Positions 1 to 64,000 of a DNA stretch of 64,000 nt are shown piece after piece. Numbering within the stretch: position 1 is the first letter of the stretch; each line of letters begins with the position of its first letter. A model generated the notes under the pieces. That model saw only the letters and a list, made by a program, of their open reading frames with translations. It ran no database searches and was not told where the DNA came from. The translations under genes were made by a program, and so were the position numbers. This stretch comes from Candidatus Latescibacterota bacterium (GTDB lineage Bacteria > Latescibacterota > UBA2968 > UBA8231), in the NCBI GenBank assembly GCA_965203355.1, contig OZ241889.1, forward strand, positions 128,001 through 192,000. Direction: 5' to 3'.

Positions 1-1863
1 TAGGGCCTTGGCCAGCTCGGTTTTGCCCACGCCGGTCGGTCCCAAGAACACGAAGGAGCCGATTGGCTTTTGCTCGTCTTTGATGCCGGCGCGCGCCCGC
101 ATCACGGCGTCGGCGACCAAGCTCACGGCCTCGTCTTGGCCCACGACTCGCTGGTGCAAGGTCCGGTCCAGGCGCGCCAGTTTCTCGCGCTCCCCTTCGG
201 TCAGCCTCTGTAGCGGGATGCCGGTCCAACGCGCGACAATGGCGGCCACCTCCTCTTGGGTGACTTCCTCGCGCAGCAGCCGCGGGCCACCGTCTTCGGC
301 CGCTTGCTGCGCCGCGGCGAGCTGCCGCTCCAGTTCCGGCAATTTTCCGTGTTTCAGTTCGGCCGCGCGATTCAGGTCGTATTGGCGCTCGGCTTCTTCG
401 ATTTGATGCCGCACTTGCTCGATTTCCTCGCGCAACGACCGCTCGCCCACAAGAGACGCGTGCTCCTCCTCCCACTGGGCGCGCAGAGCACCGGCCCGTG
501 CCTTGAGGTCGGCCAGTTCCTTGCGCAGGTTTTCGAGGCGCTCTTCGCTGGTTTTGTCCTGCTCCTTTTTTAGCGCGGCTTCCTCAATCTCTAACTGCAT
601 AACCCGGCGTTCCACCTGGTCCAGTTCGGTTGGCACCGAGTCGATCTCCGTGCGCACGGTGGCGCACGCCTCGTCGATTAGGTCGATGGCCTTGTCTGGC
701 AGGAAACGGTCCGAGATGTAGCGATTGGACAGCACCACGGCATCGACCAAGGCATTGTCTTGAATGCGCACACCGTGATGGACCTCGAATCGCTCGCGCA
801 AGCCCCGCAGGATCGAGATCGAATCTTCTACAGTGGGAGCGTCTATCAGCACCGGCTGGAAGCGCCGCTCCAGCGCGGCGTCCTTTTCGATGTGCCGACG
901 GTGTTCGTCGAGCGTGGTCGCGCCGATGCAGTGCAGCTCGCCGCGAGCCAACATGGGCTTGAGCATATTGCCGGCGTCGGTCGAGCCTTCGGTCTTGCCC
1001 GCGCCGACGATGGTGTGCAACTCGTCGATAAAGAGCAAGATACGGCCCTCGCTGGCGCGGATTTCGTCGAGCACGGCTTTGAGCCGCTCTTCAAACTCGC
1101 CCCGGTATTTGGCTCCGGCCATCAGGGCTCCCAGGTCCAGCGCGAAGATCGTCTGATTCTGCATCCACTCGGGCACATCGCCGCGCACGATGCGCTGGGC
1201 CAAGCCCTCGACGATCGCGGTTTTGCCCACGCCAGGCTCGCCGATGAGCACTGGGTTGTTCTTGGTCTTGCGCGAGAGGATGCGGATGGTGCGGCGGATC
1301 TCTTCGTCGCGCCCAATCACTGGATCGAGCCGACCCGCACGTGCCTGCGCCACCAAGTCGATTCCATAGCGCGCAAGGGCCTCATAGGTGGCTTCGGGCG
1401 TCGCGCTCTGTACGCGCTGAGTACCGCGCACCTCGGCCAACGCCTGCAAGAAGCGGTCGCGCGTGATGCCAGCCTCGCTCAAGGCGCGACCGGCGGCCGT
1501 GCCTGCGCTTTCCGCTATAAACGCCAGGGCGCAGTGCTCCGCCGAAACGTATTCGTCCTTTAGGCCAGCGGCTTCCTCCTCGGCTTGGCGCAAGAGGTCT
1601 TGCAGCCGCCGCGTCGCATATATTTCGACGCCTTTGCCGGAAACCCGCGGGCGGCTATCTAACGAGCGCACCAAGGCCGGGCCCAACCGCTGATCCGCAC
1701 GGTCAATGCGCCGCACAATGCGCGGCAGGACGCCTTCTTCCTGTTCGAGCAGCGCCCAAAGCAGGTGCTCGCCATCCACTTCGCCGTGCTGGCGGCGCCG
1801 GGCTTGGTGTTGGGCTTCTTGCAGGGCTTCCTGCAATTTGTGGGTGAATTTACTGGTATTCAT
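1..1863 (-). CDS. clpB: ATP-dependent chaperone ClpB (3' end runs off the window)
   Basis: Not in the ORF track because it is truncated. Minus strand from ATG at 1863 reads [18 protein letters not shown]..., with [28 protein letters not shown] (Walker A1), a coiled-coil M domain and [20 protein letters not shown] (Walker A2) at the window edge. AAGGAG RBS upstream. Confidence 0.96.
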
Positions 1864-1906
1864 GTCGGTCTCCTTGCAAAAGTTGGTTTTGCCGGTCCGA
1901 ATAAGG

Positions 1907-1921
1907 GCAAATATCGTACCA
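1907..1921 (-). promoter_or_regulatory. Putative sigma54 (-24/-12) promoter of clpB
   Basis: Minus strand TGGTACGATATTTGC matches TGGCACG-N4-TTGC with correct GG/GC spacing, 44 nt upstream of the clpB start. Confidence 0.6.
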
Positions 1922-1972
1922 ACGCCGATATGTTCCACTTTTGACACACATTGCCTCGCCGATAGGACATTG

Positions 1973-1987
1973 TGGCATGGATTTTGC
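1973..1987 (+). promoter_or_regulatory. Putative divergent sigma54 (-24/-12) motif
   Basis: Plus strand TGGCATGGATTTTGC matches the consensus. No convincing plus-strand CDS follows. Confidence 0.45.
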
Positions 1988-1995
1988 GATAAGTA

Positions 1996-2034
1996 ACACA
2001 AAAGGCCCGCTGAACCTGAAATTCAGCGGGCCTT
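1996..2034 (-). terminator. Intrinsic terminator
   Basis: 13-bp perfect inverted repeat AAGGCCCGCTGAA (2002-2014) / TTCAGCGGGCCTT (2022-2034), ending in a T-rich run on the minus strand, just after ORF 2057-2491. Confidence 0.8.
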
Positions 2035-2056
2035 CTGCAACTGATGTTGGTTCGAT

Positions 2057-2491
2057 TTAGTCGGTCCCTTCTTTTCGGCAAAACCCTTGCTCAACCATTA
2101 TTGTGTGTGGGGTCTTTTCCATTCGCTGCCAGACGGTTCGACGGCCTTCTTCACTTCCATTGACGGTCATGCGACCATTGGCGATCTCGAATTGTCCAGT
2201 GAAGACGACGGAGTTTTTTGAGTGCGGAAAGAGAGTAATGGAAATCTTATTATGGTTGACTTCCCATTCGCCGTTCATCGAGAGACATTCAGTTGGTCCT
2301 AAACGAAGGCCGCTGAAACCGCCATCTTCGCGGATTTCCCACACTTGCACTGGCGGCAGGTCGGCAAATACCATAGAGTCCGGGCTTACTATCTGCCAGA
2401 AGCCGACCGGGGCAGCACCCGTATTAACGGGCGACTGGTCGCAAGATAAAAAGCTGACCAAGAAGATTAGGGCACTAGCTTTTGTTCGCAT
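2057..2491 (-). CDS. Hypothetical lipoprotein, lipocalin-like beta fold
   Basis: Lipobox FLSC after a hydrophobic stretch, VGFWQ motif near the N-terminus, alternating beta pattern. Confidence 0.6.
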   Translation of the reverse strand: MRTKASALIFLVSFLSCDQSPVNTGAAPVGFWQIVSPDSMVFADLPPVQVWEIREDGGFSGLRLGPTECLSMNGEWEVNHNKISITLFPHSKNSVVFTGQFEIANGRMTVNGSEEGRRTVWQRMEKTPHTIMVEQGFCRKEGTD

Positions 2492-2578
2492 TTCGCTTCT
2501 TGAGACACGATCTCTACTTATCGGCGTGTGGATGTGCTTTCCCGGGGGTAATTCTCGCGTTGGTATTGGATTGTCGCT

Positions 2579-4021
2579 CTAGACGAGACTCAAGCGAAAG
2601 AACATCACAGCAACGGCCGTGCCCTTCGCGATTCCCGGTAGGAGACCGCCGCGCACGGCCAGGCTGGTCTCCAAGAAGCGGACCTGCATGGACGACACCA
2701 CAAATGGGCCGAAGGCAAAGCCGACCGCTGCGCTGCTGCTCCGCCCGCCCAGCGACAGGCCGATGCGGGTCGGCAACCAGTCCGCCAGCCAATACTCGAC
2801 TCCACCGGCCAGCCGCGGCCGAGTCCGCATCCCAAACCTAGAGCCGAACGCCTGGTCCCAATTGCCAACCACCGTTAGCTGGGGCTTGGCCTGATGGGCT
2901 ATTCCGAGCCGCAGCAGGGCCGGCAGCGTGCGCGAGAAAGGCTTTTGGCTGATCTGTTTGGTAAAGTCTGGATCGCCGTCGCCATCGAAATCCGGGTGGT
3001 CGAACACTTCCTCGATGGATCGCGAGTCCGCGTCCAAGAAGCGGGAGATGCGCAGTTCGTTGGTCGCGAGGAAAATGGAATCTTGGCGCACGCCCTCGCG
3101 CCAAGAGAACGCGTCGAGCAAGTTGAGCGCACTAAAGCTGAAGGTCGTCTTGCGGCTTTTGCTCCGGCCAGCCATGCCAACATCGAGGCCAACGCCAAAG
3201 CCCAAGCGGGCGTGCTGGGCAATCAGCCAAGCGTCCGCCTCAGCACCGCCGACGCGCGCCACCAGCCCGGTGCCGCCGGATTCGATGATTTCTCCATAGG
3301 TACCCAGCGAGAACTTGAGCGTGCTACCAACTGTGAACTCGCTTAGATAGGGCGCGAGACGAGCAGGCATCGCCGGCTTCGCCGCAGCGACATTGAGCGT
3401 ACCCACGGCCCATCCCGATCCATTCCAATCGCTGACGTCGTACCCTTCGCTCTTGCCGACTGCCAAGCGATCTTCCGCAAACTCGTTGCCAAAAAAGAAC
3501 AATTCCAACACGTCTTTGGGAATTTCGCTCTCGATCCCACTGGTAAATCCCACGGCAATGGCCGAGCGCACATCCCCGAGGGCAAAGGCCACGCCCCCAT
3601 TGAGCGGGAGGCCGGCGACGAGCGTCGGCTCAATATCCCCGTTCATGCGCAGGCCCGCGTCCGGGATGTCGGCGAGCAGCTTTTTTTTCTCCACCGAGCT
3701 GATGTAATACGGACTGCCGTTGGGAGATACCTTCTCATTGGCAGCCGTGAAGTGGGCGTTGTACGTGGCAACCGAAAAACTGTTGTTTTCGGCCGCCACG
3801 CAAAGGCCCGCGCCGAGCAAATCCCAAGAAAACTGGCGGCTGCTCCCCAGGGCTAAATTCGCTGGATTCCAGAAAACGGCTTCCGGCCCGCGGGCTAAGG
3901 CCGTATAAGCTTGGCCCAGTGCTAGTGCCCGCGGGCTGGCGTCGCCGGGAACGGCAGCCGCCTGTCTGTAGGCCCCGGCGACGAGCAGGGCCGCGAAAAC
4001 GATCAATCCCTTGCCTTGCAC
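2579..4021 (-). CDS. Outer-membrane beta-barrel, FadL/PorV-like (DUF5723-like)
   Basis: Signal peptide, hatch-type motif PRALALGQAYTALARGPEAVFWNPANL, DFDGDGDPDF calcium-type loop, C-terminal amphipathic strands (LAGGVEYWL). Confidence 0.65.
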   Translation of the reverse strand: MQGKGLIVFAALLVAGAYRQAAAVPGDASPRALALGQAYTALARGPEAVFWNPANLALGSSRQFSWDLLGAGLCVAAENNSFSVATYNAHFTAANEKVSPNGSPYYISSVEKKKLLADIPDAGLRMNGDIEPTLVAGLPLNGGVAFALGDVRSAIAVGFTSGIESEIPKDVLELFFFGNEFAEDRLAVGKSEGYDVSDWNGSGWAVGTLNVAAAKPAMPARLAPYLSEFTVGSTLKFSLGTYGEIIESGGTGLVARVGGAEADAWLIAQHARLGFGVGLDVGMAGRSKSRKTTFSFSALNLLDAFSWREGVRQDSIFLATNELRISRFLDADSRSIEEVFDHPDFDGDGDPDFTKQISQKPFSRTLPALLRLGIAHQAKPQLTVVGNWDQAFGSRFGMRTRPRLAGGVEYWLADWLPTRIGLSLGGRSSSAAVGFAFGPFVVSSMQVRFLETSLAVRGGLLPGIAKGTAVAVMFFRLSLV

Positions 4022-4028
4022 TGGTGCC

Positions 4029-5588
4029 CTACTTGACCAAGCCCTCGTTGAATTCCATAAAAATCACCGCCCCAGCTTCCACGGCGACGAAATCACTCGC
4101 CCGCATTGCGACCTCGCACGGCGTCTTATCCAGTTTGACCAGTATGCCCGTATAGACGCCCTCCTCCCGTAGAAAGACCTCCACGTCGTCGCCTGCGAGC
4201 GCGATCCGTTGGTGGCTGAATACACTTGCCACAACCTGCCCTTCCGGGCCGATGTCGCCCGCATCCACCGCAAAGGAACCCTCCTTGGGAATCCGCAAAT
4301 AGCCCTTGGCCTCGTTGCCGACGAATAGGTCTTCGCTATCGTACAAATCCTCGGCTCTCGGCGCGACCCACAGGCTGACGCGGATGGCGGTGGGCAGGTG
4401 ATTTTCAATCGCGGTAACTACGACGGCACTATCGAGGCTGGCCTGGATGCGCCGACGGGCATTGTCGTCCTGCAAGCGACGAAAGATCGGATCGAACTCA
4501 ATGCGCGTGTCTTCTTCGAGTTGAAAATGGCCCTGCGTGGCAAAGCGCACGTGATCAAGCTGCACCCAATGACTAGCGTCGATCACGGCCGCGGACTCGC
4601 CGTCGCCGATGCGCACGGTCGGCGCGACCACTATCTCGGTCGGCAGCAGGTTGAGAAACTCGGTCAACTCTGCGGAAGCCAGCGACAAGGCCAGCGACGC
4701 TGGATGGTCTGGATCGCCGCGTTGGAACATTTCGGAGATCATCAGGGAACCGTGCTCGCCGTCGCCGTTGGTCCCCTCAATCTGGAGATCAATGCGGCTG
4801 CGGAAACCAACGCCCGATGTCAGGGCGACTTCTAGGGCGGCCGAACCAAAGGCGATATGGTCTAAGCCCGCGGGAAAATTGACGGCGCGCGCGACCGGGG
4901 CGACCGACAGGACCACCTCGTCGAGCACCCCCTCGACGCGGCTAAGGAGCAAGTCTTCGGCCTCCGCTTCTAGCCGGAGCTCGTCGGTGGCACTGGCCTC
5001 GGCAAATTCGCCCTGCACCCGGTATGAGAGCCGCAACTCGCGGGGATTTTGCGGGGCAAATTCGCTGCCAGCCAAGTCAAAGGCCCCCACCTTGCTCTCG
5101 TTGGGAGCCAGATCGTCGATGCGGAGGGCATGGGGCGTACCGTCCGGCCTTTTGACATCGTCCAAGACCAGCTCGACCTGTAAGGAAATCGCGGCTTGGT
5201 TGGTCGCCTTGATGGTCAAGCCGCCCTCGGCGATGACCGCATGCGCGATTTGGATGCGGCCGTCGGCAAAGGCGAGGGCACCGGTCTTGGCAATCTCTGC
5301 ATCAGCCGACCGAATCGGCACCACAAAGGCCGCAGAGACGGGCGCGACGCGCAGACTGTTGCCGACTTTTTCGCGGCGGTTGAAGTCCGCGCTAAAATCT
5401 ACCGCAAGCAGGCCCTCGTCGTCGATCTTCAGAAAGCCAGCGCGCTCGTCGGCCAAGTCCCGAACGGTCGTCCGATCGTCGGCGACCGGGATGCTGATCT
5501 GGAAGTTAGTGCTGGGAATTTGGGGCGGATTCACCTCGCAGCCCGTCAACGCGCTGGCCGCGAGGAGCACGCCCAGTTGTGTGTGCAT
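4029..5588 (-). CDS. Large hypothetical beta-rich lipoprotein
   Basis: Start reassigned to MHTQLGVLLAASALTGC (lipobox LTGC, GAAAGG RBS). Acidic and beta-rich, 7 nt from the downstream barrel gene. Confidence 0.7.
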   Translation of the reverse strand: MHTQLGVLLAASALTGCEVNPPQIPSTNFQISIPVADDRTTVRDLADERAGFLKIDDEGLLAVDFSADFNRREKVGNSLRVAPVSAAFVVPIRSADAEIAKTGALAFADGRIQIAHAVIAEGGLTIKATNQAAISLQVELVLDDVKRPDGTPHALRIDDLAPNESKVGAFDLAGSEFAPQNPRELRLSYRVQGEFAEASATDELRLEAEAEDLLLSRVEGVLDEVVLSVAPVARAVNFPAGLDHIAFGSAALEVALTSGVGFRSRIDLQIEGTNGDGEHGSLMISEMFQRGDPDHPASLALSLASAELTEFLNLLPTEIVVAPTVRIGDGESAAVIDASHWVQLDHVRFATQGHFQLEEDTRIEFDPIFRRLQDDNARRRIQASLDSAVVVTAIENHLPTAIRVSLWVAPRAEDLYDSEDLFVGNEAKGYLRIPKEGSFAVDAGDIGPEGQVVASVFSHQRIALAGDDVEVFLREEGVYTGILVKLDKTPCEVAMRASDFVAVEAGAVIFMEFNEGLVK

Positions 5589-5794
5589 TTGGGCCTTTCT
5601 ATGACGACTGCTCGTCCTACTTCCACAGGGTGGGCTTTTGGATGCCACCCCTAGTCACGGATCTCAGCCTGCACAGGGGTACAACGCCCGTGCCCCGAAG
5701 GGTAAGACCTTACCGATATGTACCTAGGACGTTTCACCGCATCAGCCAAGGCAAAGAACTACGCAGTGATTCGTATTGTAAGGTCGATAGACTA

Positions 5795-6679
5795 TCAAAA
5801 AATAAAATTTTTAATCCTCTCTTTAACGATCTGCGGGTCATCTTGGCCCGGTAGAAACTCAGCATCTGAAATTCCCATCGACTCCAACCATGTCCTCCAG
5901 TATTCTTTAATTATCTCTAGATCGAACATATCTCGATATGCGATTTCAACCATTAAAAATTTTACATTATAGTCGCTGAAATTCTTTCCTATTTCTAGTA
6001 CGCCGTGTTCTTCATCGCGAAATTTTTGCTGCCAATTCGGAGTATTGCGAAATTGGATGATTTGACTGTAGGGAATATAGCTAGCCTTATTTCCTATTTT
6101 AGAACGCTTAGCTTGAATATCAGCATTGAAATCTAAATATCCATCTGACAAGCAGATAATGTAATTACGATAACCTCTCTTTAAGTACACCTCTGCACTA
6201 TCCCTAAACCAAATCCATATGTCCGATCCAGTAAATTTGTTTTGATTGCCGATAAATTGATACAACTTATCAATTGCCGTAAGTAAATTCTCCTTCTTCT
6301 CTTTAAATACTGGAGCACCACCTCGCTTTTCCTGTGGTGTGGGCCATATTTTTAGATCTGATATGATACTATGCGGAATTGAAGGAAAGTTCTTTTGTTC
6401 AGGGATGATAAAACCGAGGCTATGGTTAGACCCAATATAGAGTTTTCTCTGAACAAATTCCTCGAACAAATCGACTATATCTTTAGCAATCTCAATATCT
6501 TTTTGAACCTGTTCAGGATTCTTTTCCTGAGAAATTCGGTCGGAGGTATCGAGAATAACTACGATATTTATCGGTGGCGTTTGTGGCTGCACTTGCCGAT
6601 CATCTGACTTGCAACTTATAGGCCCGAATAAGATAGCAAATATAGTAAACACCCTTCCCAGAGCTTGCGTTTTCTGCAT
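5795..6679 (-). CDS. vWA-like lipoprotein (AT-rich islet)
   Basis: Lipobox ISC; NIVVILDTSDR, SDIW and ICLSDG resemble a degenerate MIDAS. Strong AGGAGG RBS. AT-rich codon usage. Confidence 0.6.
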   Translation of the reverse strand: MQKTQALGRVFTIFAILFGPISCKSDDRQVQPQTPPINIVVILDTSDRISQEKNPEQVQKDIEIAKDIVDLFEEFVQRKLYIGSNHSLGFIIPEQKNFPSIPHSIISDLKIWPTPQEKRGGAPVFKEKKENLLTAIDKLYQFIGNQNKFTGSDIWIWFRDSAEVYLKRGYRNYIICLSDGYLDFNADIQAKRSKIGNKASYIPYSQIIQFRNTPNWQQKFRDEEHGVLEIGKNFSDYNVKFLMVEIAYRDMFDLEIIKEYWRTWLESMGISDAEFLPGQDDPQIVKERIKNFIF

Positions 6680-6725
6680 GAATCCTCCTTGTAAACCTTC
6701 CTTATTATTGCCAATTCACTGATGT

Positions 6726-8564
6726 CTATTCTTTAGTAGGACTATCTTCCTCTCGCGAGAAATAAGACTCCGACTCTTCGTAGTATTTATCTAATTCGAT
6801 TTGTACCTCCTTCTTAGCCGCTTCGATCTCAGCTCCGCTACCCCCACTATGGGAAACATACCGGAGCCAACCGTTCAAAAATTGATTGACCTGATATTCA
6901 ATATCATTGCGGTCGAGATTACTCACTTTTTTGCGTATCCGCAAGAGATCGTCTATACTGGCTTGGCTATTTCCAATCTTACCTTGCAGGCTCGATATTT
7001 TATCTTCAAATTGGGCAATATCTCTTGACAAACTTTCCACTTCTTCCTCTAGGACAGCTATTTCCTTTTTTCGCAGATTTTTTTCGGTTTCTTTTTTCGC
7101 TTCCAACTGATTGCGGTGTCTTTTGTCTAGATCAACCCGCTGTTTGGCCTCGTCTGTAAGAGACCGTACACCGTTCAATCTCTCGCAGGTAACGTGGTAA
7201 AGTAAACTGGTCAAGAGAGAAACCACAAAGCCGCAAAAAATAACAATCCAAATATTAAGGTCAGATATCCTGTAAGCCCATTCCCCGCTCTCTTGTCCCA
7301 TGAGAATTTTGGCTTGATGTATCTTCTGTGAAATTTTAACCGCAAGCAAAACATCAAATATAAGAGTAAACATCAAAATAATTATTGGTACTATCCATTT
7401 CCACTTATCTTGTCGTTCTAAAAAATGATGAAAAGCAATTGCAAAAGATAGAAAAATAATAGGAGACAAAACAACGATCAGATTTACATCTGCAAAAGCG
7501 TCAAAAATGGCAGAAGTATTAACTATATCATTGACGCCAGCATACGTACCTGAATCCAACTCTTCCTGGATCGATTCTTCGTGCAAGAAAAATGCCTTAT
7601 CAACGGCTGAGGCATAAAAAACGAAAAGGTAGCTAGCCAAACCGAGCAAGAAAATTGCCGCGATACTCCCAGTGATAAGATGCATCCATGATATCCCTTG
7701 TCTAGCCAGAGCCACACTAGCAGCAGCTTCTATTGGTAGTTCTAACTCGACGGATGTTGGCTTTTCTAGTTCGACTTTCAGCCCTGCTAGCTTTACTCTT
7801 TTCTCTTCTCGTTTTTGCATCTTCTCGCTGAGTTCCTGTTCGGAGATCAGTTTTTGTTTTTCAGTTTCTCCTATCTTTACTCGTAGCTGATCAATTTCTG
7901 ATTCCGCTCCGTTATTGGATGCCACTTCTTTCTTATTTACTTCTCCGTCTCGGATAATGGATTGAATATGGGATGGCAGACAGGAAGCACTACCCTGGTG
8001 GTTTGCTGCCCAATAAAAACCATTCTCTGCACACCAGTAAGGATCATGGCCATTTGGATTGCTCATAGATTGAGATCTTTCTTTTATAAAGGGTGATTGG
8101 TTTGGGAGAGGGTATGCTACCTGCTTCCCATTAGGTGTATTGGGAAGAGACCGTCGAGAGCGCATCGTAAAAAAATTCAATGCCTTAGCTATAAGGTTAT
8201 TCTTGCCAACACGTGCTTCAAACTCAGCAAAGGTAATCTTCCTAAACTGATTTCGCCCCAAGTTCTCGTAAAAAACCCAAAGTTCAGAATCGGTGCTATT
8301 GGCAAATATCCCGAAAGGCGTATCCGTTGCACTGAGATAGGATTTTAGCTGATCAACGCCGTGTCCTACATCCCCGTGTCGCTTGCACTCGGCAATAGCG
8401 GCAAGGTTTGATTTCCGATCAATAAGTACAACGTCGGCTCTGCGGTTTTCAGAGCCCATCTGAATAGAGCATTCCTTTTCGATGGAAAACTTTTGGAATT
8501 TAGGTTCAGAAAAGTAACGATCGACCTCTTCTACCACTATGCTTTCAGGTGTCACTTTTTGCAT
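6726..8564 (-). CDS. HsdR N-terminal-like PD-(D/E)xK domain fused to a coiled-coil multi-TM membrane protein
   Basis: Start reassigned to MQKVT (8564). RRADVVLID..IAECKR..DQLKSYL..FGIFANS is typical of HSDR_N-type nuclease domains. Then a coiled coil, about 4 TM helices and a second coiled coil. Confidence 0.65.
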   Translation of the reverse strand: MQKVTPESIVVEEVDRYFSEPKFQKFSIEKECSIQMGSENRRADVVLIDRKSNLAAIAECKRHGDVGHGVDQLKSYLSATDTPFGIFANSTDSELWVFYENLGRNQFRKITFAEFEARVGKNNLIAKALNFFTMRSRRSLPNTPNGKQVAYPLPNQSPFIKERSQSMSNPNGHDPYWCAENGFYWAANHQGSASCLPSHIQSIIRDGEVNKKEVASNNGAESEIDQLRVKIGETEKQKLISEQELSEKMQKREEKRVKLAGLKVELEKPTSVELELPIEAAASVALARQGISWMHLITGSIAAIFLLGLASYLFVFYASAVDKAFFLHEESIQEELDSGTYAGVNDIVNTSAIFDAFADVNLIVVLSPIIFLSFAIAFHHFLERQDKWKWIVPIIILMFTLIFDVLLAVKISQKIHQAKILMGQESGEWAYRISDLNIWIVIFCGFVVSLLTSLLYHVTCERLNGVRSLTDEAKQRVDLDKRHRNQLEAKKETEKNLRKKEIAVLEEEVESLSRDIAQFEDKISSLQGKIGNSQASIDDLLRIRKKVSNLDRNDIEYQVNQFLNGWLRYVSHSGGSGAEIEAAKKEVQIELDKYYEESESYFSREEDSPTKE

Positions 8565-8571
8565 GTTGACC

Positions 8572-9738
8572 TTACTTGATCCCCACGGCTTGGCGCAGCA
8601 ACTCGCCCTTGTCGGTCCGTTCCCAAACGAACTCCGGCTCCTCGCGTCCAAAGTGGCCGTAGTTGGTGGTTTTTCGGTAGATGGGTCGCCTTAGTTGCAG
8701 GGCCTCAATGACGCCCTTGGGAGTTAGGTCAAATACTTTTTCCACGGCCGCGGCGATCTGCTCGTCGGGCGCGACGCCCGTGCCAAAGGTATCGACCCGC
8801 ACGGATACGGGCGCGGCCACGCCAATGGCATAGGCCAGCTGCACTTGGCAGCGGGCGGCCAAGCGGGCCGCTACCGCGTTTTTGGCCACGTAACGCGCCA
8901 TATAGTGGCCACTGCGGTCCACCTTGCTGGGGTCTTTGCCGGAAAAAGCACCCCCGCCGTGCGGGCACGCGCCCCCGTAGGTATCGACGATGATCTTGCG
9001 GCCCGTCAGTCCACAGTCGCCATGCGGCCCCCCGATGACGAAGCGACCCGTGGGGTTGACGTGGTATTGGGTGTCGGCGTCGAGCAGGTGGGCGGGGATT
9101 ACCGCTTGTACGACCTGTTCGATCATGTCTTTTTTGATCTGCGCGTGACCGGCCTCGGGCGCGTGTTGGGTCGAGAGGACCACGGCGCCTACCCGCACGG
9201 GCTGACCGTCTTCGTACTCGACGCTGACCTGAGACTTGGCGTCCGGGCGCAGATAGGGAATTTTCCCTTCCTTGCGCAGCCGCGTCAGGTGCTGCATCAG
9301 CGCATGCGCGAGGGTTATGGGCAGCGGCATGAGCTGGGGGGTTTCGCGGCAGGCATAGCCAAACATCATACCTTGATCGCCCGCCCCCGCTTCCTTGTGC
9401 AGTCCCTCGCCCGCGTTGACGCCTTGGGCTATGTCCGGCGATTGCTGGTCCAAGGCCACCAAAATAGAGCACGAGCGAAAGTCAAAACCTTGCTCGGAAT
9501 CGCAGTAGCCAATATCGGCGATGACTTGCCTGATGAGGGCCTCAATGTCTAGACGAGCCTCGCTTTTAATCTCGCCAGCGACAATGACTCGGTCCGTGGT
9601 AACGAGCGTTTCGCAGGCCACTCGTGCATTGAGATCCTCGGCGAGCATGGCGTCGAGTACAGCGTCGGAAATCTGATCGGCAACTTTGTCGGGATGCCCT
9701 TCGGACACGGATTCTGAAGTGAACATGTATTTGGACAT
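8572..9738 (-). CDS. metK: S-adenosylmethionine synthetase
   Basis: [19 protein letters not shown] and GGGAFSGKD signatures. Confidence 0.99.
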
Positions 9739-9757
9739 GGTGTATTCTCAAGCTCCT

Positions 9758-11524
9758 TTACTGATACCGCTGACGCCAGAAGGGCATGTGCTCGCCAATG
9801 GCTTCCTCTAAGTATTGGCGCACCTCAGCCGCCGTGTCCATGGCCAAGCATTCGTCGGCGATTTGCCGCGCCTTTTCAGCACGAGTGGCGCGAATGACCT
9901 CCTTGACCTCCGGGATAAGACCAGGGCTTAGACTCAAACAATCCAGCCCCAGACCGAGCAAGAGCGTCGTGGCCAAGGGGTCGCCGGCCATCTCGCCGCA
10001 GATGCTCACGGGCGTGTTGGTGCGCTGGCCGCTGTCGGCGACCATTTTGATCAAGCGCAAGACCGCCGGGTGAAACGGGTCGTAGAGCCACGCCACTTTG
10101 CTTGTGCCGCGATCCACGGCCAACGCGTACTGGGTCAGGTCGTTGGTGCCGAGGCTGAAAAAATCCACTTCGCGAGCAAAGTGATCGGCCAGCAAAGCCA
10201 CAGACGGCACTTCGACCATAATGCCCAGCTTGCAATGCTCGGCAAAGGGTTGCCCCGCCGCCCGCAACTCGTCTTTGGCTTCCTCCACTAGCGCCCGGGC
10301 GCGCCGCAACTCGTTCAAGCTAGAAATCATCGGCAACAAGATCTGAGCCGCGCCGCGGGCACCGGCTCTGAGCAAGGCGCGTAGCTGCGTCTTGAACAGG
10401 TCTGGAGTATCGAGGCAAATGCGGATGCCGCGCCACCCCAAGAAGGGGTTGGCCTCGGGGGGCACCTCTAAGACGTGGGACAGCTTGTCGCCGCCCAAGT
10501 CCATGGTGCGAATCACCACGGGATATGGAGCCAGCGATTCGACGAGGGTGGAATAGATCTTGAACTGCTCCTCCTCGGAGGGCAAGCGGTAGTTGAGATA
10601 CAGGAACTCGGTGCGGTACATGCCCACGCCGCGAGCGCCGTGGTCGAGCGCCGCTTGCACTTCGGTATGCACATCGACGTTGGCCGTCAAGACAATCTCC
10701 TGCCCGTCTTGGGTAATCGCGGGCAAGTCGCGCCGGCGCTCTAGGTCGCGCTCGCGCCGCAGTTGACGCTGGCGACGCGCCCGATAGCGCCGTTCCTCGT
10801 GGACATCGGGCCGCAGGTGTACCCGGCCTTCGTTGCCATCGACGACCACTAAGTCGCCGTCGGCCACTTGCTGCGAACAGTCGCCGGTGCCGACGACCGT
10901 GGGTAGCTGCAACGAGCGGGCAATGATGGCCGCGTGCGAAGCCGCGCCGCCCGCATCGAGCACCACGCCTTTGATCCGGCGGCGCTCTAGGCGCACCATC
11001 TCCGAGGGCAGCAAGTCGTGGGCTAGGACAATCGCGTTGGCGCGGAGCGAATCAAGCGCTTTGACCTCGCCCCCGGCTAAGCGCATCAACACCTGATTTT
11101 CTATATCCGCGATGTCGCTTATCCGCGCCCGCAGGTATTCGTTTTCAATGTTGCCGAAGGCCTCTTTGACTTTCTCCAGTTCCTCGGCGTATGCCCACTC
11201 GGCCGAATAGTGCTTTTCGCGAATCAAGGCCTCGGTCTGCGCTAGGATGGATGCGTCTTCTAGCATGGCTAACTGGGCGTCGAATATCTGCGCTAGTTCC
11301 TCGCCCTGCTCGCTGGCGACCCAGCGGCGAATGCGCCGAATTTCGTCCCCGGCTTGATGGAGTATGTTGCGAAAGTGCTCGATCTCCTCGGCAACCAGAT
11401 GCTGCGCCACGCGCCGACGGGTGATAACCGGGGCCTGCTTGTCGTATGCGAAAGCCCGGCCAATGCCAATGCCGGGGGAGACGCATATCCCATTGAAAAC
11501 CCTATGTTCGCGGGTCGCGGTCAA
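9758..11524 (-). CDS. ptsI: PEP-protein phosphotransferase (PTS enzyme I)
   Basis: [12 protein letters not shown] phospho-His motif, [40 protein letters not shown]. Confidence 0.97.
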
Positions 11525-11793
11525 ATCTGCCCCTCAAAGGTGCTTTCCAGCAGTGAGACCATGGCCTCAACGGCCGCGGCCTCGTCTTCACCCTCGGCCC
11601 GGACGGCAACTTGGGCCCCTTGCCCGGCGGCCAGCATCATCACGCCCATGATGCTCTTGCCGTTGACCCCATCGACGTCGCCTTTGGAAAGGTAAATGTC
11701 GGCCTTGAATCGGCCGGCCGTCTGTACCAAAAGCGCGGCTGGCCGAGCGTGAATACCCAGTGGATTGTTGATGGTGGCCGTCTTTTCAACCAT
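11521..11793 (-). CDS. ptsH: Phosphocarrier protein HPr
   Basis: Start at MVEKTA (11793), 90 aa. GIHARPAA (His15) and NGKSIMGVM (Ser46 site). Confidence 0.96.
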
Positions 11794-11798
11794 GACCC

Positions 11799-12554
11799 TT
11801 ACTCCTGTCGTTCTTTTATGTGTACTGCGCGGCTCAGGGCACACAAGCGCGGCTGATCGTCTTCGACGACGCTGCCCGTGACCACGAAGCCCGCACCGGC
11901 TTCCACCTTGGCCCGCGCCACCCCCGGTTCGCGAATGCCGCCACCGACGATGACCGGCACCGATACGCAATCGGCGACCGCGCTCACCATTTCGTCGGGC
12001 ACGGACGCGCACGCGCCGCTGCCGGTCTCTAGGTAAATAAGCCTCATGCCCAAGTACTCGGCCGCCAAAGCGTGGGCCATGGCGATGTCGATCTTGTCGC
12101 GCGGGATGGGCCGAGTATCGCTCATAAACTCCACCGAGGTCAAGGTCCCCGATTCGACCAGCATATACCCGGTGGGGATGGTCTCAATGCCGTACTCGCG
12201 GATCAAGGGAGCGGCCTTGACGTGCTCGCCGATCAAGAGCTCGGGGTTGCGCCCGCTGACCAGCGACAGAAAGAGGATCGCATCGGCTGTCGGCACCACC
12301 TGTCCCGAGCTGCCGGGAAAGCTAATCACCGGCACATCTACCTTGGCTCGGACGCGCTCGAAACAGACCACATTGCGCGACGAGAACATCAGGCTCGTGC
12401 CGATGAGAATCGCGTCGGCCCCGGCCGCAACGCAGCGCTGAGCGCGCGCCTCCAACTCGTCTGGAGCCAATCGATCTGGATCGAGCAGAGGCAGGTAGCC
12501 AGCGCCTCGGCGGTGTCGGATGTCTAGCAGGTATTGTAGTACACTGCTCGTCAC
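11799..12554 (-). CDS. Geranylgeranylglyceryl/heptaprenylglyceryl phosphate synthase (group II-like)
   Basis: [56 protein letters not shown] motifs of the TIM-barrel prenyltransferase. Confidence 0.92.
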
Positions 12555-12567
12555 AAATTTAACTCGC

Positions 12568-15192
12568 CTATTTTAGCTGCTGCTCGACGATGCGCGCCAC
12601 TTGCGCTAGCGCCTCGTCGAGTTTGCCCGGGTCGCGTCCGCCCGCTTGGGCCAAGTGCGCCTTGCCGCCACCCGAGCCACCGGCAAGCTGCGCCACGCCG
12701 CGCACAATGTCGCCGGCCTTCAGCCCGCGGCCCTTAATCAAGTCGTCGGAGACAACCGCGATAAAGGAAACCTTGCCGCCGATATCCGCCCCCAAAACGC
12801 CCACTCCCGACCCCAAGCTCTCGCGCAGTCCGTCGGCCATGGCCCGCAGGCTGGGCACATCCTCGGCTTGGGTGCGTTGCGCCACGACCTTGACCCCTTG
12901 TACTGCGCGCGCTTCGGTCAAGTTATGGGTCGCTTCTAGCACCGCAACCCGCCGCCGCAATTCGTCGAGGGACCGCTCCAACTGACGATTGCGACCCAAG
13001 AGCGCTTCGATCTTGTCCGCCAACTTTTCGGGCGCGGCGTTGAGCCGAGTGCTCAAATCCGTCAACACCTGTCGCCGCTGCCGTGCGGCCCGCGCGGCAC
13101 CCTCGCCAGTCAACGCCTCGCTGCGCCGGACGCCCGCGGCAATGCCGCTTTCGGAGAGCAAATCGAACGCGCCGATTTCGCCGGTCGAGCGCACGTGAGT
13201 ACCGCCACACAGTTCGAGACTGAAGTCGCCGATCCGCACCACGCGAACCTGATCCTCGTATTTTTCGCCAAAGAGCGCCCGGGCCCCCATGGCCCGGGCT
13301 TTTTCCAACTTTTCTTGAAAAGTGCTCACTTTTAGGTCGGCGCGAATCTGCTCATTGACCCGCTCCTCAATTTCGCGCAACTGCTCAGGTTCTACCGCGG
13401 CGAAATGCGAAAAGTCAAAGCGCAAGCGGTCCGGTGCGACCAGCGAACCCATCTGCCCCACGTGGTCGCCAAGGGTCCGCCGCAGCGACTCGTGCAACAG
13501 ATGAGTCGCCGTGTGGTTGCGCTCGGCGTCCATGCGAGCGGAGGCGTCAACGCGGGCAACTACCACACCGGTCAACGCGCCAGCCTCACCTTTCACTAAG
13601 CGACCGATGTGGAAGATGCCACCGTGCTCCTTCTTCGCGTCCTCCACTTCGACGACAAAACCTTCGCCCTCAATCATTCCTCGGTCGCCGACTTGCCCCC
13701 CAGCCTCAGCGTAAAAAGGGGTCCGATTCAGCAAGAGCCACACTCGGTCGTCTTCGCCCCCGCCGATGCGATCCGCTTCCACCACCTCAGCCTCTATCTC
13801 CAACTCGTCGTAGCCGACGAAGGCCGAAGCCGACTTCTTTTCGACTTTTGGCGTTCCCCCGGTAATGCTGCCAAGGGCAAGGGATTTTTTAGCCTGACGC
13901 GACCGTTCCTGCTGCGCGGCGCGATCGCGGTCGTATCCCTCTGGCTCTAGCACCGAGACTTCCTGTTCACGGGCCATCAGCTCGGTCAAGTCTTTGGGGA
14001 AGCCGTAGGTATCCTCGAGATGAAAAATTTCAGCACCGGTGATCTGTCCGTTAGCGGCAAACCGCGCGAAGAGGTCCAACCCGCGGTCGAGCGTCTTGCC
14101 AAAACTCTCCTCCTCGGAGCGGATGACGCGCGCGATGTGATCCTGCCTAGCCGGCACCTCCGGGAAGACATACCCGATGGTTTCGCCCAAGGTGTCAACT
14201 AACTGATGAATGAAGGGATCGTGCTGATCGAGTTGGCGGGCGTAGCGCGCGGCGCGGCGCAGGATGCGGCGCAGGACGTACCCACGCCCCTCGTTGGCCG
14301 GCATGGCGCCGTCGGCCAGGGCGAAGCTGAGGGCGCGGACGTGGTCGGCGATGACCTGCATGGGGACTCGGTACTCGCCGCCGTACTCTTTGCCCGTACA
14401 TTCGGCGATGCGGCCGATGAGCGGCCCAAAGACATCGGTCTCGTAGCTGCTCTCGGCTCCCTGCAAAAGACTACACATCCGCTCAAAGCCCATGCCGGTA
14501 TCCACGTGCTTTTCAGGCAGGGGTTGCAGTGCCCCGGTTTCATCGCGGTTGTACTGGATAAAGACCAAGTTCCAGATCTCGACCAAATCGCCCGTATCGT
14601 CGATGAGCATACGGCGATTTTGCGCCGCCAGGTCGTCGCCCAAGTAGTAGTGAATTTCAGAGCAGGGTCCACAGGGGCCGGTCTCGCCCATTTCCCAAAA
14701 GTTTTCCTTGGCCGGCAAACGCACGACGCGGCCCGGCAGCAGGTCGGTGCATTCGCGCCAAAACGCCTCGGCCGCCCCATCGGCTTCTACCGCGTCATCG
14801 CCGACAAAAACGGTCGCCCAGAGCCGTTCCTTTTCCAAGCCAAAGTGCTCGGTGATTAACTCCCAACCCCACTCAATGGCCTCTTTTTTGAAATAGTCGC
14901 CAAAGGACCAGTTGCCCAGCATCTCAAAGAAGGTGTGGTGCCAAGGGCTGTAACCGACTTCGTCGAGGTCGTTGTGCTTGCCCGAGACCCGCACGACCTT
15001 TTGCGTATCAACCGCCCGGGTGTAGTCGCGCCGGCCCAAGCCCAAGAATACATCCTTGAACTGATTCATGCCGGCGTTGGTAAAATAGAGGGTAGGGTCG
15101 TCTTGCGGCACGACCGGCGCACTCGGTACGCGCACGTGGCCCTTATCTTCAAAAAAACGGAGGAACGCTTCTCTAATCTCTCTCGACTGCAT
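12568..15192 (-). CDS. alaS: Alanine--tRNA ligase
   Basis: FTNAGMNQFK, HHTFFEMLGNWSFGDYFK, editing domain HTATHLL/ELCGGTH, C-terminal GGSGGG. Confidence 0.99.
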   Translation of the reverse strand: MQSREIREAFLRFFEDKGHVRVPSAPVVPQDDPTLYFTNAGMNQFKDVFLGLGRRDYTRAVDTQKVVRVSGKHNDLDEVGYSPWHHTFFEMLGNWSFGDYFKKEAIEWGWELITEHFGLEKERLWATVFVGDDAVEADGAAEAFWRECTDLLPGRVVRLPAKENFWEMGETGPCGPCSEIHYYLGDDLAAQNRRMLIDDTGDLVEIWNLVFIQYNRDETGALQPLPEKHVDTGMGFERMCSLLQGAESSYETDVFGPLIGRIAECTGKEYGGEYRVPMQVIADHVRALSFALADGAMPANEGRGYVLRRILRRAARYARQLDQHDPFIHQLVDTLGETIGYVFPEVPARQDHIARVIRSEEESFGKTLDRGLDLFARFAANGQITGAEIFHLEDTYGFPKDLTELMAREQEVSVLEPEGYDRDRAAQQERSRQAKKSLALGSITGGTPKVEKKSASAFVGYDELEIEAEVVEADRIGGGEDDRVWLLLNRTPFYAEAGGQVGDRGMIEGEGFVVEVEDAKKEHGGIFHIGRLVKGEAGALTGVVVARVDASARMDAERNHTATHLLHESLRRTLGDHVGQMGSLVAPDRLRFDFSHFAAVEPEQLREIEERVNEQIRADLKVSTFQEKLEKARAMGARALFGEKYEDQVRVVRIGDFSLELCGGTHVRSTGEIGAFDLLSESGIAAGVRRSEALTGEGAARAARQRRQVLTDLSTRLNAAPEKLADKIEALLGRNRQLERSLDELRRRVAVLEATHNLTEARAVQGVKVVAQRTQAEDVPSLRAMADGLRESLGSGVGVLGADIGGKVSFIAVVSDDLIKGRGLKAGDIVRGVAQLAGGSGGGKAHLAQAGGRDPGKLDEALAQVARIVEQQLK

Positions 15193-15202
15193 AAAATCTC
15201 CT

Positions 15203-15237
15203 GTGACCAGTGGTCGGTGGTCAGTGGCCAGTGGCCA
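15203..15237. repeat. Five degenerate 7-bp tandem repeats
   Basis: GTGACCA-GTGGTCG-GTGGTCA-GTGGCCA-GTGGCCA fills the recX-alaS intergenic space. Confidence 0.85.
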
Positions 15238-15238
15238 G

Positions 15239-15727
15239 CTAGCCGTCAGCGCGATTACTGGCTAACTCCTGCCACACCTGTTCGACCGCTACGCTGGCCG
15301 TTTCCGCATCGCAACCGCGCCGGGCCAAAAAGCCCAGCATCCGACGCTTGGCCTTGTCGGGTGCCAATCCCCGGTAGCGCCAAACCTGCTTGCTCAACAA
15401 TTCGACCGCCCGTTCACTCGAATCGAGCACCGGGGCGTACTCGGCGAGAATCTCGTCAATCACGCCTGCGGCCACGCCTTTATGCCTGAGTTCCTCGGCT
15501 AGTTTGCGCGCACCACAAGCCCGCGGCAACCGCGCCTCAACCCAACGCCGAGCGAACTCGCTGTCGTCGAGGAGCTGCTGGCGCTGCAAGTCAGCGAGGA
15601 CCGCGGCGACGACCTCAGCGGCAAAATCCTTCTCCCTTAGCTTGTCGCGCACCTCGGCTACGGATCGCGCCCGATAGCTGAGATAGCGATAGGCCACGTC
15701 CTTGGCTTTTTGCAGTGGGTCGGCCAC
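15239..15727 (-). CDS. recX: Regulatory protein RecX
   Basis: YLSYRARSVAEVRDKL, LDDSEFARRWV, ELRHKGV, FLARRG. Immediately downstream of recA. Confidence 0.93.
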   Translation of the reverse strand: MADPLQKAKDVAYRYLSYRARSVAEVRDKLREKDFAAEVVAAVLADLQRQQLLDDSEFARRWVEARLPRACGARKLAEELRHKGVAAGVIDEILAEYAPVLDSSERAVELLSKQVWRYRGLAPDKAKRRMLGFLARRGCDAETASVAVEQVWQELASNRADG

Positions 15728-16792
15728 TTATTCGTCGGCCTCGCGGGCCTCGTTTTGTCCTACCGCAACCTCCAGGCCCAACTCGACGCGCAGCTTGTGC
15801 TCGATCTCGGCGGCGACTGGTGCGTTTTCGCGTAGAAAAACGCGGGCATTATCTCGGCCCTGCCCCAATCGCTCGCCATGGTAGGAAAACCACGCTCCAC
15901 TCTTGTCAATAAGCCCCTTGGCAACGCCGATATCAATCAGGTCGCCTTCCCAAGAAATGCCGATTTGGTCGCCGTGAAAGATCAAGTCGAATTCGGCTTC
16001 GCGAAAGGGGGGGGCCACTTTGTTTTTGACCACCTTGACCCGAGTGCGATTGCCGATGTCGAGATCGCCATCTTTGACGCGGGCGATGCGGCGGATATCG
16101 AGGCGCACCGAAGAATAGAAGGGCAGGGCGCGCCCGCCGGTGGTGGTCTCCGGGTTGCCGAACATCACGCCGATTTTCATGCGCAACTGGTTGAGAAAGA
16201 TCAAACAAGTGTGCGAGCGGTTGATCGAGCCGGCGAGCTTGCGCAGGGCTTGGGACATCAGCCGCGCATGCAAGCCCACGTGCGAATCGCCCATGTCGCC
16301 TTCCAATTCGGCCTGCGGCACCAGCGCGGCCACCGAATCCACCACGATGATGTCGAAGGCACCGCTGCGCACCAAGGTATCGACGATTTCGAGGGCCTGC
16401 TCGCCCGAATCCGGCTGCGATATGATTAGGTTTTCCACATCAACGCCAATGCGCCGCGCAAAGCTGACGTCCAGGGCGTGTTCGGCGTCGATGAAAGCCG
16501 CTGTGCCTCCGCGTTTTTGCGCCTCGCGAATGGCGTGTAGCGAGAGCATGGTTTTACCCGCTCCCTCTGGACCGGATATTTCGACGATCCGCCCCTTGGG
16601 CAAGCCGCCGATGCCCAGCGCTGCATCTACGGCCAGTGATCCGGTAGAAATCGCCTCCACTTCTTGCACTCCACCCTCGGCCCCGAGGCGCATGATCGAC
16701 CCCTTGCCGTATTGCTTTTCAATCTGCGACATGGCCAGTTCCAAGGCTCTGGCCTTGTTGCCGTCTGCACGGTGTCCGTTCGCTTTCGCCAT
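15728..16792 (-). CDS. recA: Recombinase RecA
   Basis: Start at MAKANG (16792). [49 protein letters not shown]. Confidence 0.99.
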
Positions 16793-16806
16793 GAAAATCT
16801 CCCCAA

Positions 16807-17271
16807 TTAAAGTGTGCTCATCCACTCGACCAAATAGGACGATGAGCAAATGACCACGTTGCTGTACAGGCCAGCGACCACGTCGTCGGCCACGATGCCC
16901 CAGCCCCCGGGCAGGGCTTCTAGCGGCCGCGCCGGGGGCGGCTTTACAATATCGAAGGCGCGGAAGACGAAGAAACCTGCGATGATCGTCCCGGCACTTG
17001 GGGGCAAAAATGCCACTGCAAAGAGAAAGCCCACCCCCTCGTCAACGACGACCTGCCCGGGGTCATCGCCCCATTCCGGGGCCGCCCGGCCCGCGCTGTA
17101 CACCCCTATGGCCGAGGCGACTAAAAGCACCCCGAGCCACTCCAGCGTCCCCAACGGCGGGAAAAATGACCCGTACAACCAATACACCAAAGCGACAAAC
17201 GCGGTGCCAGCCGTACCGGGTGCCCACGGGGCATAGCCGACAAAAAAGAGCGTGGCGATCAGTCGGTTCAG
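16807..17271 (-). CDS. pgpA: Phosphatidylglycerophosphatase A (probable CTG start)
   Basis: The frame extends upstream of the ORF call to (M)[40 protein letters not shown] and [10 protein letters not shown] motifs. Confidence 0.9.
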
Positions 17272-17297
17272 AAGAAACGCGTTCCTCTACGCCGCGC

Positions 17298-17891
17298 TCA
17301 GGGTTCCTTGTAGGAAAAGGTCGCGCGGAACAGGTAGTGAAAACCCGACAGCAGCGTCAGCAACAACACCCCGGCCAACAGTGCATTGGCCAAAAGCTGG
17401 ATTAGCTGATCGTCGAGAAAGGAAAGATGGCCTGCGGCAAAGCGCCCCCTCGCCTCCTCAAGGCCAATGACAAAAAGTATGAAGATAACCGTGAAAAGCT
17501 GGACCGCGGTCTTCCACTTGGCCAAGCGCGAAGTGACCATGGGGCGGCCCCGGTATATCCCGTAGAGGCGCACACCCGTAATCAGGATGTCGCGCCCGAC
17601 GATGGGCAAGACCAGCCAAAAATTGACCATTTTGTCCAACGCTAGGGCAACAAGTGCCGAAGTTATCAAGATCTTGTCGGCCAACGGGTCCAAGAAGCGG
17701 CCCAGCGGCGTTACTTGGTTGCCAGCACGCGCTAGTTTACCATCGTAGAAATCGGTCAGCGCGGCAGCACTGAAGACGACGAAGGCAAGGCTCCAAGTAT
17801 CGGTGAACAGCAGCAGCAAAAACAGCGGCGTCAAACCGATCCTGAGCGCGGTCAGTCCATTGGGCAAGTTAAAAATATCGCGCCGGTCCAT
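17298..17891 (-). CDS. pgsA: CDP-diacylglycerol--glycerol-3-phosphate 3-phosphatidyltransferase
   Basis: NLPNGLTALR and TDFYDGKLAR..GRFLDPLADK CDP-alcohol phosphotransferase motif. Confidence 0.93.
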   Translation of the reverse strand: MDRRDIFNLPNGLTALRIGLTPLFLLLLFTDTWSLAFVVFSAAALTDFYDGKLARAGNQVTPLGRFLDPLADKILITSALVALALDKMVNFWLVLPIVGRDILITGVRLYGIYRGRPMVTSRLAKWKTAVQLFTVIFILFVIGLEEARGRFAAGHLSFLDDQLIQLLANALLAGVLLLTLLSGFHYLFRATFSYKEP

Positions 17892-17897
17892 ATTACC

Positions 17898-18494
17898 TCA
17901 CAGCGAAGACCGGCCGGCAAAGGCCAGCGAAAGAGTGACGCTGTCGGCCAAATCCAAATCCGCGCCCACCGGCAGACCGCGCGCCAGCCTCGATACCTTG
18001 GTCAGTGGCATGAGTTGCTGCGCGATGAAGTGAGCGGTGGCATCGCCCTCGGCGTTGGCATTGAGCGCGAGCATTACCTCTTGGACGCCCTGCTGGCGCA
18101 CACGTTCGACCAAGGAGTCGATGTGCAAATTCTCGGGCAGCACGCCGTCTTGCGGGGAGAGCACTCCGCCGAGCACGTGATACGCCCCAGCGTAAAACTG
18201 ACTCATTTCAAAGGCCAACACATCGCTGGCTTCGGCCACCACGCAGAGGAACTGTTGGTCGCGCCGAGTGTCTCGGCAGACTTCGCATAGAGGCGCGCCT
18301 TTTTGGGTGAAGTTGTAACAAGTGACGCAGTGTTCGATTTGGTCTTTGGCGGCAAGGAGCGCCTTGGCGAGCAACTCGGCTTCCTCGCGCGGCCGCTTGA
18401 CCACATAGAGCGCCAAGCGCTGCGCTGTCTTGCGACCGATGCCGGGCAGCTTGGCAAATGCAACGATCAAATCTTCGAGAGCCAGCGGTTCCAT
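17898..18494 (-). CDS. recR: Recombination mediator RecR
   Basis: LPGIGRKTAQRLA HhH, C4 zinc finger, YHVLGGVLSP, EGDATA, LARGLPVG. Confidence 0.98.
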   Translation of the reverse strand: MEPLALEDLIVAFAKLPGIGRKTAQRLALYVVKRPREEAELLAKALLAAKDQIEHCVTCYNFTQKGAPLCEVCRDTRRDQQFLCVVAEASDVLAFEMSQFYAGAYHVLGGVLSPQDGVLPENLHIDSLVERVRQQGVQEVMLALNANAEGDATAHFIAQQLMPLTKVSRLARGLPVGADLDLADSVTLSLAFAGRSSL

Positions 18495-18502
18495 GCGATT
18501 TA

Positions 18503-20140
18503 TCAGACTAACTCGCCATCAAAAGCGTCGAGCACCGAGCGGAGGGTGGGGTCGGATTCGGGCTGGCTTGTCGCTTGCGAGGCTGGTTGCTCTACTTTAT
18601 TTGCGACGGCCTCTAAGCGCAGCCGCCACCCGTATTTTACCTTGGCTATCTCTTCTATGTTTTCTCGGTTTTTGATCACTTGGGTCATGGCAAAGCGGTC
18701 GGCGGCCCCAAAGCTCAGCTTGAGCACGTGGCCTTCTAGACTGTCTAAGGTCGCCATATTGAGAAAAGATGCCACCGACCGCTTGGCGGCCCCCACGGCA
18801 TTAACCAGCCCGGCCCAGTTAGTGCGCAGCTGATCAAAGCTCGGTGCGGCAACACTAGCGGCATTGCTCGACTCAGCTGGAGCAGCGACTTGCTGCTGAG
18901 CCGGGGGCGGAGGTGCCGCCGGTTCGCGGCGACTGCTGGGCTGCGGAGGTGCCGCCGGTTCACGCGGACCGCTGCCTAGCGGCGGCGGGGCGGCCGGGCG
19001 CGGCGCAGCACCTTCAAGCGACTGCAAGCGACGCAGCAGTTCGCCCACATCGACAGACCGGCCCATCAGCGCCAGATGCACCAAGGCGATTTCTAGGCGG
19101 AAGCGCGGCTGTAGCGAACGCTTTAGATCCGCTTCTACATCCAACAGCGACTGCATCATGCGCAGCAAATCTTCGACCGCCATGGCGTCCGCAAGCTCGC
19201 CACAGCGGCGGCGGGCGTCTTCGGCCATATCCAACTCGTCGGCCCCGCCCTGTATCTTGGCGAAGAGCAGGTGGCGCAAAAGTTCGGCTAGGCCATAGAC
19301 GAACTCCTCAATATCGGCCCCTTCGTCAACGGCTTGGGCGACGACATCCAACACTCGTGCGGGGGCCGCTTCGCGCATGGCGTCGAGCAATTCAAAGTAG
19401 AGACCGCGATCGACGAGACCCAACACCTGCACCACGGCTTGCTGCGACACCTCCGCGCCCAATGAGACCACTTGATCGAGGAGGCTTTCAGCGTCGCGCA
19501 AGGCACCATCCGCACGGCTAGCCAACAGATGGAGCGCGCCCTCCTCCACCGCAATGCCCTCAGCTTGGGCAATGGTGCCGAGATGAGTGGCGATCTGCCC
19601 GGTGGAGATGCGGCGAAAATTGAAGCGCTGACAACGCGAGAGAATGGTGTCCGGGACCGACTGTACTTCCGTGGTGGCAAAGATGAAAACCACGTGCTCT
19701 GGCGGCTCCTCCAGCGTCTTCAACAGCGCATTGAACGCCGCGGTCGAAAGCATGTGAACTTCGTCAATGATGTAGATCTTATAGACACCGGCGGTCGCGG
19801 CGTAGCGCACGACCTCGCGCAACTCGCGGACGTCATCGACGCTGTTGTTGGAGGCCCCGTCGATCTCCAGCACGTTCATGCTGGTGGCGGAGGCGATGCT
19901 CTGGCAGGAATCGCACGCCTCGCAGGGATTGCCGTCGCCGGGGTCGGCGCAGTTGAGGACCTTGGCGAGAATCCGCGCGGTCGTGGTCTTGCCCACGCCG
20001 CGAGGGCCGCAAAACAGGTAGCACTGCGCGACGCGCCCGGAATGGACGGCGCTCTTTAGGGTGGCAGTAATATGCTCCTGCCCGACGACTTCGTCGAATT
20101 GGCGCGGACGCCACTTGCGCGCTGTTACCTGATAGGCCAT
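18503..20140 (-). CDS. dnaX: DNA polymerase III subunit gamma/tau
   Basis: Start at MAYQVTARKWRP (20140). GPRGVGKTT, EIDGASN, IIDEVHML, ALLKTLEEPP, SRCQRF. Pro-rich linker. Confidence 0.98.
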   Translation of the reverse strand: MAYQVTARKWRPRQFDEVVGQEHITATLKSAVHSGRVAQCYLFCGPRGVGKTTTARILAKVLNCADPGDGNPCEACDSCQSIASATSMNVLEIDGASNNSVDDVRELREVVRYAATAGVYKIYIIDEVHMLSTAAFNALLKTLEEPPEHVVFIFATTEVQSVPDTILSRCQRFNFRRISTGQIATHLGTIAQAEGIAVEEGALHLLASRADGALRDAESLLDQVVSLGAEVSQQAVVQVLGLVDRGLYFELLDAMREAAPARVLDVVAQAVDEGADIEEFVYGLAELLRHLLFAKIQGGADELDMAEDARRRCGELADAMAVEDLLRMMQSLLDVEADLKRSLQPRFRLEIALVHLALMGRSVDVGELLRRLQSLEGAAPRPAAPPPLGSGPREPAAPPQPSSRREPAAPPPPAQQQVAAPAESSNAASVAAPSFDQLRTNWAGLVNAVGAAKRSVASFLNMATLDSLEGHVLKLSFGAADRFAMTQVIKNRENIEEIAKVKYGWRLRLEAVANKVEQPASQATSQPESDPTLRSVLDAFDGELV

Positions 20141-20190
20141 TTGCGTTGCTCGACACAGCCAAGCTGAAGGGAAAAAACAAAAAATTAAAA

Positions 20191-20461
20191 GGCCGTGCAC
20201 CCATCTTCGATCCCGCCCTCAGGTCTGCCCAGAGCCAGTTAGCTCCAACCGGACCACTCTGCGGCACACCAAGAGACATTCCTACCGCTGCTACCTTCCG
20301 GTCCTGACGGGGTTCAGAAGCTCTTGATTGCACAGAATCCGGTCTTCAGCGCCACTTTACTCCGGTCGAACAAGGGGTGCGAAAACCTCTGGATGGGAAT
20401 TCAATCCCGCTATAGCGGATTGCGGGTACAGGGCACCGCTATCTCCCCATCTAGCACGACC
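20191..20461 (-). ncRNA. ffs: Large bacterial SRP RNA with Alu domain
   Basis: Minus strand GGTCGTGCTAGATGGGGAGATAGCGGTGCCCTGTACCCGCAATCCGCT... closely parallels Bacillus scRNA. Helix 8 core TCAGGACCGGAAGGTAGCAGC. 5' and 3' ends pair (GTCGTGC/GCACGGC). About 270 nt, directly upstream of dnaX. Confidence 0.95.
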
Positions 20462-20498
20462 TAAAACACTGCATTTCACAGCGGGTATCCGAAAAACA

Positions 20499-20574
20499 TG
20501 GTGGAGCAGATGGGGATCGAACCCACGACCTCCAGATTGCGAACCTGGCGCTCTCCCAACTGAGCTACTGCCCC
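20499..20574 (-). tRNA. tRNA-Ala(CGC)
   Basis: GGGGCAGTAGCTCAGTTGGGAGAGCGCCAGGTT-CGC-AATCTGG...GTTCGATCCCC...CTCCACCA, with G3:U70. Confidence 0.95.
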
Positions 20575-20587
20575 GCCCGGACAATTA

Positions 20588-20678
20588 TGGCGGAGAGAGA
20601 GGGATTCGAACCCTCGGTAGGGGGTTGCCCTACACACGATTTCCAGTCGTGCACCTTCGGCCACTCGGTCATCTCTCC
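20588..20678 (-). tRNA. tRNA-Ser(GGA)
   Basis: GGAGAGATGACCGAGTGG..CACGACT-GGA-AATCGTG, long variable arm, CCA end. Confidence 0.96.
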
Positions 20679-20699
20679 GCAAAAACACTTTGCCTTAAA

Positions 20700-20789
<90 letters not shown>

Positions 20790-20794
20790 CCGAT

Positions 20795-21280
20795 CTACTT
20801 GGCCGCTCGCAGGGCCGCAAAAAACCCCTTGAGCAACTCGGCACATTCTCGCTCTAGCACCCCGCCGCGGACCTGACAGCGATGATTGAGCCGGGGATCC
20901 TCCGCAATGTTGCGCAACGAGCCGCAAGCACCGGATTTAGGATCGGCGGCCCCAAAGACCAGCCATGGCACCCGAGCCAAAACCGCAGCCCCAGCGCACA
21001 TGGCGCAAGGTTCCAAAGTGACGTAGAGCGTCGTCGCCAATAAGCGCCGCGTCCCCAGTGCTGTTGCGGCTTGGCGCAAGGCCAGCATCTCCGCGTGGGC
21101 CGTGGGATCCTGCGTCGCTTCAATGGCGTTGCCCGCCCGGCCCAAAATCCGCCCGGCTCCGACGACGACAGCACCGACGGGGACCTCGCCGCGACGGCCG
21201 GCGCACTCGGCCGCTCGCAGGGCCTCGCGCATCCAATAGCTGTCTTCGGCGAATGAGCTAACTGCTTCCGTAGAATCCAT
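20795..21280 (-). CDS. tadA: tRNA adenosine(34) deaminase
   Basis: EVPVGAV, DPTAHAEM, LYVTLEPCAMCAGA, DPKSGACGS, LNH. Confidence 0.96.
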   Translation of the reverse strand: MDSTEAVSSFAEDSYWMREALRAAECAGRRGEVPVGAVVVGAGRILGRAGNAIEATQDPTAHAEMLALRQAATALGTRRLLATTLYVTLEPCAMCAGAAVLARVPWLVFGAADPKSGACGSLRNIAEDPRLNHRCQVRGGVLERECAELLKGFFAALRAAK

Positions 21281-21361
21281 TTGAGGCCGTTTTAAGAGGC
21301 CTCCGCAAAAGGTTGTAAAATATAACGGCTGCCCAAAACAAGAGCAAGGCTTAGCGGGGCT

Positions 21362-21787
21362 TCAAAAGCGCTTGCGATAATGGTCACGAGGCAACCGAGA
21401 AGAGGCCCGACGCTGCCAGTAACTTTCCGCGTCGGGAGCGATTTTGCGGTCGAGCGGATCGCGGCCCAAAAGGCGCATACCAAGCCCAGTCAGCGTAAAA
21501 AGCGTGTAGAAAACCAGCCCCAAGAGCAGGTGGATATTGACAAAAGCCACCATCCTCGCCAGCCACATGTAGGGAAAGTAGATCGGCTTCAACGCTACGG
21601 GCAGTATCAACCCAGTCCCGAACAACGCGAGCGAGGCCGCGTGTACAAACGGGGCGACGCCGACCGCCTCCACGTACCACAGATAGCCGCCGAGCAAGGC
21701 CAGCAACGCCGCTAGCACGATTCCGAATCGGCGCAAATCGCCGCGTGTGGGCACCGCGACCCCCCAGTAGCTCTTGGCCTCAGTCAA
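21362..21787 (-). CDS. SxtJ-family membrane protein
   Basis: Probable TTG start overlapping the carbamoyltransferase stop. DLRRFG, PxxLKPIY..WM, GMRLLGRDPL..SYW..R..F C-terminus. Confidence 0.75.
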   Translation of the reverse strand: MTEAKSYWGVAVPTRGDLRRFGIVLAALLALLGGYLWYVEAVGVAPFVHAASLALFGTGLILPVALKPIYFPYMWLARMVAFVNIHLLLGLVFYTLFTLTGLGMRLLGRDPLDRKIAPDAESYWQRRASSRLPRDHYRKRF

Positions 21788-23603
21788 GCTCAAACTCCTC
21801 TTGCCAATCCGGTTCTCCTTGCCACTGCGGCTGGTCTTGCTTGTCCAAGACATAAGAACCTATGACCAAAAAATCCATCTCCGTCCGCATGAAGCAGCGA
21901 TAGGCATCCTCGGGGCTTTGGACGATGGGTTCGCCGCGCACGTTGAAGGACGTGTTGACGACCACTGGATATCCGGTCAAGCTCTGAAAAGCGCGAATCA
22001 CATCGTAGTAACGCGGGTGATCTTGCCGGCGCAGCGTCTGCACCCGCGCCGAGTAATCCACATGGGTGACGGCCGGCATATCCGAGCGCGGCACGTGGAG
22101 CTTGTCGATGCCGAACAGCCGCTGCTGGTCCTCGCTCGTGGGAATCTGTCGCTCCGCTTTAACCGGGGCCACTTGCAGCATGTAGGGCGAGTCGGCATCC
22201 AATTCAAAGAACTCGTGGACGCATTCGCGCAGAACCGTCGGGGCGAAGGGGCGGAAGCTCTCGCGAAACTTGATCTTGAGGTTCATCACCGACTGCATCT
22301 GGGTGGAGCGCGGGTCTCCGAGAATCGACCGGGCACCGAGCGCGCGCGGCCCAAACTCCATCCGCCCCTGAAAAAAGCCAACTACCTTGCCCGCAGCCAA
22401 CAGCTCGGCCACGCGCAATGGCAACTCGTCTTCGGCGATCTTTTGCGCCACCCCCGCCTGCTGCTCAAGGCAGTGGTAAATTTCTTCGTCCCCGTACTCA
22501 GGCCCCAACAGCGCCCCCCGCATCGCGTCGTTTTCGCCGTCGGCTACCCGCTCGTGGTTCAAGTGGTGATACCACAGCGCCAGCGCAACGCCCAAGGCCC
22601 CGCCGGCATCGCCCGCGGCCGGCTGGACCCAGATGTTTTCAAAGGGACCCTCGCGCAAGATGCGGCCGTTGCCGACGCAGTTGAGGGCTACGCCACCGGC
22701 CATGCACAAGTTTTTGAGCTTGGTTTCTCGATGCACGGTGCGGGCAATGCGCAGCATGACTTCCTCGGTGACGACCTGACAGGAGCACGCAATATCCATC
22801 TCGCGCTGGGTCAGCGGCGTCTCTGGCCGTCGGGGTGGTCCCCCGAAGAGCTTGTCCATGGCCCGACTGGTCATCGTCAGGCCGGATAGATAGTTGAAAT
22901 ACCGAGTGTTGAGCTTGAAGGAGCCGTCGTCTTTCAGATCAATTATCTCGTTGAGCATTAGATCGACGTATTTCGGCGCGCCATAGGGGGCGAGTCCCAT
23001 CAGCTTGTACTCGCCGGAGTTGACTTTGAAGCCCGTAAAATAGGTAAAAGCCGAATAGAACAAACCCAGCGAGTGGGGAAACTTGAGGTCGGCCAAGGTG
23101 TGAATTTCAGCATCTCGGCCGTAGCCATAGCTGGTAGTGGTCCATTCGCCGACGCCGTCCAAGGTCGCGATCGCCGCTTCTCGATACGGCGACGGATAGA
23201 AGGCCGACGCGGCGTGCGACTCGTGGTGATCGCCAAACAGCACGGGAACTTCGCAGCCGAGTTGCTCTTGGATTAACTGCGGGATCCACAGCTTCTTTTC
23301 CAGCCATACCTTCATGCTCTTCCAGTAGAGGCGCAGACCCAACGGCGCCGTGCCGAGATGGGTCTCTAGCAGGCGTTCAAAGGTCAGCAGGGGCTTGTCG
23401 TAAAACCCCACGCAGTGCAGGTCTTTGGCCTCAATACCGCCTTCCCGCAGACAATATTCGACTGCGCGCGCGGGAAAATCTGGATCGTGTTTAACGCGCG
23501 TGAATCGCTCCTCCTGCGCGGCGGCGACGATCGCTCCATCGCGCACCAAACAGGCCGCGCTATCGTGATAGAACGCGGAAATACCGAGGATGTAAGTGGC
23601 CAT
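21780..23603 (-). CDS. NodU/CmcH-family O-carbamoyltransferase
   Basis: ILGISAFYHDSAA, AAQEERFTRVKH, HHESHAASAF, TLDGVGE, GGVALNCVGNG, GRMEFGPRALG, KFRESFRPFAP, NTSFNVRGEP. Confidence 0.95.
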   Translation of the reverse strand: MATYILGISAFYHDSAACLVRDGAIVAAAQEERFTRVKHDPDFPARAVEYCLREGGIEAKDLHCVGFYDKPLLTFERLLETHLGTAPLGLRLYWKSMKVWLEKKLWIPQLIQEQLGCEVPVLFGDHHESHAASAFYPSPYREAAIATLDGVGEWTTTSYGYGRDAEIHTLADLKFPHSLGLFYSAFTYFTGFKVNSGEYKLMGLAPYGAPKYVDLMLNEIIDLKDDGSFKLNTRYFNYLSGLTMTSRAMDKLFGGPPRRPETPLTQREMDIACSCQVVTEEVMLRIARTVHRETKLKNLCMAGGVALNCVGNGRILREGPFENIWVQPAAGDAGGALGVALALWYHHLNHERVADGENDAMRGALLGPEYGDEEIYHCLEQQAGVAQKIAEDELPLRVAELLAAGKVVGFFQGRMEFGPRALGARSILGDPRSTQMQSVMNLKIKFRESFRPFAPTVLRECVHEFFELDADSPYMLQVAPVKAERQIPTSEDQQRLFGIDKLHVPRSDMPAVTHVDYSARVQTLRRQDHPRYYDVIRAFQSLTGYPVVVNTSFNVRGEPIVQSPEDAYRCFMRTEMDFLVIGSYVLDKQDQPQWQGEPDWQEEFELD

Positions 23604-23610
23604 AAGGAGC

Positions 23611-23639
23611 TTGACAAAATGGGGTATGGCAGCGATAAT
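23611..23639 (+). promoter_or_regulatory. Sigma70-type promoter of lysA
   Basis: TTGACA-N17-GATAAT, 56 nt upstream of the lysA ATG. Confidence 0.65.
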
Positions 23640-23695
23640 AGAGGGTTTTCATAACCTATGGATTCTATTGAAAAATATCAAGTTAGGGTCATTTA

Positions 23696-24967
23696 ATGGA
23701 ACGGCTTTCAATCCTGTCTGAAGACCAAGTTCGCACCGTCCAGCGCCAATTTGGCACCCCCACTTTTGTCTATAGTCAAAAGGTGTTGAAATCCCAAGCC
23801 CAAAAGGCACTGGCCTTCCCCAATGCACACGGCCTGACGGTGCGCTACGCCTTGAAAGCCTGTCCGACCGCCGGCGTGGTCCGCATTCTAAACCGAGCCG
23901 GCCTGCACATCGACGCGAGCAGTGGCTACGAAGCATTGCGGGCCATGCGCGCTGGCGTCCCCGCGGCCCAAATTCAACTCACGGCCCAGCAATTACCCGA
24001 TAATTTAGCAGACCTAGTGCGCCAAGGGATCCTCTTCAACGCCTGTTCCCTGCATCAACTCGCAGCCTACGGGCGGCTCTTTCCGGGCCGCGAAGTCTCC
24101 GTGCGAGTCAACCCAGGTCTGGGCTCGGGACACAGCAACCGCACCAATACCGGCGGCCCTTCGTCGAGCTTCGGCATCTGGCACGAACACCTCGACCAAG
24201 TGCTCGCAACGGTTGCCGAGCACAACCTGCAACTCACTAGTTTGCACAGCCATATCGGCTCGGGCAGCGATCCAGCAGTCTGGCAGCACTGCGCCCGGCT
24301 GACACTCGGCGTGGCCGCCAAGCTGCCTGAGGTCCGGCGCGTGAGCATGGGCGGCGGTTTCAAAATTGGGCGCATGGCCGACGAAGCATCGACCGACTTG
24401 CACAAGGCCGGCCAACCTGTCGCCGATGAATTTAACCGCTTCGCCCGCACGCACGGCCGCAAACTGCATCTAGAAATCGAACCGGGAACCTTCTTAGTGG
24501 GCAACGCCGGCGCCATCGTTTGCAGCGTCATCGACGTAGTCGATACCGGTCGGCAGGGCTATTCCTTCATCAAGGTCGATAGCGGCATGACCGAAGTACT
24601 GCGTCCCAGTATGTACGGAGCGCAACACCCCATCGTCGTAGTTCCGGCGACCCTAGCGGAACGCGGCCAAGGCGATTATCTAATCGCCGGCCACTGCTGT
24701 GAAAGCGGGGATAGTCTCACGCCAGCCCCCGGCAATCCCGAAGAATTGGAACCTCGCGCACTCACCGAGCCGCGCGTCGGCGACGCCGTCTTTATCGGCG
24801 GCAGTGGAGCCTATTGCGCTGGCATGGCCGCCAAAAACTACAATTCCTTCCCGGAAGCCTGCGAAGTATTGCTCGGCACCGATGGCGAGTTTCATCTGCT
24901 GCGTCAGCGACAGACCCTCAAGCAGATCGTAGCCAACGAGTCCCTACCCCCTTTCCTCGGCACCTAA
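23696..24967 (+). CDS. lysA: Diaminopimelate decarboxylase
   Basis: GTPTFVY, YALKA (PLP lysine), HSHIGS, MGGGF, EPG, GHCCESGD, GAY..M...YNSFP. Confidence 0.88.
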   Translation: MERLSILSEDQVRTVQRQFGTPTFVYSQKVLKSQAQKALAFPNAHGLTVRYALKACPTAGVVRILNRAGLHIDASSGYEALRAMRAGVPAAQIQLTAQQLPDNLADLVRQGILFNACSLHQLAAYGRLFPGREVSVRVNPGLGSGHSNRTNTGGPSSSFGIWHEHLDQVLATVAEHNLQLTSLHSHIGSGSDPAVWQHCARLTLGVAAKLPEVRRVSMGGGFKIGRMADEASTDLHKAGQPVADEFNRFARTHGRKLHLEIEPGTFLVGNAGAIVCSVIDVVDTGRQGYSFIKVDSGMTEVLRPSMYGAQHPIVVVPATLAERGQGDYLIAGHCCESGDSLTPAPGNPEELEPRALTEPRVGDAVFIGGSGAYCAGMAAKNYNSFPEACEVLLGTDGEFHLLRQRQTLKQIVANESLPPFLGT

Positions 24968-25975
24968 GCCGCGCAACTTCGGGTCCAGCGCGTCGCGCAG
25001 CCCGTCGCCTAGCAGGTTGTACAGGGTCACGGTCGCAAAAATGGCCACGCCCGGCACGACCACCAGCCACCACGCCGCTGCGTTACTGCGCGCCCCGGCC
25101 AGCAGGGCACCCCAAGTGATCACTTCGGCTGGCACCCCCACCCCCAAAAAGCTCAGCCCCGACTCGGAGAGTATGGCTCCCGCCACTCCGAAAGCCGCCG
25201 GGATCAAGATAGGGCCGATGGCGTTGGGCAAGATGTGGCGGAACATGATCCGCCCATTTGAGCAGCCAAGGCTGCGCGCGGCGACCACGTAATCGTAGCT
25301 GCGCACCTGCAAAAACTGCGAGCGCGTCAAGCGGGCGATACCGACCCAGCTCGTAAGACCGATAATGATCATGACAAAGAACAGACTCGGCGGGAAAAAC
25401 GCCGCGACCGTCAATATCAAGAAGAAGCTAGGGATCGCGGCCCACAGTTCAAAAAGACGCGAGAGCACCAAGTCGATCCAGCCTCCGAAGTAACCGGCCA
25501 ACGCTCCTAAGACCAAACCGATGGACAGCGATATGCCCACGGCCACTAGGCCGATGGTCAAGGCGTAGCGCGTACCGTGAATCAGTCCCGAGAGCACGTC
25601 CCGGCCCAGGCGGTCCGTACCCAGCCAGTGATCGGCCCCCGGGGGCTGGTACTTCTCCCGCAAGCGGACTTCGCTTGGAGCATAAGGTATCGGGGGGAAA
25701 ATGGCTTCCTCTAGCTTGAGCTTTTTGAAGTTGCGGCGGCGCTTCAATTCTGCCGGCCAGTCCACGATCCCTAAATAGACTGCGTATTGGCGAAAAGCCG
25801 GAAAGTAGGTCTCGCCCTTGTATTTCATGTAGTACGGCTTGTCGCCAGCCAGCAAGTCGGCACTTACGGCCACAATTCCCAGCAAGGCAATGCCCAAGAG
25901 ACTGAGCAGAGCGGGTCTGTTTTTTTTGAGTTGCTTCCAGACGACCTGCCCGTAGGACTGCCCTTGCACACTCAT
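24944..25975 (-). CDS. Oligopeptide ABC transporter permease, OppC-like
   Basis: HWLGTDRLGRDVLS, EAA loop DYVVAARSLG, RHILPNA, YNLLGDGLRDALDP. Confidence 0.93.
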   Translation of the reverse strand: MSVQGQSYGQVVWKQLKKNRPALLSLLGIALLGIVAVSADLLAGDKPYYMKYKGETYFPAFRQYAVYLGIVDWPAELKRRRNFKKLKLEEAIFPPIPYAPSEVRLREKYQPPGADHWLGTDRLGRDVLSGLIHGTRYALTIGLVAVGISLSIGLVLGALAGYFGGWIDLVLSRLFELWAAIPSFFLILTVAAFFPPSLFFVMIIIGLTSWVGIARLTRSQFLQVRSYDYVVAARSLGCSNGRIMFRHILPNAIGPILIPAAFGVAGAILSESGLSFLGVGVPAEVITWGALLAGARSNAAAWWLVVVPGVAIFATVTLYNLLGDGLRDALDPKLRGLGAEERG

Positions 25976-27271
25976 CTACACGCTCGCAAAGTCGATGCGC
26001 GGATCCACGACCTTGAGCAGAATATCCGCCGCCAAGATCCCCGCCAGCGCTAGGGCCGAACCGATGGTTAAGAGTGCCATCGCCACCGGGTAATCCCGCA
26101 CGATAACCGACTGGAAGGCCAAAAAGCCCATGCCTGGAATGGTGAAGATCGTCTCGATAAACACCGAACCCGCGATCATGCCCGGCAACAACCCCGCCAG
26201 CAGGGTTACAATGGGAATCAGGGAATTGCGCAGCACGTGGCGCAGCACTACAACCCGATAGCGCAAGCCCTTGGCTTGGGCGGTGCGCACGTAGTCCAGC
26301 CGCAGATTTTCCAGCATACTGGTGCGCATGTAGCGCGAGATGCCAGCGAAACTAGCGTAGGTCGAAGCCAAGATCGGCAACACCATGTGGTGGGCGTGGT
26401 CGGTCAGCAGCCGCCAGAACCCCCAGTCTTTCCCGGCGGCCAAGGACTGGATCCCAGAGGCCGGAAACCAGTGAAAAAATTCCTTGTTGCAGAAAAATAA
26501 GATCAACAGCATCCCGACCCAGAACGAAGGCATCGACCACAGCATGAAGGTCCCGGTGGTAACCAAGCGATCGATAATAGTATTTTGTTTGACCGCGATC
26601 ACTATACCGAGCGGCACGCCGACTAGATAGGCAAAAAACAAGCTAATGAGGTTGATTTCCAGCGTGATGGGTAGCCGGTCGAGGATGTGGTCGATGACCG
26701 GTTGTTGGTCTTTGAAGGAGCGTCCCAAGTTCAGCGTCACCAAGCGCCAGTCTCCGGCCTGCACCAGTTCCAAACCAGACCCAGCATACGCGTAGTTTTT
26801 AGCTGGCGAGAAAACGCGGCTCTGCCAGAAAGGCGACTCGACTAGCTCGGTGACGCGCTCGGGGCGCAGGTCGCGAAAATGCTCTAAGAACCGCTCCTTG
26901 CGCGCCTCGCCCTCAAGCGAGACCAACTCGGCCCGCTCCCGCGCTGGCAGTTCGTCGAGCACGGAGTCGGCCAACAAGGCGCCGCGGTCGAATGCGCCCA
27001 CGTCCTCCACGCGCAAGACCAAACTGGAAAGCCAGTGCAAATACTGGATGTGCAGCGGTTGGTCCAGCCCGAGCTGGCGGCGCAAATCCCGGCGCGTCTT
27101 CTCCAAGTCCGCTTGGTGGTCGGTGGCGATCCCCTCACCACCAGCGGCCCCGCCCAAAAACAGATCGACCGGGTCGCCGGGTGCCAAACGCATAATCAGG
27201 AAGGTCAGCAGGGTGATGCCGAGGAGGGTTGGGATGGCCAGCAGAATGCGCTGAATAGTGTACTGCAGCAT
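25976..27271 (-). CDS. Oligopeptide ABC transporter permease, OppB-like
   Basis: LAPGDPV, LGLDQPLHIQY, DYVRTAQAKGL, HVLRNSLIP, RDYP, DPRI. Enlarged first periplasmic loop. Confidence 0.93.
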   Translation of the reverse strand: MLQYTIQRILLAIPTLLGITLLTFLIMRLAPGDPVDLFLGGAAGGEGIATDHQADLEKTRRDLRRQLGLDQPLHIQYLHWLSSLVLRVEDVGAFDRGALLADSVLDELPARERAELVSLEGEARKERFLEHFRDLRPERVTELVESPFWQSRVFSPAKNYAYAGSGLELVQAGDWRLVTLNLGRSFKDQQPVIDHILDRLPITLEINLISLFFAYLVGVPLGIVIAVKQNTIIDRLVTTGTFMLWSMPSFWVGMLLILFFCNKEFFHWFPASGIQSLAAGKDWGFWRLLTDHAHHMVLPILASTYASFAGISRYMRTSMLENLRLDYVRTAQAKGLRYRVVVLRHVLRNSLIPIVTLLAGLLPGMIAGSVFIETIFTIPGMGFLAFQSVIVRDYPVAMALLTIGSALALAGILAADILLKVVDPRIDFASV

Positions 27272-27289
27272 GGCGAAAACGCGGACTCT

Positions 27290-28369
27290 TCACTCCTCTA
27301 GTTCCTCGGCTACTCGCAAACGCCGACTCGCGCGATCGGCGTCCATGATCACGTCGGCTGGCTCCACCCCCTCTAGTTCCTCGGCTCTCGCAAACGCCGA
27401 CTCGCTCTTCTCAATCAGTTCTTTATGGGCGTAAACCGTCCCCAAGTGCATCCATACCAACGCATTATCTGGCATTTGTTTGGAGAGCCGCTCCAAGATC
27501 GGCAACGCGCCATCCATGTCGTCTGTCGCCAAGTGGACCATGGCGAGGTTGTAGAGCGCGTCCCCATCGTCGGGTTCGAGTTGTAGCACCTGCTCATAGG
27601 CCCGCTTAGCCGCCGTGTATTTTTCCTGCTGCCAGTAGAGATTGCCCAAGTTGAAATGGGGCCTGAAGTCACCGGGGTTTAGCTCAATGACCTTGCGATA
27701 ATTGGCCTCGGCTCCCTCGTAGTCCCCAGCTTGGACTTGGGCCATGGCGAGGTGGGTCAGGCCGTTGAGGTGGGCGGGATCGATCTTGATCACCTGCGAC
27801 AAGGCTCGGATGGCTTCATCGAGTTGGTCGTTTTCCAAGTAGAGCGATCCTAGGCTGAAAAAGGTGCTCTCGTCTTGTGAATCCGCCGACGCGATCTTCT
27901 GGTAGGTGGCAATGGCTGCATCCGTGCTGTCGATCTGGTAATATACGTACGCGAGGTTGCGCCAAGCGTCGAGCGCACTTTCGTCGATGAGGGTAGCGTT
28001 GTGAAACGAGTGCCGCGCCATCGCGTAATTCGGGGCCTCGCCTTGAGCGTGAACGACGCCGGCATTGTACTCTCGCGCCCAAAAACGACGGCGCGTTTGT
28101 TCAACCTCGCTCTGAAGTCCGGGTGTGCGCTCGGCCTGCGCTAGATGATCGGCCATTTCGCCGTAGCGGCCCTCGTCCCCTAAGAGCTGGCCCATGAGCA
28201 AATGAGCCTCGCTGTTTTCTGGCTCACTCTGAAGAACTAGAGCGAGTTGCTCTTTCGCCTTTTGGGGCTGCCCCTGCTTGATGTAGAGCTTGGCCGCGGT
28301 CAGGGTCGAACTCTGGCATCCCAATCCAGCGACGGCGACGAACACCGCCAACAGGTACGCGGACTTCAT
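27290..28369 (-). CDS. TPR-repeat lipoprotein
   Basis: Start at MKSAY (28369), lipobox LGC, multiple TPR motifs (AWRNLAYVYY, HFNLGNLYW, ALYNLAMVHL). Confidence 0.85.
   Translation of the reverse strand: MKSAYLLAVFVAVAGLGCQSSTLTAAKLYIKQGQPQKAKEQLALVLQSEPENSEAHLLMGQLLGDEGRYGEMADHLAQAERTPGLQSEVEQTRRRFWAREYNAGVVHAQGEAPNYAMARHSFHNATLIDESALDAWRNLAYVYYQIDSTDAAIATYQKIASADSQDESTFFSLGSLYLENDQLDEAIRALSQVIKIDPAHLNGLTHLAMAQVQAGDYEGAEANYRKVIELNPGDFRPHFNLGNLYWQQEKYTAAKRAYEQVLQLEPDDGDALYNLAMVHLATDDMDGALPILERLSKQMPDNALVWMHLGTVYAHKELIEKSESAFARAEELEGVEPADVIMDADRASRRLRVAEELEE
27295..27405. repeat. 36/37-bp direct repeat at the 3' end of the TPR gene
   Basis: CCTCTAGTTCCTCGGCT(A)CTCGCAAACGCCGACTCGC at 27295-27331 and 27370-27405, identical except for one indel. 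Confidence 0.9.
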
Positions 28370-28428
28370 GGGCAATCTCCTATAAAAATGGCAAGGCACA
28401 CGTTCTATATGCTGCGCCGCGGTTGAAC

Positions 28429-29451
28429 TTAGAACCCGAACTGAAAGGTAAAGGTATTGAGCGCGTCGAAATACTCCACCGTAGTGTAGGCGTAATCAAC
28501 GCGCAAATCTTTGATCGTCCCGGCATCCAGATTCAGACCAAAGCCGAAGCTAGTGCCGTATAGGTAGTCGTCAGCCGAGTTGGGCGCGTAGTCGAAGCCT
28601 GCGCGCAGAGCGAAGAGTTTGCTCAACACATATTCAGCACCCAACCGGTACTGGTCGTAGGCGAAGTTGTTGTGCCGGAAGACCGAGGACAGATTGAGCG
28701 CATCCATATAGGAATAGCTCAGGCCGAGTTCAAACGTTGAAGGCAGGTCGGCAGAGCTAGCCTGCACATTGTAATCCGAGGGTCCGCGGCGCAACCCGTC
28801 AAGCTGGCCGCGGCGCAACAGACCAGAGCCGCCAAACTGCATCCGCGTGCCGATGTGCTTGAGTGCCACCCCCAAGTCCAAGCCGGCAATCCCGCCCAGA
28901 TTGGCGTATTGCAGACCGGCGCTAAACGAGACCGCGGTGGCCTCGACGCGCTGGACGCGGTTGGCGATGTAATGGCTGGTAAACCCGACCGAGATGCGAT
29001 CGGTCAGTTCCCTCGCAAAGGTCAGGCCCAGCGTGAAGAAGGTCGGCGAAAAGGTCGCGCCCGTGCCGTCTGGATTGGCCTCGGTCGTCACCGGGATTTG
29101 GCCGAAATCCAGCGCCTTGATGTTGAGAGCCAGCGCACCGAGACCCTCAAAGTTGGCACCAGTAGCCAGATAGTTGATGCGAGTATCCGCCAGATAGGAC
29201 ATCGTCGAGAACATGATGCCCGCGTTGGATTCGGACTTGGACAAACCTGCCGGGTTCCAGTGCAGCGCCTCCAAACCGGAACTGGTGGCGATCGAGGCAC
29301 CCCCCAAAGCCATGTCGCGCGCACCAACCGGAATCAGCAATTCCGGGGCCGCGGCCGTACCGGCGCGATCATAGCCATCGGCAAAGGCGTAAGCCGAGGC
29401 GAAAACTAGCCCCAGCAGGATCGTCGAGATGCGAAAGCTGTGTCTAAGCAT
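28429..29451 (-). CDS. PorV/PorQ-like (UPF0164) outer-membrane barrel
   Basis: Start at MLRHS. RAGTAAAPELLIPVGARDMALGGA..ALHWNPAGL, GAEY..FALRAG, VDYAY, C-terminal Phe. Confidence 0.85.
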   Translation of the reverse strand: MLRHSFRISTILLGLVFASAYAFADGYDRAGTAAAPELLIPVGARDMALGGASIATSSGLEALHWNPAGLSKSESNAGIMFSTMSYLADTRINYLATGANFEGLGALALNIKALDFGQIPVTTEANPDGTGATFSPTFFTLGLTFARELTDRISVGFTSHYIANRVQRVEATAVSFSAGLQYANLGGIAGLDLGVALKHIGTRMQFGGSGLLRRGQLDGLRRGPSDYNVQASSADLPSTFELGLSYSYMDALNLSSVFRHNNFAYDQYRLGAEYVLSKLFALRAGFDYAPNSADDYLYGTSFGFGLNLDAGTIKDLRVDYAYTTVEYFDALNTFTFQFGF

Positions 29452-29490
29452 GGAATGGCCTCCTATTTCTCCCTTTGATATCCGGTGCAT

Positions 29491-32400
29491 CTAGAAGTTC
29501 TCTAGGAACTGCTGCTCTTGGATGATGGCCAGCTTGAGGACCCGACTCTTGCCGTGATCGGGCAGCTCAATATGGGCGATGTACATGCCGCTGGCCACCG
29601 GCAGTGCGTTGTGGTTTTGTAGGTCCCAGCGCGTGAACTGCGACGGGTCGTCCTTTTCAATCGTGCGCACCAGCGTACCGCTCATGTCGAAGATGCGGAT
29701 ATTCGCCTTGGGCGGCAGATGGCTGAAGGTCACAAAGTGGTTGTAACGGCTGGTCTCGGCCGTGTTGACGCCAAGATAGGGATTCGGAAAGACGTTGATT
29801 TTCTCAAGGTCCTCGGCTAGGTAGGCGTCGCTGCTTTCCGACCCGGAGACCGTAAATGAGAAGCGGTCGGCCGGGGTATTGACGTGATTGGCGACCAGCA
29901 AGAAGGAATCGCCATCCGACGGGAAGTCCTCCTCGTTGCGGCGCTCGGCAAAGATGATCCACATGAAGGGAAGGTGTTCCTCGCCTTCTGTTATCAGGCC
30001 GTTGTTCAGCAAGATGTCGCTGTTCTCGCCTTGATTGGGGTCGGTGTAATCCAAGTCGAAGATGAACAGCCACTCGCGCGGACCTGAGCCGGCGATATTG
30101 CTCGCCACAGTGTACCAAGGCGGACCATAGACGCCGTTGACCAAGCCGCCGGGCTGGTTGTTTTCGAGGAAGGCCACTTCCAAGCGGCGCGGCGGATCGC
30201 TTTCGATGTCCCAAGCCGAAAGCGCGATCGGATTGCGCTCCTGATAGACGTAAACACCTGGGCCTTCGGTGTTGATAATGTACTTACCGAAGTCCCAGGG
30301 ATTCTGCGTCGTCGTCAGGTCTCCGGGTGCTGGTGGTTCCCCTCCGGCACCGCGCAGATAGCGATAAGCCCACGACACGTTCTCGTTGTTGACGTCCACC
30401 GGCTTGTACTGGTCTTCGCCGTCCTCTTCAATGACGTCGGTGAAGCGCAGCTCCACCGTGCGCAGCCGGTCCGGCGTCACCGTCGACGGCGCGAACCACT
30501 GGTGGTTGGGATCGCCGGTCATCGCGCCTTCGAACCCTTCGGCACCCCAGTCGCCGGAGCCGCCAGCCCAAGTGAACCAGCGCGTATCGCTGGCGTGATC
30601 AACGGCTTGGGCGAAGTCGGCGGCGTTGATCTGGCCATCGCCCGTCAGGTCGGCCGCCTCGGACGACGCCTTCCAGGCCTCGAATGGCATGGCCGGACCG
30701 GCCCAACTCTTCATGCCAGCGGGCGGACCTGAGACCGAGACCTCAATGCCGGCCGAGCCGACGTAGAAGGCCGTGCCAGCTTGGTCCTTCTGGTCAGCCA
30801 ACAGAGTCTGGCCGCTAGTCTTGTCAACCAGATTCCAGACCGTGTTTCCGTCGGCGTCGGCCGCGTATTCGACCGCGTAGTCGTGGCCCGTGGTACTCGT
30901 CGGGTCAACTACCGAGACTGAGACCGTGCCATCGCTGGCCCCAGCGGTGTGCCGGGCACTAATCGCGTCCCCAGGCTCGCTCAGATAGCGAGTGCCCGGC
31001 GGCGGCTCCTGCGGTACGCAGATCAAGTTCTGCGGTGCGCTCTCCAGCGCCGTGGTAGCGGCCCCTTCGTCGGTGGCGCGGTTATAGGCCGTCACCGCAA
31101 AGTAGTACTGCTGGCCGTTGACCAGCGGACCGCTGCGGACGTGGTCTTGGGTAATCTTGATATTGCGCTTGATCCCGAAGTCGGTGCCAATCTGCAAGGG
31201 CACATCGAGCACCACGCCGGACGCTTCGTCGAGGTCAATGCCGAGGATGGTGGTAACGCCGTTTTCGATGTCGAAGGTCGCCACCTTGACGCCCTGAGCA
31301 AGCGTGGCCTCGGCCGAGGGCAACTGATAGAGGTTGTAGCCTTCAAAGTCGAAGCCGGGCGAACCCACTCCTTCGGTGGCCTGGACCGAAGCGTCGTCCC
31401 AACCCCAGTCCAAGATGATCGTCTGGTCGAGCTCGATTACGCGGACATTGGGCTGGGCTGGCGGCTTGGGCACCTCAAAGAAGCTGTTGTAAGCGTCCTG
31501 GACAAACTGGTCGTTGAATTTCAGCTTGGAGACGCTGCGCAGGCGGTCGGTAGAAATGCCGCCCAGCAGTGCGACCACCACTTCCTGGGTGTCGCCCAAG
31601 GCCATCTCAAACGGGCCCGTGTTGAGCACGATGCGCCGGTCGCCCGCTGGCAACGGGATGCCGTCGTTCCAGCCCTGAGCCGTAGTCGGATCGCCGTCGA
31701 GGGTGAAGAAGGTCTCGTCGCCGGTCAGGGGGTTGGTGTACGGAACGGGGTTGCCAATGTCGGGCTGGGGCTGAAAGCCGCGCAGCAGATTGTACCACTC
31801 CTCAGTGCCGATGTACTCGCCGAGTTCTGGATCGTCAATGGCCGAGCCAGCGGCAAAGTACACAAAGGATGTCATCGGCAAGTTGCGGTAGCCGGGTCGC
31901 CGACCAAAGTTGAAAATGGCTTCCGAACTCTCATCCAAGACTACGTTGCCCTCTTCGTCCAACAAAGGATCGCCATTTTCGTCTTTCTGGAATACCGGAA
32001 CGACCGGTCCTTGGAGGAAGTCGTAGCCCACGGCCGGCGGGGCCAGTCCAAAAGGTACGTAGTTCGCGTCGTCGTTGATCGAGTTGTACACGTAGCCGAG
32101 ACTTAAATCGACATCGGCTCCGGCAAAATCGTCGCCGTAGCTGCCCAAATCCGGATCGGCCCACTGGGCGAAGTACATATCTTCAATGCGGGCCGTATCC
32201 GGAGTAGCGCTGGTGCCTTTGTAAACGACCGTGAACTTCTTAAAAATCACATCGCCTAGCGCGTCCGTGCGGGCGTAGCCCCAAAGCAGCACTTGGACTT
32301 CAAGACCAACGGGCTTGGAGCCGTACAGGGATTGCGCCGCCCCTACATCGAGGTCGTTAATCACAAACCAAGCCACTTGGTCGGCCCCGGCCACGCCCGG

Positions 32401-33006
32401 CTCGTCCGCGTCTGGATTGTACTCGCCGTCCCCGTCGTTGTCGTAATAGGGCGCTCCTTTCTGATAGGGCCATTCGCGCCAATCCCGCTCGTACTGAGCG
32501 CGGAGGGCCGCCACGTCGCTGTCGGTAACGGCACTCAGCCCAATCCCCAAGCTCTCAGCGGCGTCGAGCCGCAAGTCCGCCGTCCGGTAATCGCGGCGAA
32601 TGCGGTAGATGCGGACGCTTGGATCGGCCGGATCTTCGGCCTCGCCTTTGGCGACGATGCGACCGGGCACGGTGCCTATCTCGTAGGTCTGGCCGCCGAC
32701 GCGCAACTCCTGCGGGTCGCCATCCTTGACGATGCCGCCCCAGATCAGGCCATCCCGATAGATGACCTGAGCGGTTGAGCGCGGAAAGGTCACCCCGGAA
32801 CTGGAAGTGAGTGGGTTGTACCCAGAGGATCCGTTTCGCTCAAACCACATGGCCATGTTGTTGATGTTGAGCAAGGCGCGCTGGCCGAAATCGTTTTCCT
32901 GCGCGGTCTTGGCAGCGCGATGCGCGTTCGGTCCGCGGCTTTGGACCGGACCGGCTAGGCCGAGCAAAAGCCCAGTGGTCGCCAAATAGGTGACAAATTT
33001 TTTCAT
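29491..33006 (-). CDS. Large acidic secreted protein with T9SS type-A-like C-terminal domain
   Basis: Signal peptide, DxDxDG-type calcium loops, FN3-like DFEGYNLY..YYFAVTAY, C-terminal VFPNPY..IRIFDMSG.LVRTI..WDL.N..VASGMYI..KLAII. Confidence 0.8.
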   Translation of the reverse strand: MKKFVTYLATTGLLLGLAGPVQSRGPNAHRAAKTAQENDFGQRALLNINNMAMWFERNGSSGYNPLTSSSGVTFPRSTAQVIYRDGLIWGGIVKDGDPQELRVGGQTYEIGTVPGRIVAKGEAEDPADPSVRIYRIRRDYRTADLRLDAAESLGIGLSAVTDSDVAALRAQYERDWREWPYQKGAPYYDNDGDGEYNPDADEPGVAGADQVAWFVINDLDVGAAQSLYGSKPVGLEVQVLLWGYARTDALGDVIFKKFTVVYKGTSATPDTARIEDMYFAQWADPDLGSYGDDFAGADVDLSLGYVYNSINDDANYVPFGLAPPAVGYDFLQGPVVPVFQKDENGDPLLDEEGNVVLDESSEAIFNFGRRPGYRNLPMTSFVYFAAGSAIDDPELGEYIGTEEWYNLLRGFQPQPDIGNPVPYTNPLTGDETFFTLDGDPTTAQGWNDGIPLPAGDRRIVLNTGPFEMALGDTQEVVVALLGGISTDRLRSVSKLKFNDQFVQDAYNSFFEVPKPPAQPNVRVIELDQTIILDWGWDDASVQATEGVGSPGFDFEGYNLYQLPSAEATLAQGVKVATFDIENGVTTILGIDLDEASGVVLDVPLQIGTDFGIKRNIKITQDHVRSGPLVNGQQYYFAVTAYNRATDEGAATTALESAPQNLICVPQEPPPGTRYLSEPGDAISARHTAGASDGTVSVSVVDPTSTTGHDYAVEYAADADGNTVWNLVDKTSGQTLLADQKDQAGTAFYVGSAGIEVSVSGPPAGMKSWAGPAMPFEAWKASSEAADLTGDGQINAADFAQAVDHASDTRWFTWAGGSGDWGAEGFEGAMTGDPNHQWFAPSTVTPDRLRTVELRFTDVIEEDGEDQYKPVDVNNENVSWAYRYLRGAGGEPPAPGDLTTTQNPWDFGKYIINTEGPGVYVYQERNPIALSAWDIESDPPRRLEVAFLENNQPGGLVNGVYGPPWYTVASNIAGSGPREWLFIFDLDYTDPNQGENSDILLNNGLITEGEEHLPFMWIIFAERRNEEDFPSDGDSFLLVANHVNTPADRFSFTVSGSESSDAYLAEDLEKINVFPNPYLGVNTAETSRYNHFVTFSHLPPKANIRIFDMSGTLVRTIEKDDPSQFTRWDLQNHNALPVASGMYIAHIELPDHGKSRVLKLAIIQEQQFLENF

Positions 33007-33021
33007 AACGTTTTCCTCCCT

Positions 33022-36000
33022 TTACAGGCCCAGTTTGATCCCAAAGCGGATTTGACGCGGCGAGCCAAAAATGTCACCGCCTTCGTTGAACCAATAGTGC
33101 TGTCGGTTGGCCAAGTTGATGGCCTCGTATAACTGCTGGTACGTCAAACCGGCACTGGCCGCAACAATTTGGCTGCTCAGATCGGGATTGGTGAGGAAGC
33201 CGTCGTCTTCGGCGCTGCCAGTGCGGCTGTACACGTTAATCACGTTTTTGCGGTTGAACAGGTTGTAGACATAGAGGTAGATCTGGGCGTCGGCACCAAA
33301 CAGACCGAAGCCTTTATCTATTTTCATGTCAACTTCAAAAGTGTAAGGCGTCGAAGAGGCATTGATGCTTTCGGCTGGCTTGCGCGAGCGCGGGTCGTCG
33401 TTGGCGAGGATGCCGCCGTCTTCCGGGCCGCGCTGGCCGATGGACCCGCCCGACAAGGTGAAATTGTGGCCGCTGCTAAAACTCAACAGCAGGTTGGCCC
33501 CCAAGTTTTCGAGGATCGGCCCGCCGTCGTTGTCGGCAAAGCGATAGTCGACAAAGATGTTGCCGCGATGCGTCTCGTTAAAGTCCAACGGCGAGATGAT
33601 GGTGGGCAGGTTGGTGTTGTTCTCGACCCCAGAAACGGCCGAATTGATCGATGAGCCGGTGCCGCGGGCATCCGACAGGGTGTAGTTAAGCTCGGTGCGC
33701 AACCGATTGATGCGGCGCAGCTTGAAGACGAACTCCAAACCCTTGGTCGCGGCAAAGTCGCCGTTTTGCAGGAAATTGTACGCGCTGGCGTTTTGGGCCG
33801 CGGTCGAAATGTTTTGGCGCTGTAGCTGTAACTGGCCCTTCACGTCGCGGTAGAAGCCGGTGATGTCGAAGGAAGCCACGTCGGTAAATTGGCGCTCAAA
33901 GCCGATTTCGTACTGGGTGGTGCGGATCGGCTCAATGTCAAAGGCCGTGGGGATGCGGATAAAGTTCTGACCGCCCAACTCCAGGGCCAACCGCGCCCCG
34001 CCAGTAAACATCGAACGCATGGCCGGCATCTGCACAAAGCGGCCGTACTGCACGTGAAAGACCGTTAAGTCCGACACCGGGAACGAAAACCCGAGCCGCG
34101 GGCTAAGTTCGCTGAACGTGCGCGTCTTTTCCATTGAGCCGAGATCAATGGTGAAGAGCGAATCGCTGCGCACGGGTGCCGCGGGCTCCCTGAAGCGAAA
34201 ACTATCGACGTCGAAGTAATCCCAGCGCAGCCCGGCGTTCACGATGAGATCATTGTATTCGATCTTGTCCTGAATAAAGGCCGACGCTAGCACTGGATTG
34301 CGCGGAGCCTCCAGCCCGCGGCCTGCATCCTTGCGCCCAAAGGCGTCGAAGCCGAAGAAATCGGCCCGGCTGGTGTTGCGGATCATGGTGGCGAAATCAT
34401 CCAGACTGCCATCCCCATCGTCCAACGTCTCGGCCTTGTCAATCAGCGCGTCCATCAAGTCGGCGGCGGCAATCTCCCCGGCGTAGTACCGATCGTACAC
34501 TGAGTCCAGCTCGGGATACGTGTTTCTAATGGCGTTGCGGATCGAGTTCAGGGCGATGCCAAAGCGCCGCGAGGTCCAGCGCTGGACGTCAAAGCCCAGC
34601 TTGTACTCATGCACATCGGTCTGGCGGGTCAGGCTACCGCCAACGCCGTAGTAGCGATCCTCCTCCTCGGCGTAAAGGCTGGACCGAGACGTGCCGTCTA
34701 CCGGCCATACCGGCGTACCCGGGCGGGCAAAGGGAAAGCCGTTCAAGTCGTAGTTGCGCGGTGCCACGCCTTGGGCGGAATACGGCGTGAAATCGGGGGA
34801 GGCTTGAGCCACGGCCAAGCTGTCGTTATAGAGCATGAAGTTGTCTCTAAAAACCGGGTCGAAGGTATCGCGACTTTGGTTGTAAAGACTGACGTTCACC
34901 TCGTAGAACATTTTGGGGCTGAGCAAGTGGGTGCCCTTGATATTGAGCAAGCCCGACACCCGCTCCCTTTCGGGCAGCCGCGCCGTATTGAGCATGTTGC
35001 GAACGGGCGTGGGATTGAGTTCCTGATCCTCGATGGAATAGAGGCCGGTGAGGCGCAGTTGGAAGGGCAGCATATCGAATAGCAGAGTGCCGTTGAAATT
35101 GAGCTGCTCGCGGCCAGTATGGTCGATATTGCCCGGCCGCAGATTCAGATCCACGGTATCGGGTATGGCATTGCCGTCGGCGTCCTCGCGCCAGTGGATT
35201 CGGCCGCCGCGGTCGCCGGAATCGACCAAGTCGTCAAACTGGAAGCCCTCCCAATAGGAAGGCTGGAAATCCCGCACCCAGCGCTGCCCGGCGAGAAACG
35301 CCCGCACGTTCTTGAGGCCCACCACCGGACCGCTCAAGGTGACGACCTGGGTAGAATAACCATAGGAATAGGTGCCAAAGCGCTGTTCATACGGGGAAGT
35401 GAAATTATCCGTCTCGCTCAGCACCCCGATCTGCCACGCTGGCGTGCCCGTGCGCAACTCTTGGAGAATGATGCCAGCATTGGCCCCGCCGTACTCGGCG
35501 TTGAAGCCGCCGGCTTGTAGCTGAACTTCCTCGAGCGCCTCGTCAATTAGGCCCACAGCACTGCTGCCGGTGATTGGATTGCGGACGCTAGCCCCATCGA
35601 CGTAGTAGCCAATCTCGTCGGAGCGCGAGCCGCGCACGTGCAACGCGCCTTCGTCCAAAACCACGCCCGGCTGTATGTCGATGACGCCGTTGACCCCTCT
35701 AAACGGCAGGATCTCTAGGTCCTCAGCCCCGACGATGCGCACCGCATTGGTGGCGGTTTTGTCGATAATTGGCCGCTCGGCGCGAATTACCACCTCCTCG
35801 ACTTGGATATCCGAAGAAGTCAGGTCGATGTTGAGATTCGTGGTTAGGTTGGCGGAAACCCGCACATCCTCAATGGTATAATCCGCGTAGCCGATATACG
35901 TGGCCTTGAGGGTGTAGGCACCCGCTGGCACGTTGAGAATAAAAAAGCGGCCCTTTTCGTCCGCCGTCGTCCCTAGCTTGGTATCTACCACCGCGATATT

Positions 36001-36147
36001 GGCATGGGGTAGCCCATCGCCGGTGGCGGCATCCTGGACGACACCGGCGATCTTACCGCCCGTACTGGCCTCGGCCGGAGCCAAGCTCAGCGCGAGCAGG
36101 ACGCCCAGTGCGGTCAGAGTGCGAAAAACGCCTGTGAACTTGGTCAT
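33022..36147 (-). CDS. TonB-dependent receptor with N-terminal carboxypeptidase-regulatory-like domain
   Basis: Start at MTKFT (36147, AAGGAGG RBS). GKIAGVVQDAATG..GRFFILNVPAGAY, plug LHVRGSRSDEIGYYVDG..GGFNAEYG, barrel NAGLRWD, SPRLG, NLFNRKN, PRQIRFG. Confidence 0.92.
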   Translation of the reverse strand: MTKFTGVFRTLTALGVLLALSLAPAEASTGGKIAGVVQDAATGDGLPHANIAVVDTKLGTTADEKGRFFILNVPAGAYTLKATYIGYADYTIEDVRVSANLTTNLNIDLTSSDIQVEEVVIRAERPIIDKTATNAVRIVGAEDLEILPFRGVNGVIDIQPGVVLDEGALHVRGSRSDEIGYYVDGASVRNPITGSSAVGLIDEALEEVQLQAGGFNAEYGGANAGIILQELRTGTPAWQIGVLSETDNFTSPYEQRFGTYSYGYSTQVVTLSGPVVGLKNVRAFLAGQRWVRDFQPSYWEGFQFDDLVDSGDRGGRIHWREDADGNAIPDTVDLNLRPGNIDHTGREQLNFNGTLLFDMLPFQLRLTGLYSIEDQELNPTPVRNMLNTARLPERERVSGLLNIKGTHLLSPKMFYEVNVSLYNQSRDTFDPVFRDNFMLYNDSLAVAQASPDFTPYSAQGVAPRNYDLNGFPFARPGTPVWPVDGTSRSSLYAEEEDRYYGVGGSLTRQTDVHEYKLGFDVQRWTSRRFGIALNSIRNAIRNTYPELDSVYDRYYAGEIAAADLMDALIDKAETLDDGDGSLDDFATMIRNTSRADFFGFDAFGRKDAGRGLEAPRNPVLASAFIQDKIEYNDLIVNAGLRWDYFDVDSFRFREPAAPVRSDSLFTIDLGSMEKTRTFSELSPRLGFSFPVSDLTVFHVQYGRFVQMPAMRSMFTGGARLALELGGQNFIRIPTAFDIEPIRTTQYEIGFERQFTDVASFDITGFYRDVKGQLQLQRQNISTAAQNASAYNFLQNGDFAATKGLEFVFKLRRINRLRTELNYTLSDARGTGSSINSAVSGVENNTNLPTIISPLDFNETHRGNIFVDYRFADNDGGPILENLGANLLLSFSSGHNFTLSGGSIGQRGPEDGGILANDDPRSRKPAESINASSTPYTFEVDMKIDKGFGLFGADAQIYLYVYNLFNRKNVINVYSRTGSAEDDGFLTNPDLSSQIVAASAGLTYQQLYEAINLANRQHYWFNEGGDIFGSPRQIRFGIKLGL

Positions 36148-36185
36148 ATATCCCTCCTTTGGTAGGACACTCAATAAAGACTCTT

Positions 36186-36899
36186 TCACATCAAATGCAA
36201 CCAGTCTTCCAAGAGAAAAGTCACGCGCCCGATCAACAGCGAAACTCTCGCCATAATGGTGTAACCAAACGACGCCCCAAACGAGACCATCAAAAACCAT
36301 ATCCCCACCTTGGAGACATGGCCGGCCGCGCCAGTGTGCTCGACGGAAAAGAAAAAATAAACCAACACCCCTATTACCCCTACTAGGACGATCAGCAAAT
36401 TAAGCCCCTCCCAGCTCCAAGTCAGTGGTTGTAATGTAGGCTCAATTTGGGCTAAAATAAAAGAAGAAACATAGCGGGGAATCGTCAGGCCGGCCCCCAG
36501 CCCCACAAAAAATGCAAAAGCATAGCGGCTAAGCCAACCAAAGCGCAGCGAAAAGCGCGTCAACATCAACAGCCCGAGTATCGTCGGGGCCAACAACCAC
36601 CAGTTGGGCGTCTCCCCTTCCCCCAGATCGGTCCATTCGGCGATGAGTTCGCCGTAGATCGTCGGATACCAATTCTGGCCGAATATGTAGGCCGCGGCCA
36701 CGCCGACGAAAACGTGTTCGGCAAACTTGAAAAGCGGGTTGTCCTTGTAGAGGAAGCTATAGAGTGCCAAGGTCATGCCTGCCGCGACAATAACGCCCAA
36801 ACCCGTCCAATCCGCCGCCAAGATCCCACTCGCCACCAAGCCGATATTGACCGCGGCAAACAGCAGGAGCAAACCCAAAAAGACATACGTATCGCGCAT
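36186..36899 (-). CDS. Hypothetical polytopic membrane protein (about 7 TM)
   Basis: Very hydrophobic, SFLYKDNPLFKFAEHVFVG motif, 3 nt from the upstream gene. Confidence 0.8.
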   Translation of the reverse strand: MRDTYVFLGLLLLFAAVNIGLVASGILAADWTGLGVIVAAGMTLALYSFLYKDNPLFKFAEHVFVGVAAAYIFGQNWYPTIYGELIAEWTDLGEGETPNWWLLAPTILGLLMLTRFSLRFGWLSRYAFAFFVGLGAGLTIPRYVSSFILAQIEPTLQPLTWSWEGLNLLIVLVGVIGVLVYFFFSVEHTGAAGHVSKVGIWFLMVSFGASFGYTIMARVSLLIGRVTFLLEDWLHLM

Positions 36900-36902
36900 G
36901 GC

Positions 36903-37733
36903 TTAACTCTCCTGCTGCGCTCGGCCCCGCCGAGCAGCGAAATACGCGATATTGCCAAAAATCACGAAGGCGATGATGATCAAATGGGTCGCCGACTGGG
37001 CACTCATGCCCTTGCTGGCACTGCCGCGAAGCCCAATCAAGGTTTCGTATTCGGCGGCACCGGCTAGGCCACCGAGTAGGCCGCGGAGTTGTCCCGAGTC
37101 GAGAAAGGGGTAGAGATCGGGCGCCATCACGGCGGTGCAGCCGGCCGCAAAGGGAAAGCCGTATTTCTCCTGCCCGTAGGGGATCCACCAAAACTCAATC
37201 GAATCCCCGGCGGCTAAATCAAAGACGAGGGCAAAATCGCGTAGCGAGCGCAAACCCCGCGTCAATTCCAAATCGCCGACACTTGCGCCCCAATTGTCCT
37301 GCGGGAAGGTGCCGTGGAAGTCCTGCCCCATGTTGAGGATGACGCTGAACCCCCCGACCTTGTAGCCCATGAAGGCGTAATCCACCCCGTACTCCAAATC
37401 GAATTCGGCCGCCAGTTCCTCCAGCACCTGTTGGGCCAGCCCCGCGGCATCGGGCCACAGGCAGATGGCGATCACCTTGAGGTCGCGGCGAAAGGCGTGG
37501 CGCAAAACCGAACGCGCCATGGGCTGCATCTCAGGATATGTGCTAGCGCCGTAGGAGAAGGAAACCAGCACAATGTCCCCCGCGTCGAGCTTTTCGACTT
37601 GGTCGTATGCGGCTTTTACTTCGCCCGTCGGCGTAATCGGCAGATAAATCCCGGCCAACAACGGCCCGGCTACGCCCACAAAAACTAGGGCGAAAATGAT
37701 GCGGCGGTCGATAGCGAGTAGCTTGTGCATCAC
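36903..37733 (-). CDS. Hypothetical membrane protein: alpha/beta domain between two TM helices (DUF6754-like paralogue)
   Basis: N-terminal TM, about 220 aa alpha/beta domain with LLGGLAGAAEYE, C-terminal TM. Start overlaps the upstream stop. Confidence 0.8.
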   Translation of the reverse strand: MMHKLLAIDRRIIFALVFVGVAGPLLAGIYLPITPTGEVKAAYDQVEKLDAGDIVLVSFSYGASTYPEMQPMARSVLRHAFRRDLKVIAICLWPDAAGLAQQVLEELAAEFDLEYGVDYAFMGYKVGGFSVILNMGQDFHGTFPQDNWGASVGDLELTRGLRSLRDFALVFDLAAGDSIEFWWIPYGQEKYGFPFAAGCTAVMAPDLYPFLDSGQLRGLLGGLAGAAEYETLIGLRGSASKGMSAQSATHLIIIAFVIFGNIAYFAARRGRAQQES

Positions 37734-38389
37734 TCGGAGCCTCCGCCCAAATACGAGCGTTCAATCCCAAAGATGATACGCAGCGAGGTCGCAATGGCCC
37801 CTAGAGACACCCCGAGCAGGACGCCGCGTTTAGCCGCCAAGTTGGGCACGTTCAGCAGCCAATCGCTTACCAGCGGAAAAAACTCGGAGATCTCGCGGCC
37901 AATGGGTACGCGGCCCAGCATGACGATCACGGCCGCGACCAACAACAGCGCGGCCTCGGGCGTACGGGCGCGAAAGGTCCGGTACGCCGCCGAAGCGATA
38001 AAGAAGGCCAAAATCGAGAACATAGTACTCGAACAAGGCCGATGGACGTACAGGAAGAGCCAATTGTAGCCCCCGGCTTTGGCTTGGGCGGCAAACGGGC
38101 CATGTCCATCGTTGTAGATAACGAAGACCATCATCACCACAAAACTGGCGATGGCAACGAAGCTGTAGCCCCAACCGATGGCCTGCTGCCGGATGCGCTG
38201 CCAGTGCAAGTTAAGCAGGCTGTACAGCCCGAGCAGGTAGGAAAACGCAAAAATAATCCGCACCCATTTTCCCCCGACCTCTTGCTCAAAGCCTTGGGCA
38301 TAGCCGTGTGGTATGTAGTAAATGGCAATGCCCAGCAAGCCAAAGACTAAGGCGATGGCCAGCGGTAAGGTCCGACTAAGAAACAGCAT
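37730..38389 (-). CDS. Hypothetical polytopic membrane protein (5-6 TM)
   Basis: Hydrophobic, with MFSILAFFIASAAYRTFRAR and AAKRGVLLGVSLGAIATSLRIIFGIERSYL. AGGAGG RBS. Confidence 0.8.
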   Translation of the reverse strand: MLFLSRTLPLAIALVFGLLGIAIYYIPHGYAQGFEQEVGGKWVRIIFAFSYLLGLYSLLNLHWQRIRQQAIGWGYSFVAIASFVVMMVFVIYNDGHGPFAAQAKAGGYNWLFLYVHRPCSSTMFSILAFFIASAAYRTFRARTPEAALLLVAAVIVMLGRVPIGREISEFFPLVSDWLLNVPNLAAKRGVLLGVSLGAIATSLRIIFGIERSYLGGGSE

Positions 38390-38398
38390 GGCCCCTCC

Positions 38399-39646
38399 TC
38401 AATAAGGAGTAAAGAAGTGAGTCAGGTGAGGCAACCGCAGCCCAACAGCCTCTAAAGTCGCCAACACAGTACCCAACACCAAAGCGACCAAAATCAGAGC
38501 CTTACCAGCGTCCTGGCCTTTGAGGCTGCCCAACATGCGCGGCTCGCCCGACAGATAAGCACTGGCTGCGTAGAGCTCCTCGCCGAGCAGGGTATAATCG
38601 CAGGTAGTGATAAAGAACGGCAACTGGGTAAAGGAATCGGTACCAGCGATCTGAATCGCCCCGGTCGTCGAACCCGTCTCGGCCAGCAGCAGCGACTCAG
38701 CATAGAAATATCCCATCATAATGTGAGCCGCCGGGCGGTCGCGGACCATGATGCCCTCGACTGCTGCCGCATAGCTAAACTGCTCGGTGCCGGCGATGAA
38801 AACATGATCGGGATTGAAGGCGTCAGGCCGCCCCGCCTCCACATACGAGGCTTTGACCGTCTCCTGACTTACCGACATAACCACCGGATCCGGGGCCACC
38901 ACCCGCAGCGCGGTGTCGTATTCGGCCGTGCGCCGGGCGACCCGCCCCAAAATATTGACCGCGGCAATGGTCGATATGGAGTCCATGAAGCGCAAGCCGT
39001 GGATGAAAAGCACCGGCTTGCCCATCTCGGTCGCCCGCCCCAGTGCCTCGTCGAGTGCCTCTAGCCCGGCGATGCGGCGGATCTTGAGTTCGCGCCGCCG
39101 CGCAATACCAATATAGCCCATGATGAGCCCTGAAAACACGACGCACAACACCAGATTGTTGACTTTGGCGCGGTTAAAAAAATTGCCTTTGGACTCGGCA
39201 TTGACGATCACTTTGCCGCGGACCGCGCCCCCAGCCGACCGCACATCAATGTGAAAGTAATACGTCTTGCCGTCTTCTAATGGCGTTTTGCCGCCCGCGT
39301 CAGCGAATTCCTCGACGTTGACATAGTGGTAATTCCCCAGCTCGGCCCCGTGCCCAAAGAGCGCCGGTGCCTCGGACATCAAGTTCCCCGTGGGCGCAAC
39401 TTCAGCCACGACGCGAAAAGGTCCGCTGGGCGAATCGGCGATGGCGACCTGATACATCGCATTGTCGCTGATCCGGGGATCGCGCGACCAAGTTAGCGTA
39501 ATGCTGCCCCCGTCGTCGTTGGGCGTGTCGAAGGCTTGTATCTCGATCGGCGGCATGGAGTGCGCCAGCCCTTGTGCCCCGTTCTCTGCCGCGCTCGCCA
39601 ACGGCCAAGCCAAGACGAATGCAGATAGCCAGTTTTTTGCTCTCAT
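38399..39646 (-). CDS. FN3-like plus DUF6754-like membrane protein
   Basis: Start at MRAKNW (39646). Signal peptide, DTPNDDGGSITLTW..YYF FN3-like domain, TM, IRRIAGLEALDEALGRATEMGKP..QLPFF..DYTLLGEELYAASAYL, C-terminal TM. Family name recalled, not searched. Confidence 0.75.
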   Translation of the reverse strand: MRAKNWLSAFVLAWPLASAAENGAQGLAHSMPPIEIQAFDTPNDDGGSITLTWSRDPRISDNAMYQVAIADSPSGPFRVVAEVAPTGNLMSEAPALFGHGAELGNYHYVNVEEFADAGGKTPLEDGKTYYFHIDVRSAGGAVRGKVIVNAESKGNFFNRAKVNNLVLCVVFSGLIMGYIGIARRRELKIRRIAGLEALDEALGRATEMGKPVLFIHGLRFMDSISTIAAVNILGRVARRTAEYDTALRVVAPDPVVMSVSQETVKASYVEAGRPDAFNPDHVFIAGTEQFSYAAAVEGIMVRDRPAAHIMMGYFYAESLLLAETGSTTGAIQIAGTDSFTQLPFFITTCDYTLLGEELYAASAYLSGEPRMLGSLKGQDAGKALILVALVLGTVLATLEAVGLRLPHLTHFFTPY

Positions 39647-39650
39647 GCCT

Positions 39651-40766
39651 TTATTCCTCAATCAGTTCCACATTTGCCCGCGGCACTACCGCCTGTTCTC
39701 CATCTTCAAACTCTACGGCCAATACCCGCACCCGCGCCCCAGACTCCACCGTACACAGCTCGGTCGGCAAGTCGCAGACGCGCCCAATCCGCCCAAAATA
39801 GGGCATCCGAATTACCCGCAACAAATCGCCCACCTGCAATCCTTTCGCGCCCGGTCGCACCTCTTCTGCCTCTTGGTCAGCGGCCGTGGGGACGATAATC
39901 TCCGGCCGCAACACGCCAGCGCGGATTTGAGTCGCACCGGCCATAGACGCATCCATGCCAGCGCAGGCCTGCAGAATATCAAATGTCTTGCGCGCCATGG
40001 CGACGCGGCCAAAGCCCTCGGTCGCTACTACCGTCAGGCCGATTTGCTCCGTCCCGGTGATAGCCACACCCAAATCGCGGCCAAGCAGGTCGCGCAAGTC
40101 GCTGTCGCGCAAACCGCCGCCGATCAACCCCACGGCACCTGCCTGCCGGGCCTGTTCCACAGTCTCCGCGCTAATCAGACTGCCTACCACGACAATTTTG
40201 CCTGCAACTTCCGGGCCCAGCGACTCGGCTGCGGTGTCAGGCGCCTCAACCGCCAAGTGCAGCGCACCCCAGCACTCCCCGCCCACGCCGAAAATGCCCT
40301 GGATGTAAGCACCTCGCGCTGCGACGCGCACACCTTCCTCGGCAAAAACTTCCTCGACAACCCCATCGACGTAAGCCAGCACTTCGACCGGCCTAGGAGC
40401 TTGCCGCAATATCACCTGACCCGTAACCGGCGAAATGCTCTCGACGGTGCCGCTGACCGGGGATTCAATCGTGGTCTTGAACCAGCGAATAAACGGCTTG
40501 GTCTCGGCGAGAGGCTCGCCAGCTTCGACCCGGTCGCCTTCCTTTTTGAGCATATAGCTAGCTAGATCTTGCGGCGAGGTGCCTAGGCGGTTGACCAAGT
40601 TGAGCGTCGCTACCTCGCCCGGCAATTCGGTGCGGGCCACGACTTGGTCGCGCCGCACCACTTGGTCTCGCTCAACGACCACTTCGCCTTTGAGGGGCAA
40701 ACGCCGCTCTTTGTGGATGATGGCGCGTTGCGTCACGCGCAGTCCAGGGGTATAAGCATGGGCCAT
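39651..40766 (-). CDS. Hypothetical soluble protein with barrel-sandwich-hybrid, swivel-like and KOW-like domains
   Basis: LKKEGDRVEAGEPLA..SPVSGTV (biotinyl/RnfC-like hybrid), GKIVVVGS..ARQAGAVGLIGGG (swivelling beta/beta/alpha-like), LQVGDLLRVIRMPYFGRIGRV (KOW). Confidence 0.75.
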   Translation of the reverse strand: MAHAYTPGLRVTQRAIIHKERRLPLKGEVVVERDQVVRRDQVVARTELPGEVATLNLVNRLGTSPQDLASYMLKKEGDRVEAGEPLAETKPFIRWFKTTIESPVSGTVESISPVTGQVILRQAPRPVEVLAYVDGVVEEVFAEEGVRVAARGAYIQGIFGVGGECWGALHLAVEAPDTAAESLGPEVAGKIVVVGSLISAETVEQARQAGAVGLIGGGLRDSDLRDLLGRDLGVAITGTEQIGLTVVATEGFGRVAMARKTFDILQACAGMDASMAGATQIRAGVLRPEIIVPTAADQEAEEVRPGAKGLQVGDLLRVIRMPYFGRIGRVCDLPTELCTVESGARVRVLAVEFEDGEQAVVPRANVELIEE

Positions 40767-40769
40767 GAG

Positions 40770-42551
40770 CTACTCGTATAGGTTTAGCGCCTGCTGCCAG
40801 TCGCTTATCTGACGCCGGCGGTCTTGATCTGACGCCATCTGGATGGGCCGCCCGCGCCCATCCAACACTAGCCCGACTACGCCACCGCGCACTCGTGCGT
40901 TTAGAGCTTGCCCCGGGCCAGCCCCCACATCCCACCGCCGCGCCGGCTGGAGCGAGACTTCGACCACCTCGCCATCGGCCAAAGGCATCCGCTGTAACTG
41001 GCCGATCGGTAACTGGCCGGTTTGACGCCCGCTGGGCAGGTCTATTTCGTATTGGAGGCAGACCTCGCCGGCCTTGCCCTCGCCGACAGGAGCCACACAG
41101 GTGCCCAAGTAGATCAGGCAATCGCGCTCGAAAACCTCGGTGGCAGCGCGCTTGTCCACAGTCGAGAGGACTCCCAAGTGAGGCATCATAAAGATACTAT
41201 CGACCGCCAAGCGGGTGACGCCTTCGGGCTGGAAGGCATCTATGAGCATGGCGCAACTTTGCTCGCGGCGGGGCGCGTGTGAGAGCACTCCGCCGCTGCC
41301 GACTAGCAGGTCCAGCCCCATCATCTCAACTAAACTCTCGCCGGTGGCCCCCTGCTCAAAAACATCGGCCAGCGTGCGCTTGCTCTGCACTCCCTTCAAC
41401 CCCACCGCCAACGCCCGATGCTGATCAAAGGCCAAGCGCAGTGCTTCGCGGGCAATGGCTTGCTCAACTTGTAGTTCCTGCATGAGTTGTGGGATGGTCG
41501 TCGGGCGAATCATCTTGTTTTTGATCCGGTCGCGGAGGTCGGCCTCCTCAATGTCAAAAGGAACCCAGCGCATGATTTGGCCGAGGCCGGCCTCGGCCAA
41601 CACGTTGGAGACGCTATAGGACATGCCGAGATTAGCACTGACCGTGCGGTTGAACACGCCGTCGAAAACGCTGAATACATCGGTCGTCGCCCCACCGATA
41701 TCCACGCCGACGACGTCGATCCCCTGCTGGCGGGCAATAGTCTGCATGATCTCGCCCACCGCCCCGGGCGTCGGCATAATCGGCGCACTGGCCCAGCCCA
41801 TCAGCTTGCTGTAGCCAGGAGCCTGCGCCATGACGTGCTCGAGGAAGAGGTCGTGAATGACGTGCCGCGCCGGGTCCAGATTTTCCTCTTCGAGCACGGG
41901 GCGGATATTCTCGGTAACAGTCAGGGCCATCTTCCCTCCCAGTGCCTTTCCGACCTCCTCGCGTGCGTCCTCATTGCCGGCAAAAATGACCGGCAACTTA
42001 AAGCCGGCGCCAAAGCGGGGCTTGGGATCGGCCGCGCTGATGAATTCGGCCAGTTCGACCACGTGACTGACGGTGCCGCCATCCGTGCCGCCCGACAGCA
42101 ATACCATATCGGGGCGCAACTGGCGAATCCGCTCTATTTTTTCGTGCGGCAAGCGCCTATCGTTGGCGGCGAGCGCGTCCATGACGATCGCCCCGGCACC
42201 CAAGGCGCAACGCTGGGCACTCTCGCCGGTCATCGCCAGGACCACACCGGCCACTACCATCTGCAATCCACCGCCCGCACTGCTCGTCGAGACGTAGCTA
42301 TCGACCCCGACATCGCCGGCGGCCGGCGTGATAATCCGCTCGCCATCGAGGATCTGCCGCCCGGAAAGCTCCTCGACCTCTTGAATGGCGTTGAGAACTC
42401 CCCGAGTGACGTCTTCAAAGGGGGCCTCAACCGTGGTTGGAGCCTCGCCGCGAAAGGTCTGGCGATACCCTTCTTCCTTCTTTTCGATCAGGATCGCCTT
42501 GGTCGTCGTACTGCCGCAGTCCGTGGCGATAACTACGTTGAGTTCATCCAT
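40770..42551 (-). CDS. GlmL/MutL (glutamate mutase L)-family actin-like ATPase
   Basis: Start at MDELN (42551). ASKHA motifs TDCGSTTTK (phosphate 1), VDIGGATTDVFS (phosphate 2), VGSGGVLSH (adenosine). SSAGGGL, LLSGGTDGG and MPTPGAV are typical of GlmL. Confidence 0.85.
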   Translation of the reverse strand: MDELNVVIATDCGSTTTKAILIEKKEEGYRQTFRGEAPTTVEAPFEDVTRGVLNAIQEVEELSGRQILDGERIITPAAGDVGVDSYVSTSSAGGGLQMVVAGVVLAMTGESAQRCALGAGAIVMDALAANDRRLPHEKIERIRQLRPDMVLLSGGTDGGTVSHVVELAEFISAADPKPRFGAGFKLPVIFAGNEDAREEVGKALGGKMALTVTENIRPVLEEENLDPARHVIHDLFLEHVMAQAPGYSKLMGWASAPIMPTPGAVGEIMQTIARQQGIDVVGVDIGGATTDVFSVFDGVFNRTVSANLGMSYSVSNVLAEAGLGQIMRWVPFDIEEADLRDRIKNKMIRPTTIPQLMQELQVEQAIAREALRLAFDQHRALAVGLKGVQSKRTLADVFEQGATGESLVEMMGLDLLVGSGGVLSHAPRREQSCAMLIDAFQPEGVTRLAVDSIFMMPHLGVLSTVDKRAATEVFERDCLIYLGTCVAPVGEGKAGEVCLQYEIDLPSGRQTGQLPIGQLQRMPLADGEVVEVSLQPARRWDVGAGPGQALNARVRGGVVGLVLDGRGRPIQMASDQDRRRQISDWQQALNLYE

Positions 42552-42879
42552 GTTTGTGGCTTTCGCGCTGGGCAATGGCCTCCGCAAGTAGGTCTATAGA
42601 TTGGCGTCGCTCCAACATGCGCGTAAATCGCTCGTACTCGTCACGCGAAAAAACCAGCGTGGCAAACGGGGCCAAAAAGGTCAGGGCTTGGCTACCCAAA
42701 AAGTTGAGGGGACGACAAGCCTCCAACGCCATAGACGCAGCCGCTCCCATGCGGCGACGCACTATAAACTCGGCTAACCGCTCGGCCAGCGCACGCTCTT
42801 CCTCAGACCAACTCGCCTCCGGGTCTTCGAGGGCAAAAGCGCGTCGCCACCGCTCTTTCAAGCTATTGACTTGGAACAT
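42544..42879 (-). CDS. Small helical hypothetical protein
   Basis: Start at MFQVN. LEACRPLNFLGSQAL.FLAPF motif. Overlaps both neighbours. Confidence 0.7.
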   Translation of the reverse strand: MFQVNSLKERWRRAFALEDPEASWSEEERALAERLAEFIVRRRMGAAASMALEACRPLNFLGSQALTFLAPFATLVFSRDEYERFTRMLERRQSIDLLAEAIAQRESHKHG

Positions 42880-43279
42880 GGCACCGAACGAAATGCACAA
42901 CTTCTTCGCGGTTCTGCTCAAAGCGCAAAAAAACGCCGCGAAAGGAATCCAGCCGACTCGGGCGAGCAGATGGACGCAAAAAAATGCCGTCCCAATGTTC
43001 ATCTACTCGACGGAATTCCGCCCAAGAGCGGCGCTGCTTGAAACCGAGATGTTCGCTGTTGATCCCCTCGCTGTCGAGCACATAGCGCGTGGGAAAGAAG
43101 TAGCGCGACAGCGAGGCGGTCAATGCCCCGAGCGAAAATGCCCCGTACAACCAATGCTCAAACCCAAAGGCAGCGGCCGCTGAGGAAGCGATGATGAGCG
43201 CGACCAGTAGCACTGATTTGGCCGGCCGCTCCCGGCGCAAGGGGTGAATTGCCCAGCGAAGCGGGGCTGCGAAGGACAC
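42863..43279 (-). CDS. Hypothetical 2-TM protein with PH-like C-terminal domain
   Basis: Probable GTG start 10 nt after the SBP stop (AAGGA RBS). W..HP, two TMs, YFFPTRYVL..W..FRR..GIFL.P..LDSFRGVFLRF. Confidence 0.65.
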   Translation of the reverse strand: MSFAAPLRWAIHPLRRERPAKSVLLVALIIASSAAAAFGFEHWLYGAFSLGALTASLSRYFFPTRYVLDSEGINSEHLGFKQRRSWAEFRRVDEHWDGIFLRPSARPSRLDSFRGVFLRFEQNREEVVHFVRCHVPSQ

Positions 43280-43289
43280 CGACGTGTCC

Positions 43290-45125
43290 TTAGTACATCT
43301 GCATTTTCTGCGCGACCCACCAATCTTGCAAGCGGACGCCAGGGGGATACCAAGTGACGCCACTGAAGCGGCGGCTATAAGCTTGGGCCGTGCGCGGCTT
43401 CCACAAAAAGGTATAGGGCTGTTCCTCGTGCAGGATTTCTTGAAAGCGCTGGTAGAGTGCGATGCGCCTTTCCATGTCGAACTCGCGGCGGTAGGTCTCC
43501 AAGATGTCGTCAACCTCGGCGTTGATGAAGCTCACCGCGTTGGAACCGTTCGCTACGGCCTGGGAGGAATGCCAGATCTGGTAACCGTCGGGCGCGAACT
43601 TCACATTGCCGGTCCAAGCCAGCACCATGGCGTCAAAATCCTTGCCGCGGACTTTTTGCAAAAAAATCGACCAATCTAACTCGCGCACTTGGCAGTCAAT
43701 GCCGATGTCCTGCAACTCGTATTGCAAAGTCAGGGCGATGTCCTTGCGGATCTGGTTGCCCGAATTGATCAAAATCTCAAAGCGAAATGGCACCCGATTT
43801 CCGCTGATGGCCTTATCGAGAATGCCGTCCTCGTCGGCGTCCTCCCAGCCAGCTTCCGCCAGCAGGTCGAGGGCGCGGTCGGGATCATACGCGTACGGCG
43901 CGAGATCGTGGTTGTATTCGGGGCGGAACTTGTGAATCGGCCCCTCCACCGCTTCGGCTAGGCCGAACATGATGTTTTCGACCATGCCCTCGCGGTCGGT
44001 TAGATAGGTCATGGCTTGGCGCACCCGCTTGTCGCCAAAAATTGGATGATTGTTGTTCCAGCCGATGTACAAATATCCACCAGCATAGCTAACGCCTTTG
44101 AGGAAGCGGCGGTTGAAGTCTTCCGACCAACTCTTTTCCTTAAATTCCAATGGGCGCAGAGCGTGGTAGTCGAGATTGCCATTGGTCAACTCGATGAATG
44201 CCGCGTCAGTATTGTTGATGATGTTAAAGACGATCTTATCGACAAAGCCAGGCGGCAGTAGCCCTTCCACATCTCGCCCCCAGTAGTTTTCGTTCCGCGT
44301 CAGCACGATTTTTTGTTGAGTGACCAAGTCGCGCTCTGGATCTTCTATTATATACGGCCCCGAGCCTAGGACCTTGCGGTTGAAATTTTGATTGAATTGT
44401 TCGGCAAAGCGCTCGACTCGCTCTTTGTGTGGCCCCTCCGCCCAAGAACCATCCACCAAACTCTTGACCTCGACCGGGTCCAGCAAACCCTCTGGATCGT
44501 AAAAGTGCTTAGGCAAGATATCGAAGCCGCCCAAGATCAGGTCATTGCGGAAATAGCGCTTGTCGCACAGAAAGCTGACCTTGTTCGCGCCTACCTGCTG
44601 TACCGCTTCGACAGCGGCGTAGTAGTTGCGCAGATGCGGCGCTAGCACTTGGGGATTGTGAATGACCTTCATGCTGAAGACGACGTCCGCCGCCGTCAGC
44701 CGCTTGCCGTCTGAGAAGTAAACCCCGTCGCGCAGTTCAAACGTATAGGTGAGTTTGTCCGCAGAAATCTCCGGGTAGCCCTTGGCGATTAGCCCTCGCA
44801 ACGCATAGGGCGGATCCGAGTCGGCTTCGAGCAGGCTTTCAAGTACGTAATTCAAGACCGTGCTGGCACCGGCATCATTAGCGGTGTACGGATTGAGTTT
44901 TTCGGGGTCGGACAGCATGTGGCGCACCATCCAATCACCGTAGGTCGGCTCTTCTCCGCTCTCGTAGCGCAGCGACGCCTTCTCAATGCCGTCGAGCACG
45001 ACGATATCCTCGGTACTCATGAGAATTTCCTGCACTACTTCCCATGATTCCTCCTCAGCGGCGACATGACCGCCGATGCAGACACCCAACCAAGCAGCCA
45101 CTATGGACATTCTAACTTTCGGCAT
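43290..45125 (-). CDS. Family-5 peptide ABC transporter substrate-binding protein
   Basis: DPEKLNPY, TYTFELRDGVYFSDG..TAADVVFS, GSGPY, DKRVRQAM, LLAEAGW, FQEILHEEQPY. Confidence 0.92.
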   Translation of the reverse strand: MPKVRMSIVAAWLGVCIGGHVAAEEESWEVVQEILMSTEDIVVLDGIEKASLRYESGEEPTYGDWMVRHMLSDPEKLNPYTANDAGASTVLNYVLESLLEADSDPPYALRGLIAKGYPEISADKLTYTFELRDGVYFSDGKRLTAADVVFSMKVIHNPQVLAPHLRNYYAAVEAVQQVGANKVSFLCDKRYFRNDLILGGFDILPKHFYDPEGLLDPVEVKSLVDGSWAEGPHKERVERFAEQFNQNFNRKVLGSGPYIIEDPERDLVTQQKIVLTRNENYWGRDVEGLLPPGFVDKIVFNIINNTDAAFIELTNGNLDYHALRPLEFKEKSWSEDFNRRFLKGVSYAGGYLYIGWNNNHPIFGDKRVRQAMTYLTDREGMVENIMFGLAEAVEGPIHKFRPEYNHDLAPYAYDPDRALDLLAEAGWEDADEDGILDKAISGNRVPFRFEILINSGNQIRKDIALTLQYELQDIGIDCQVRELDWSIFLQKVRGKDFDAMVLAWTGNVKFAPDGYQIWHSSQAVANGSNAVSFINAEVDDILETYRREFDMERRIALYQRFQEILHEEQPYTFLWKPRTAQAYSRRFSGVTWYPPGVRLQDWWVAQKMQMY

Positions 45126-45158
45126 ACTCTCTCCTTTTAATTAGCTAAACCAAATCCA

Positions 45159-46079
45159 TCAAACGAAGGTCAACCACCCGTGCGGGTCCTCAGCTCCGAC
45201 GCGGACCACGGCGAAAAAGGCATCTTGGATCTGTGCGGTGATCGGCCCGCACTTCCCACAGCCGATTTGCACTTGGTCTATAGCGCGAATCGGCGTGATT
45301 TCGGCGGCCGTGCCAGTGAAGAAAACCTCGTCGGCAATATAGAGAAACTCGCGTGGAATACCGCGCTGCTCAACCCGCATCCCCAAGTCGCGTATCAAGG
45401 TTATGGCGGTGTGGCGGGTGATGCCCGGCAGAATGGCAAAACACGACTCAGGCGTGTAGATCGAGCCGTTCTTGATGACAAAGATATTCTCGCCGCTGCC
45501 CTCGCTCACCAACCCATCTGTTCCCAAAACAATACCCTCGTCGTAGCCGTTGGCATTGGCTTCAATCCGCACGAGCTGCGAGTTGAGGTAGTTGCCGCCG
45601 GCCTTGGCCAAGGCGGGAAACGTATTCGGGGCCATGCGGTTCCACGACGAGGTGCAGACCGAAACGCCGTTTTTCAGCGCCGCCTCTCCGAGGTACTCTC
45701 CCCACTCCCACACGGCGATCACCACGTCAACCGGGCACCCCATCGGATCAACTCCCAAGTTCTTATAGCCGCGGAAGACAACCGGGCGAATATAGCAGGC
45801 CGCGAGCTGATTGACGCGGATCGTCTCGAGAATGGCCTCGGTGATTTCCTCCCGCGTATAGGGAATGTCCATGCGGTAGATTTTGGCGGAATCAAATAAC
45901 CTGTTGACGTGCTCGTCGAGGCGGAATACGGCCGAGCCTTTCGCGGTCTCGTAACAGCGAATGCCTTCAAAGACGCTCGAGCCGTAGTGTACTACGTGGG
46001 AAAGCACGTGGATCTTGGCGTCGTCCCAATCGACCCATTGGCCATTGAACCAGATTTTATCGCATTTGGGCAGGGGCAT
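45159..46079 (-). CDS. ilvE: Branched-chain amino acid aminotransferase
   Basis: [54 protein letters not shown]. Confidence 0.97.
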
Positions 46080-46154
46080 CTAGAAAATCTCCTTGGGCAA
46101 GTATGCGAGTAATTAAGGTAACATCACAGTGAAACCGCTACCAGTGTTAAGCGA

Positions 46155-48110
46155 TTACAACGTTCGCGTATAGGTTACATTCAAGCTGTCAAACGTGCCG
46201 CTGCGCTGGATACTGCGGCTGCCACGCAAGACGAGCTTGTTGTCGCTGCCGACCGGATTGTAGTTAAAACTCACCGCCAGAGTCCGGTGTTTGTTGTGGC
46301 GGTTGAGGGAACGCGACTGAGCAAACTCGAAGTATTCGTAATCCCACTGGCGATCGCGCCTATAGGTATAGGTTGCGCCGACCGAGTAGTCAGGGCTGGG
46401 CGAGTAGGTCATGCCGAATTGAAGAGTGTATCTGGCGTTTTCCTCTTCGACGATCTGGGTGCCGTTTTCCAAAATCAGCGTACCGTCATCGTTGGCCGAA
46501 TAGTTGTAGCGTGCGTTGAGCGCAAGGTCGTCTAGCACCTTGCGCCGCAGCGAGTGTGCCATGCTCCAGCCGCGGCGGATATTGCTTTTGCGCGACGACT
46601 CGCGGCGATTGACTTGGCGATCGAAATCGTAGATGATGCGCCGCGCCGAGACGCTGAATCGGTGCGAAAAGGACGTGTCCAAGCGCTCGTAATTGGTGCC
46701 GACATTGAGCGAAATGTCGCGGTTGCGCGCGTTGTCCACGGCGCGGGTGGCGTGCAGGTTCACGCGATGCAAGAAGCTATTTTTGAGGTCAACGCTGAGC
46801 TTGACACCCGATCGCAGGGTGCCGTCATAGCTGAGGCTCACGCTGTTGTTGAAGGTGTCGCGGTCCTGCTTGGGGGCCCCTGGGTTTTCCGAGCGTTTGA
46901 TCTCGCCAAAGGTCGCCAACCGCAGCGAATGCCCATCGGCCAAGGGCCAGTTGAGAGAGCCGTTGAGAAAGAGATTGCGATTGATCTCGTCGGACCTTCG
47001 ATCGCGGCACGTTCCGTCCGCCGAGCGCGTGAAGTGGCTATCGCAAAGGCTGGTATCAGGCACCCGCACGGCCAGCCGACGCACGTCGCTGCCTTTGAAG
47101 CGGACGCTGGTGTTGAGGACCAGCTTCTCGACCAACTTGCCCGAAAGGGACGCGCTCCAGCTAAAGTTCTCGCCGAGGCGATCCTTGCCAAAGAAGCGGT
47201 TGTCTAAATCCTGGATCGCATTGTCGGTGTTGGTGTGTTCGTTCTTACTGTACGAGGCACTGTTTTTTATTTTAAAGCGCCCTAGATCAAACTCCACGTT
47301 GGAGGAAAAGCTAGTGCTGCGCGTTTTCGCCAACTCGGCACTGACCACCGTGTCGCGCACCACAGCCTCGCCGACTATAGCCTCGCTGATGGCGCGGCGC
47401 GAGCGGCCCTTCTGAGAGCGGTTTTCAGACATACTCAGGGCGACGCGCACATCGCCGGGAAAAGTATAGCTCACATTGCCGCTCAGCCGCTCGCTGCGGT
47501 CCTTGTTGTGTTCGAGCGTATCGTCTGTTTTGCTCAGCGAAATCGAGTTATTCAGCTTCTTGTCCGCAATCTCAATGTCGGGTGAGACCCTCAGCGAAGC
47601 ATTGTAGCGGATCCCGGTCTCCTTGATGGTGCTGTCGAGGCTGGCGCGGCTAGCGCGGGTGGCCTTGATCAGGCTCGGAACCAAGTTGGCACTCAGACTC
47701 TTGAATGGACCGCTGCTCAGTGGCTTAGACCCAAAGCCAAAGTCAAAGGACTGGCTGTGCGTCTTCTGCTTGTGCAGCGTTACGTTGCGCGTACTCATGC
47801 TGGCACCGAGGCTGATGGTGGCCTTGGGGCCGAGAATGGGATAGTTGACCCGAGATCGGGCCGAGGCATTGTCCTGCCAACTCTTGCCGGTACTGCGATC
47901 GTAGAGGCTAAACCCCATATTCGCCGATGCGTTGATCGCCAGCTTGGAGGTCGAGTCCCCTACCGCCGAAAACCGCACGGGCGTCGAGTAGCTCCAGCTA
48001 GGAAACGAATGGTTCCAAGAGGTTTGGGAACTGGAGCGGCGGAAGTTGAGCGTGTACTGTGCATCGGCCGCCGTCCATGCGACCAATACCAGCCACAAGA
48101 CCGGCTTCAC
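46155..48110 (-). CDS. Hypothetical outer-membrane beta-barrel protein
   Basis: Signal peptide ending ADA. Ser/Asn/Arg-rich with continuous amphipathic strand pattern. C-terminal LNVTYTRTL. Confidence 0.6.
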   Translation of the reverse strand: MKPVLWLVLVAWTAADAQYTLNFRRSSSQTSWNHSFPSWSYSTPVRFSAVGDSTSKLAINASANMGFSLYDRSTGKSWQDNASARSRVNYPILGPKATISLGASMSTRNVTLHKQKTHSQSFDFGFGSKPLSSGPFKSLSANLVPSLIKATRASRASLDSTIKETGIRYNASLRVSPDIEIADKKLNNSISLSKTDDTLEHNKDRSERLSGNVSYTFPGDVRVALSMSENRSQKGRSRRAISEAIVGEAVVRDTVVSAELAKTRSTSFSSNVEFDLGRFKIKNSASYSKNEHTNTDNAIQDLDNRFFGKDRLGENFSWSASLSGKLVEKLVLNTSVRFKGSDVRRLAVRVPDTSLCDSHFTRSADGTCRDRRSDEINRNLFLNGSLNWPLADGHSLRLATFGEIKRSENPGAPKQDRDTFNNSVSLSYDGTLRSGVKLSVDLKNSFLHRVNLHATRAVDNARNRDISLNVGTNYERLDTSFSHRFSVSARRIIYDFDRQVNRRESSRKSNIRRGWSMAHSLRRKVLDDLALNARYNYSANDDGTLILENGTQIVEEENARYTLQFGMTYSPSPDYSVGATYTYRRDRQWDYEYFEFAQSRSLNRHNKHRTLAVSFNYNPVGSDNKLVLRGSRSIQRSGTFDSLNVTYTRTL

Positions 48111-48934
48111 GGCCTATTCTCTCTCAAATGCGAGCAGGCGTCGCTCAGCCGGACGAATTCCGCTAGCGACAATTCCTCCGGGCGGCGCGTTAGTTCGATT
48201 CCCGCCTGCTGGCCGAGGGCTTCCAGCCAAGGCCGCCCGCCCTCGGGATTGAGACCGAGGAGCGAATTGCGCAGCATCTTGCGCCGCTGGCCAAAGGCTC
48301 GGCGCACCAAGCGGTCGAAACAGTCCACGTCCTGTACTGCATAGCGGGGCTTGGGAATAAAGCGCAACTCGACTACGGACGAATCCACGGCCGGCACGGG
48401 CCGGAAGCAATCGCGTTCCACCGACAAGCGCATCTCCACTTCGGCGCGCATGGCCACCAACACCGACAACAGGCTGTAATCTTTTGAACCGGGGCTGGCG
48501 ACCAAGCGCCGAGCTACTTCGCGTTGGACCATGACGATGGCGCGGCTGATACAATCGGCGTGAGCGAGCAGGTGAAAAATTAGCGGAGCGGTGATGTTGT
48601 AGGGAAGATTGCCGACGATCAGCAGGCGGCACCCGCCCGCATCCCGTAGAACCTCCCCGAGATCAACTTGCAGAATATCCCCTTCTATCAAGCACAACTT
48701 ACGCGCATCTTGGCGCGCGCGCAGCAAAGCCACCAAATCGCGATCGATTTCTACGGCCACTAGGCGATCCAGAGCAGCGAGCAGCACTTCGGTCAACGCG
48801 CCCCGGCCTGGGCCAATCTCGACCACCACCTCGCCAGCGGCCGGACGCACCAGCCCCGCAATGGCCTCTATAACACCCCGAGCGACGAGGAAATGCTGGG
48901 CAAAGCGCAACCGCGGTCGGTGGGCGTTTACCAA
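48107..48934 (-). CDS. rsmA: 16S rRNA m6,2A1518/1519 dimethyltransferase
   Basis: QHFL, VEIGPGRGALT, EIDRDL, GNLPYNIT, MVQREVA, FGQRRKMLRN. Confidence 0.96.
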   Translation of the reverse strand: MVNAHRPRLRFAQHFLVARGVIEAIAGLVRPAAGEVVVEIGPGRGALTEVLLAALDRLVAVEIDRDLVALLRARQDARKLCLIEGDILQVDLGEVLRDAGGCRLLIVGNLPYNITAPLIFHLLAHADCISRAIVMVQREVARRLVASPGSKDYSLLSVLVAMRAEVEMRLSVERDCFRPVPAVDSSVVELRFIPKPRYAVQDVDCFDRLVRRAFGQRRKMLRNSLLGLNPEGGRPWLEALGQQAGIELTRRPEELSLAEFVRLSDACSHLRENRP

Positions 48935-50067
48935 GGTCGCGCCCTCGCCAAGCTAGGGTCAGGTGGCGGCATCCGAGCTGTTCCCCCTCGGCGCAAGCCG
49001 CGCCATAGGTCGGTCAACACCAACTGCGGATTGGCATTGTGCCTAAGGGCCTCGGCCACCCGATCGATTTCCAAGGCGACTCGGGCCGCATCTATTTTCT
49101 CTAGCAGCTCTGCCAAATAAGGACGCCGATCTACTTGGACGATGGACGCGCCGTGGCCGTGCGCCAACAGGAAGAGATCCCGTAGATACAGGCCACAGAC
49201 TTGCAAAAAACGATCTAATTGGCCCCGATCCCCCCCCAACTCCGCGAGGACGCTCCAATAGACTTCGTCCCGCTGCTCCGAACCACCGCTGAGAAACGAC
49301 TCAACTAGCTGTCGCGTTCCGTCAAACGCCCCGGCAGCCACCTCTTTGGCCTGCTGCAACGAGCCTGCCCCCATGCGTACGGCCAGTTCCAAACGCTCTC
49401 CAGTCACGCCCTCTTGTTCGAGCTGTGCCCGCAAGGTCGCTGCGTCTAAAGGGCTCAAAATCATGCGCTGGCAGCGCGAGAGTACGGTGGGCAAAACGCG
49501 CTCTGGTGCAGCCGAAACCAGCGCGATGACCGCCCGGGGCGGTGGCTCTTCCAAGAGCTTGAGCAGCGAATTGGCCCCGGCCGGGTGCATGCGCTCGGCG
49601 GCGAAGATCAAGCCGACTTTGCGCTGGGATTCCGTCGGCGCAAACGCCAACTCCTTTTGCAACTGGCGCAGGTGCTCCACCGCGATATTGGCGTTGCCGG
49701 GGAGCGCTGCGCCCGCGCCGTGAACGTACTCCACTACGGACTCGCGCAAGTCCGCCAGCACAAGCCGCTGCTTGCTTCGGCGAGGAGGTAGTGGCAATGC
49801 GGTGTGGAGGTCGGGATGTATGAACGAAGCGACCTTGCGACAACTTGGGCAACGATTGCAGGCGGCAGGGCCGCTGTCCATGCACAACAGGGCCTGCGCC
49901 CACGCGAGCGCAAAGCGTCGTTTACCGGTTCCCTCGGCCCCGCAGATGAGGACCGCATGGGGGATGCGGCCCGATTCAAGCCACGCTGCAGCCACGGCCC
50001 CAGCTCGATCTCGACGGACCAGACCGCTAAACTCCCCGGAGTGCGAGGTGCCGCCCGTGCTGTCCAA
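48928..50067 (-). CDS. holB: DNA polymerase III delta-prime subunit
   Basis: HAVLICGAEGTGK, C..C..C zinc site, HPD, ANSLLKLLEEP, LPTVLSRCQ. Confidence 0.88.
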   Translation of the reverse strand: MDSTGGTSHSGEFSGLVRRDRAGAVAAAWLESGRIPHAVLICGAEGTGKRRFALAWAQALLCMDSGPAACNRCPSCRKVASFIHPDLHTALPLPPRRSKQRLVLADLRESVVEYVHGAGAALPGNANIAVEHLRQLQKELAFAPTESQRKVGLIFAAERMHPAGANSLLKLLEEPPPRAVIALVSAAPERVLPTVLSRCQRMILSPLDAATLRAQLEQEGVTGERLELAVRMGAGSLQQAKEVAAGAFDGTRQLVESFLSGGSEQRDEVYWSVLAELGGDRGQLDRFLQVCGLYLRDLFLLAHGHGASIVQVDRRPYLAELLEKIDAARVALEIDRVAEALRHNANPQLVLTDLWRGLRRGGTARMPPPDPSLARARPW

Positions 50068-50075
50068 GCCAATCC

Positions 50076-51184
50076 CTATTTCTGCAACAGGCTCTCTTGG
50101 TTGTCCAGAGCAAAAAAGTGGGCTTTGTCGATCTCGACGGCCAACCGTACCGTTTGGTCAACTTGCGGCATGTGTAGCGGATCAACGCGGGCGACAAAAG
50201 CGGTCTTGCCGGTGGTCAGGTTGAGAAAGACCTCGTTGCCCATCGGTTCGACCACTTCGACCTTGGCTGCAACTTCGACGGTCTCGACATTGCGGCCAAT
50301 AGTATCCGGATCGTGGATGTCTTCCGGGCGGATGCCCAGCGTTACTTCCTGCCCCACGTAGCGGTCTAGCTGGTCGCCGTGGCCGGCGGGCAGGGAGAGT
50401 TGCACATTGCCTTCATCGAAGACTAGACCGCTGCCGTTGGCGGTCAGTGTACCGCGGATGAAGTTCATGGAGGGACTGCCGATAAAGCCGGCGACGAATT
50501 GGTTGACCGGTTTGTTGTAGGATGGAGGGGCTTGTCGATTTGCTGAATGAGGCCATCGCGCATGACCACGATGCGATCTCCCATAGTCATGGCCTCGACT
50601 TGGTCGTGTGTCACGTACACCATGGTGGCCCCTAGACGGGTATGCAACTTGCTGATCTCGGTGCGCATCTGCACCCTCAGCTTGGCGTCGAGGTTGGAAA
50701 GTGGCTCGTCAAAGAGAAACACCTTGGGCTTGCGAACAATGGCGCGCCCCACTGCCACGCGCTGGCGCTGACCGCCCGAAAGTGCCTTGGGTTTGCGCTC
50801 TAGCAGCTCTTGGATGCCGAGTATATCGGCTGCTTCTTGCACCCGCGCCTCAATCTCGGCTTTGGGGTATTTCCGCAGTTTGAGCCCAAAGGCCATGTTT
50901 TGATAGACGCTCATGTGCGGATAGAGTGCGTAATTTTGGAATACCATGGCGATATCGCGGTCCTTGGGCGGCACGTCGTTGACGATCGTCCCATCTATCG
51001 AGATCTCGCCAGCGGTGATTTCCTCAAGCCCGGCGATCATGCGCAGCGTTGTGGACTTGCCGCAGCCCGAGGGGCCGACGAGCACCACAAATTCCTTGTC
51101 CTTGATCTCGATATTGGCGTCGTCCACCGCCACCACGTCTTTGTCGTACACCTTGCGAACATTCTTCAGAATTACTTCGGCCAT
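50076..51184 (-). pseudogene. MalK/MsmX/UgpC-type sugar ABC ATPase, split by a 1-bp deletion near 50520
   Basis: [25 protein letters not shown] in 50465-51184. The C-terminal TOBE part is in another frame. CAT-C-C-TAC-AAC restores [22 protein letters not shown] if one T is added. Confidence 0.85.
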
Positions 51185-51255
51185 CGCGTCCCTCTTCTGC
51201 TGTTATAAGCTCTGGCGGTTATTTGTCGCCAAAGCGTTAAAGTATAATAAATAAC

Positions 51256-51711
51256 TTACAAAATCTCTATGTTGCATTCCATTAAAACGGCGGCGTCCGG
51301 GGGATCGCTGTAGTATGCCGCCCGTCGCCCTACGACCCGGAACCCCGCCTTGCAGTAGAGCACCTGTGCGGCCCGATTTGCCGAGCGCACTTCAAGCGTA
51401 CAGCAACTAGCGCCCTGTTCGGCGGCCACGCGCAACATCCGTCCCAACAACTGCCCACCCCACCCCTTGTTCCGATAGGCCGGATCGACCGCGAGATTGG
51501 CAAGATGAAAATAGCGCGCGGCGAAATAACCCAGCGCATAGCCGATTAATTCGCCGCAGTGCAAAAGCCCTAAACACAGGGCATCTCTATCTACGAGTAA
51601 ATGATAAAAATCGGCCTCGCTCCACGGATTAGCGAAAGAGCCTCGCTCAATCTCCATCACGCGATGCAGGTGGGTCGGCCCTAACGGAACGAAGCAACGC
51701 TCGCCGCTCAT
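51256..51711 (-). CDS. rimI: Ribosomal-protein alanine N-acetyltransferase
   Basis: Start at MSGER (51711), overlapping the tsaB stop. IERGSF.NPWS, NLAVDP.YR.KG.G, LEVRSAN, LY.KAGF...RAAYY. Confidence 0.9.
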   Translation of the reverse strand: MSGERCFVPLGPTHLHRVMEIERGSFANPWSEADFYHLLVDRDALCLGLLHCGELIGYALGYFAARYFHLANLAVDPAYRNKGWGGQLLGRMLRVAAEQGASCCTLEVRSANRAAQVLYCKAGFRVVGRRAAYYSDPPDAAVLMECNIEIL

Positions 51712-52406
51712 GCCCGCGCTAGGGGACGAGCATCGGGCGAGCGCAAGTAATCGGGTTCCACTGAGGCCAAATCCGCGGTTTGGCCCTTCTCCAGCTTGGA
51801 TAGCGCCAACCAGCCAATAGTTCCGGCGTCGGGACGGGCACAGGACAAGGGAGCAAATTGCGCGGCTGGATTGCCCGCTAGCAGCTCGCGATAGGCCGTG
51901 GCCCCGTCCCCAGTGAAAATCGTCGGCGCATTGGCGCGCTCTTGAGCCAACTGCGCTGGAGCGATGGCCCGGGGCGGTGCCAATTCTATCGGAACGCCCG
52001 TCGCCGTGTCGTAGAGCGCGGTATAAACCTCGCGCTTGCGTGCGTCGAGGACAGTACAAACAGGCATATGGGCAAAGGGCAGACGAGCAGCGAGTGCTTC
52101 CAGCGTTGAAACGGTCACCAGATCCTTACTCTCAACTAAACACAAGCCCTTAGCGGCACTCAGCCCGATTCGCAGACCAGTAAACGACCCCGGCCCAATC
52201 GAGACCGCTACGGCCCGCACTCCCTCGACATCTATATTTGCGGCCTCTAGTGCTGCCTCCACCTCGCCGAAAAGCCGCTGTGAATGCTGCAATCCCACGT
52301 CGAAATAGCGGCTGACAACGATCCCTGTTGCCGCACAGAGCGCCACGCTGCCGACCGGGGTAGCCGTATCCAACGCCAGAATCACGTCGCGACCGTGTAC
52401 ACTCAT
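51708..52406 (-). CDS. tsaB: t6A biosynthesis protein TsaB
   Basis: ILALDTAT, HS..L, GPGSFTGLRIG, LDARKREVY, P.YLR. Confidence 0.95.
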   Translation of the reverse strand: MSVHGRDVILALDTATPVGSVALCAATGIVVSRYFDVGLQHSQRLFGEVEAALEAANIDVEGVRAVAVSIGPGSFTGLRIGLSAAKGLCLVESKDLVTVSTLEALAARLPFAHMPVCTVLDARKREVYTALYDTATGVPIELAPPRAIAPAQLAQERANAPTIFTGDGATAYRELLAGNPAAQFAPLSCARPDAGTIGWLALSKLEKGQTADLASVEPDYLRSPDARPLARA

Positions 52407-53428
52407 AGAAGTTCCAATTGCTCGTCGGGGGTTGGTGGTGCTTCGAGGCCAAGACGCTCCCAAGCTCGCGGCATGGCCACGCGGCCTTTGGGGGTGCGCT
52501 TGATAAACCCTTCTTTGATCAAATAAGGCTCAACTACTTCCTCGATTGTCTCGGCCTCCTCGCCGATTGTGGCTGCCAGATTGCTTAGGCCGACCGGACC
52601 GCCGTTGAACTTTTCAATAATGGCCCGCAGCAACGTGATATCCATCTTATCGAGCCCCAACTCATCGACATCTTGGATGACGAGAGCCTTTTGCACCACC
52701 TCGACATGTATCTCGCCTTCGCCTTCCACTTGGGCAAAATCGCGCGCACGGCGCAGCCAACGCTTGGCAATCCGCGCCGTGCCGCGAGAGCGACGGGCAA
52801 TTTCCATCGCGCCCGACTCTGAGACCAATAGATTTAGCAGGCGAGCGTCGCGCTTGACGATGGCAGCGAGTTCGGCGACCGAGTAATAGTCGAGATGGGC
52901 ATTAAGCCCAAAGCGCGCACGCATCGGCGAAGTCAACAAGCCTTGGCGCGTGGTGGCCCCGATTAAGGTAAAAGGCTCCAAGGGTACGCTGACTGAGCGA
53001 GCGGCCGGCCCTTGGTCAATGATGATGTCAATTTTGAAGTCCTCCATCGCCGAGTACAGATATTCCTCAACCACGCGGTTGACGCGGTGAATCTCGTCGA
53101 TGAAGAGCACATCGCGCGGCTCCATGGTCGTGAGCATACCCGCCAAGTCGCTCGGACGCTCGAGCAAAGGCCCTGACGTGGGATAGATTTCAACGCCTAG
53201 CTCTTTGGCTATCACATACGAAAGCGTCGTCTTGCCCAGACCAGGCGGCCCGTATAGCAACACGTGATCCATGGCTTCGCCGCGCTGACGAGCCGCTTCA
53301 ATGGCAATGCCGAGTTGCTGCTTGGTCTTCTTTTGGCCCAGCATCTCGGCAAGGGACTGAGGACGTAGGGTATGATCGAACTGAAGGTCGTCGTTGCTGC
53401 CACTAGGCTCTATGGGTCGATGGTCCAT
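52403..53428 (-). CDS. ruvB: Holliday junction branch migration helicase RuvB
   Basis: LRP..L....GQ, GPPGLGKTT, FIDEIHR, FTLIGATT, GGPVG, EPYL. Confidence 0.98.
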   Translation of the reverse strand: MDHRPIEPSGSNDDLQFDHTLRPQSLAEMLGQKKTKQQLGIAIEAARQRGEAMDHVLLYGPPGLGKTTLSYVIAKELGVEIYPTSGPLLERPSDLAGMLTTMEPRDVLFIDEIHRVNRVVEEYLYSAMEDFKIDIIIDQGPAARSVSVPLEPFTLIGATTRQGLLTSPMRARFGLNAHLDYYSVAELAAIVKRDARLLNLLVSESGAMEIARRSRGTARIAKRWLRRARDFAQVEGEGEIHVEVVQKALVIQDVDELGLDKMDITLLRAIIEKFNGGPVGLSNLAATIGEEAETIEEVVEPYLIKEGFIKRTPKGRVAMPRAWERLGLEAPPTPDEQLELL

Positions 53429-53438
53429 AACCGAGCCT

Positions 53439-54029
53439 TCAGCGTTCCTTGAGGGCCAGTTTGACTAGCTCTTGCACCCTTAGATCGGTGCCGTGCTTTT
53501 CGACAGCCTTGCGTACCGCTTGGCGAGCCGCCGGCGCTGCGTATCCCAACGTCATCAGCGCCTTTGCTGCCTCCTCGCTCGTGCCGGGTCTGGCCCCCAA
53601 GGCCGCTTCGCCTGCCGCGGCAGCACTCAAACGAATCTTGTCCTTTAGATCGAGCACTAAGCGTTCCGCGGTCTTGCGACCAATGCCTTTGATCGCCGTC
53701 AGTTCGGTTACGCGCTCCTGTAAGATGGCCTCCTGTAAGTCGCGCAGAGTCATACCCGACAGCACGGTCAACGCCGAATGAGGGCCAATGCCCGAAACGC
53801 CTATCAGCAACTCAAAGACCTCCCGCTCTTCCTCATCGGCAAAGCCGAAAAGTTCCATGCGGTCTTCGCGCACATAGAGATAGGTGGACAAATGGACCGC
53901 TTCGGAGGTTAGGGGTAGTTGATCGAAAGTAATTAGGGATATGGCCAAGCCATACCCCACACCCCCGACGTCGACGACGGCATGGGTGGGTGATTTGGAC
54001 AGAAGTGTTCCGCGCAGGTGTGTTATCAC
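53439..54029 (-). CDS. ruvA: Holliday junction DNA-binding protein RuvA
   Basis: GGVGY, VRED..LFGF, VSGIGP, GIGRKTAERL..L, ALMTLGY. Confidence 0.97.
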   Translation of the reverse strand: MITHLRGTLLSKSPTHAVVDVGGVGYGLAISLITFDQLPLTSEAVHLSTYLYVREDRMELFGFADEEEREVFELLIGVSGIGPHSALTVLSGMTLRDLQEAILQERVTELTAIKGIGRKTAERLVLDLKDKIRLSAAAAGEAALGARPGTSEEAAKALMTLGYAAPAARQAVRKAVEKHGTDLRVQELVKLALKER

Positions 54030-54037
54030 GGATATAC

Positions 54038-54577
54038 CTAACGCCGTACCATGCGGCTGAGCAAGGTCTCTATCTCAGGCTTGCGATGGCCTCGGCCCTC
54101 GCATAAAACTCGGCCGGACTGCTGGGTGTGACATAGCGCGATGGCCAAGGCATCTGATGCGTCGAGAGGCTTGGGTCGTTTCTCCAGACCCAAGCTACGG
54201 GCCACCATGAACTGGACCTGTTGCTTGGTCGCTTGGCCATTCCCGGTCACCGCTCTTTTAACCATCGTAGGCGCATAGTGGGAAATGGGCAAGCCGGCTT
54301 TGCGCATGGCAATGAGCAGGACGCCTCGCGCTTGGCCCAGCTTGGCCGCCGCGGTGGCGTCCTTACCAAAGAATGTGGTTTCGATCGCGCTTTCGTCTGG
54401 GGCGTATTCGCCGACGAGCCGCGTCATTTCATCGAATATGAAAACCAGCCGGTCCTCAAACGCATCTTCCTTAGGGCGAATACAGCCGCAGGCAACATAG
54501 CAGGCTTTGCGCTTGCTGTATTCGACGAAGCCGTAGCCTGTGCTCGTGCTGCTAGGATCTACTCCAAGAACAAGCAA
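54038..54577 (-). CDS. ruvC: Holliday junction resolvase RuvC
   Basis: LGVDP....GYG, AIE..FF, LGQARG, VK.AVTG.G.ATK.QV, DASDALAIA. Confidence 0.96.
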   Translation of the reverse strand: MLVLGVDPSSTSTGYGFVEYSKRKACYVACGCIRPKEDAFEDRLVFIFDEMTRLVGEYAPDESAIETTFFGKDATAAAKLGQARGVLLIAMRKAGLPISHYAPTMVKRAVTGNGQATKQQVQFMVARSLGLEKRPKPLDASDALAIALCHTQQSGRVLCEGRGHRKPEIETLLSRMVRR

Positions 54578-54589
54578 AGCGAAGACCCG

Positions 54590-55348
54590 CTAGTCCTGAG
54601 CCATGAGTTTTTCCAGTTCGTCTTCTCGGAGGTCGAAATTGGAAAAAACCTTCTGTACGTCGTCTAAATCCTCCAATGCTTCGAGGAGGCGGATGATTTT
54701 CTCGGCCTCTTCGCCTTGTACCTCGAGCATGTTTTCGCGTCTGGGCATCCAAGCCAACGTCGCTTGGGCGAAGGCGATGCCGTTGTCTTCTAGGGCCTTT
54801 TTAACCGGCTCCAAGTCGGCAACCGGAGTCGTTACCTCGTGGACTTGATCGCCGTCTTGGATATCCTCGCCTCCCGCATCTACGATCGCCAATAGGAGGT
54901 CGTCTTCGGAGACATTGGTCTTGTCCACTTCGATAACGCCTTTGTGTTCGAACATCCAGGCTACTGCTCCACTCTCTGCTAGATTGCCGTTGTACTTAGT
55001 AAATATGTGGCGGATTTCCGAAACCGTGCGGTTGCGGTTGTCCGATAGGGTTTCAACGATGATGGCCACCCCACCGGGTCCATAGCCTTCAAAAAGTCCT
55101 TCCTCGTATATCGCCCCCGGCTCGTCGCCAGTGCCTCGGCGTATGGCTCGCTCAATGGTTGCGGCGGGCATGTTGGCCGCTTTGGCATTCTGGACTGCCG
55201 TGCGCAGACTTGGATTGGCCACCTCATCACCCCCGCTGCGGGCCGCCACTGAAATTTCGCGGATCAGCTTCGTAAAAATCTTGCCGCGCTTGGCGTCATT
55301 GGCACCTTTTTTGCGCTTAATTGTACTCCATTTGGAGTGGCCAGACAT
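54590..55348 (-). CDS. yebC: YebC/PmpR-family protein
   Basis: Start at MSGHSKWSTIKRKKG (55348). EGYGPGG, DNRNRT, LEDLDDVQ.VFSN. Confidence 0.96.
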   Translation of the reverse strand: MSGHSKWSTIKRKKGANDAKRGKIFTKLIREISVAARSGGDEVANPSLRTAVQNAKAANMPAATIERAIRRGTGDEPGAIYEEGLFEGYGPGGVAIIVETLSDNRNRTVSEIRHIFTKYNGNLAESGAVAWMFEHKGVIEVDKTNVSEDDLLLAIVDAGGEDIQDGDQVHEVTTPVADLEPVKKALEDNGIAFAQATLAWMPRRENMLEVQGEEAEKIIRLLEALEDLDDVQKVFSNFDLREDELEKLMAQD

Positions 55349-55465
55349 CGGCTTTATCTCCTTGCCAATCCCGTCCGTGCGCTCACTACTCAAATCAAAG
55401 GCACCGTTCGGAGAAATCGGCTGTTTTCTATAGACAGTATTAAGATAAAAAAACCCGCGCAATCC

Positions 55466-55506
55466 AAAAAGCAAAGGGCCGCCGACCGCTTGGCCGACCG
55501 CCCTTC
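55466..55506 (-). terminator. Probable intrinsic terminator after EF-G2
   Basis: Minus strand GGGCGGTCGGCCAAGCGGTCGGCGGCCC followed by TTTGCTTTTT. Imperfect GC stem. Confidence 0.5.
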
Positions 55507-55528
55507 ACAATGGGTAGAAACAAGCCTC

Positions 55529-57598
55529 TCAGGCCGCTTCTTTGCCCTTGTCTTTCTGCGAGTTCTCGATGATTTTAGCCATGATGTCCCCGGGAACTTC
55601 CTCGTAGCGGTCGAATCGCTGCGTATGGAATCCCTTGCCCTGCGTCATGGAGCGCACCAACGTGGCGTAACGGTCTATTTCGGCTAGGGGGGCCTCGGCG
55701 TGGATGACTTGGAAATGGCCGTTCGCGTCCATGCCGCTGATCCGACCGCGCCGCGACGAGAGGTCGCCCATTACGTCGCCCATAAATTCCTCGGGCACCG
55801 TAATCTCCAACTGATAAATAGGCTCTAGCAGAATTGGCCTGGCCTTGAGGAAGGCGTCTTTGAAGGCATGGGAACTGGCTAATTTAAAAGAAACTTCATC
55901 CGAATCTACCGGGTGGTACTTACCGTCGTACACAGTAACCGCCACATCAATGACTTGGTAACCGGCCACTGGCCCCTCGCTCAGCGTCTCGACGATGCCC
56001 TTTTCCACCGCCGGGATGAAGTTGCTCGGTATATTGCCGCCGACGACCTCATTGAGAAACTCAAAACCTTCACCGCGCCCTTTAGGGGCAATGCGTAGAA
56101 ACACCTCGCCAAACTGCCCTCGTCCACCCGACTGCTTCTTGTGCCGATATTGCGCATCGGCATTGCCGCGGATCGTTTCTCGATACGGAATCCGCGGCAC
56201 CTCCATATCAATCTCCACGCCAAATCGCCCTTTCAGCCGGCTAACGATAGTTTCCAGATGCAACTCTCCTTGGGTCAACAGGATCGTTTGGCGGACCTCA
56301 CCGTCGTATTTCATAATGAAGCTCGGATCTTCCTCGCGCAATTGGGAAAGTCCGGTAGCGACGCGCCCCTCGCCTCCCTGCTCCTTGGCGTGAATAGCCA
56401 CTCGAATTAGCGGCTCAGGGAATGCAATGCCCGGAAGTTGTAGCGAGGCACCCTTGGCGCAAAGCGTATCGGTCGTATGGGTGTTCTTGAGCTTGACTAA
56501 GGCGACGATATCGCCAGCCTCGGCACTTGTGACTTCGGTCCGCTTGTTGCCGTTGAGGTGATAGATCTGTCCAATGCGCTCGGTGGCTCGCTTGTTTGAG
56601 TTGGCCACTTCGTCGCCGGGCTTGATCGCTCCAGAGAAAAGGCGTAGCAGAGAAAGCTCTCCTACGTGCTGCTCGGCCAAGGTCTTGAACACCAGAGCAG
56701 CCAAGGGCGCAGTAGCGGTACCTTCAAGCTCAACCTCCTGTTCCTCTCCATTTTGGAATCTGAGTCCTGCCGCTTCGGCAGGCGACGGTCCGTATTGCAC
56801 CAAGGCGTCCAGCAGGCGATCAATGCCGATATTGTTGTAGGAATCCCCAAAAAAGACCGGAAAAAATTCTAGCTGTAACACGGCTCGGCGCAGACCAGCA
56901 ACCATATCCTCTGTGGTTAATTCACCCTCGCTGAAATACTTCTCCATCAGTTCTTCGTCGGTCTCGGCGATGGATTCTACCAGTTGCTCGCGCAACTCTT
57001 CGGCGCGGCTCTGGACCTCGTCAGGTATGTCTCCTTCTGTGGCTCTACCATCTTGGTACACATAAGCTCTCATCGCAACCAGATCGACAATATGGTTGAA
57101 TCCCTCGCCGGGATTTACCGCCATTTGCAAAGGCACGACTTGGCGACCGAAACGCTCTTGAAGCATTTCTAAGACCTGATCGGCGTCGGCATCGGCTCGG
57201 TCCATCTTGTTGATGAATAGCACCCGAGGCAAATTGTAATCAGAAGCGAAATTCCAAGTCCGCTCAGTGCCGATCTCTATCCCGGTAACCGAATTGACGA
57301 CAGCGACCATCGCGTCGGATACGCGTAGTGCCGCCTTGGCTTCGGAGATAAAGTCTGCATACCCTGGCGTATCAATTATGTTGAGGTGATGATCTTCCCA
57401 CTGGCCGTTCAGCAAAGAGACCTTGAGCGAAATTTGACGCTCAATCTCGGCCGAATCGTAATCCGATGTCGTCGCCCCGTCATCAATGCGCCCCAAGCGA
57501 TTTACGACGCCCATGTTGAATAACATGGCCTCAGACAGCACTGTTTTACCTGCGCCGCTATGGCCACACAGAGAGAAGTTCCTCGTTTGTCCGCTCAA
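55529..57598 (-). CDS. Elongation factor G paralogue (EF-G2 / EF-G II)
   Basis: EF-G domain layout (DTPGYADF, NKMD, KKQSGGRGQFG, ILLEP) with divergent G1 GHSGAGKT and switch I RQISL. Confidence 0.9.
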   Translation of the reverse strand: MSGQTRNFSLCGHSGAGKTVLSEAMLFNMGVVNRLGRIDDGATTSDYDSAEIERQISLKVSLLNGQWEDHHLNIIDTPGYADFISEAKAALRVSDAMVAVVNSVTGIEIGTERTWNFASDYNLPRVLFINKMDRADADADQVLEMLQERFGRQVVPLQMAVNPGEGFNHIVDLVAMRAYVYQDGRATEGDIPDEVQSRAEELREQLVESIAETDEELMEKYFSEGELTTEDMVAGLRRAVLQLEFFPVFFGDSYNNIGIDRLLDALVQYGPSPAEAAGLRFQNGEEQEVELEGTATAPLAALVFKTLAEQHVGELSLLRLFSGAIKPGDEVANSNKRATERIGQIYHLNGNKRTEVTSAEAGDIVALVKLKNTHTTDTLCAKGASLQLPGIAFPEPLIRVAIHAKEQGGEGRVATGLSQLREEDPSFIMKYDGEVRQTILLTQGELHLETIVSRLKGRFGVEIDMEVPRIPYRETIRGNADAQYRHKKQSGGRGQFGEVFLRIAPKGRGEGFEFLNEVVGGNIPSNFIPAVEKGIVETLSEGPVAGYQVIDVAVTVYDGKYHPVDSDEVSFKLASSHAFKDAFLKARPILLEPIYQLEITVPEEFMGDVMGDLSSRRGRISGMDANGHFQVIHAEAPLAEIDRYATLVRSMTQGKGFHTQRFDRYEEVPGDIMAKIIENSQKDKGKEAA

Positions 57599-57676
57599 TT
57601 TGACTCCTCCTGAATTAAGAGAAGTGCCTAATTAATTGGCCTACCTTGGCGTTGTCAAGGTATTTTCCATAGACAC

Positions 57677-57708
57677 AAAAAAGCCCACCCCAAAGGGATG
57701 GGCTTTTT
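57677..57708 (-). terminator. rRNA operon terminator
   Basis: AAAAAAGCCCA-CCCCAAAGGGA-TGGGCTTTTT hairpin with T tracts on both strands, just after the 5S. Confidence 0.85.
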
Positions 57709-57715
57709 AAAAAAG

Positions 57716-57833
57716 ATCCGGCAGCGTCCTACTCTCCCACTAGGCGACCCCAGCAGTACCATCGGCGCAAGAGGGCTTAACGGCTCTGTTCGGAATGGGA
57801 AGAGGTGTTTCCCCTCCGCTATGACCACCGGAA
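57716..57833 (-). rRNA. rrf: 5S rRNA
   Basis: TTCCGGTGGTCATAGCGGAGGGGAAACACC..CCGAAC..GATGGTACTG..GGGAGAGTAGGACGCTGCCGG. Confidence 0.97.
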
Positions 57834-57913
57834 AACTCAAATTCTCTTCAACAACCGAATACAGGCCCACGCCAAAAGCAATGCAAAACTCCAGTATTGC
57901 TGCGATAATAAAT

Positions 57914-60936
<3,023 letters not shown>

Positions 60937-61052
60937 AAAATCACTGTCACAACACTACTAGAGGTAATGCATCACGGTGTTTCGAGCAGTAAGCACACAA
61001 CGTGCTTCCACTCGGTAAACCTTGATTATTAATTGGTATGAACCTGTATTCG

Positions 61053-61066
61053 ATTGTCAAAGAGCA
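61053..61066 (-). promoter_or_regulatory. Spacer boxA antitermination element
   Basis: TGCTCTTTGACAAT, next to the 23S processing stem (pairs with about 57851-57866). Confidence 0.75.
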
Positions 61067-61077
61067 AAAAGCCTGAA

Positions 61078-61154
<77 letters not shown>

Positions 61155-61243
61155 GAAAATCGAATAACGCACATGAGGACAGGTCAAAGAGTAAAACATT
61201 GACCTAGGCGGATAATGTCGGGAGTCTAGGACTCCCAATAATC

Positions 61244-62806
<1,563 letters not shown>

Positions 62807-62874
62807 GAAAAATTTGATATACCACTTTTTGCAAATCCAAGCTCTTCGACGCTGGACCCTCATGTACGTTATTC

Positions 62875-62889
62875 GATTTTCAAAGATCA
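62875..62889 (-). promoter_or_regulatory. Leader boxA and 16S processing stem
   Basis: TGATCTTTGAAAATC. 62858-62880 is complementary to 61156-61178. Confidence 0.7.
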
Positions 62890-62919
62890 ATCTTGCTCAA
62901 GTATCGAGCGTAACATTTA

Positions 62920-62948
62920 AAAATAAGATTCGACTCCCATTCTGTCAA
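62920..62948 (-). promoter_or_regulatory. rRNA operon sigma70 promoter
   Basis: TTGACA-N17-TATTTT preceded by an AT-rich UP-like tract. Confidence 0.65.
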
Positions 62949-62999
62949 GAGAAAAAAGTAAAATAGCGGCCTCAAAAACAGAGCCGATACAACCTTCCA

Positions 63000-64000
63000 T
63001 CAACCCCAGCTAGCAGCCCCCTTTAATTCGTCCTGCCTTTCTAGGGCAATACGCTTAAAGTAGCCACTGCGGTGATAGGCACCTAGGGGATCGGGTTCGG
63101 CCCCCAGTTCCTGGCGCACTATCGCCAGCAAGGAGCGCACATCCGTGTCATAGGCATTGCGCAAAATTTCTTCGCATGATACTACGTCGTCCTCCGCCTG
63201 CGCCTCAGCTAGTGCCGTGCGGTCAACCAGCAATGCACGGGCGTAGGCCGTCTGGATATTGAGCACCGACTGAATCATCGCCTCGACTTTGGGTTTGATA
63301 ATATGGCTTTGGTCAATCATGTAGGCGATATTTACCGTTGCAGTTCCGCGCAGCTCCGCGTTGAGGATTTCGTGGTAAATCAAAAAAACCTCATAGAGGT
63401 TGACCGACCCAGTCGTCACATCATCATCAGCGTATTTGCGATTGTTGAAGTGAAAACCACCCATCCGCTCTTCGTCGAGGAGCAAGGCCACAATGTGTTC
63501 AATGTTGGTGGAAAGAGGATGATGCCCTAGATCAACCAGCACTTCGGCCTTCGGCCCGGCCTTAATGGCGAAATTTAGTGCCATACCCCAGTCGGCAATG
63601 TCCGTATGGTAAAATGCCGGCTCGAAGAATTTGTATTCAATTAGCATCCGCGCCCCCTCGGGTAGCATGGCGTGCGTCTCACCCAGACATTCTTCAAAGC
63701 GCCGCTTGCGGGCGATGATATCGTCTTGACCCGGATAGTTCGTACCGTCGGCAAACCAAAGGCTCAGCACTGTGGACCCTGCCTGCTGCATGATATCCAC
63801 GCATTCGTGCATGTGATCAAGTGCTTTGCGACGCACGACCGGGTCCCGATGGCCGAAACTGCCCAATTTGTATTCGGGTTCTTGGAAGACATTGGGATTG
63901 ATTGCCCCAATGTACACCCCCAACTCCGTCGCTTCTTGCTGCAAGGCGTCGTAGTCATCCACTTTATCCCACGGGATGTGCAAAGCCACGCCGGGACAGA
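63000..64000 (-). CDS. rhaI: L-rhamnose isomerase (RhaI-type), 5' end outside the window
   Basis: [15 protein letters not shown]...[55 protein letters not shown]. The frame is open to the window edge. Confidence 0.88.

What the first reader, a model, noticed from the sequence alone, without database searches (positions are those of the whole stretch)
36186..43279. Orphan GlmL-like actin-fold ATPase coupled to a four-subunit membrane complex: candidate new transport or energising system
Seen: eight genes with overlapping or <=10-nt junctions. In order: 2-TM protein, small helical protein, ASKHA ATPase with intact phosphate-1, phosphate-2 and adenosine motifs, a barrel-sandwich/swivel/KOW soluble partner, then four membrane proteins. 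Established: characterised GlmL/MutL proteins sit beside B12 mutases (glmS/E, oraS/E) and are thought to act as reactivase-like factors; diol dehydratase reactivase also combines an actin-like ATPase with a swivel domain. Seen: no cobalamin enzyme or DxHxxG motif in this 64 kb. Inference: the ATPase and partner form a cytoplasmic motor for the membrane complex, giving a non-ABC ATP-driven transporter or a regulated membrane machine. I know of no characterised system with this architecture.
Basis: partly seen in the sequence, partly recalled or inferred. Interest (0 to 1): 0.85.

Follow-up and report, generated by a model that had tools for sequence, protein, structure and literature searches.

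The report
Actin-fold ATPase coupled to unknown membrane module
This is a real, widely conserved and undescribed gene system in which an actin-fold ATPase and its partner protein always travel with sets of four unknown membrane proteins, probably a new kind of ATP-powered membrane machine.

Summary
The eight tightly packed minus-strand genes exist as described. The system has two modules.

**Membrane module (g5-g8).** It holds a DUF6754 protein and three proteins with no Pfam family. The four genes were contiguous and in the same order wherever all four were read.

**Soluble module (g3, g4).** g3 is a divergent MutL/GlmL-family ATPase. g4 has barrel-sandwich, swivel and KOW domains.

**Coupling of the two modules**
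- Among 80 genomes inferred to lie outside the window's phylum, g3 was found in 17 of the 20 that carry DUF6754. g4 was found in 19 of those 20. Neither was found in the 60 without DUF6754.
- Genomes hold one soluble module and one to five membrane modules, some in tandem arrays.
- g3 and g4 occur as a single fused protein in many lineages.

**No link to B12.** A canonical MutL paralogue in a related genome sits beside a B12-binding protein. This clade does not.

**What remains open.** The function is unknown and no physical contact between the modules was shown. My best reading is a shared ATP-driven motor serving interchangeable membrane modules for transport or trans-envelope translocation. 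I put that at about 0.4. Four literature searches found nothing on it.

The parts
42863..43279 (-). g1: small protein with two hydrophobic helices and a C-terminal soluble part. It is a variable accessory of the soluble module.
   Evidence: ORF. Only a weak TgpA_N hit below cut-off. Present in Latescibacterota loci. Found at 29-34% identity in 5 of 22 loci from genomes outside the phylum. Not found by a profile in most metagenome loci.
42544..43002 (-). g2: small helical protein that travels with g3. The real start is probably the ATG at 42879, which gives about 111 aa.
   Evidence: ORF. No family. Found next to g3 in 17 metagenome loci and in 11 of 22 loci from other genomes.
40770..42587 (-). 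g3: ASKHA (actin-fold) ATPase of the Pfam MutL family. It belongs to a distinct, very conserved clade with a C-terminal extension of about 110 aa.
   Evidence: PF13941 scores 426.7 bits. It falls below all three NCBIfam GlmL-type cut-offs. It is 64-86% identical to 25 orthologues and 31% identical to a canonical paralogue, and the nucleotide motifs are invariant. No relative has a solved structure by sequence.
39651..40766 (-). g4: partner protein with barrel-sandwich hybrid, swivelling beta/beta/alpha and KOW domains. It is often fused to g3.
   Evidence: Biotin_lipoyl scores 26.4 bits, above its cut-off. RnfC_N and NQRA_N score below theirs. AF2 model pLDDT 83.6. Fold matches. Fusions with MutL.
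38399..39661 (-). g5: DUF6754 protein. In order: signal peptide, Fn3 ectodomain, TM helix, cytoplasmic Rossmann-like domain, TM helix.
   Evidence: PF20539 scores 372.4 bits. AF2 model pLDDT 90.7. Fn3 matches at Z about 10.5 over residues 32-160. The Rossmann-like part (197-372) gives only generic matches at Z about 10. The topology is my inference from the signal peptide, the charge distribution and one OmpA-DUF6754 fusion.
37730..38389 (-). g6: polytopic membrane protein with about six hydrophobic helices and no known family.
   Evidence: No Pfam match. Alignment A5. No PDB relative by profile. Always follows g5.
36903..37733 (-). g7: N-terminal TM helix, soluble alpha/beta domain and C-terminal TM helix, with no known family. 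I infer the domain is periplasmic from the positive-inside rule.
   Evidence: No Pfam match. Alignment A3. No PDB relative. No named Atlas neighbour. Not detectably related to g5.
36186..36899 (-). g8: polytopic membrane protein with about five or six helices and no known family.
   Evidence: No Pfam match. Alignment A6. The nearest Atlas clusters are unnamed, and their commonest phyla are Latescibacterota and Planctomycetota. Not detectably related to g6 or g5.

Best explanation
The locus encodes a two-module machine.

**Module 1, soluble.** g3 is an actin-fold ATPase and g4 is a barrel-sandwich/swivel/KOW protein. In many lineages they are one polypeptide. The small proteins g2 and sometimes g1 accompany them.

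**Module 2, membrane.** This is a four-protein complex.
- g5 carries a periplasmic Fn3 or other ectodomain and a cytoplasmic Rossmann-like DUF6754 domain.
- g7 carries a soluble domain that I infer is periplasmic.
- g6 and g8 are polytopic.

**What is shown.** The two modules are functionally linked. The link does not depend on B12 mutases. One soluble module serves one to five membrane modules per genome.

**What is inferred.** The g3-g4 pair uses ATP hydrolysis to drive a conformational cycle in the membrane modules. It probably acts through the only sizeable cytoplasmic domain, the DUF6754 Rossmann-like domain. This would resemble glycerol or diol dehydratase reactivases, where an ATPase with a swivel domain grips and releases a Rossmann-like subunit. 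The output would be transport or trans-envelope translocation of substrates, chosen by the variable periplasmic parts. On this reading the soluble module is a shared energiser for interchangeable membrane modules.
For: **Synteny**
- All eight genes are co-linear in 68 of 80 related loci.
- g5-g8 are contiguous and in order in 79 of those 80 loci.
- In 80 metagenome loci anchored on a Brocadiia DUF6754 protein, all four of g5-g8 were found in 60. g3 and g4 were both found in 27, at 62-76% and 50-65% identity.
- All 27 membrane modules in 22 loci from 14 genomes outside the phylum have the order g5-g6-g7-g8.

**Genome-wide co-occurrence**
- In the 80 genomes G168-G247, the g3 clade (at least 49% identity) occurs in 17 of the 20 with PF20539 and in 0 of the 60 without.
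- The g4 profile occurs in 19 of those 20 and in 0 of the 60.
- Fisher p is 1e-14 and 2e-17. These genomes are related, so the values overstate independence.
- Within the phylum, PF20539 is in 142 of 167 genomes and g3 in 141 of 167. The same block (G013-G028, G034, G098) lacks both.

**One soluble module to several membrane modules**
- Up to five PF20539 matches occur in one genome (G186).
- Tandem arrays of two or three modules stand beside a single g3-g4 pair (L114, L146, L172).

**g3 and g4 as one unit**
- 43 of the 44 longer proteins that match g4 carry PF13941. Most are about 990-1005 aa.
- I checked motifs of both halves in two of them.
- A divergent 958-aa fusion occurs in G189.
- One 707-aa protein joins g4 to g5. 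It is a single record.

**No link to B12**
- In G003 a canonical MutL paralogue of 499 aa lies beside a 153-aa B12-binding protein. The clade copy lies with the membrane genes.

**Reactivase analogy**
- The reactivase alpha subunit holds an ATPase domain and a swiveling domain. ATP hydrolysis releases its beta subunit from the swiveling domain (passage read in PMC7674605).
- g4 residues 151-294 have the swivelling fold.
- g5 residues 197-372 are Rossmann-like.
Against: - No contact between the soluble and membrane modules has been shown by any method.
- Membrane modules often stand alone. At least eight metagenome loci have 8-10 kb upstream with only housekeeping genes or a Wza-like gene. Their DUF6754 domains are as conserved as the linked ones, so that domain may work without g3-g4.
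- G232 has PF20539, but neither g3 nor g4 was found there. G183 has g4, but g3 was not found. Both may be incomplete assemblies.
- g6 and g8 match no transporter family in Pfam, NCBIfam or PDB sequence profiles.
- No substrate is indicated.
- The one-to-many ratio fits a chaperone or assembly factor as well as a motor.
- The Rossmann-like matches are generic: PGK, LpxB, Sir2 and TrkA-N, all near Z 10.
- The topology of g5 and g7 is my inference, not a computed result.
Confidence: 0.4

Rival explanations
1. The pair is a maintenance chaperone or reactivase for a membrane enzyme. On this reading g5-g8 is a membrane-bound enzyme or assembly complex whose Rossmann-like DUF6754 domain binds a nucleotide or cofactor. 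g3-g4 repairs, loads or exchanges that ligand with ATP, as MutL/GlmL is held to do for glutamate mutase. No transport step is driven.
For: [quoted passage not shown]
- The ATPase-plus-swivel architecture matches B12 reactivases (passage in PMC7674605; fold match).
- The DUF6754 domain carries many invariant polar residues, as an active site or ligand site would.
- One soluble module for several membrane modules suits a shared chaperone.
- Orphan membrane modules exist.
Against: - No cofactor-binding motif or enzyme family was recognised in DUF6754.
- The g3 clade is 61-68% identical across most of the non-phylum genomes that carry it. Such conservation is unusual for an accessory repair factor. 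This is my judgement.
- The variable periplasmic ectodomains and two polytopic subunits are not explained.
Confidence: 0.25
2. The system is an envelope scaffold or force-transmitting tether. On this reading g3 is a membrane-associated, possibly polymerising, actin-fold protein. It is anchored through g1, g2 and g4 to trans-membrane modules that reach the peptidoglycan or outer membrane. The system would serve cell shape, surface organisation or motility rather than transport.
For: - g3 is 64-86% identical over about 600 residues across the aligned loci. Such conservation is typical of proteins with many interaction surfaces.
- The ectodomains are Fn3 arrays of very different length, in proteins from 342 to 1341 aa.
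- One member carries a peptidoglycan-binding OmpA domain.
- A Wza-like gene lies next to some modules.
Against: - g3 belongs to the hydantoinase-like branch of the fold (Hydantoinase_A hit). I know of no filament former in that branch (recalled).
- Nothing tested here bears on polymerisation.
- Several paralogous modules per genome fit substrate diversity better than a single scaffold.
Confidence: 0.1
3. g3 is an ordinary GlmL-type accessory protein for a B12 mutase encoded elsewhere, and its place beside the membrane genes has no functional meaning.
For: - g3 matches Pfam MutL strongly.
- Depositors name the fused forms 'glutamate mutase L'.
- Genomes of this phylum do contain B12-binding domain proteins.
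Against: - g3 scores below the cut-offs of all three NCBIfam GlmL-type models.
- The nearest PF02310 hit in G001 is at least 236 kb away.
- The clade tracks DUF6754 and g4 across genomes: 17 of 20 against 0 of 60, and 19 of 20 against 0 of 60.
- In G003 a separate canonical paralogue holds the B12-linked position.
Confidence: 0.02

Closest known systems
GlmL/MutL and the GlmL-related ornithine-degradation protein Or-4 (Pfam PF13941; NCBIfam NF040745, NF040744, TIGR01319)
   Same: g3 shares the fold family, with a full-length PF13941 match at 426.7 bits. The nucleotide-binding motifs are shared with a canonical paralogue.
   Different: - g3 is 31% identical to the canonical paralogue.
- It has an extra C-terminal domain of about 110 aa.
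- It scores below all three NCBIfam cut-offs.
- It has no B12 protein beside it.
- It is always found with g4 and the DUF6754 module and is often fused to g4.
Diol and glycerol dehydratase reactivases (DdrAB, GdrAB)
   Same: Both combine an actin/Hsp70-like ATPase with a swivelling domain that holds a Rossmann-like partner. ATP hydrolysis releases that partner (passage read in PMC7674605). g3+g4, or their fusion, has the same domain logic. A Rossmann-like domain is on offer in g5.
   Different: - No B12 enzyme is involved.
- The swivel domain sits in a separate protein that also has barrel-sandwich and KOW domains.
- The presumed client is a membrane complex.
- I did not test homology to DdrA.
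Shared-energiser transport systems (ECF transporters with a common EcfAA'T module; ABC importers sharing one ATPase; TonB-ExbBD serving many receptors). Comparison recalled, not tested.
   Same: One energising module per genome serves several paralogous membrane modules. Only one of those modules is encoded beside it.
   Different: - The eight proteins hold no ABC ATPase domain and no ExbB/ExbD-like domain.
- The ATPase has the actin fold.
- The membrane module has four unrelated subunits.
NqrA and RnfC, the peripheral subunits of the Na+-NQR and Rnf membrane complexes
   Same: g4 residues 51-123 match the N-terminal barrel-sandwich hybrid domain. NqrA 4u9o_A gives Z 8.1, rmsd 2.1, 64 residues aligned. 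RnfC 8ahx_C gives Z 7.4. In those systems the domain sits on a cytoplasmic subunit docked to membrane subunits (recalled).
   Different: - The Pfam scores fall below the cut-offs: RnfC_N 25.1 against 25.6, NQRA_N 20.4 against 25.
- The rest of g4 differs.
- g6 and g8 show no Rnf-Nqr membrane family match.

Membership tests
Pfam MutL (PF13941) | Full-length match above the gathering score of 27 bits | tested here: met
   426.7 bits, E 1.3e-127, profile positions 1-450 of 450
GlmL, methylaspartate mutase accessory protein (NCBIfam NF040745, equivalog) | Score at or above the curated cut-off of 475 bits | tested here: not met
   232.3 bits
GlmL, methylaspartate mutase accessory protein (NCBIfam NF040745, equivalog) | Encoded with the B12-dependent mutase subunits (glmS/glmE) | tested here: not met
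   No B12-binding protein was found in the window by tblastn (best E 0.53). In G001 the PF02310 hits lie at least 236 kb from the cluster. The canonical paralogue in G003 does sit beside a B12-binding protein.
GlmL-related ornithine degradation protein Or-4 (NF040744) | Score at or above the curated cut-off of 600 bits | tested here: not met
   211.4 bits
glmL_fam (TIGR01319, subfamily) | Score at or above the curated cut-off of 204.05 bits | tested here: not met
   158.8 bits
ASKHA (actin-fold) ATPases | Phosphate-1, phosphate-2 and adenosine motifs intact (motif names recalled) | tested here: met
   D11, G13, S14, T15, T17 and K18 are invariant. So are D284, G286, G287, A288, T289, T290 and D291, and G418, G420 and G421, in 27 aligned sequences. 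ATP hydrolysis itself cannot be tested here.
DUF6754 (PF20539) | Match above the gathering score of 27 bits | tested here: met
   372.4 bits, residues 158-405 of g5
B12-enzyme reactivases (DdrAB/GdrAB type) | ATPase domain combined with a swivelling domain | tested here: inconclusive
   g4 residues 151-294 have a swivelling beta/beta/alpha fold (2wqd_A Z 9.4, 5hv1_A Z 8.8). g4 is fused to the ATPase in many lineages. I did not compare it directly with a reactivase structure.
B12-enzyme reactivases (DdrAB/GdrAB type) | Encoded with a B12-dependent dehydratase or mutase | tested here: not met
   as above
ABC transporters | ABC ATPase domain (PF00005) and a recognised permease family in the cluster | tested here: not met
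   None of the eight proteins gives such a hit. Opp-type ABC genes are neighbours in some lineages only.
Biotinyl or lipoyl carrier domains | Conserved modifiable lysine at the tip of the barrel-sandwich hairpin | tested here: not met
   Biotin_lipoyl scores just above its cut-off (26.4 against 22.1). However, K97 is T, S or R in four of the 25 orthologues, and K90 is R in five of 25.
PEP-utilising enzyme mobile domain | Conserved phospho-histidine in the swivel domain | tested here: not met
   No histidine is invariant in residues 151-294 across 25 orthologues. The window protein itself has R at the position where most others have H.
Rnf/Nqr complexes | RnfC_N or NqrA_N domain above cut-off, plus Rnf-Nqr membrane subunits | tested here: not met
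   RnfC_N scores 25.1 against 25.6 and NQRA_N 20.4 against 25. g5-g8 give no Rnf-Nqr family hit.
Known anti-phage defence systems (PADLOC) | Any component model matched | tested here: not met
   None of the eight proteins matched at E <= 0.01

The most novel reading that the evidence does not exclude
This is a new class of primary, ATP-driven membrane translocase. Its motor is an actin-fold (ASKHA) ATPase fused or paired with a swivel-domain protein, not an ABC, P-type, rotary or AAA+ ATPase. One motor per cell plugs into several interchangeable four-subunit membrane modules. Their variable periplasmic Fn3, OmpA or long ectodomains set the substrate or the envelope target. The system is spread across Latescibacterota, Planctomycetota, Marinimicrobia-like and WOR-3/TA06-like lineages.
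Probability: 0.3. Interest if true: 0.95.

Novelty: categorically new. Interest (0 to 1): 0.82.

Why it matters
- It would add a new kind of energy-coupling ATPase to the short list known to drive membrane processes.
- It would give a function to a very large orphan family. DUF6754 has 2248 cluster representatives at 50% identity with E <= 0.001.
- It would also assign three further unnamed membrane families. All are common in poorly known, mostly uncultured phyla, including sponge-associated bacteria.
- It separates a clade of "glutamate mutase L" annotations from B12 metabolism. Public records now mislabel these proteins.
- The natural g3-g4 fusions and the compact four-gene module make the hypothesis directly testable by co-expression and cryo-EM.

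Tried and rejected
**Complex prediction.** I sent g5 residues 190-375 with g4. The verdict was "no answer", score 0.00 against a mark of 0.32. This is neither for nor against binding. I did not test g3 with g4 or g3 with g5, because the cap is one job.

**Paralogy inside the membrane module.**
- Profile-profile comparisons found nothing for g5 against g7, g6 against g8, or g5 against g8. Probabilities were 0.3, 3.1 and 1.0.
- An earlier BLAST cluster that joined g5 and g8 was a single-linkage artefact.

**g4 as a lipoyl or biotinyl carrier.**
- The idea came from the Biotin_lipoyl hit and LplA/LipB-type ligase genes next to the cluster.
- I rejected it as a general feature because neither loop lysine is conserved.
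- The ligase neighbourhood remains unexplained.

**g4 as a phospho-histidine carrier.** Rejected, because no histidine is conserved.

**Apparent g3-g4 fusions in G226 and G202.**
- The searches reported open frames of about 1000 aa.
- These are out-of-frame artefacts of GC-rich DNA.
- The real fusions are those.

**Sequence searches of solved structures.** Nothing usable came from g3, g4, g5, g6, g7 or g8.

**Foldseek of both models.** It gave only domain-level or generic hits.

**ESM Atlas.** g8 gave only unnamed clusters and g7 gave no named hit.

**PADLOC.** Nothing.

**Literature.**
- DUF6754 gave 0 papers and PF13941 gave 0 papers.
- The search for TIGR01319 or "glutamate mutase L" gave one unrelated paper.
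- The ASKHA / membrane complex / Planctomycetota search gave nothing relevant.
- Only the held library was searched.

**Expression.**
- Contigs from one RNA library (X20), at 85-99% likeness, cover 29 of 30 bins of window 35000-45200.
- The tool states that this does not show transcription, and DNA may be present. I draw no conclusion from it.

**WOR-3/TA06-type genomes.** I could not test whether genomes with stand-alone modules encode g3-g4 elsewhere.

Full report
**1. What is in the window**

Eight ORFs lie head to tail on the minus strand between 36186 and 43279. Their junctions are overlaps or gaps of 3 to 9 nt.

| gene | Pfam / NCBIfam result |
|---|---|
| g1, g2 | nothing above cut-off |
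| g3 | full-length MutL PF13941, 426.7 bits; below cut-off for GlmL (232.3 < 475), Or-4 (211.4 < 600) and glmL_fam (158.8 < 204.05) |
| g4 | Biotin_lipoyl marginally above cut-off; RnfC_N and NqrA_N weak and below cut-off |
| g5 | DUF6754 PF20539, 372.4 bits |
| g6, g7, g8 | nothing |

Flanking genes:
- Upstream lie an SBP_bac_5 binding protein (43290-45125) and a class IV aminotransferase (45159-46079).
- Downstream lie a CarboxypepD_reg/Plug receptor-like protein, a 1171-aa protein without a family and a PorV-like protein.
- Further downstream lie OppB/OppC-type permeases.

The nearest relatives are MAGs that their depositors label Latescibacterota. No whole genome is held for the window.

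**2. Structure of the parts**

*g4.* The AF2 model has pLDDT 83.6 from 17 sequences. It has three domains.

| residues | fold | best matches |
|---|---|---|
| 51-123 | barrel-sandwich hybrid | NqrA 4u9o_A, Z 8.1, rmsd 2.1, 64 aligned |
| 151-294 | swivelling beta/beta/alpha | PTS Enzyme I 2wqd_A, Z 9.4, rmsd 2.6, 105 aligned; rifampin phosphotransferase 5hv1_A, Z 8.8 |
| 307-371 | KOW/SH3-like | NusG 1m1g_A, Z 8.6 |

These Z values are only modestly above the tool's stated background.

*g5.* The AF2 model has pLDDT 90.7 from 63 sequences. In order it shows:
- an N-terminal hydrophobic helix
- an Fn3 domain, residues 32-160, Z about 10.5
- a long helix, 164-189
- a Rossmann-like alpha/beta domain, 197-372
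- a second long helix, 374-405

The Rossmann-like domain gave only generic matches near Z 10. They were PGK 2cun_B, LpxB 5w8x_A, Sir2 3u31_A, MT0777 1kjn_B, TrkA-N 3fwz_B and KtrC 6i8v_A.

*Topology.* This part is my inference from the signal peptide and the positive-inside rule.
- The Fn3 domain of g5 is periplasmic and its Rossmann-like domain is cytoplasmic. One family member carries an OmpA domain in place of Fn3, which fits.
- g7 reads as TM helix, soluble domain, TM helix. Charges place the domain in the periplasm.
- g6 and g8 are polytopic.
- The four membrane proteins are not detectably related to each other.

**3. Conservation of the arrangement**

*Genome-collection loci.* The best 80 of 375 relatives were kept.
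- All eight genes are present, on one strand and in order, in 68 of 80.
- g5-g8 are contiguous in 79 of 80.
- In 10 loci an insert separates g3 from g4. In L056 that insert holds an SBP_5 gene and an OppB-type gene.

*Metagenome loci.* These were anchored on a Brocadiia DUF6754 protein, and the best 80 of 584 were kept.
- All four of g5-g8 were found in 60.
- g3 and g4 were both found in 27, at 62-76% and 50-65% identity.
- At least eight long loci have no g3 or g4 within 8-10 kb upstream. Their neighbours are PurF, GlyA, enolase or a Wza-like SLBB protein. Their closest named relatives are labelled WOR-3 or TA06.
- Several loci carry two or three tandem copies of the four-gene module (L091, L114, L131, L138, L142, L146).

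**4. Genome-wide co-occurrence**

*Within the phylum of G001.*
- PF20539 is found in 142 of 167 genomes.
- The g3 query hits 141 of 167.
- The same block lacks both: G013-G028, G034 and G098.
- The discordant genomes I could read from the lists are G007 and G129 (g3 only), and G030, G033 and G130 (DUF6754 only). The latter three are small assemblies of 0.8-2.8 Mb.

*Outside the phylum.* A "relatives" search brought in 93 further genomes, G168-G260. I infer that they lie outside the phylum, because the phylum search returned only 167 genomes. Of the 93, 23 have PF20539, with up to five matches in one genome. I searched the 80 genomes G168-G247 further.

| query | PF20539-positive (20) | PF20539-negative (60) |
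|---|---|---|
| g3 at >= 49% identity | 17 | 0 |
| g4 profile | 19 | 0 |

- Six genomes have only 29-36% identical MutL-family hits. I take five of them to be canonical GlmL types. The sixth, G237, is divergent and also has PF20539.
- Fisher p is 1e-14 and 2e-17. The genomes are kin, so these values are not independent trials.
- G248-G260 were not searched for g3 or g4.

*Fetched stretches.* I took 22 stretches from 14 of these genomes.
- All 27 membrane modules are g5-g6-g7-g8 in order.
- Eleven loci have g4, g3 and mostly g2 beside one module.
- g1 appears in five loci, and in L177 it sits in a different position.
- The complete chromosome G246 has the full g1-g8 cluster, followed by two SBP_5 genes. 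It has a second g5-g8 module about 1.1 Mb away.

**5. g3 and g4 form one unit**

- Of the 44 longer proteins that match g4, 43 carry PF13941. Most are 989-1022 aa, which is the sum of g3 and g4.
- Their source names include Planctomycetota and Neomarinimicrobiota "glutamate mutase L".
- I confirmed motifs of both halves in P0402 and P0407.
- G189 holds a more divergent 958-aa fusion with MutL at 16-486 and NqrA_N/Biotin_lipoyl-like at 662-787.
- One record, P0401, joins g4 to g5. It is a single sequence and could be a gene-calling artefact.

**6. Independence from B12**

- G001 has one MutL-family gene, the one in the cluster. Its two B12-binding domain hits lie at least 236 kb away.
- G003 has a second MutL gene of 499 aa scoring 507.8 bits. 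It lies directly beside a 153-aa B12-binding protein. The clade copy in G003 lies with the membrane genes.
- g3 is 31% identical to that paralogue and 64-86% identical to 25 orthologues from the fetched loci. It has a C-terminal extension that the paralogue lacks.

**7. Interpretation**

*Shown.*
- This is a conserved two-module system spread over several phylum-level lineages.
- The ATPase clade is tied to the membrane module and not to B12 enzymes.
- There is one soluble module per genome and one to five membrane modules.

*Inferred.*
- The soluble pair acts on the membrane modules through the cytoplasmic DUF6754 domain.
- It would do so with a reactivase-like grip-and-release cycle (architecture and mechanism as in the passage read in PMC7674605; MutL as a chaperone in PMC4682846).
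- The output would be transport or trans-envelope translocation.

*What is missing.*
- There is no evidence of contact between the modules.
- There is no substrate.
- g6 and g8 show no transporter signature.
- Stand-alone modules show that the membrane complex may work, or at least persist, without a motor encoded nearby.

I give the motor reading 0.4, a chaperone for a membrane enzyme 0.25, a scaffold or tether 0.1 and a misplaced GlmL 0.02. The remainder is for something I have not thought of.

**8. Novelty**

- The parts have known folds, but the system has no described counterpart that I could find.
- Four literature searches found nothing on it. Only the held library was searched, and supplements are closed.
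- PADLOC shows it is not a catalogued defence system.

Noticed in passing
window 43290-45125 and 24944-27271; L056 4401-7612 and 13511-15514; L163 13109-16749; L181 15604-18549: SBP_bac_5 binding proteins and Opp-type ABC parts keep turning up next to or inside the cluster. The SBP lies upstream of g1 in the window. SBP and OppB lie between g3 and g4 in L056, with OppD/F after g8. Two SBP_5 genes follow g8 in G246. In G229 an SBP 42% identical to the window's lies upstream of g3, next to a permease-like ORF that clusters with the L056 OppB gene (c22). This could mean a link to peptide or oligosaccharide uptake, or could be chance, because SBP_5 genes are numerous.
   Followed up: partly
L044 5424-6254; L056 922-1797; L131 13436-14161; L170 about 5214-6080; L169 about 4617-5393; L105 7821-8129: An LplA/LipB-family protein ligase gene lies directly upstream of g1 in 20 Latescibacterota loci. 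It lies directly after g8 in L131 and L170, with its start overlapping the g8 stop in L131, and after g8 in L105. In L169 it lies two genes downstream of g8. Its target is unknown, and the loop lysines of g4 are not conserved.
   Followed up: partly
L140 13194-14471 and 14 other metagenome loci: A Memo-like gene (PF01875, 137 bits) lies immediately after g8 in 15 loci of at least two lineages.
   Followed up: partly
L115 3753-4505 and L119: A Tll0287-like protein gene (PF11845, E 6.8e-26) with a CxxCH motif is inserted between g4 and g5.
   Followed up: no
P0291, P0260 and other DUF6754 proteins: The part of DUF6754 proteins ahead of the conserved domain varies greatly, in proteins from 342 to 1341 aa. 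One member has an OmpA peptidoglycan-binding domain and one has HEAT repeats. Eight other long ones have no Pfam domain there.
   Followed up: partly
L162 (G189:C35) 8086-10959, minus strand: A divergent second MutL+barrel-sandwich fusion of 958 aa, about 41% and 32% identical to g3 and g4, sits away from any membrane module. It lies beside a beta-helix protein and a MarR-like gene.
   Followed up: partly
window 28429-36150: Three genes follow g8 in the window. They are a CarboxypepD_reg+Plug receptor-like protein (33022-36150), a 1171-aa protein with no Pfam match (29491-33006) and a PorV-like protein (28429-29490). The first two are co-linear with the cluster in the closest relatives but not in more distant ones.
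   Followed up: no
window 6001-8000: G+C falls to 0.40 here against about 0.59 elsewhere. A 641-aa ORF spans 6726-8651. This may be foreign DNA.
   Followed up: no
g3 orthologues in G003, G050, G052, G055, G057, G058, G060-G063 and others: the genome search flagged '1 TGA' inside the g3 match in one subclade and in a few other genomes. It probably reflects the match running a few codons past the overlapping upstream stop. I did not check this.
   Followed up: no
window 36186-43279: Seven public runs from four studies hold half or more of the sampled words of this stretch. Two of them are labelled sponge metagenome. One of the seven may be the source sample.
   Followed up: no
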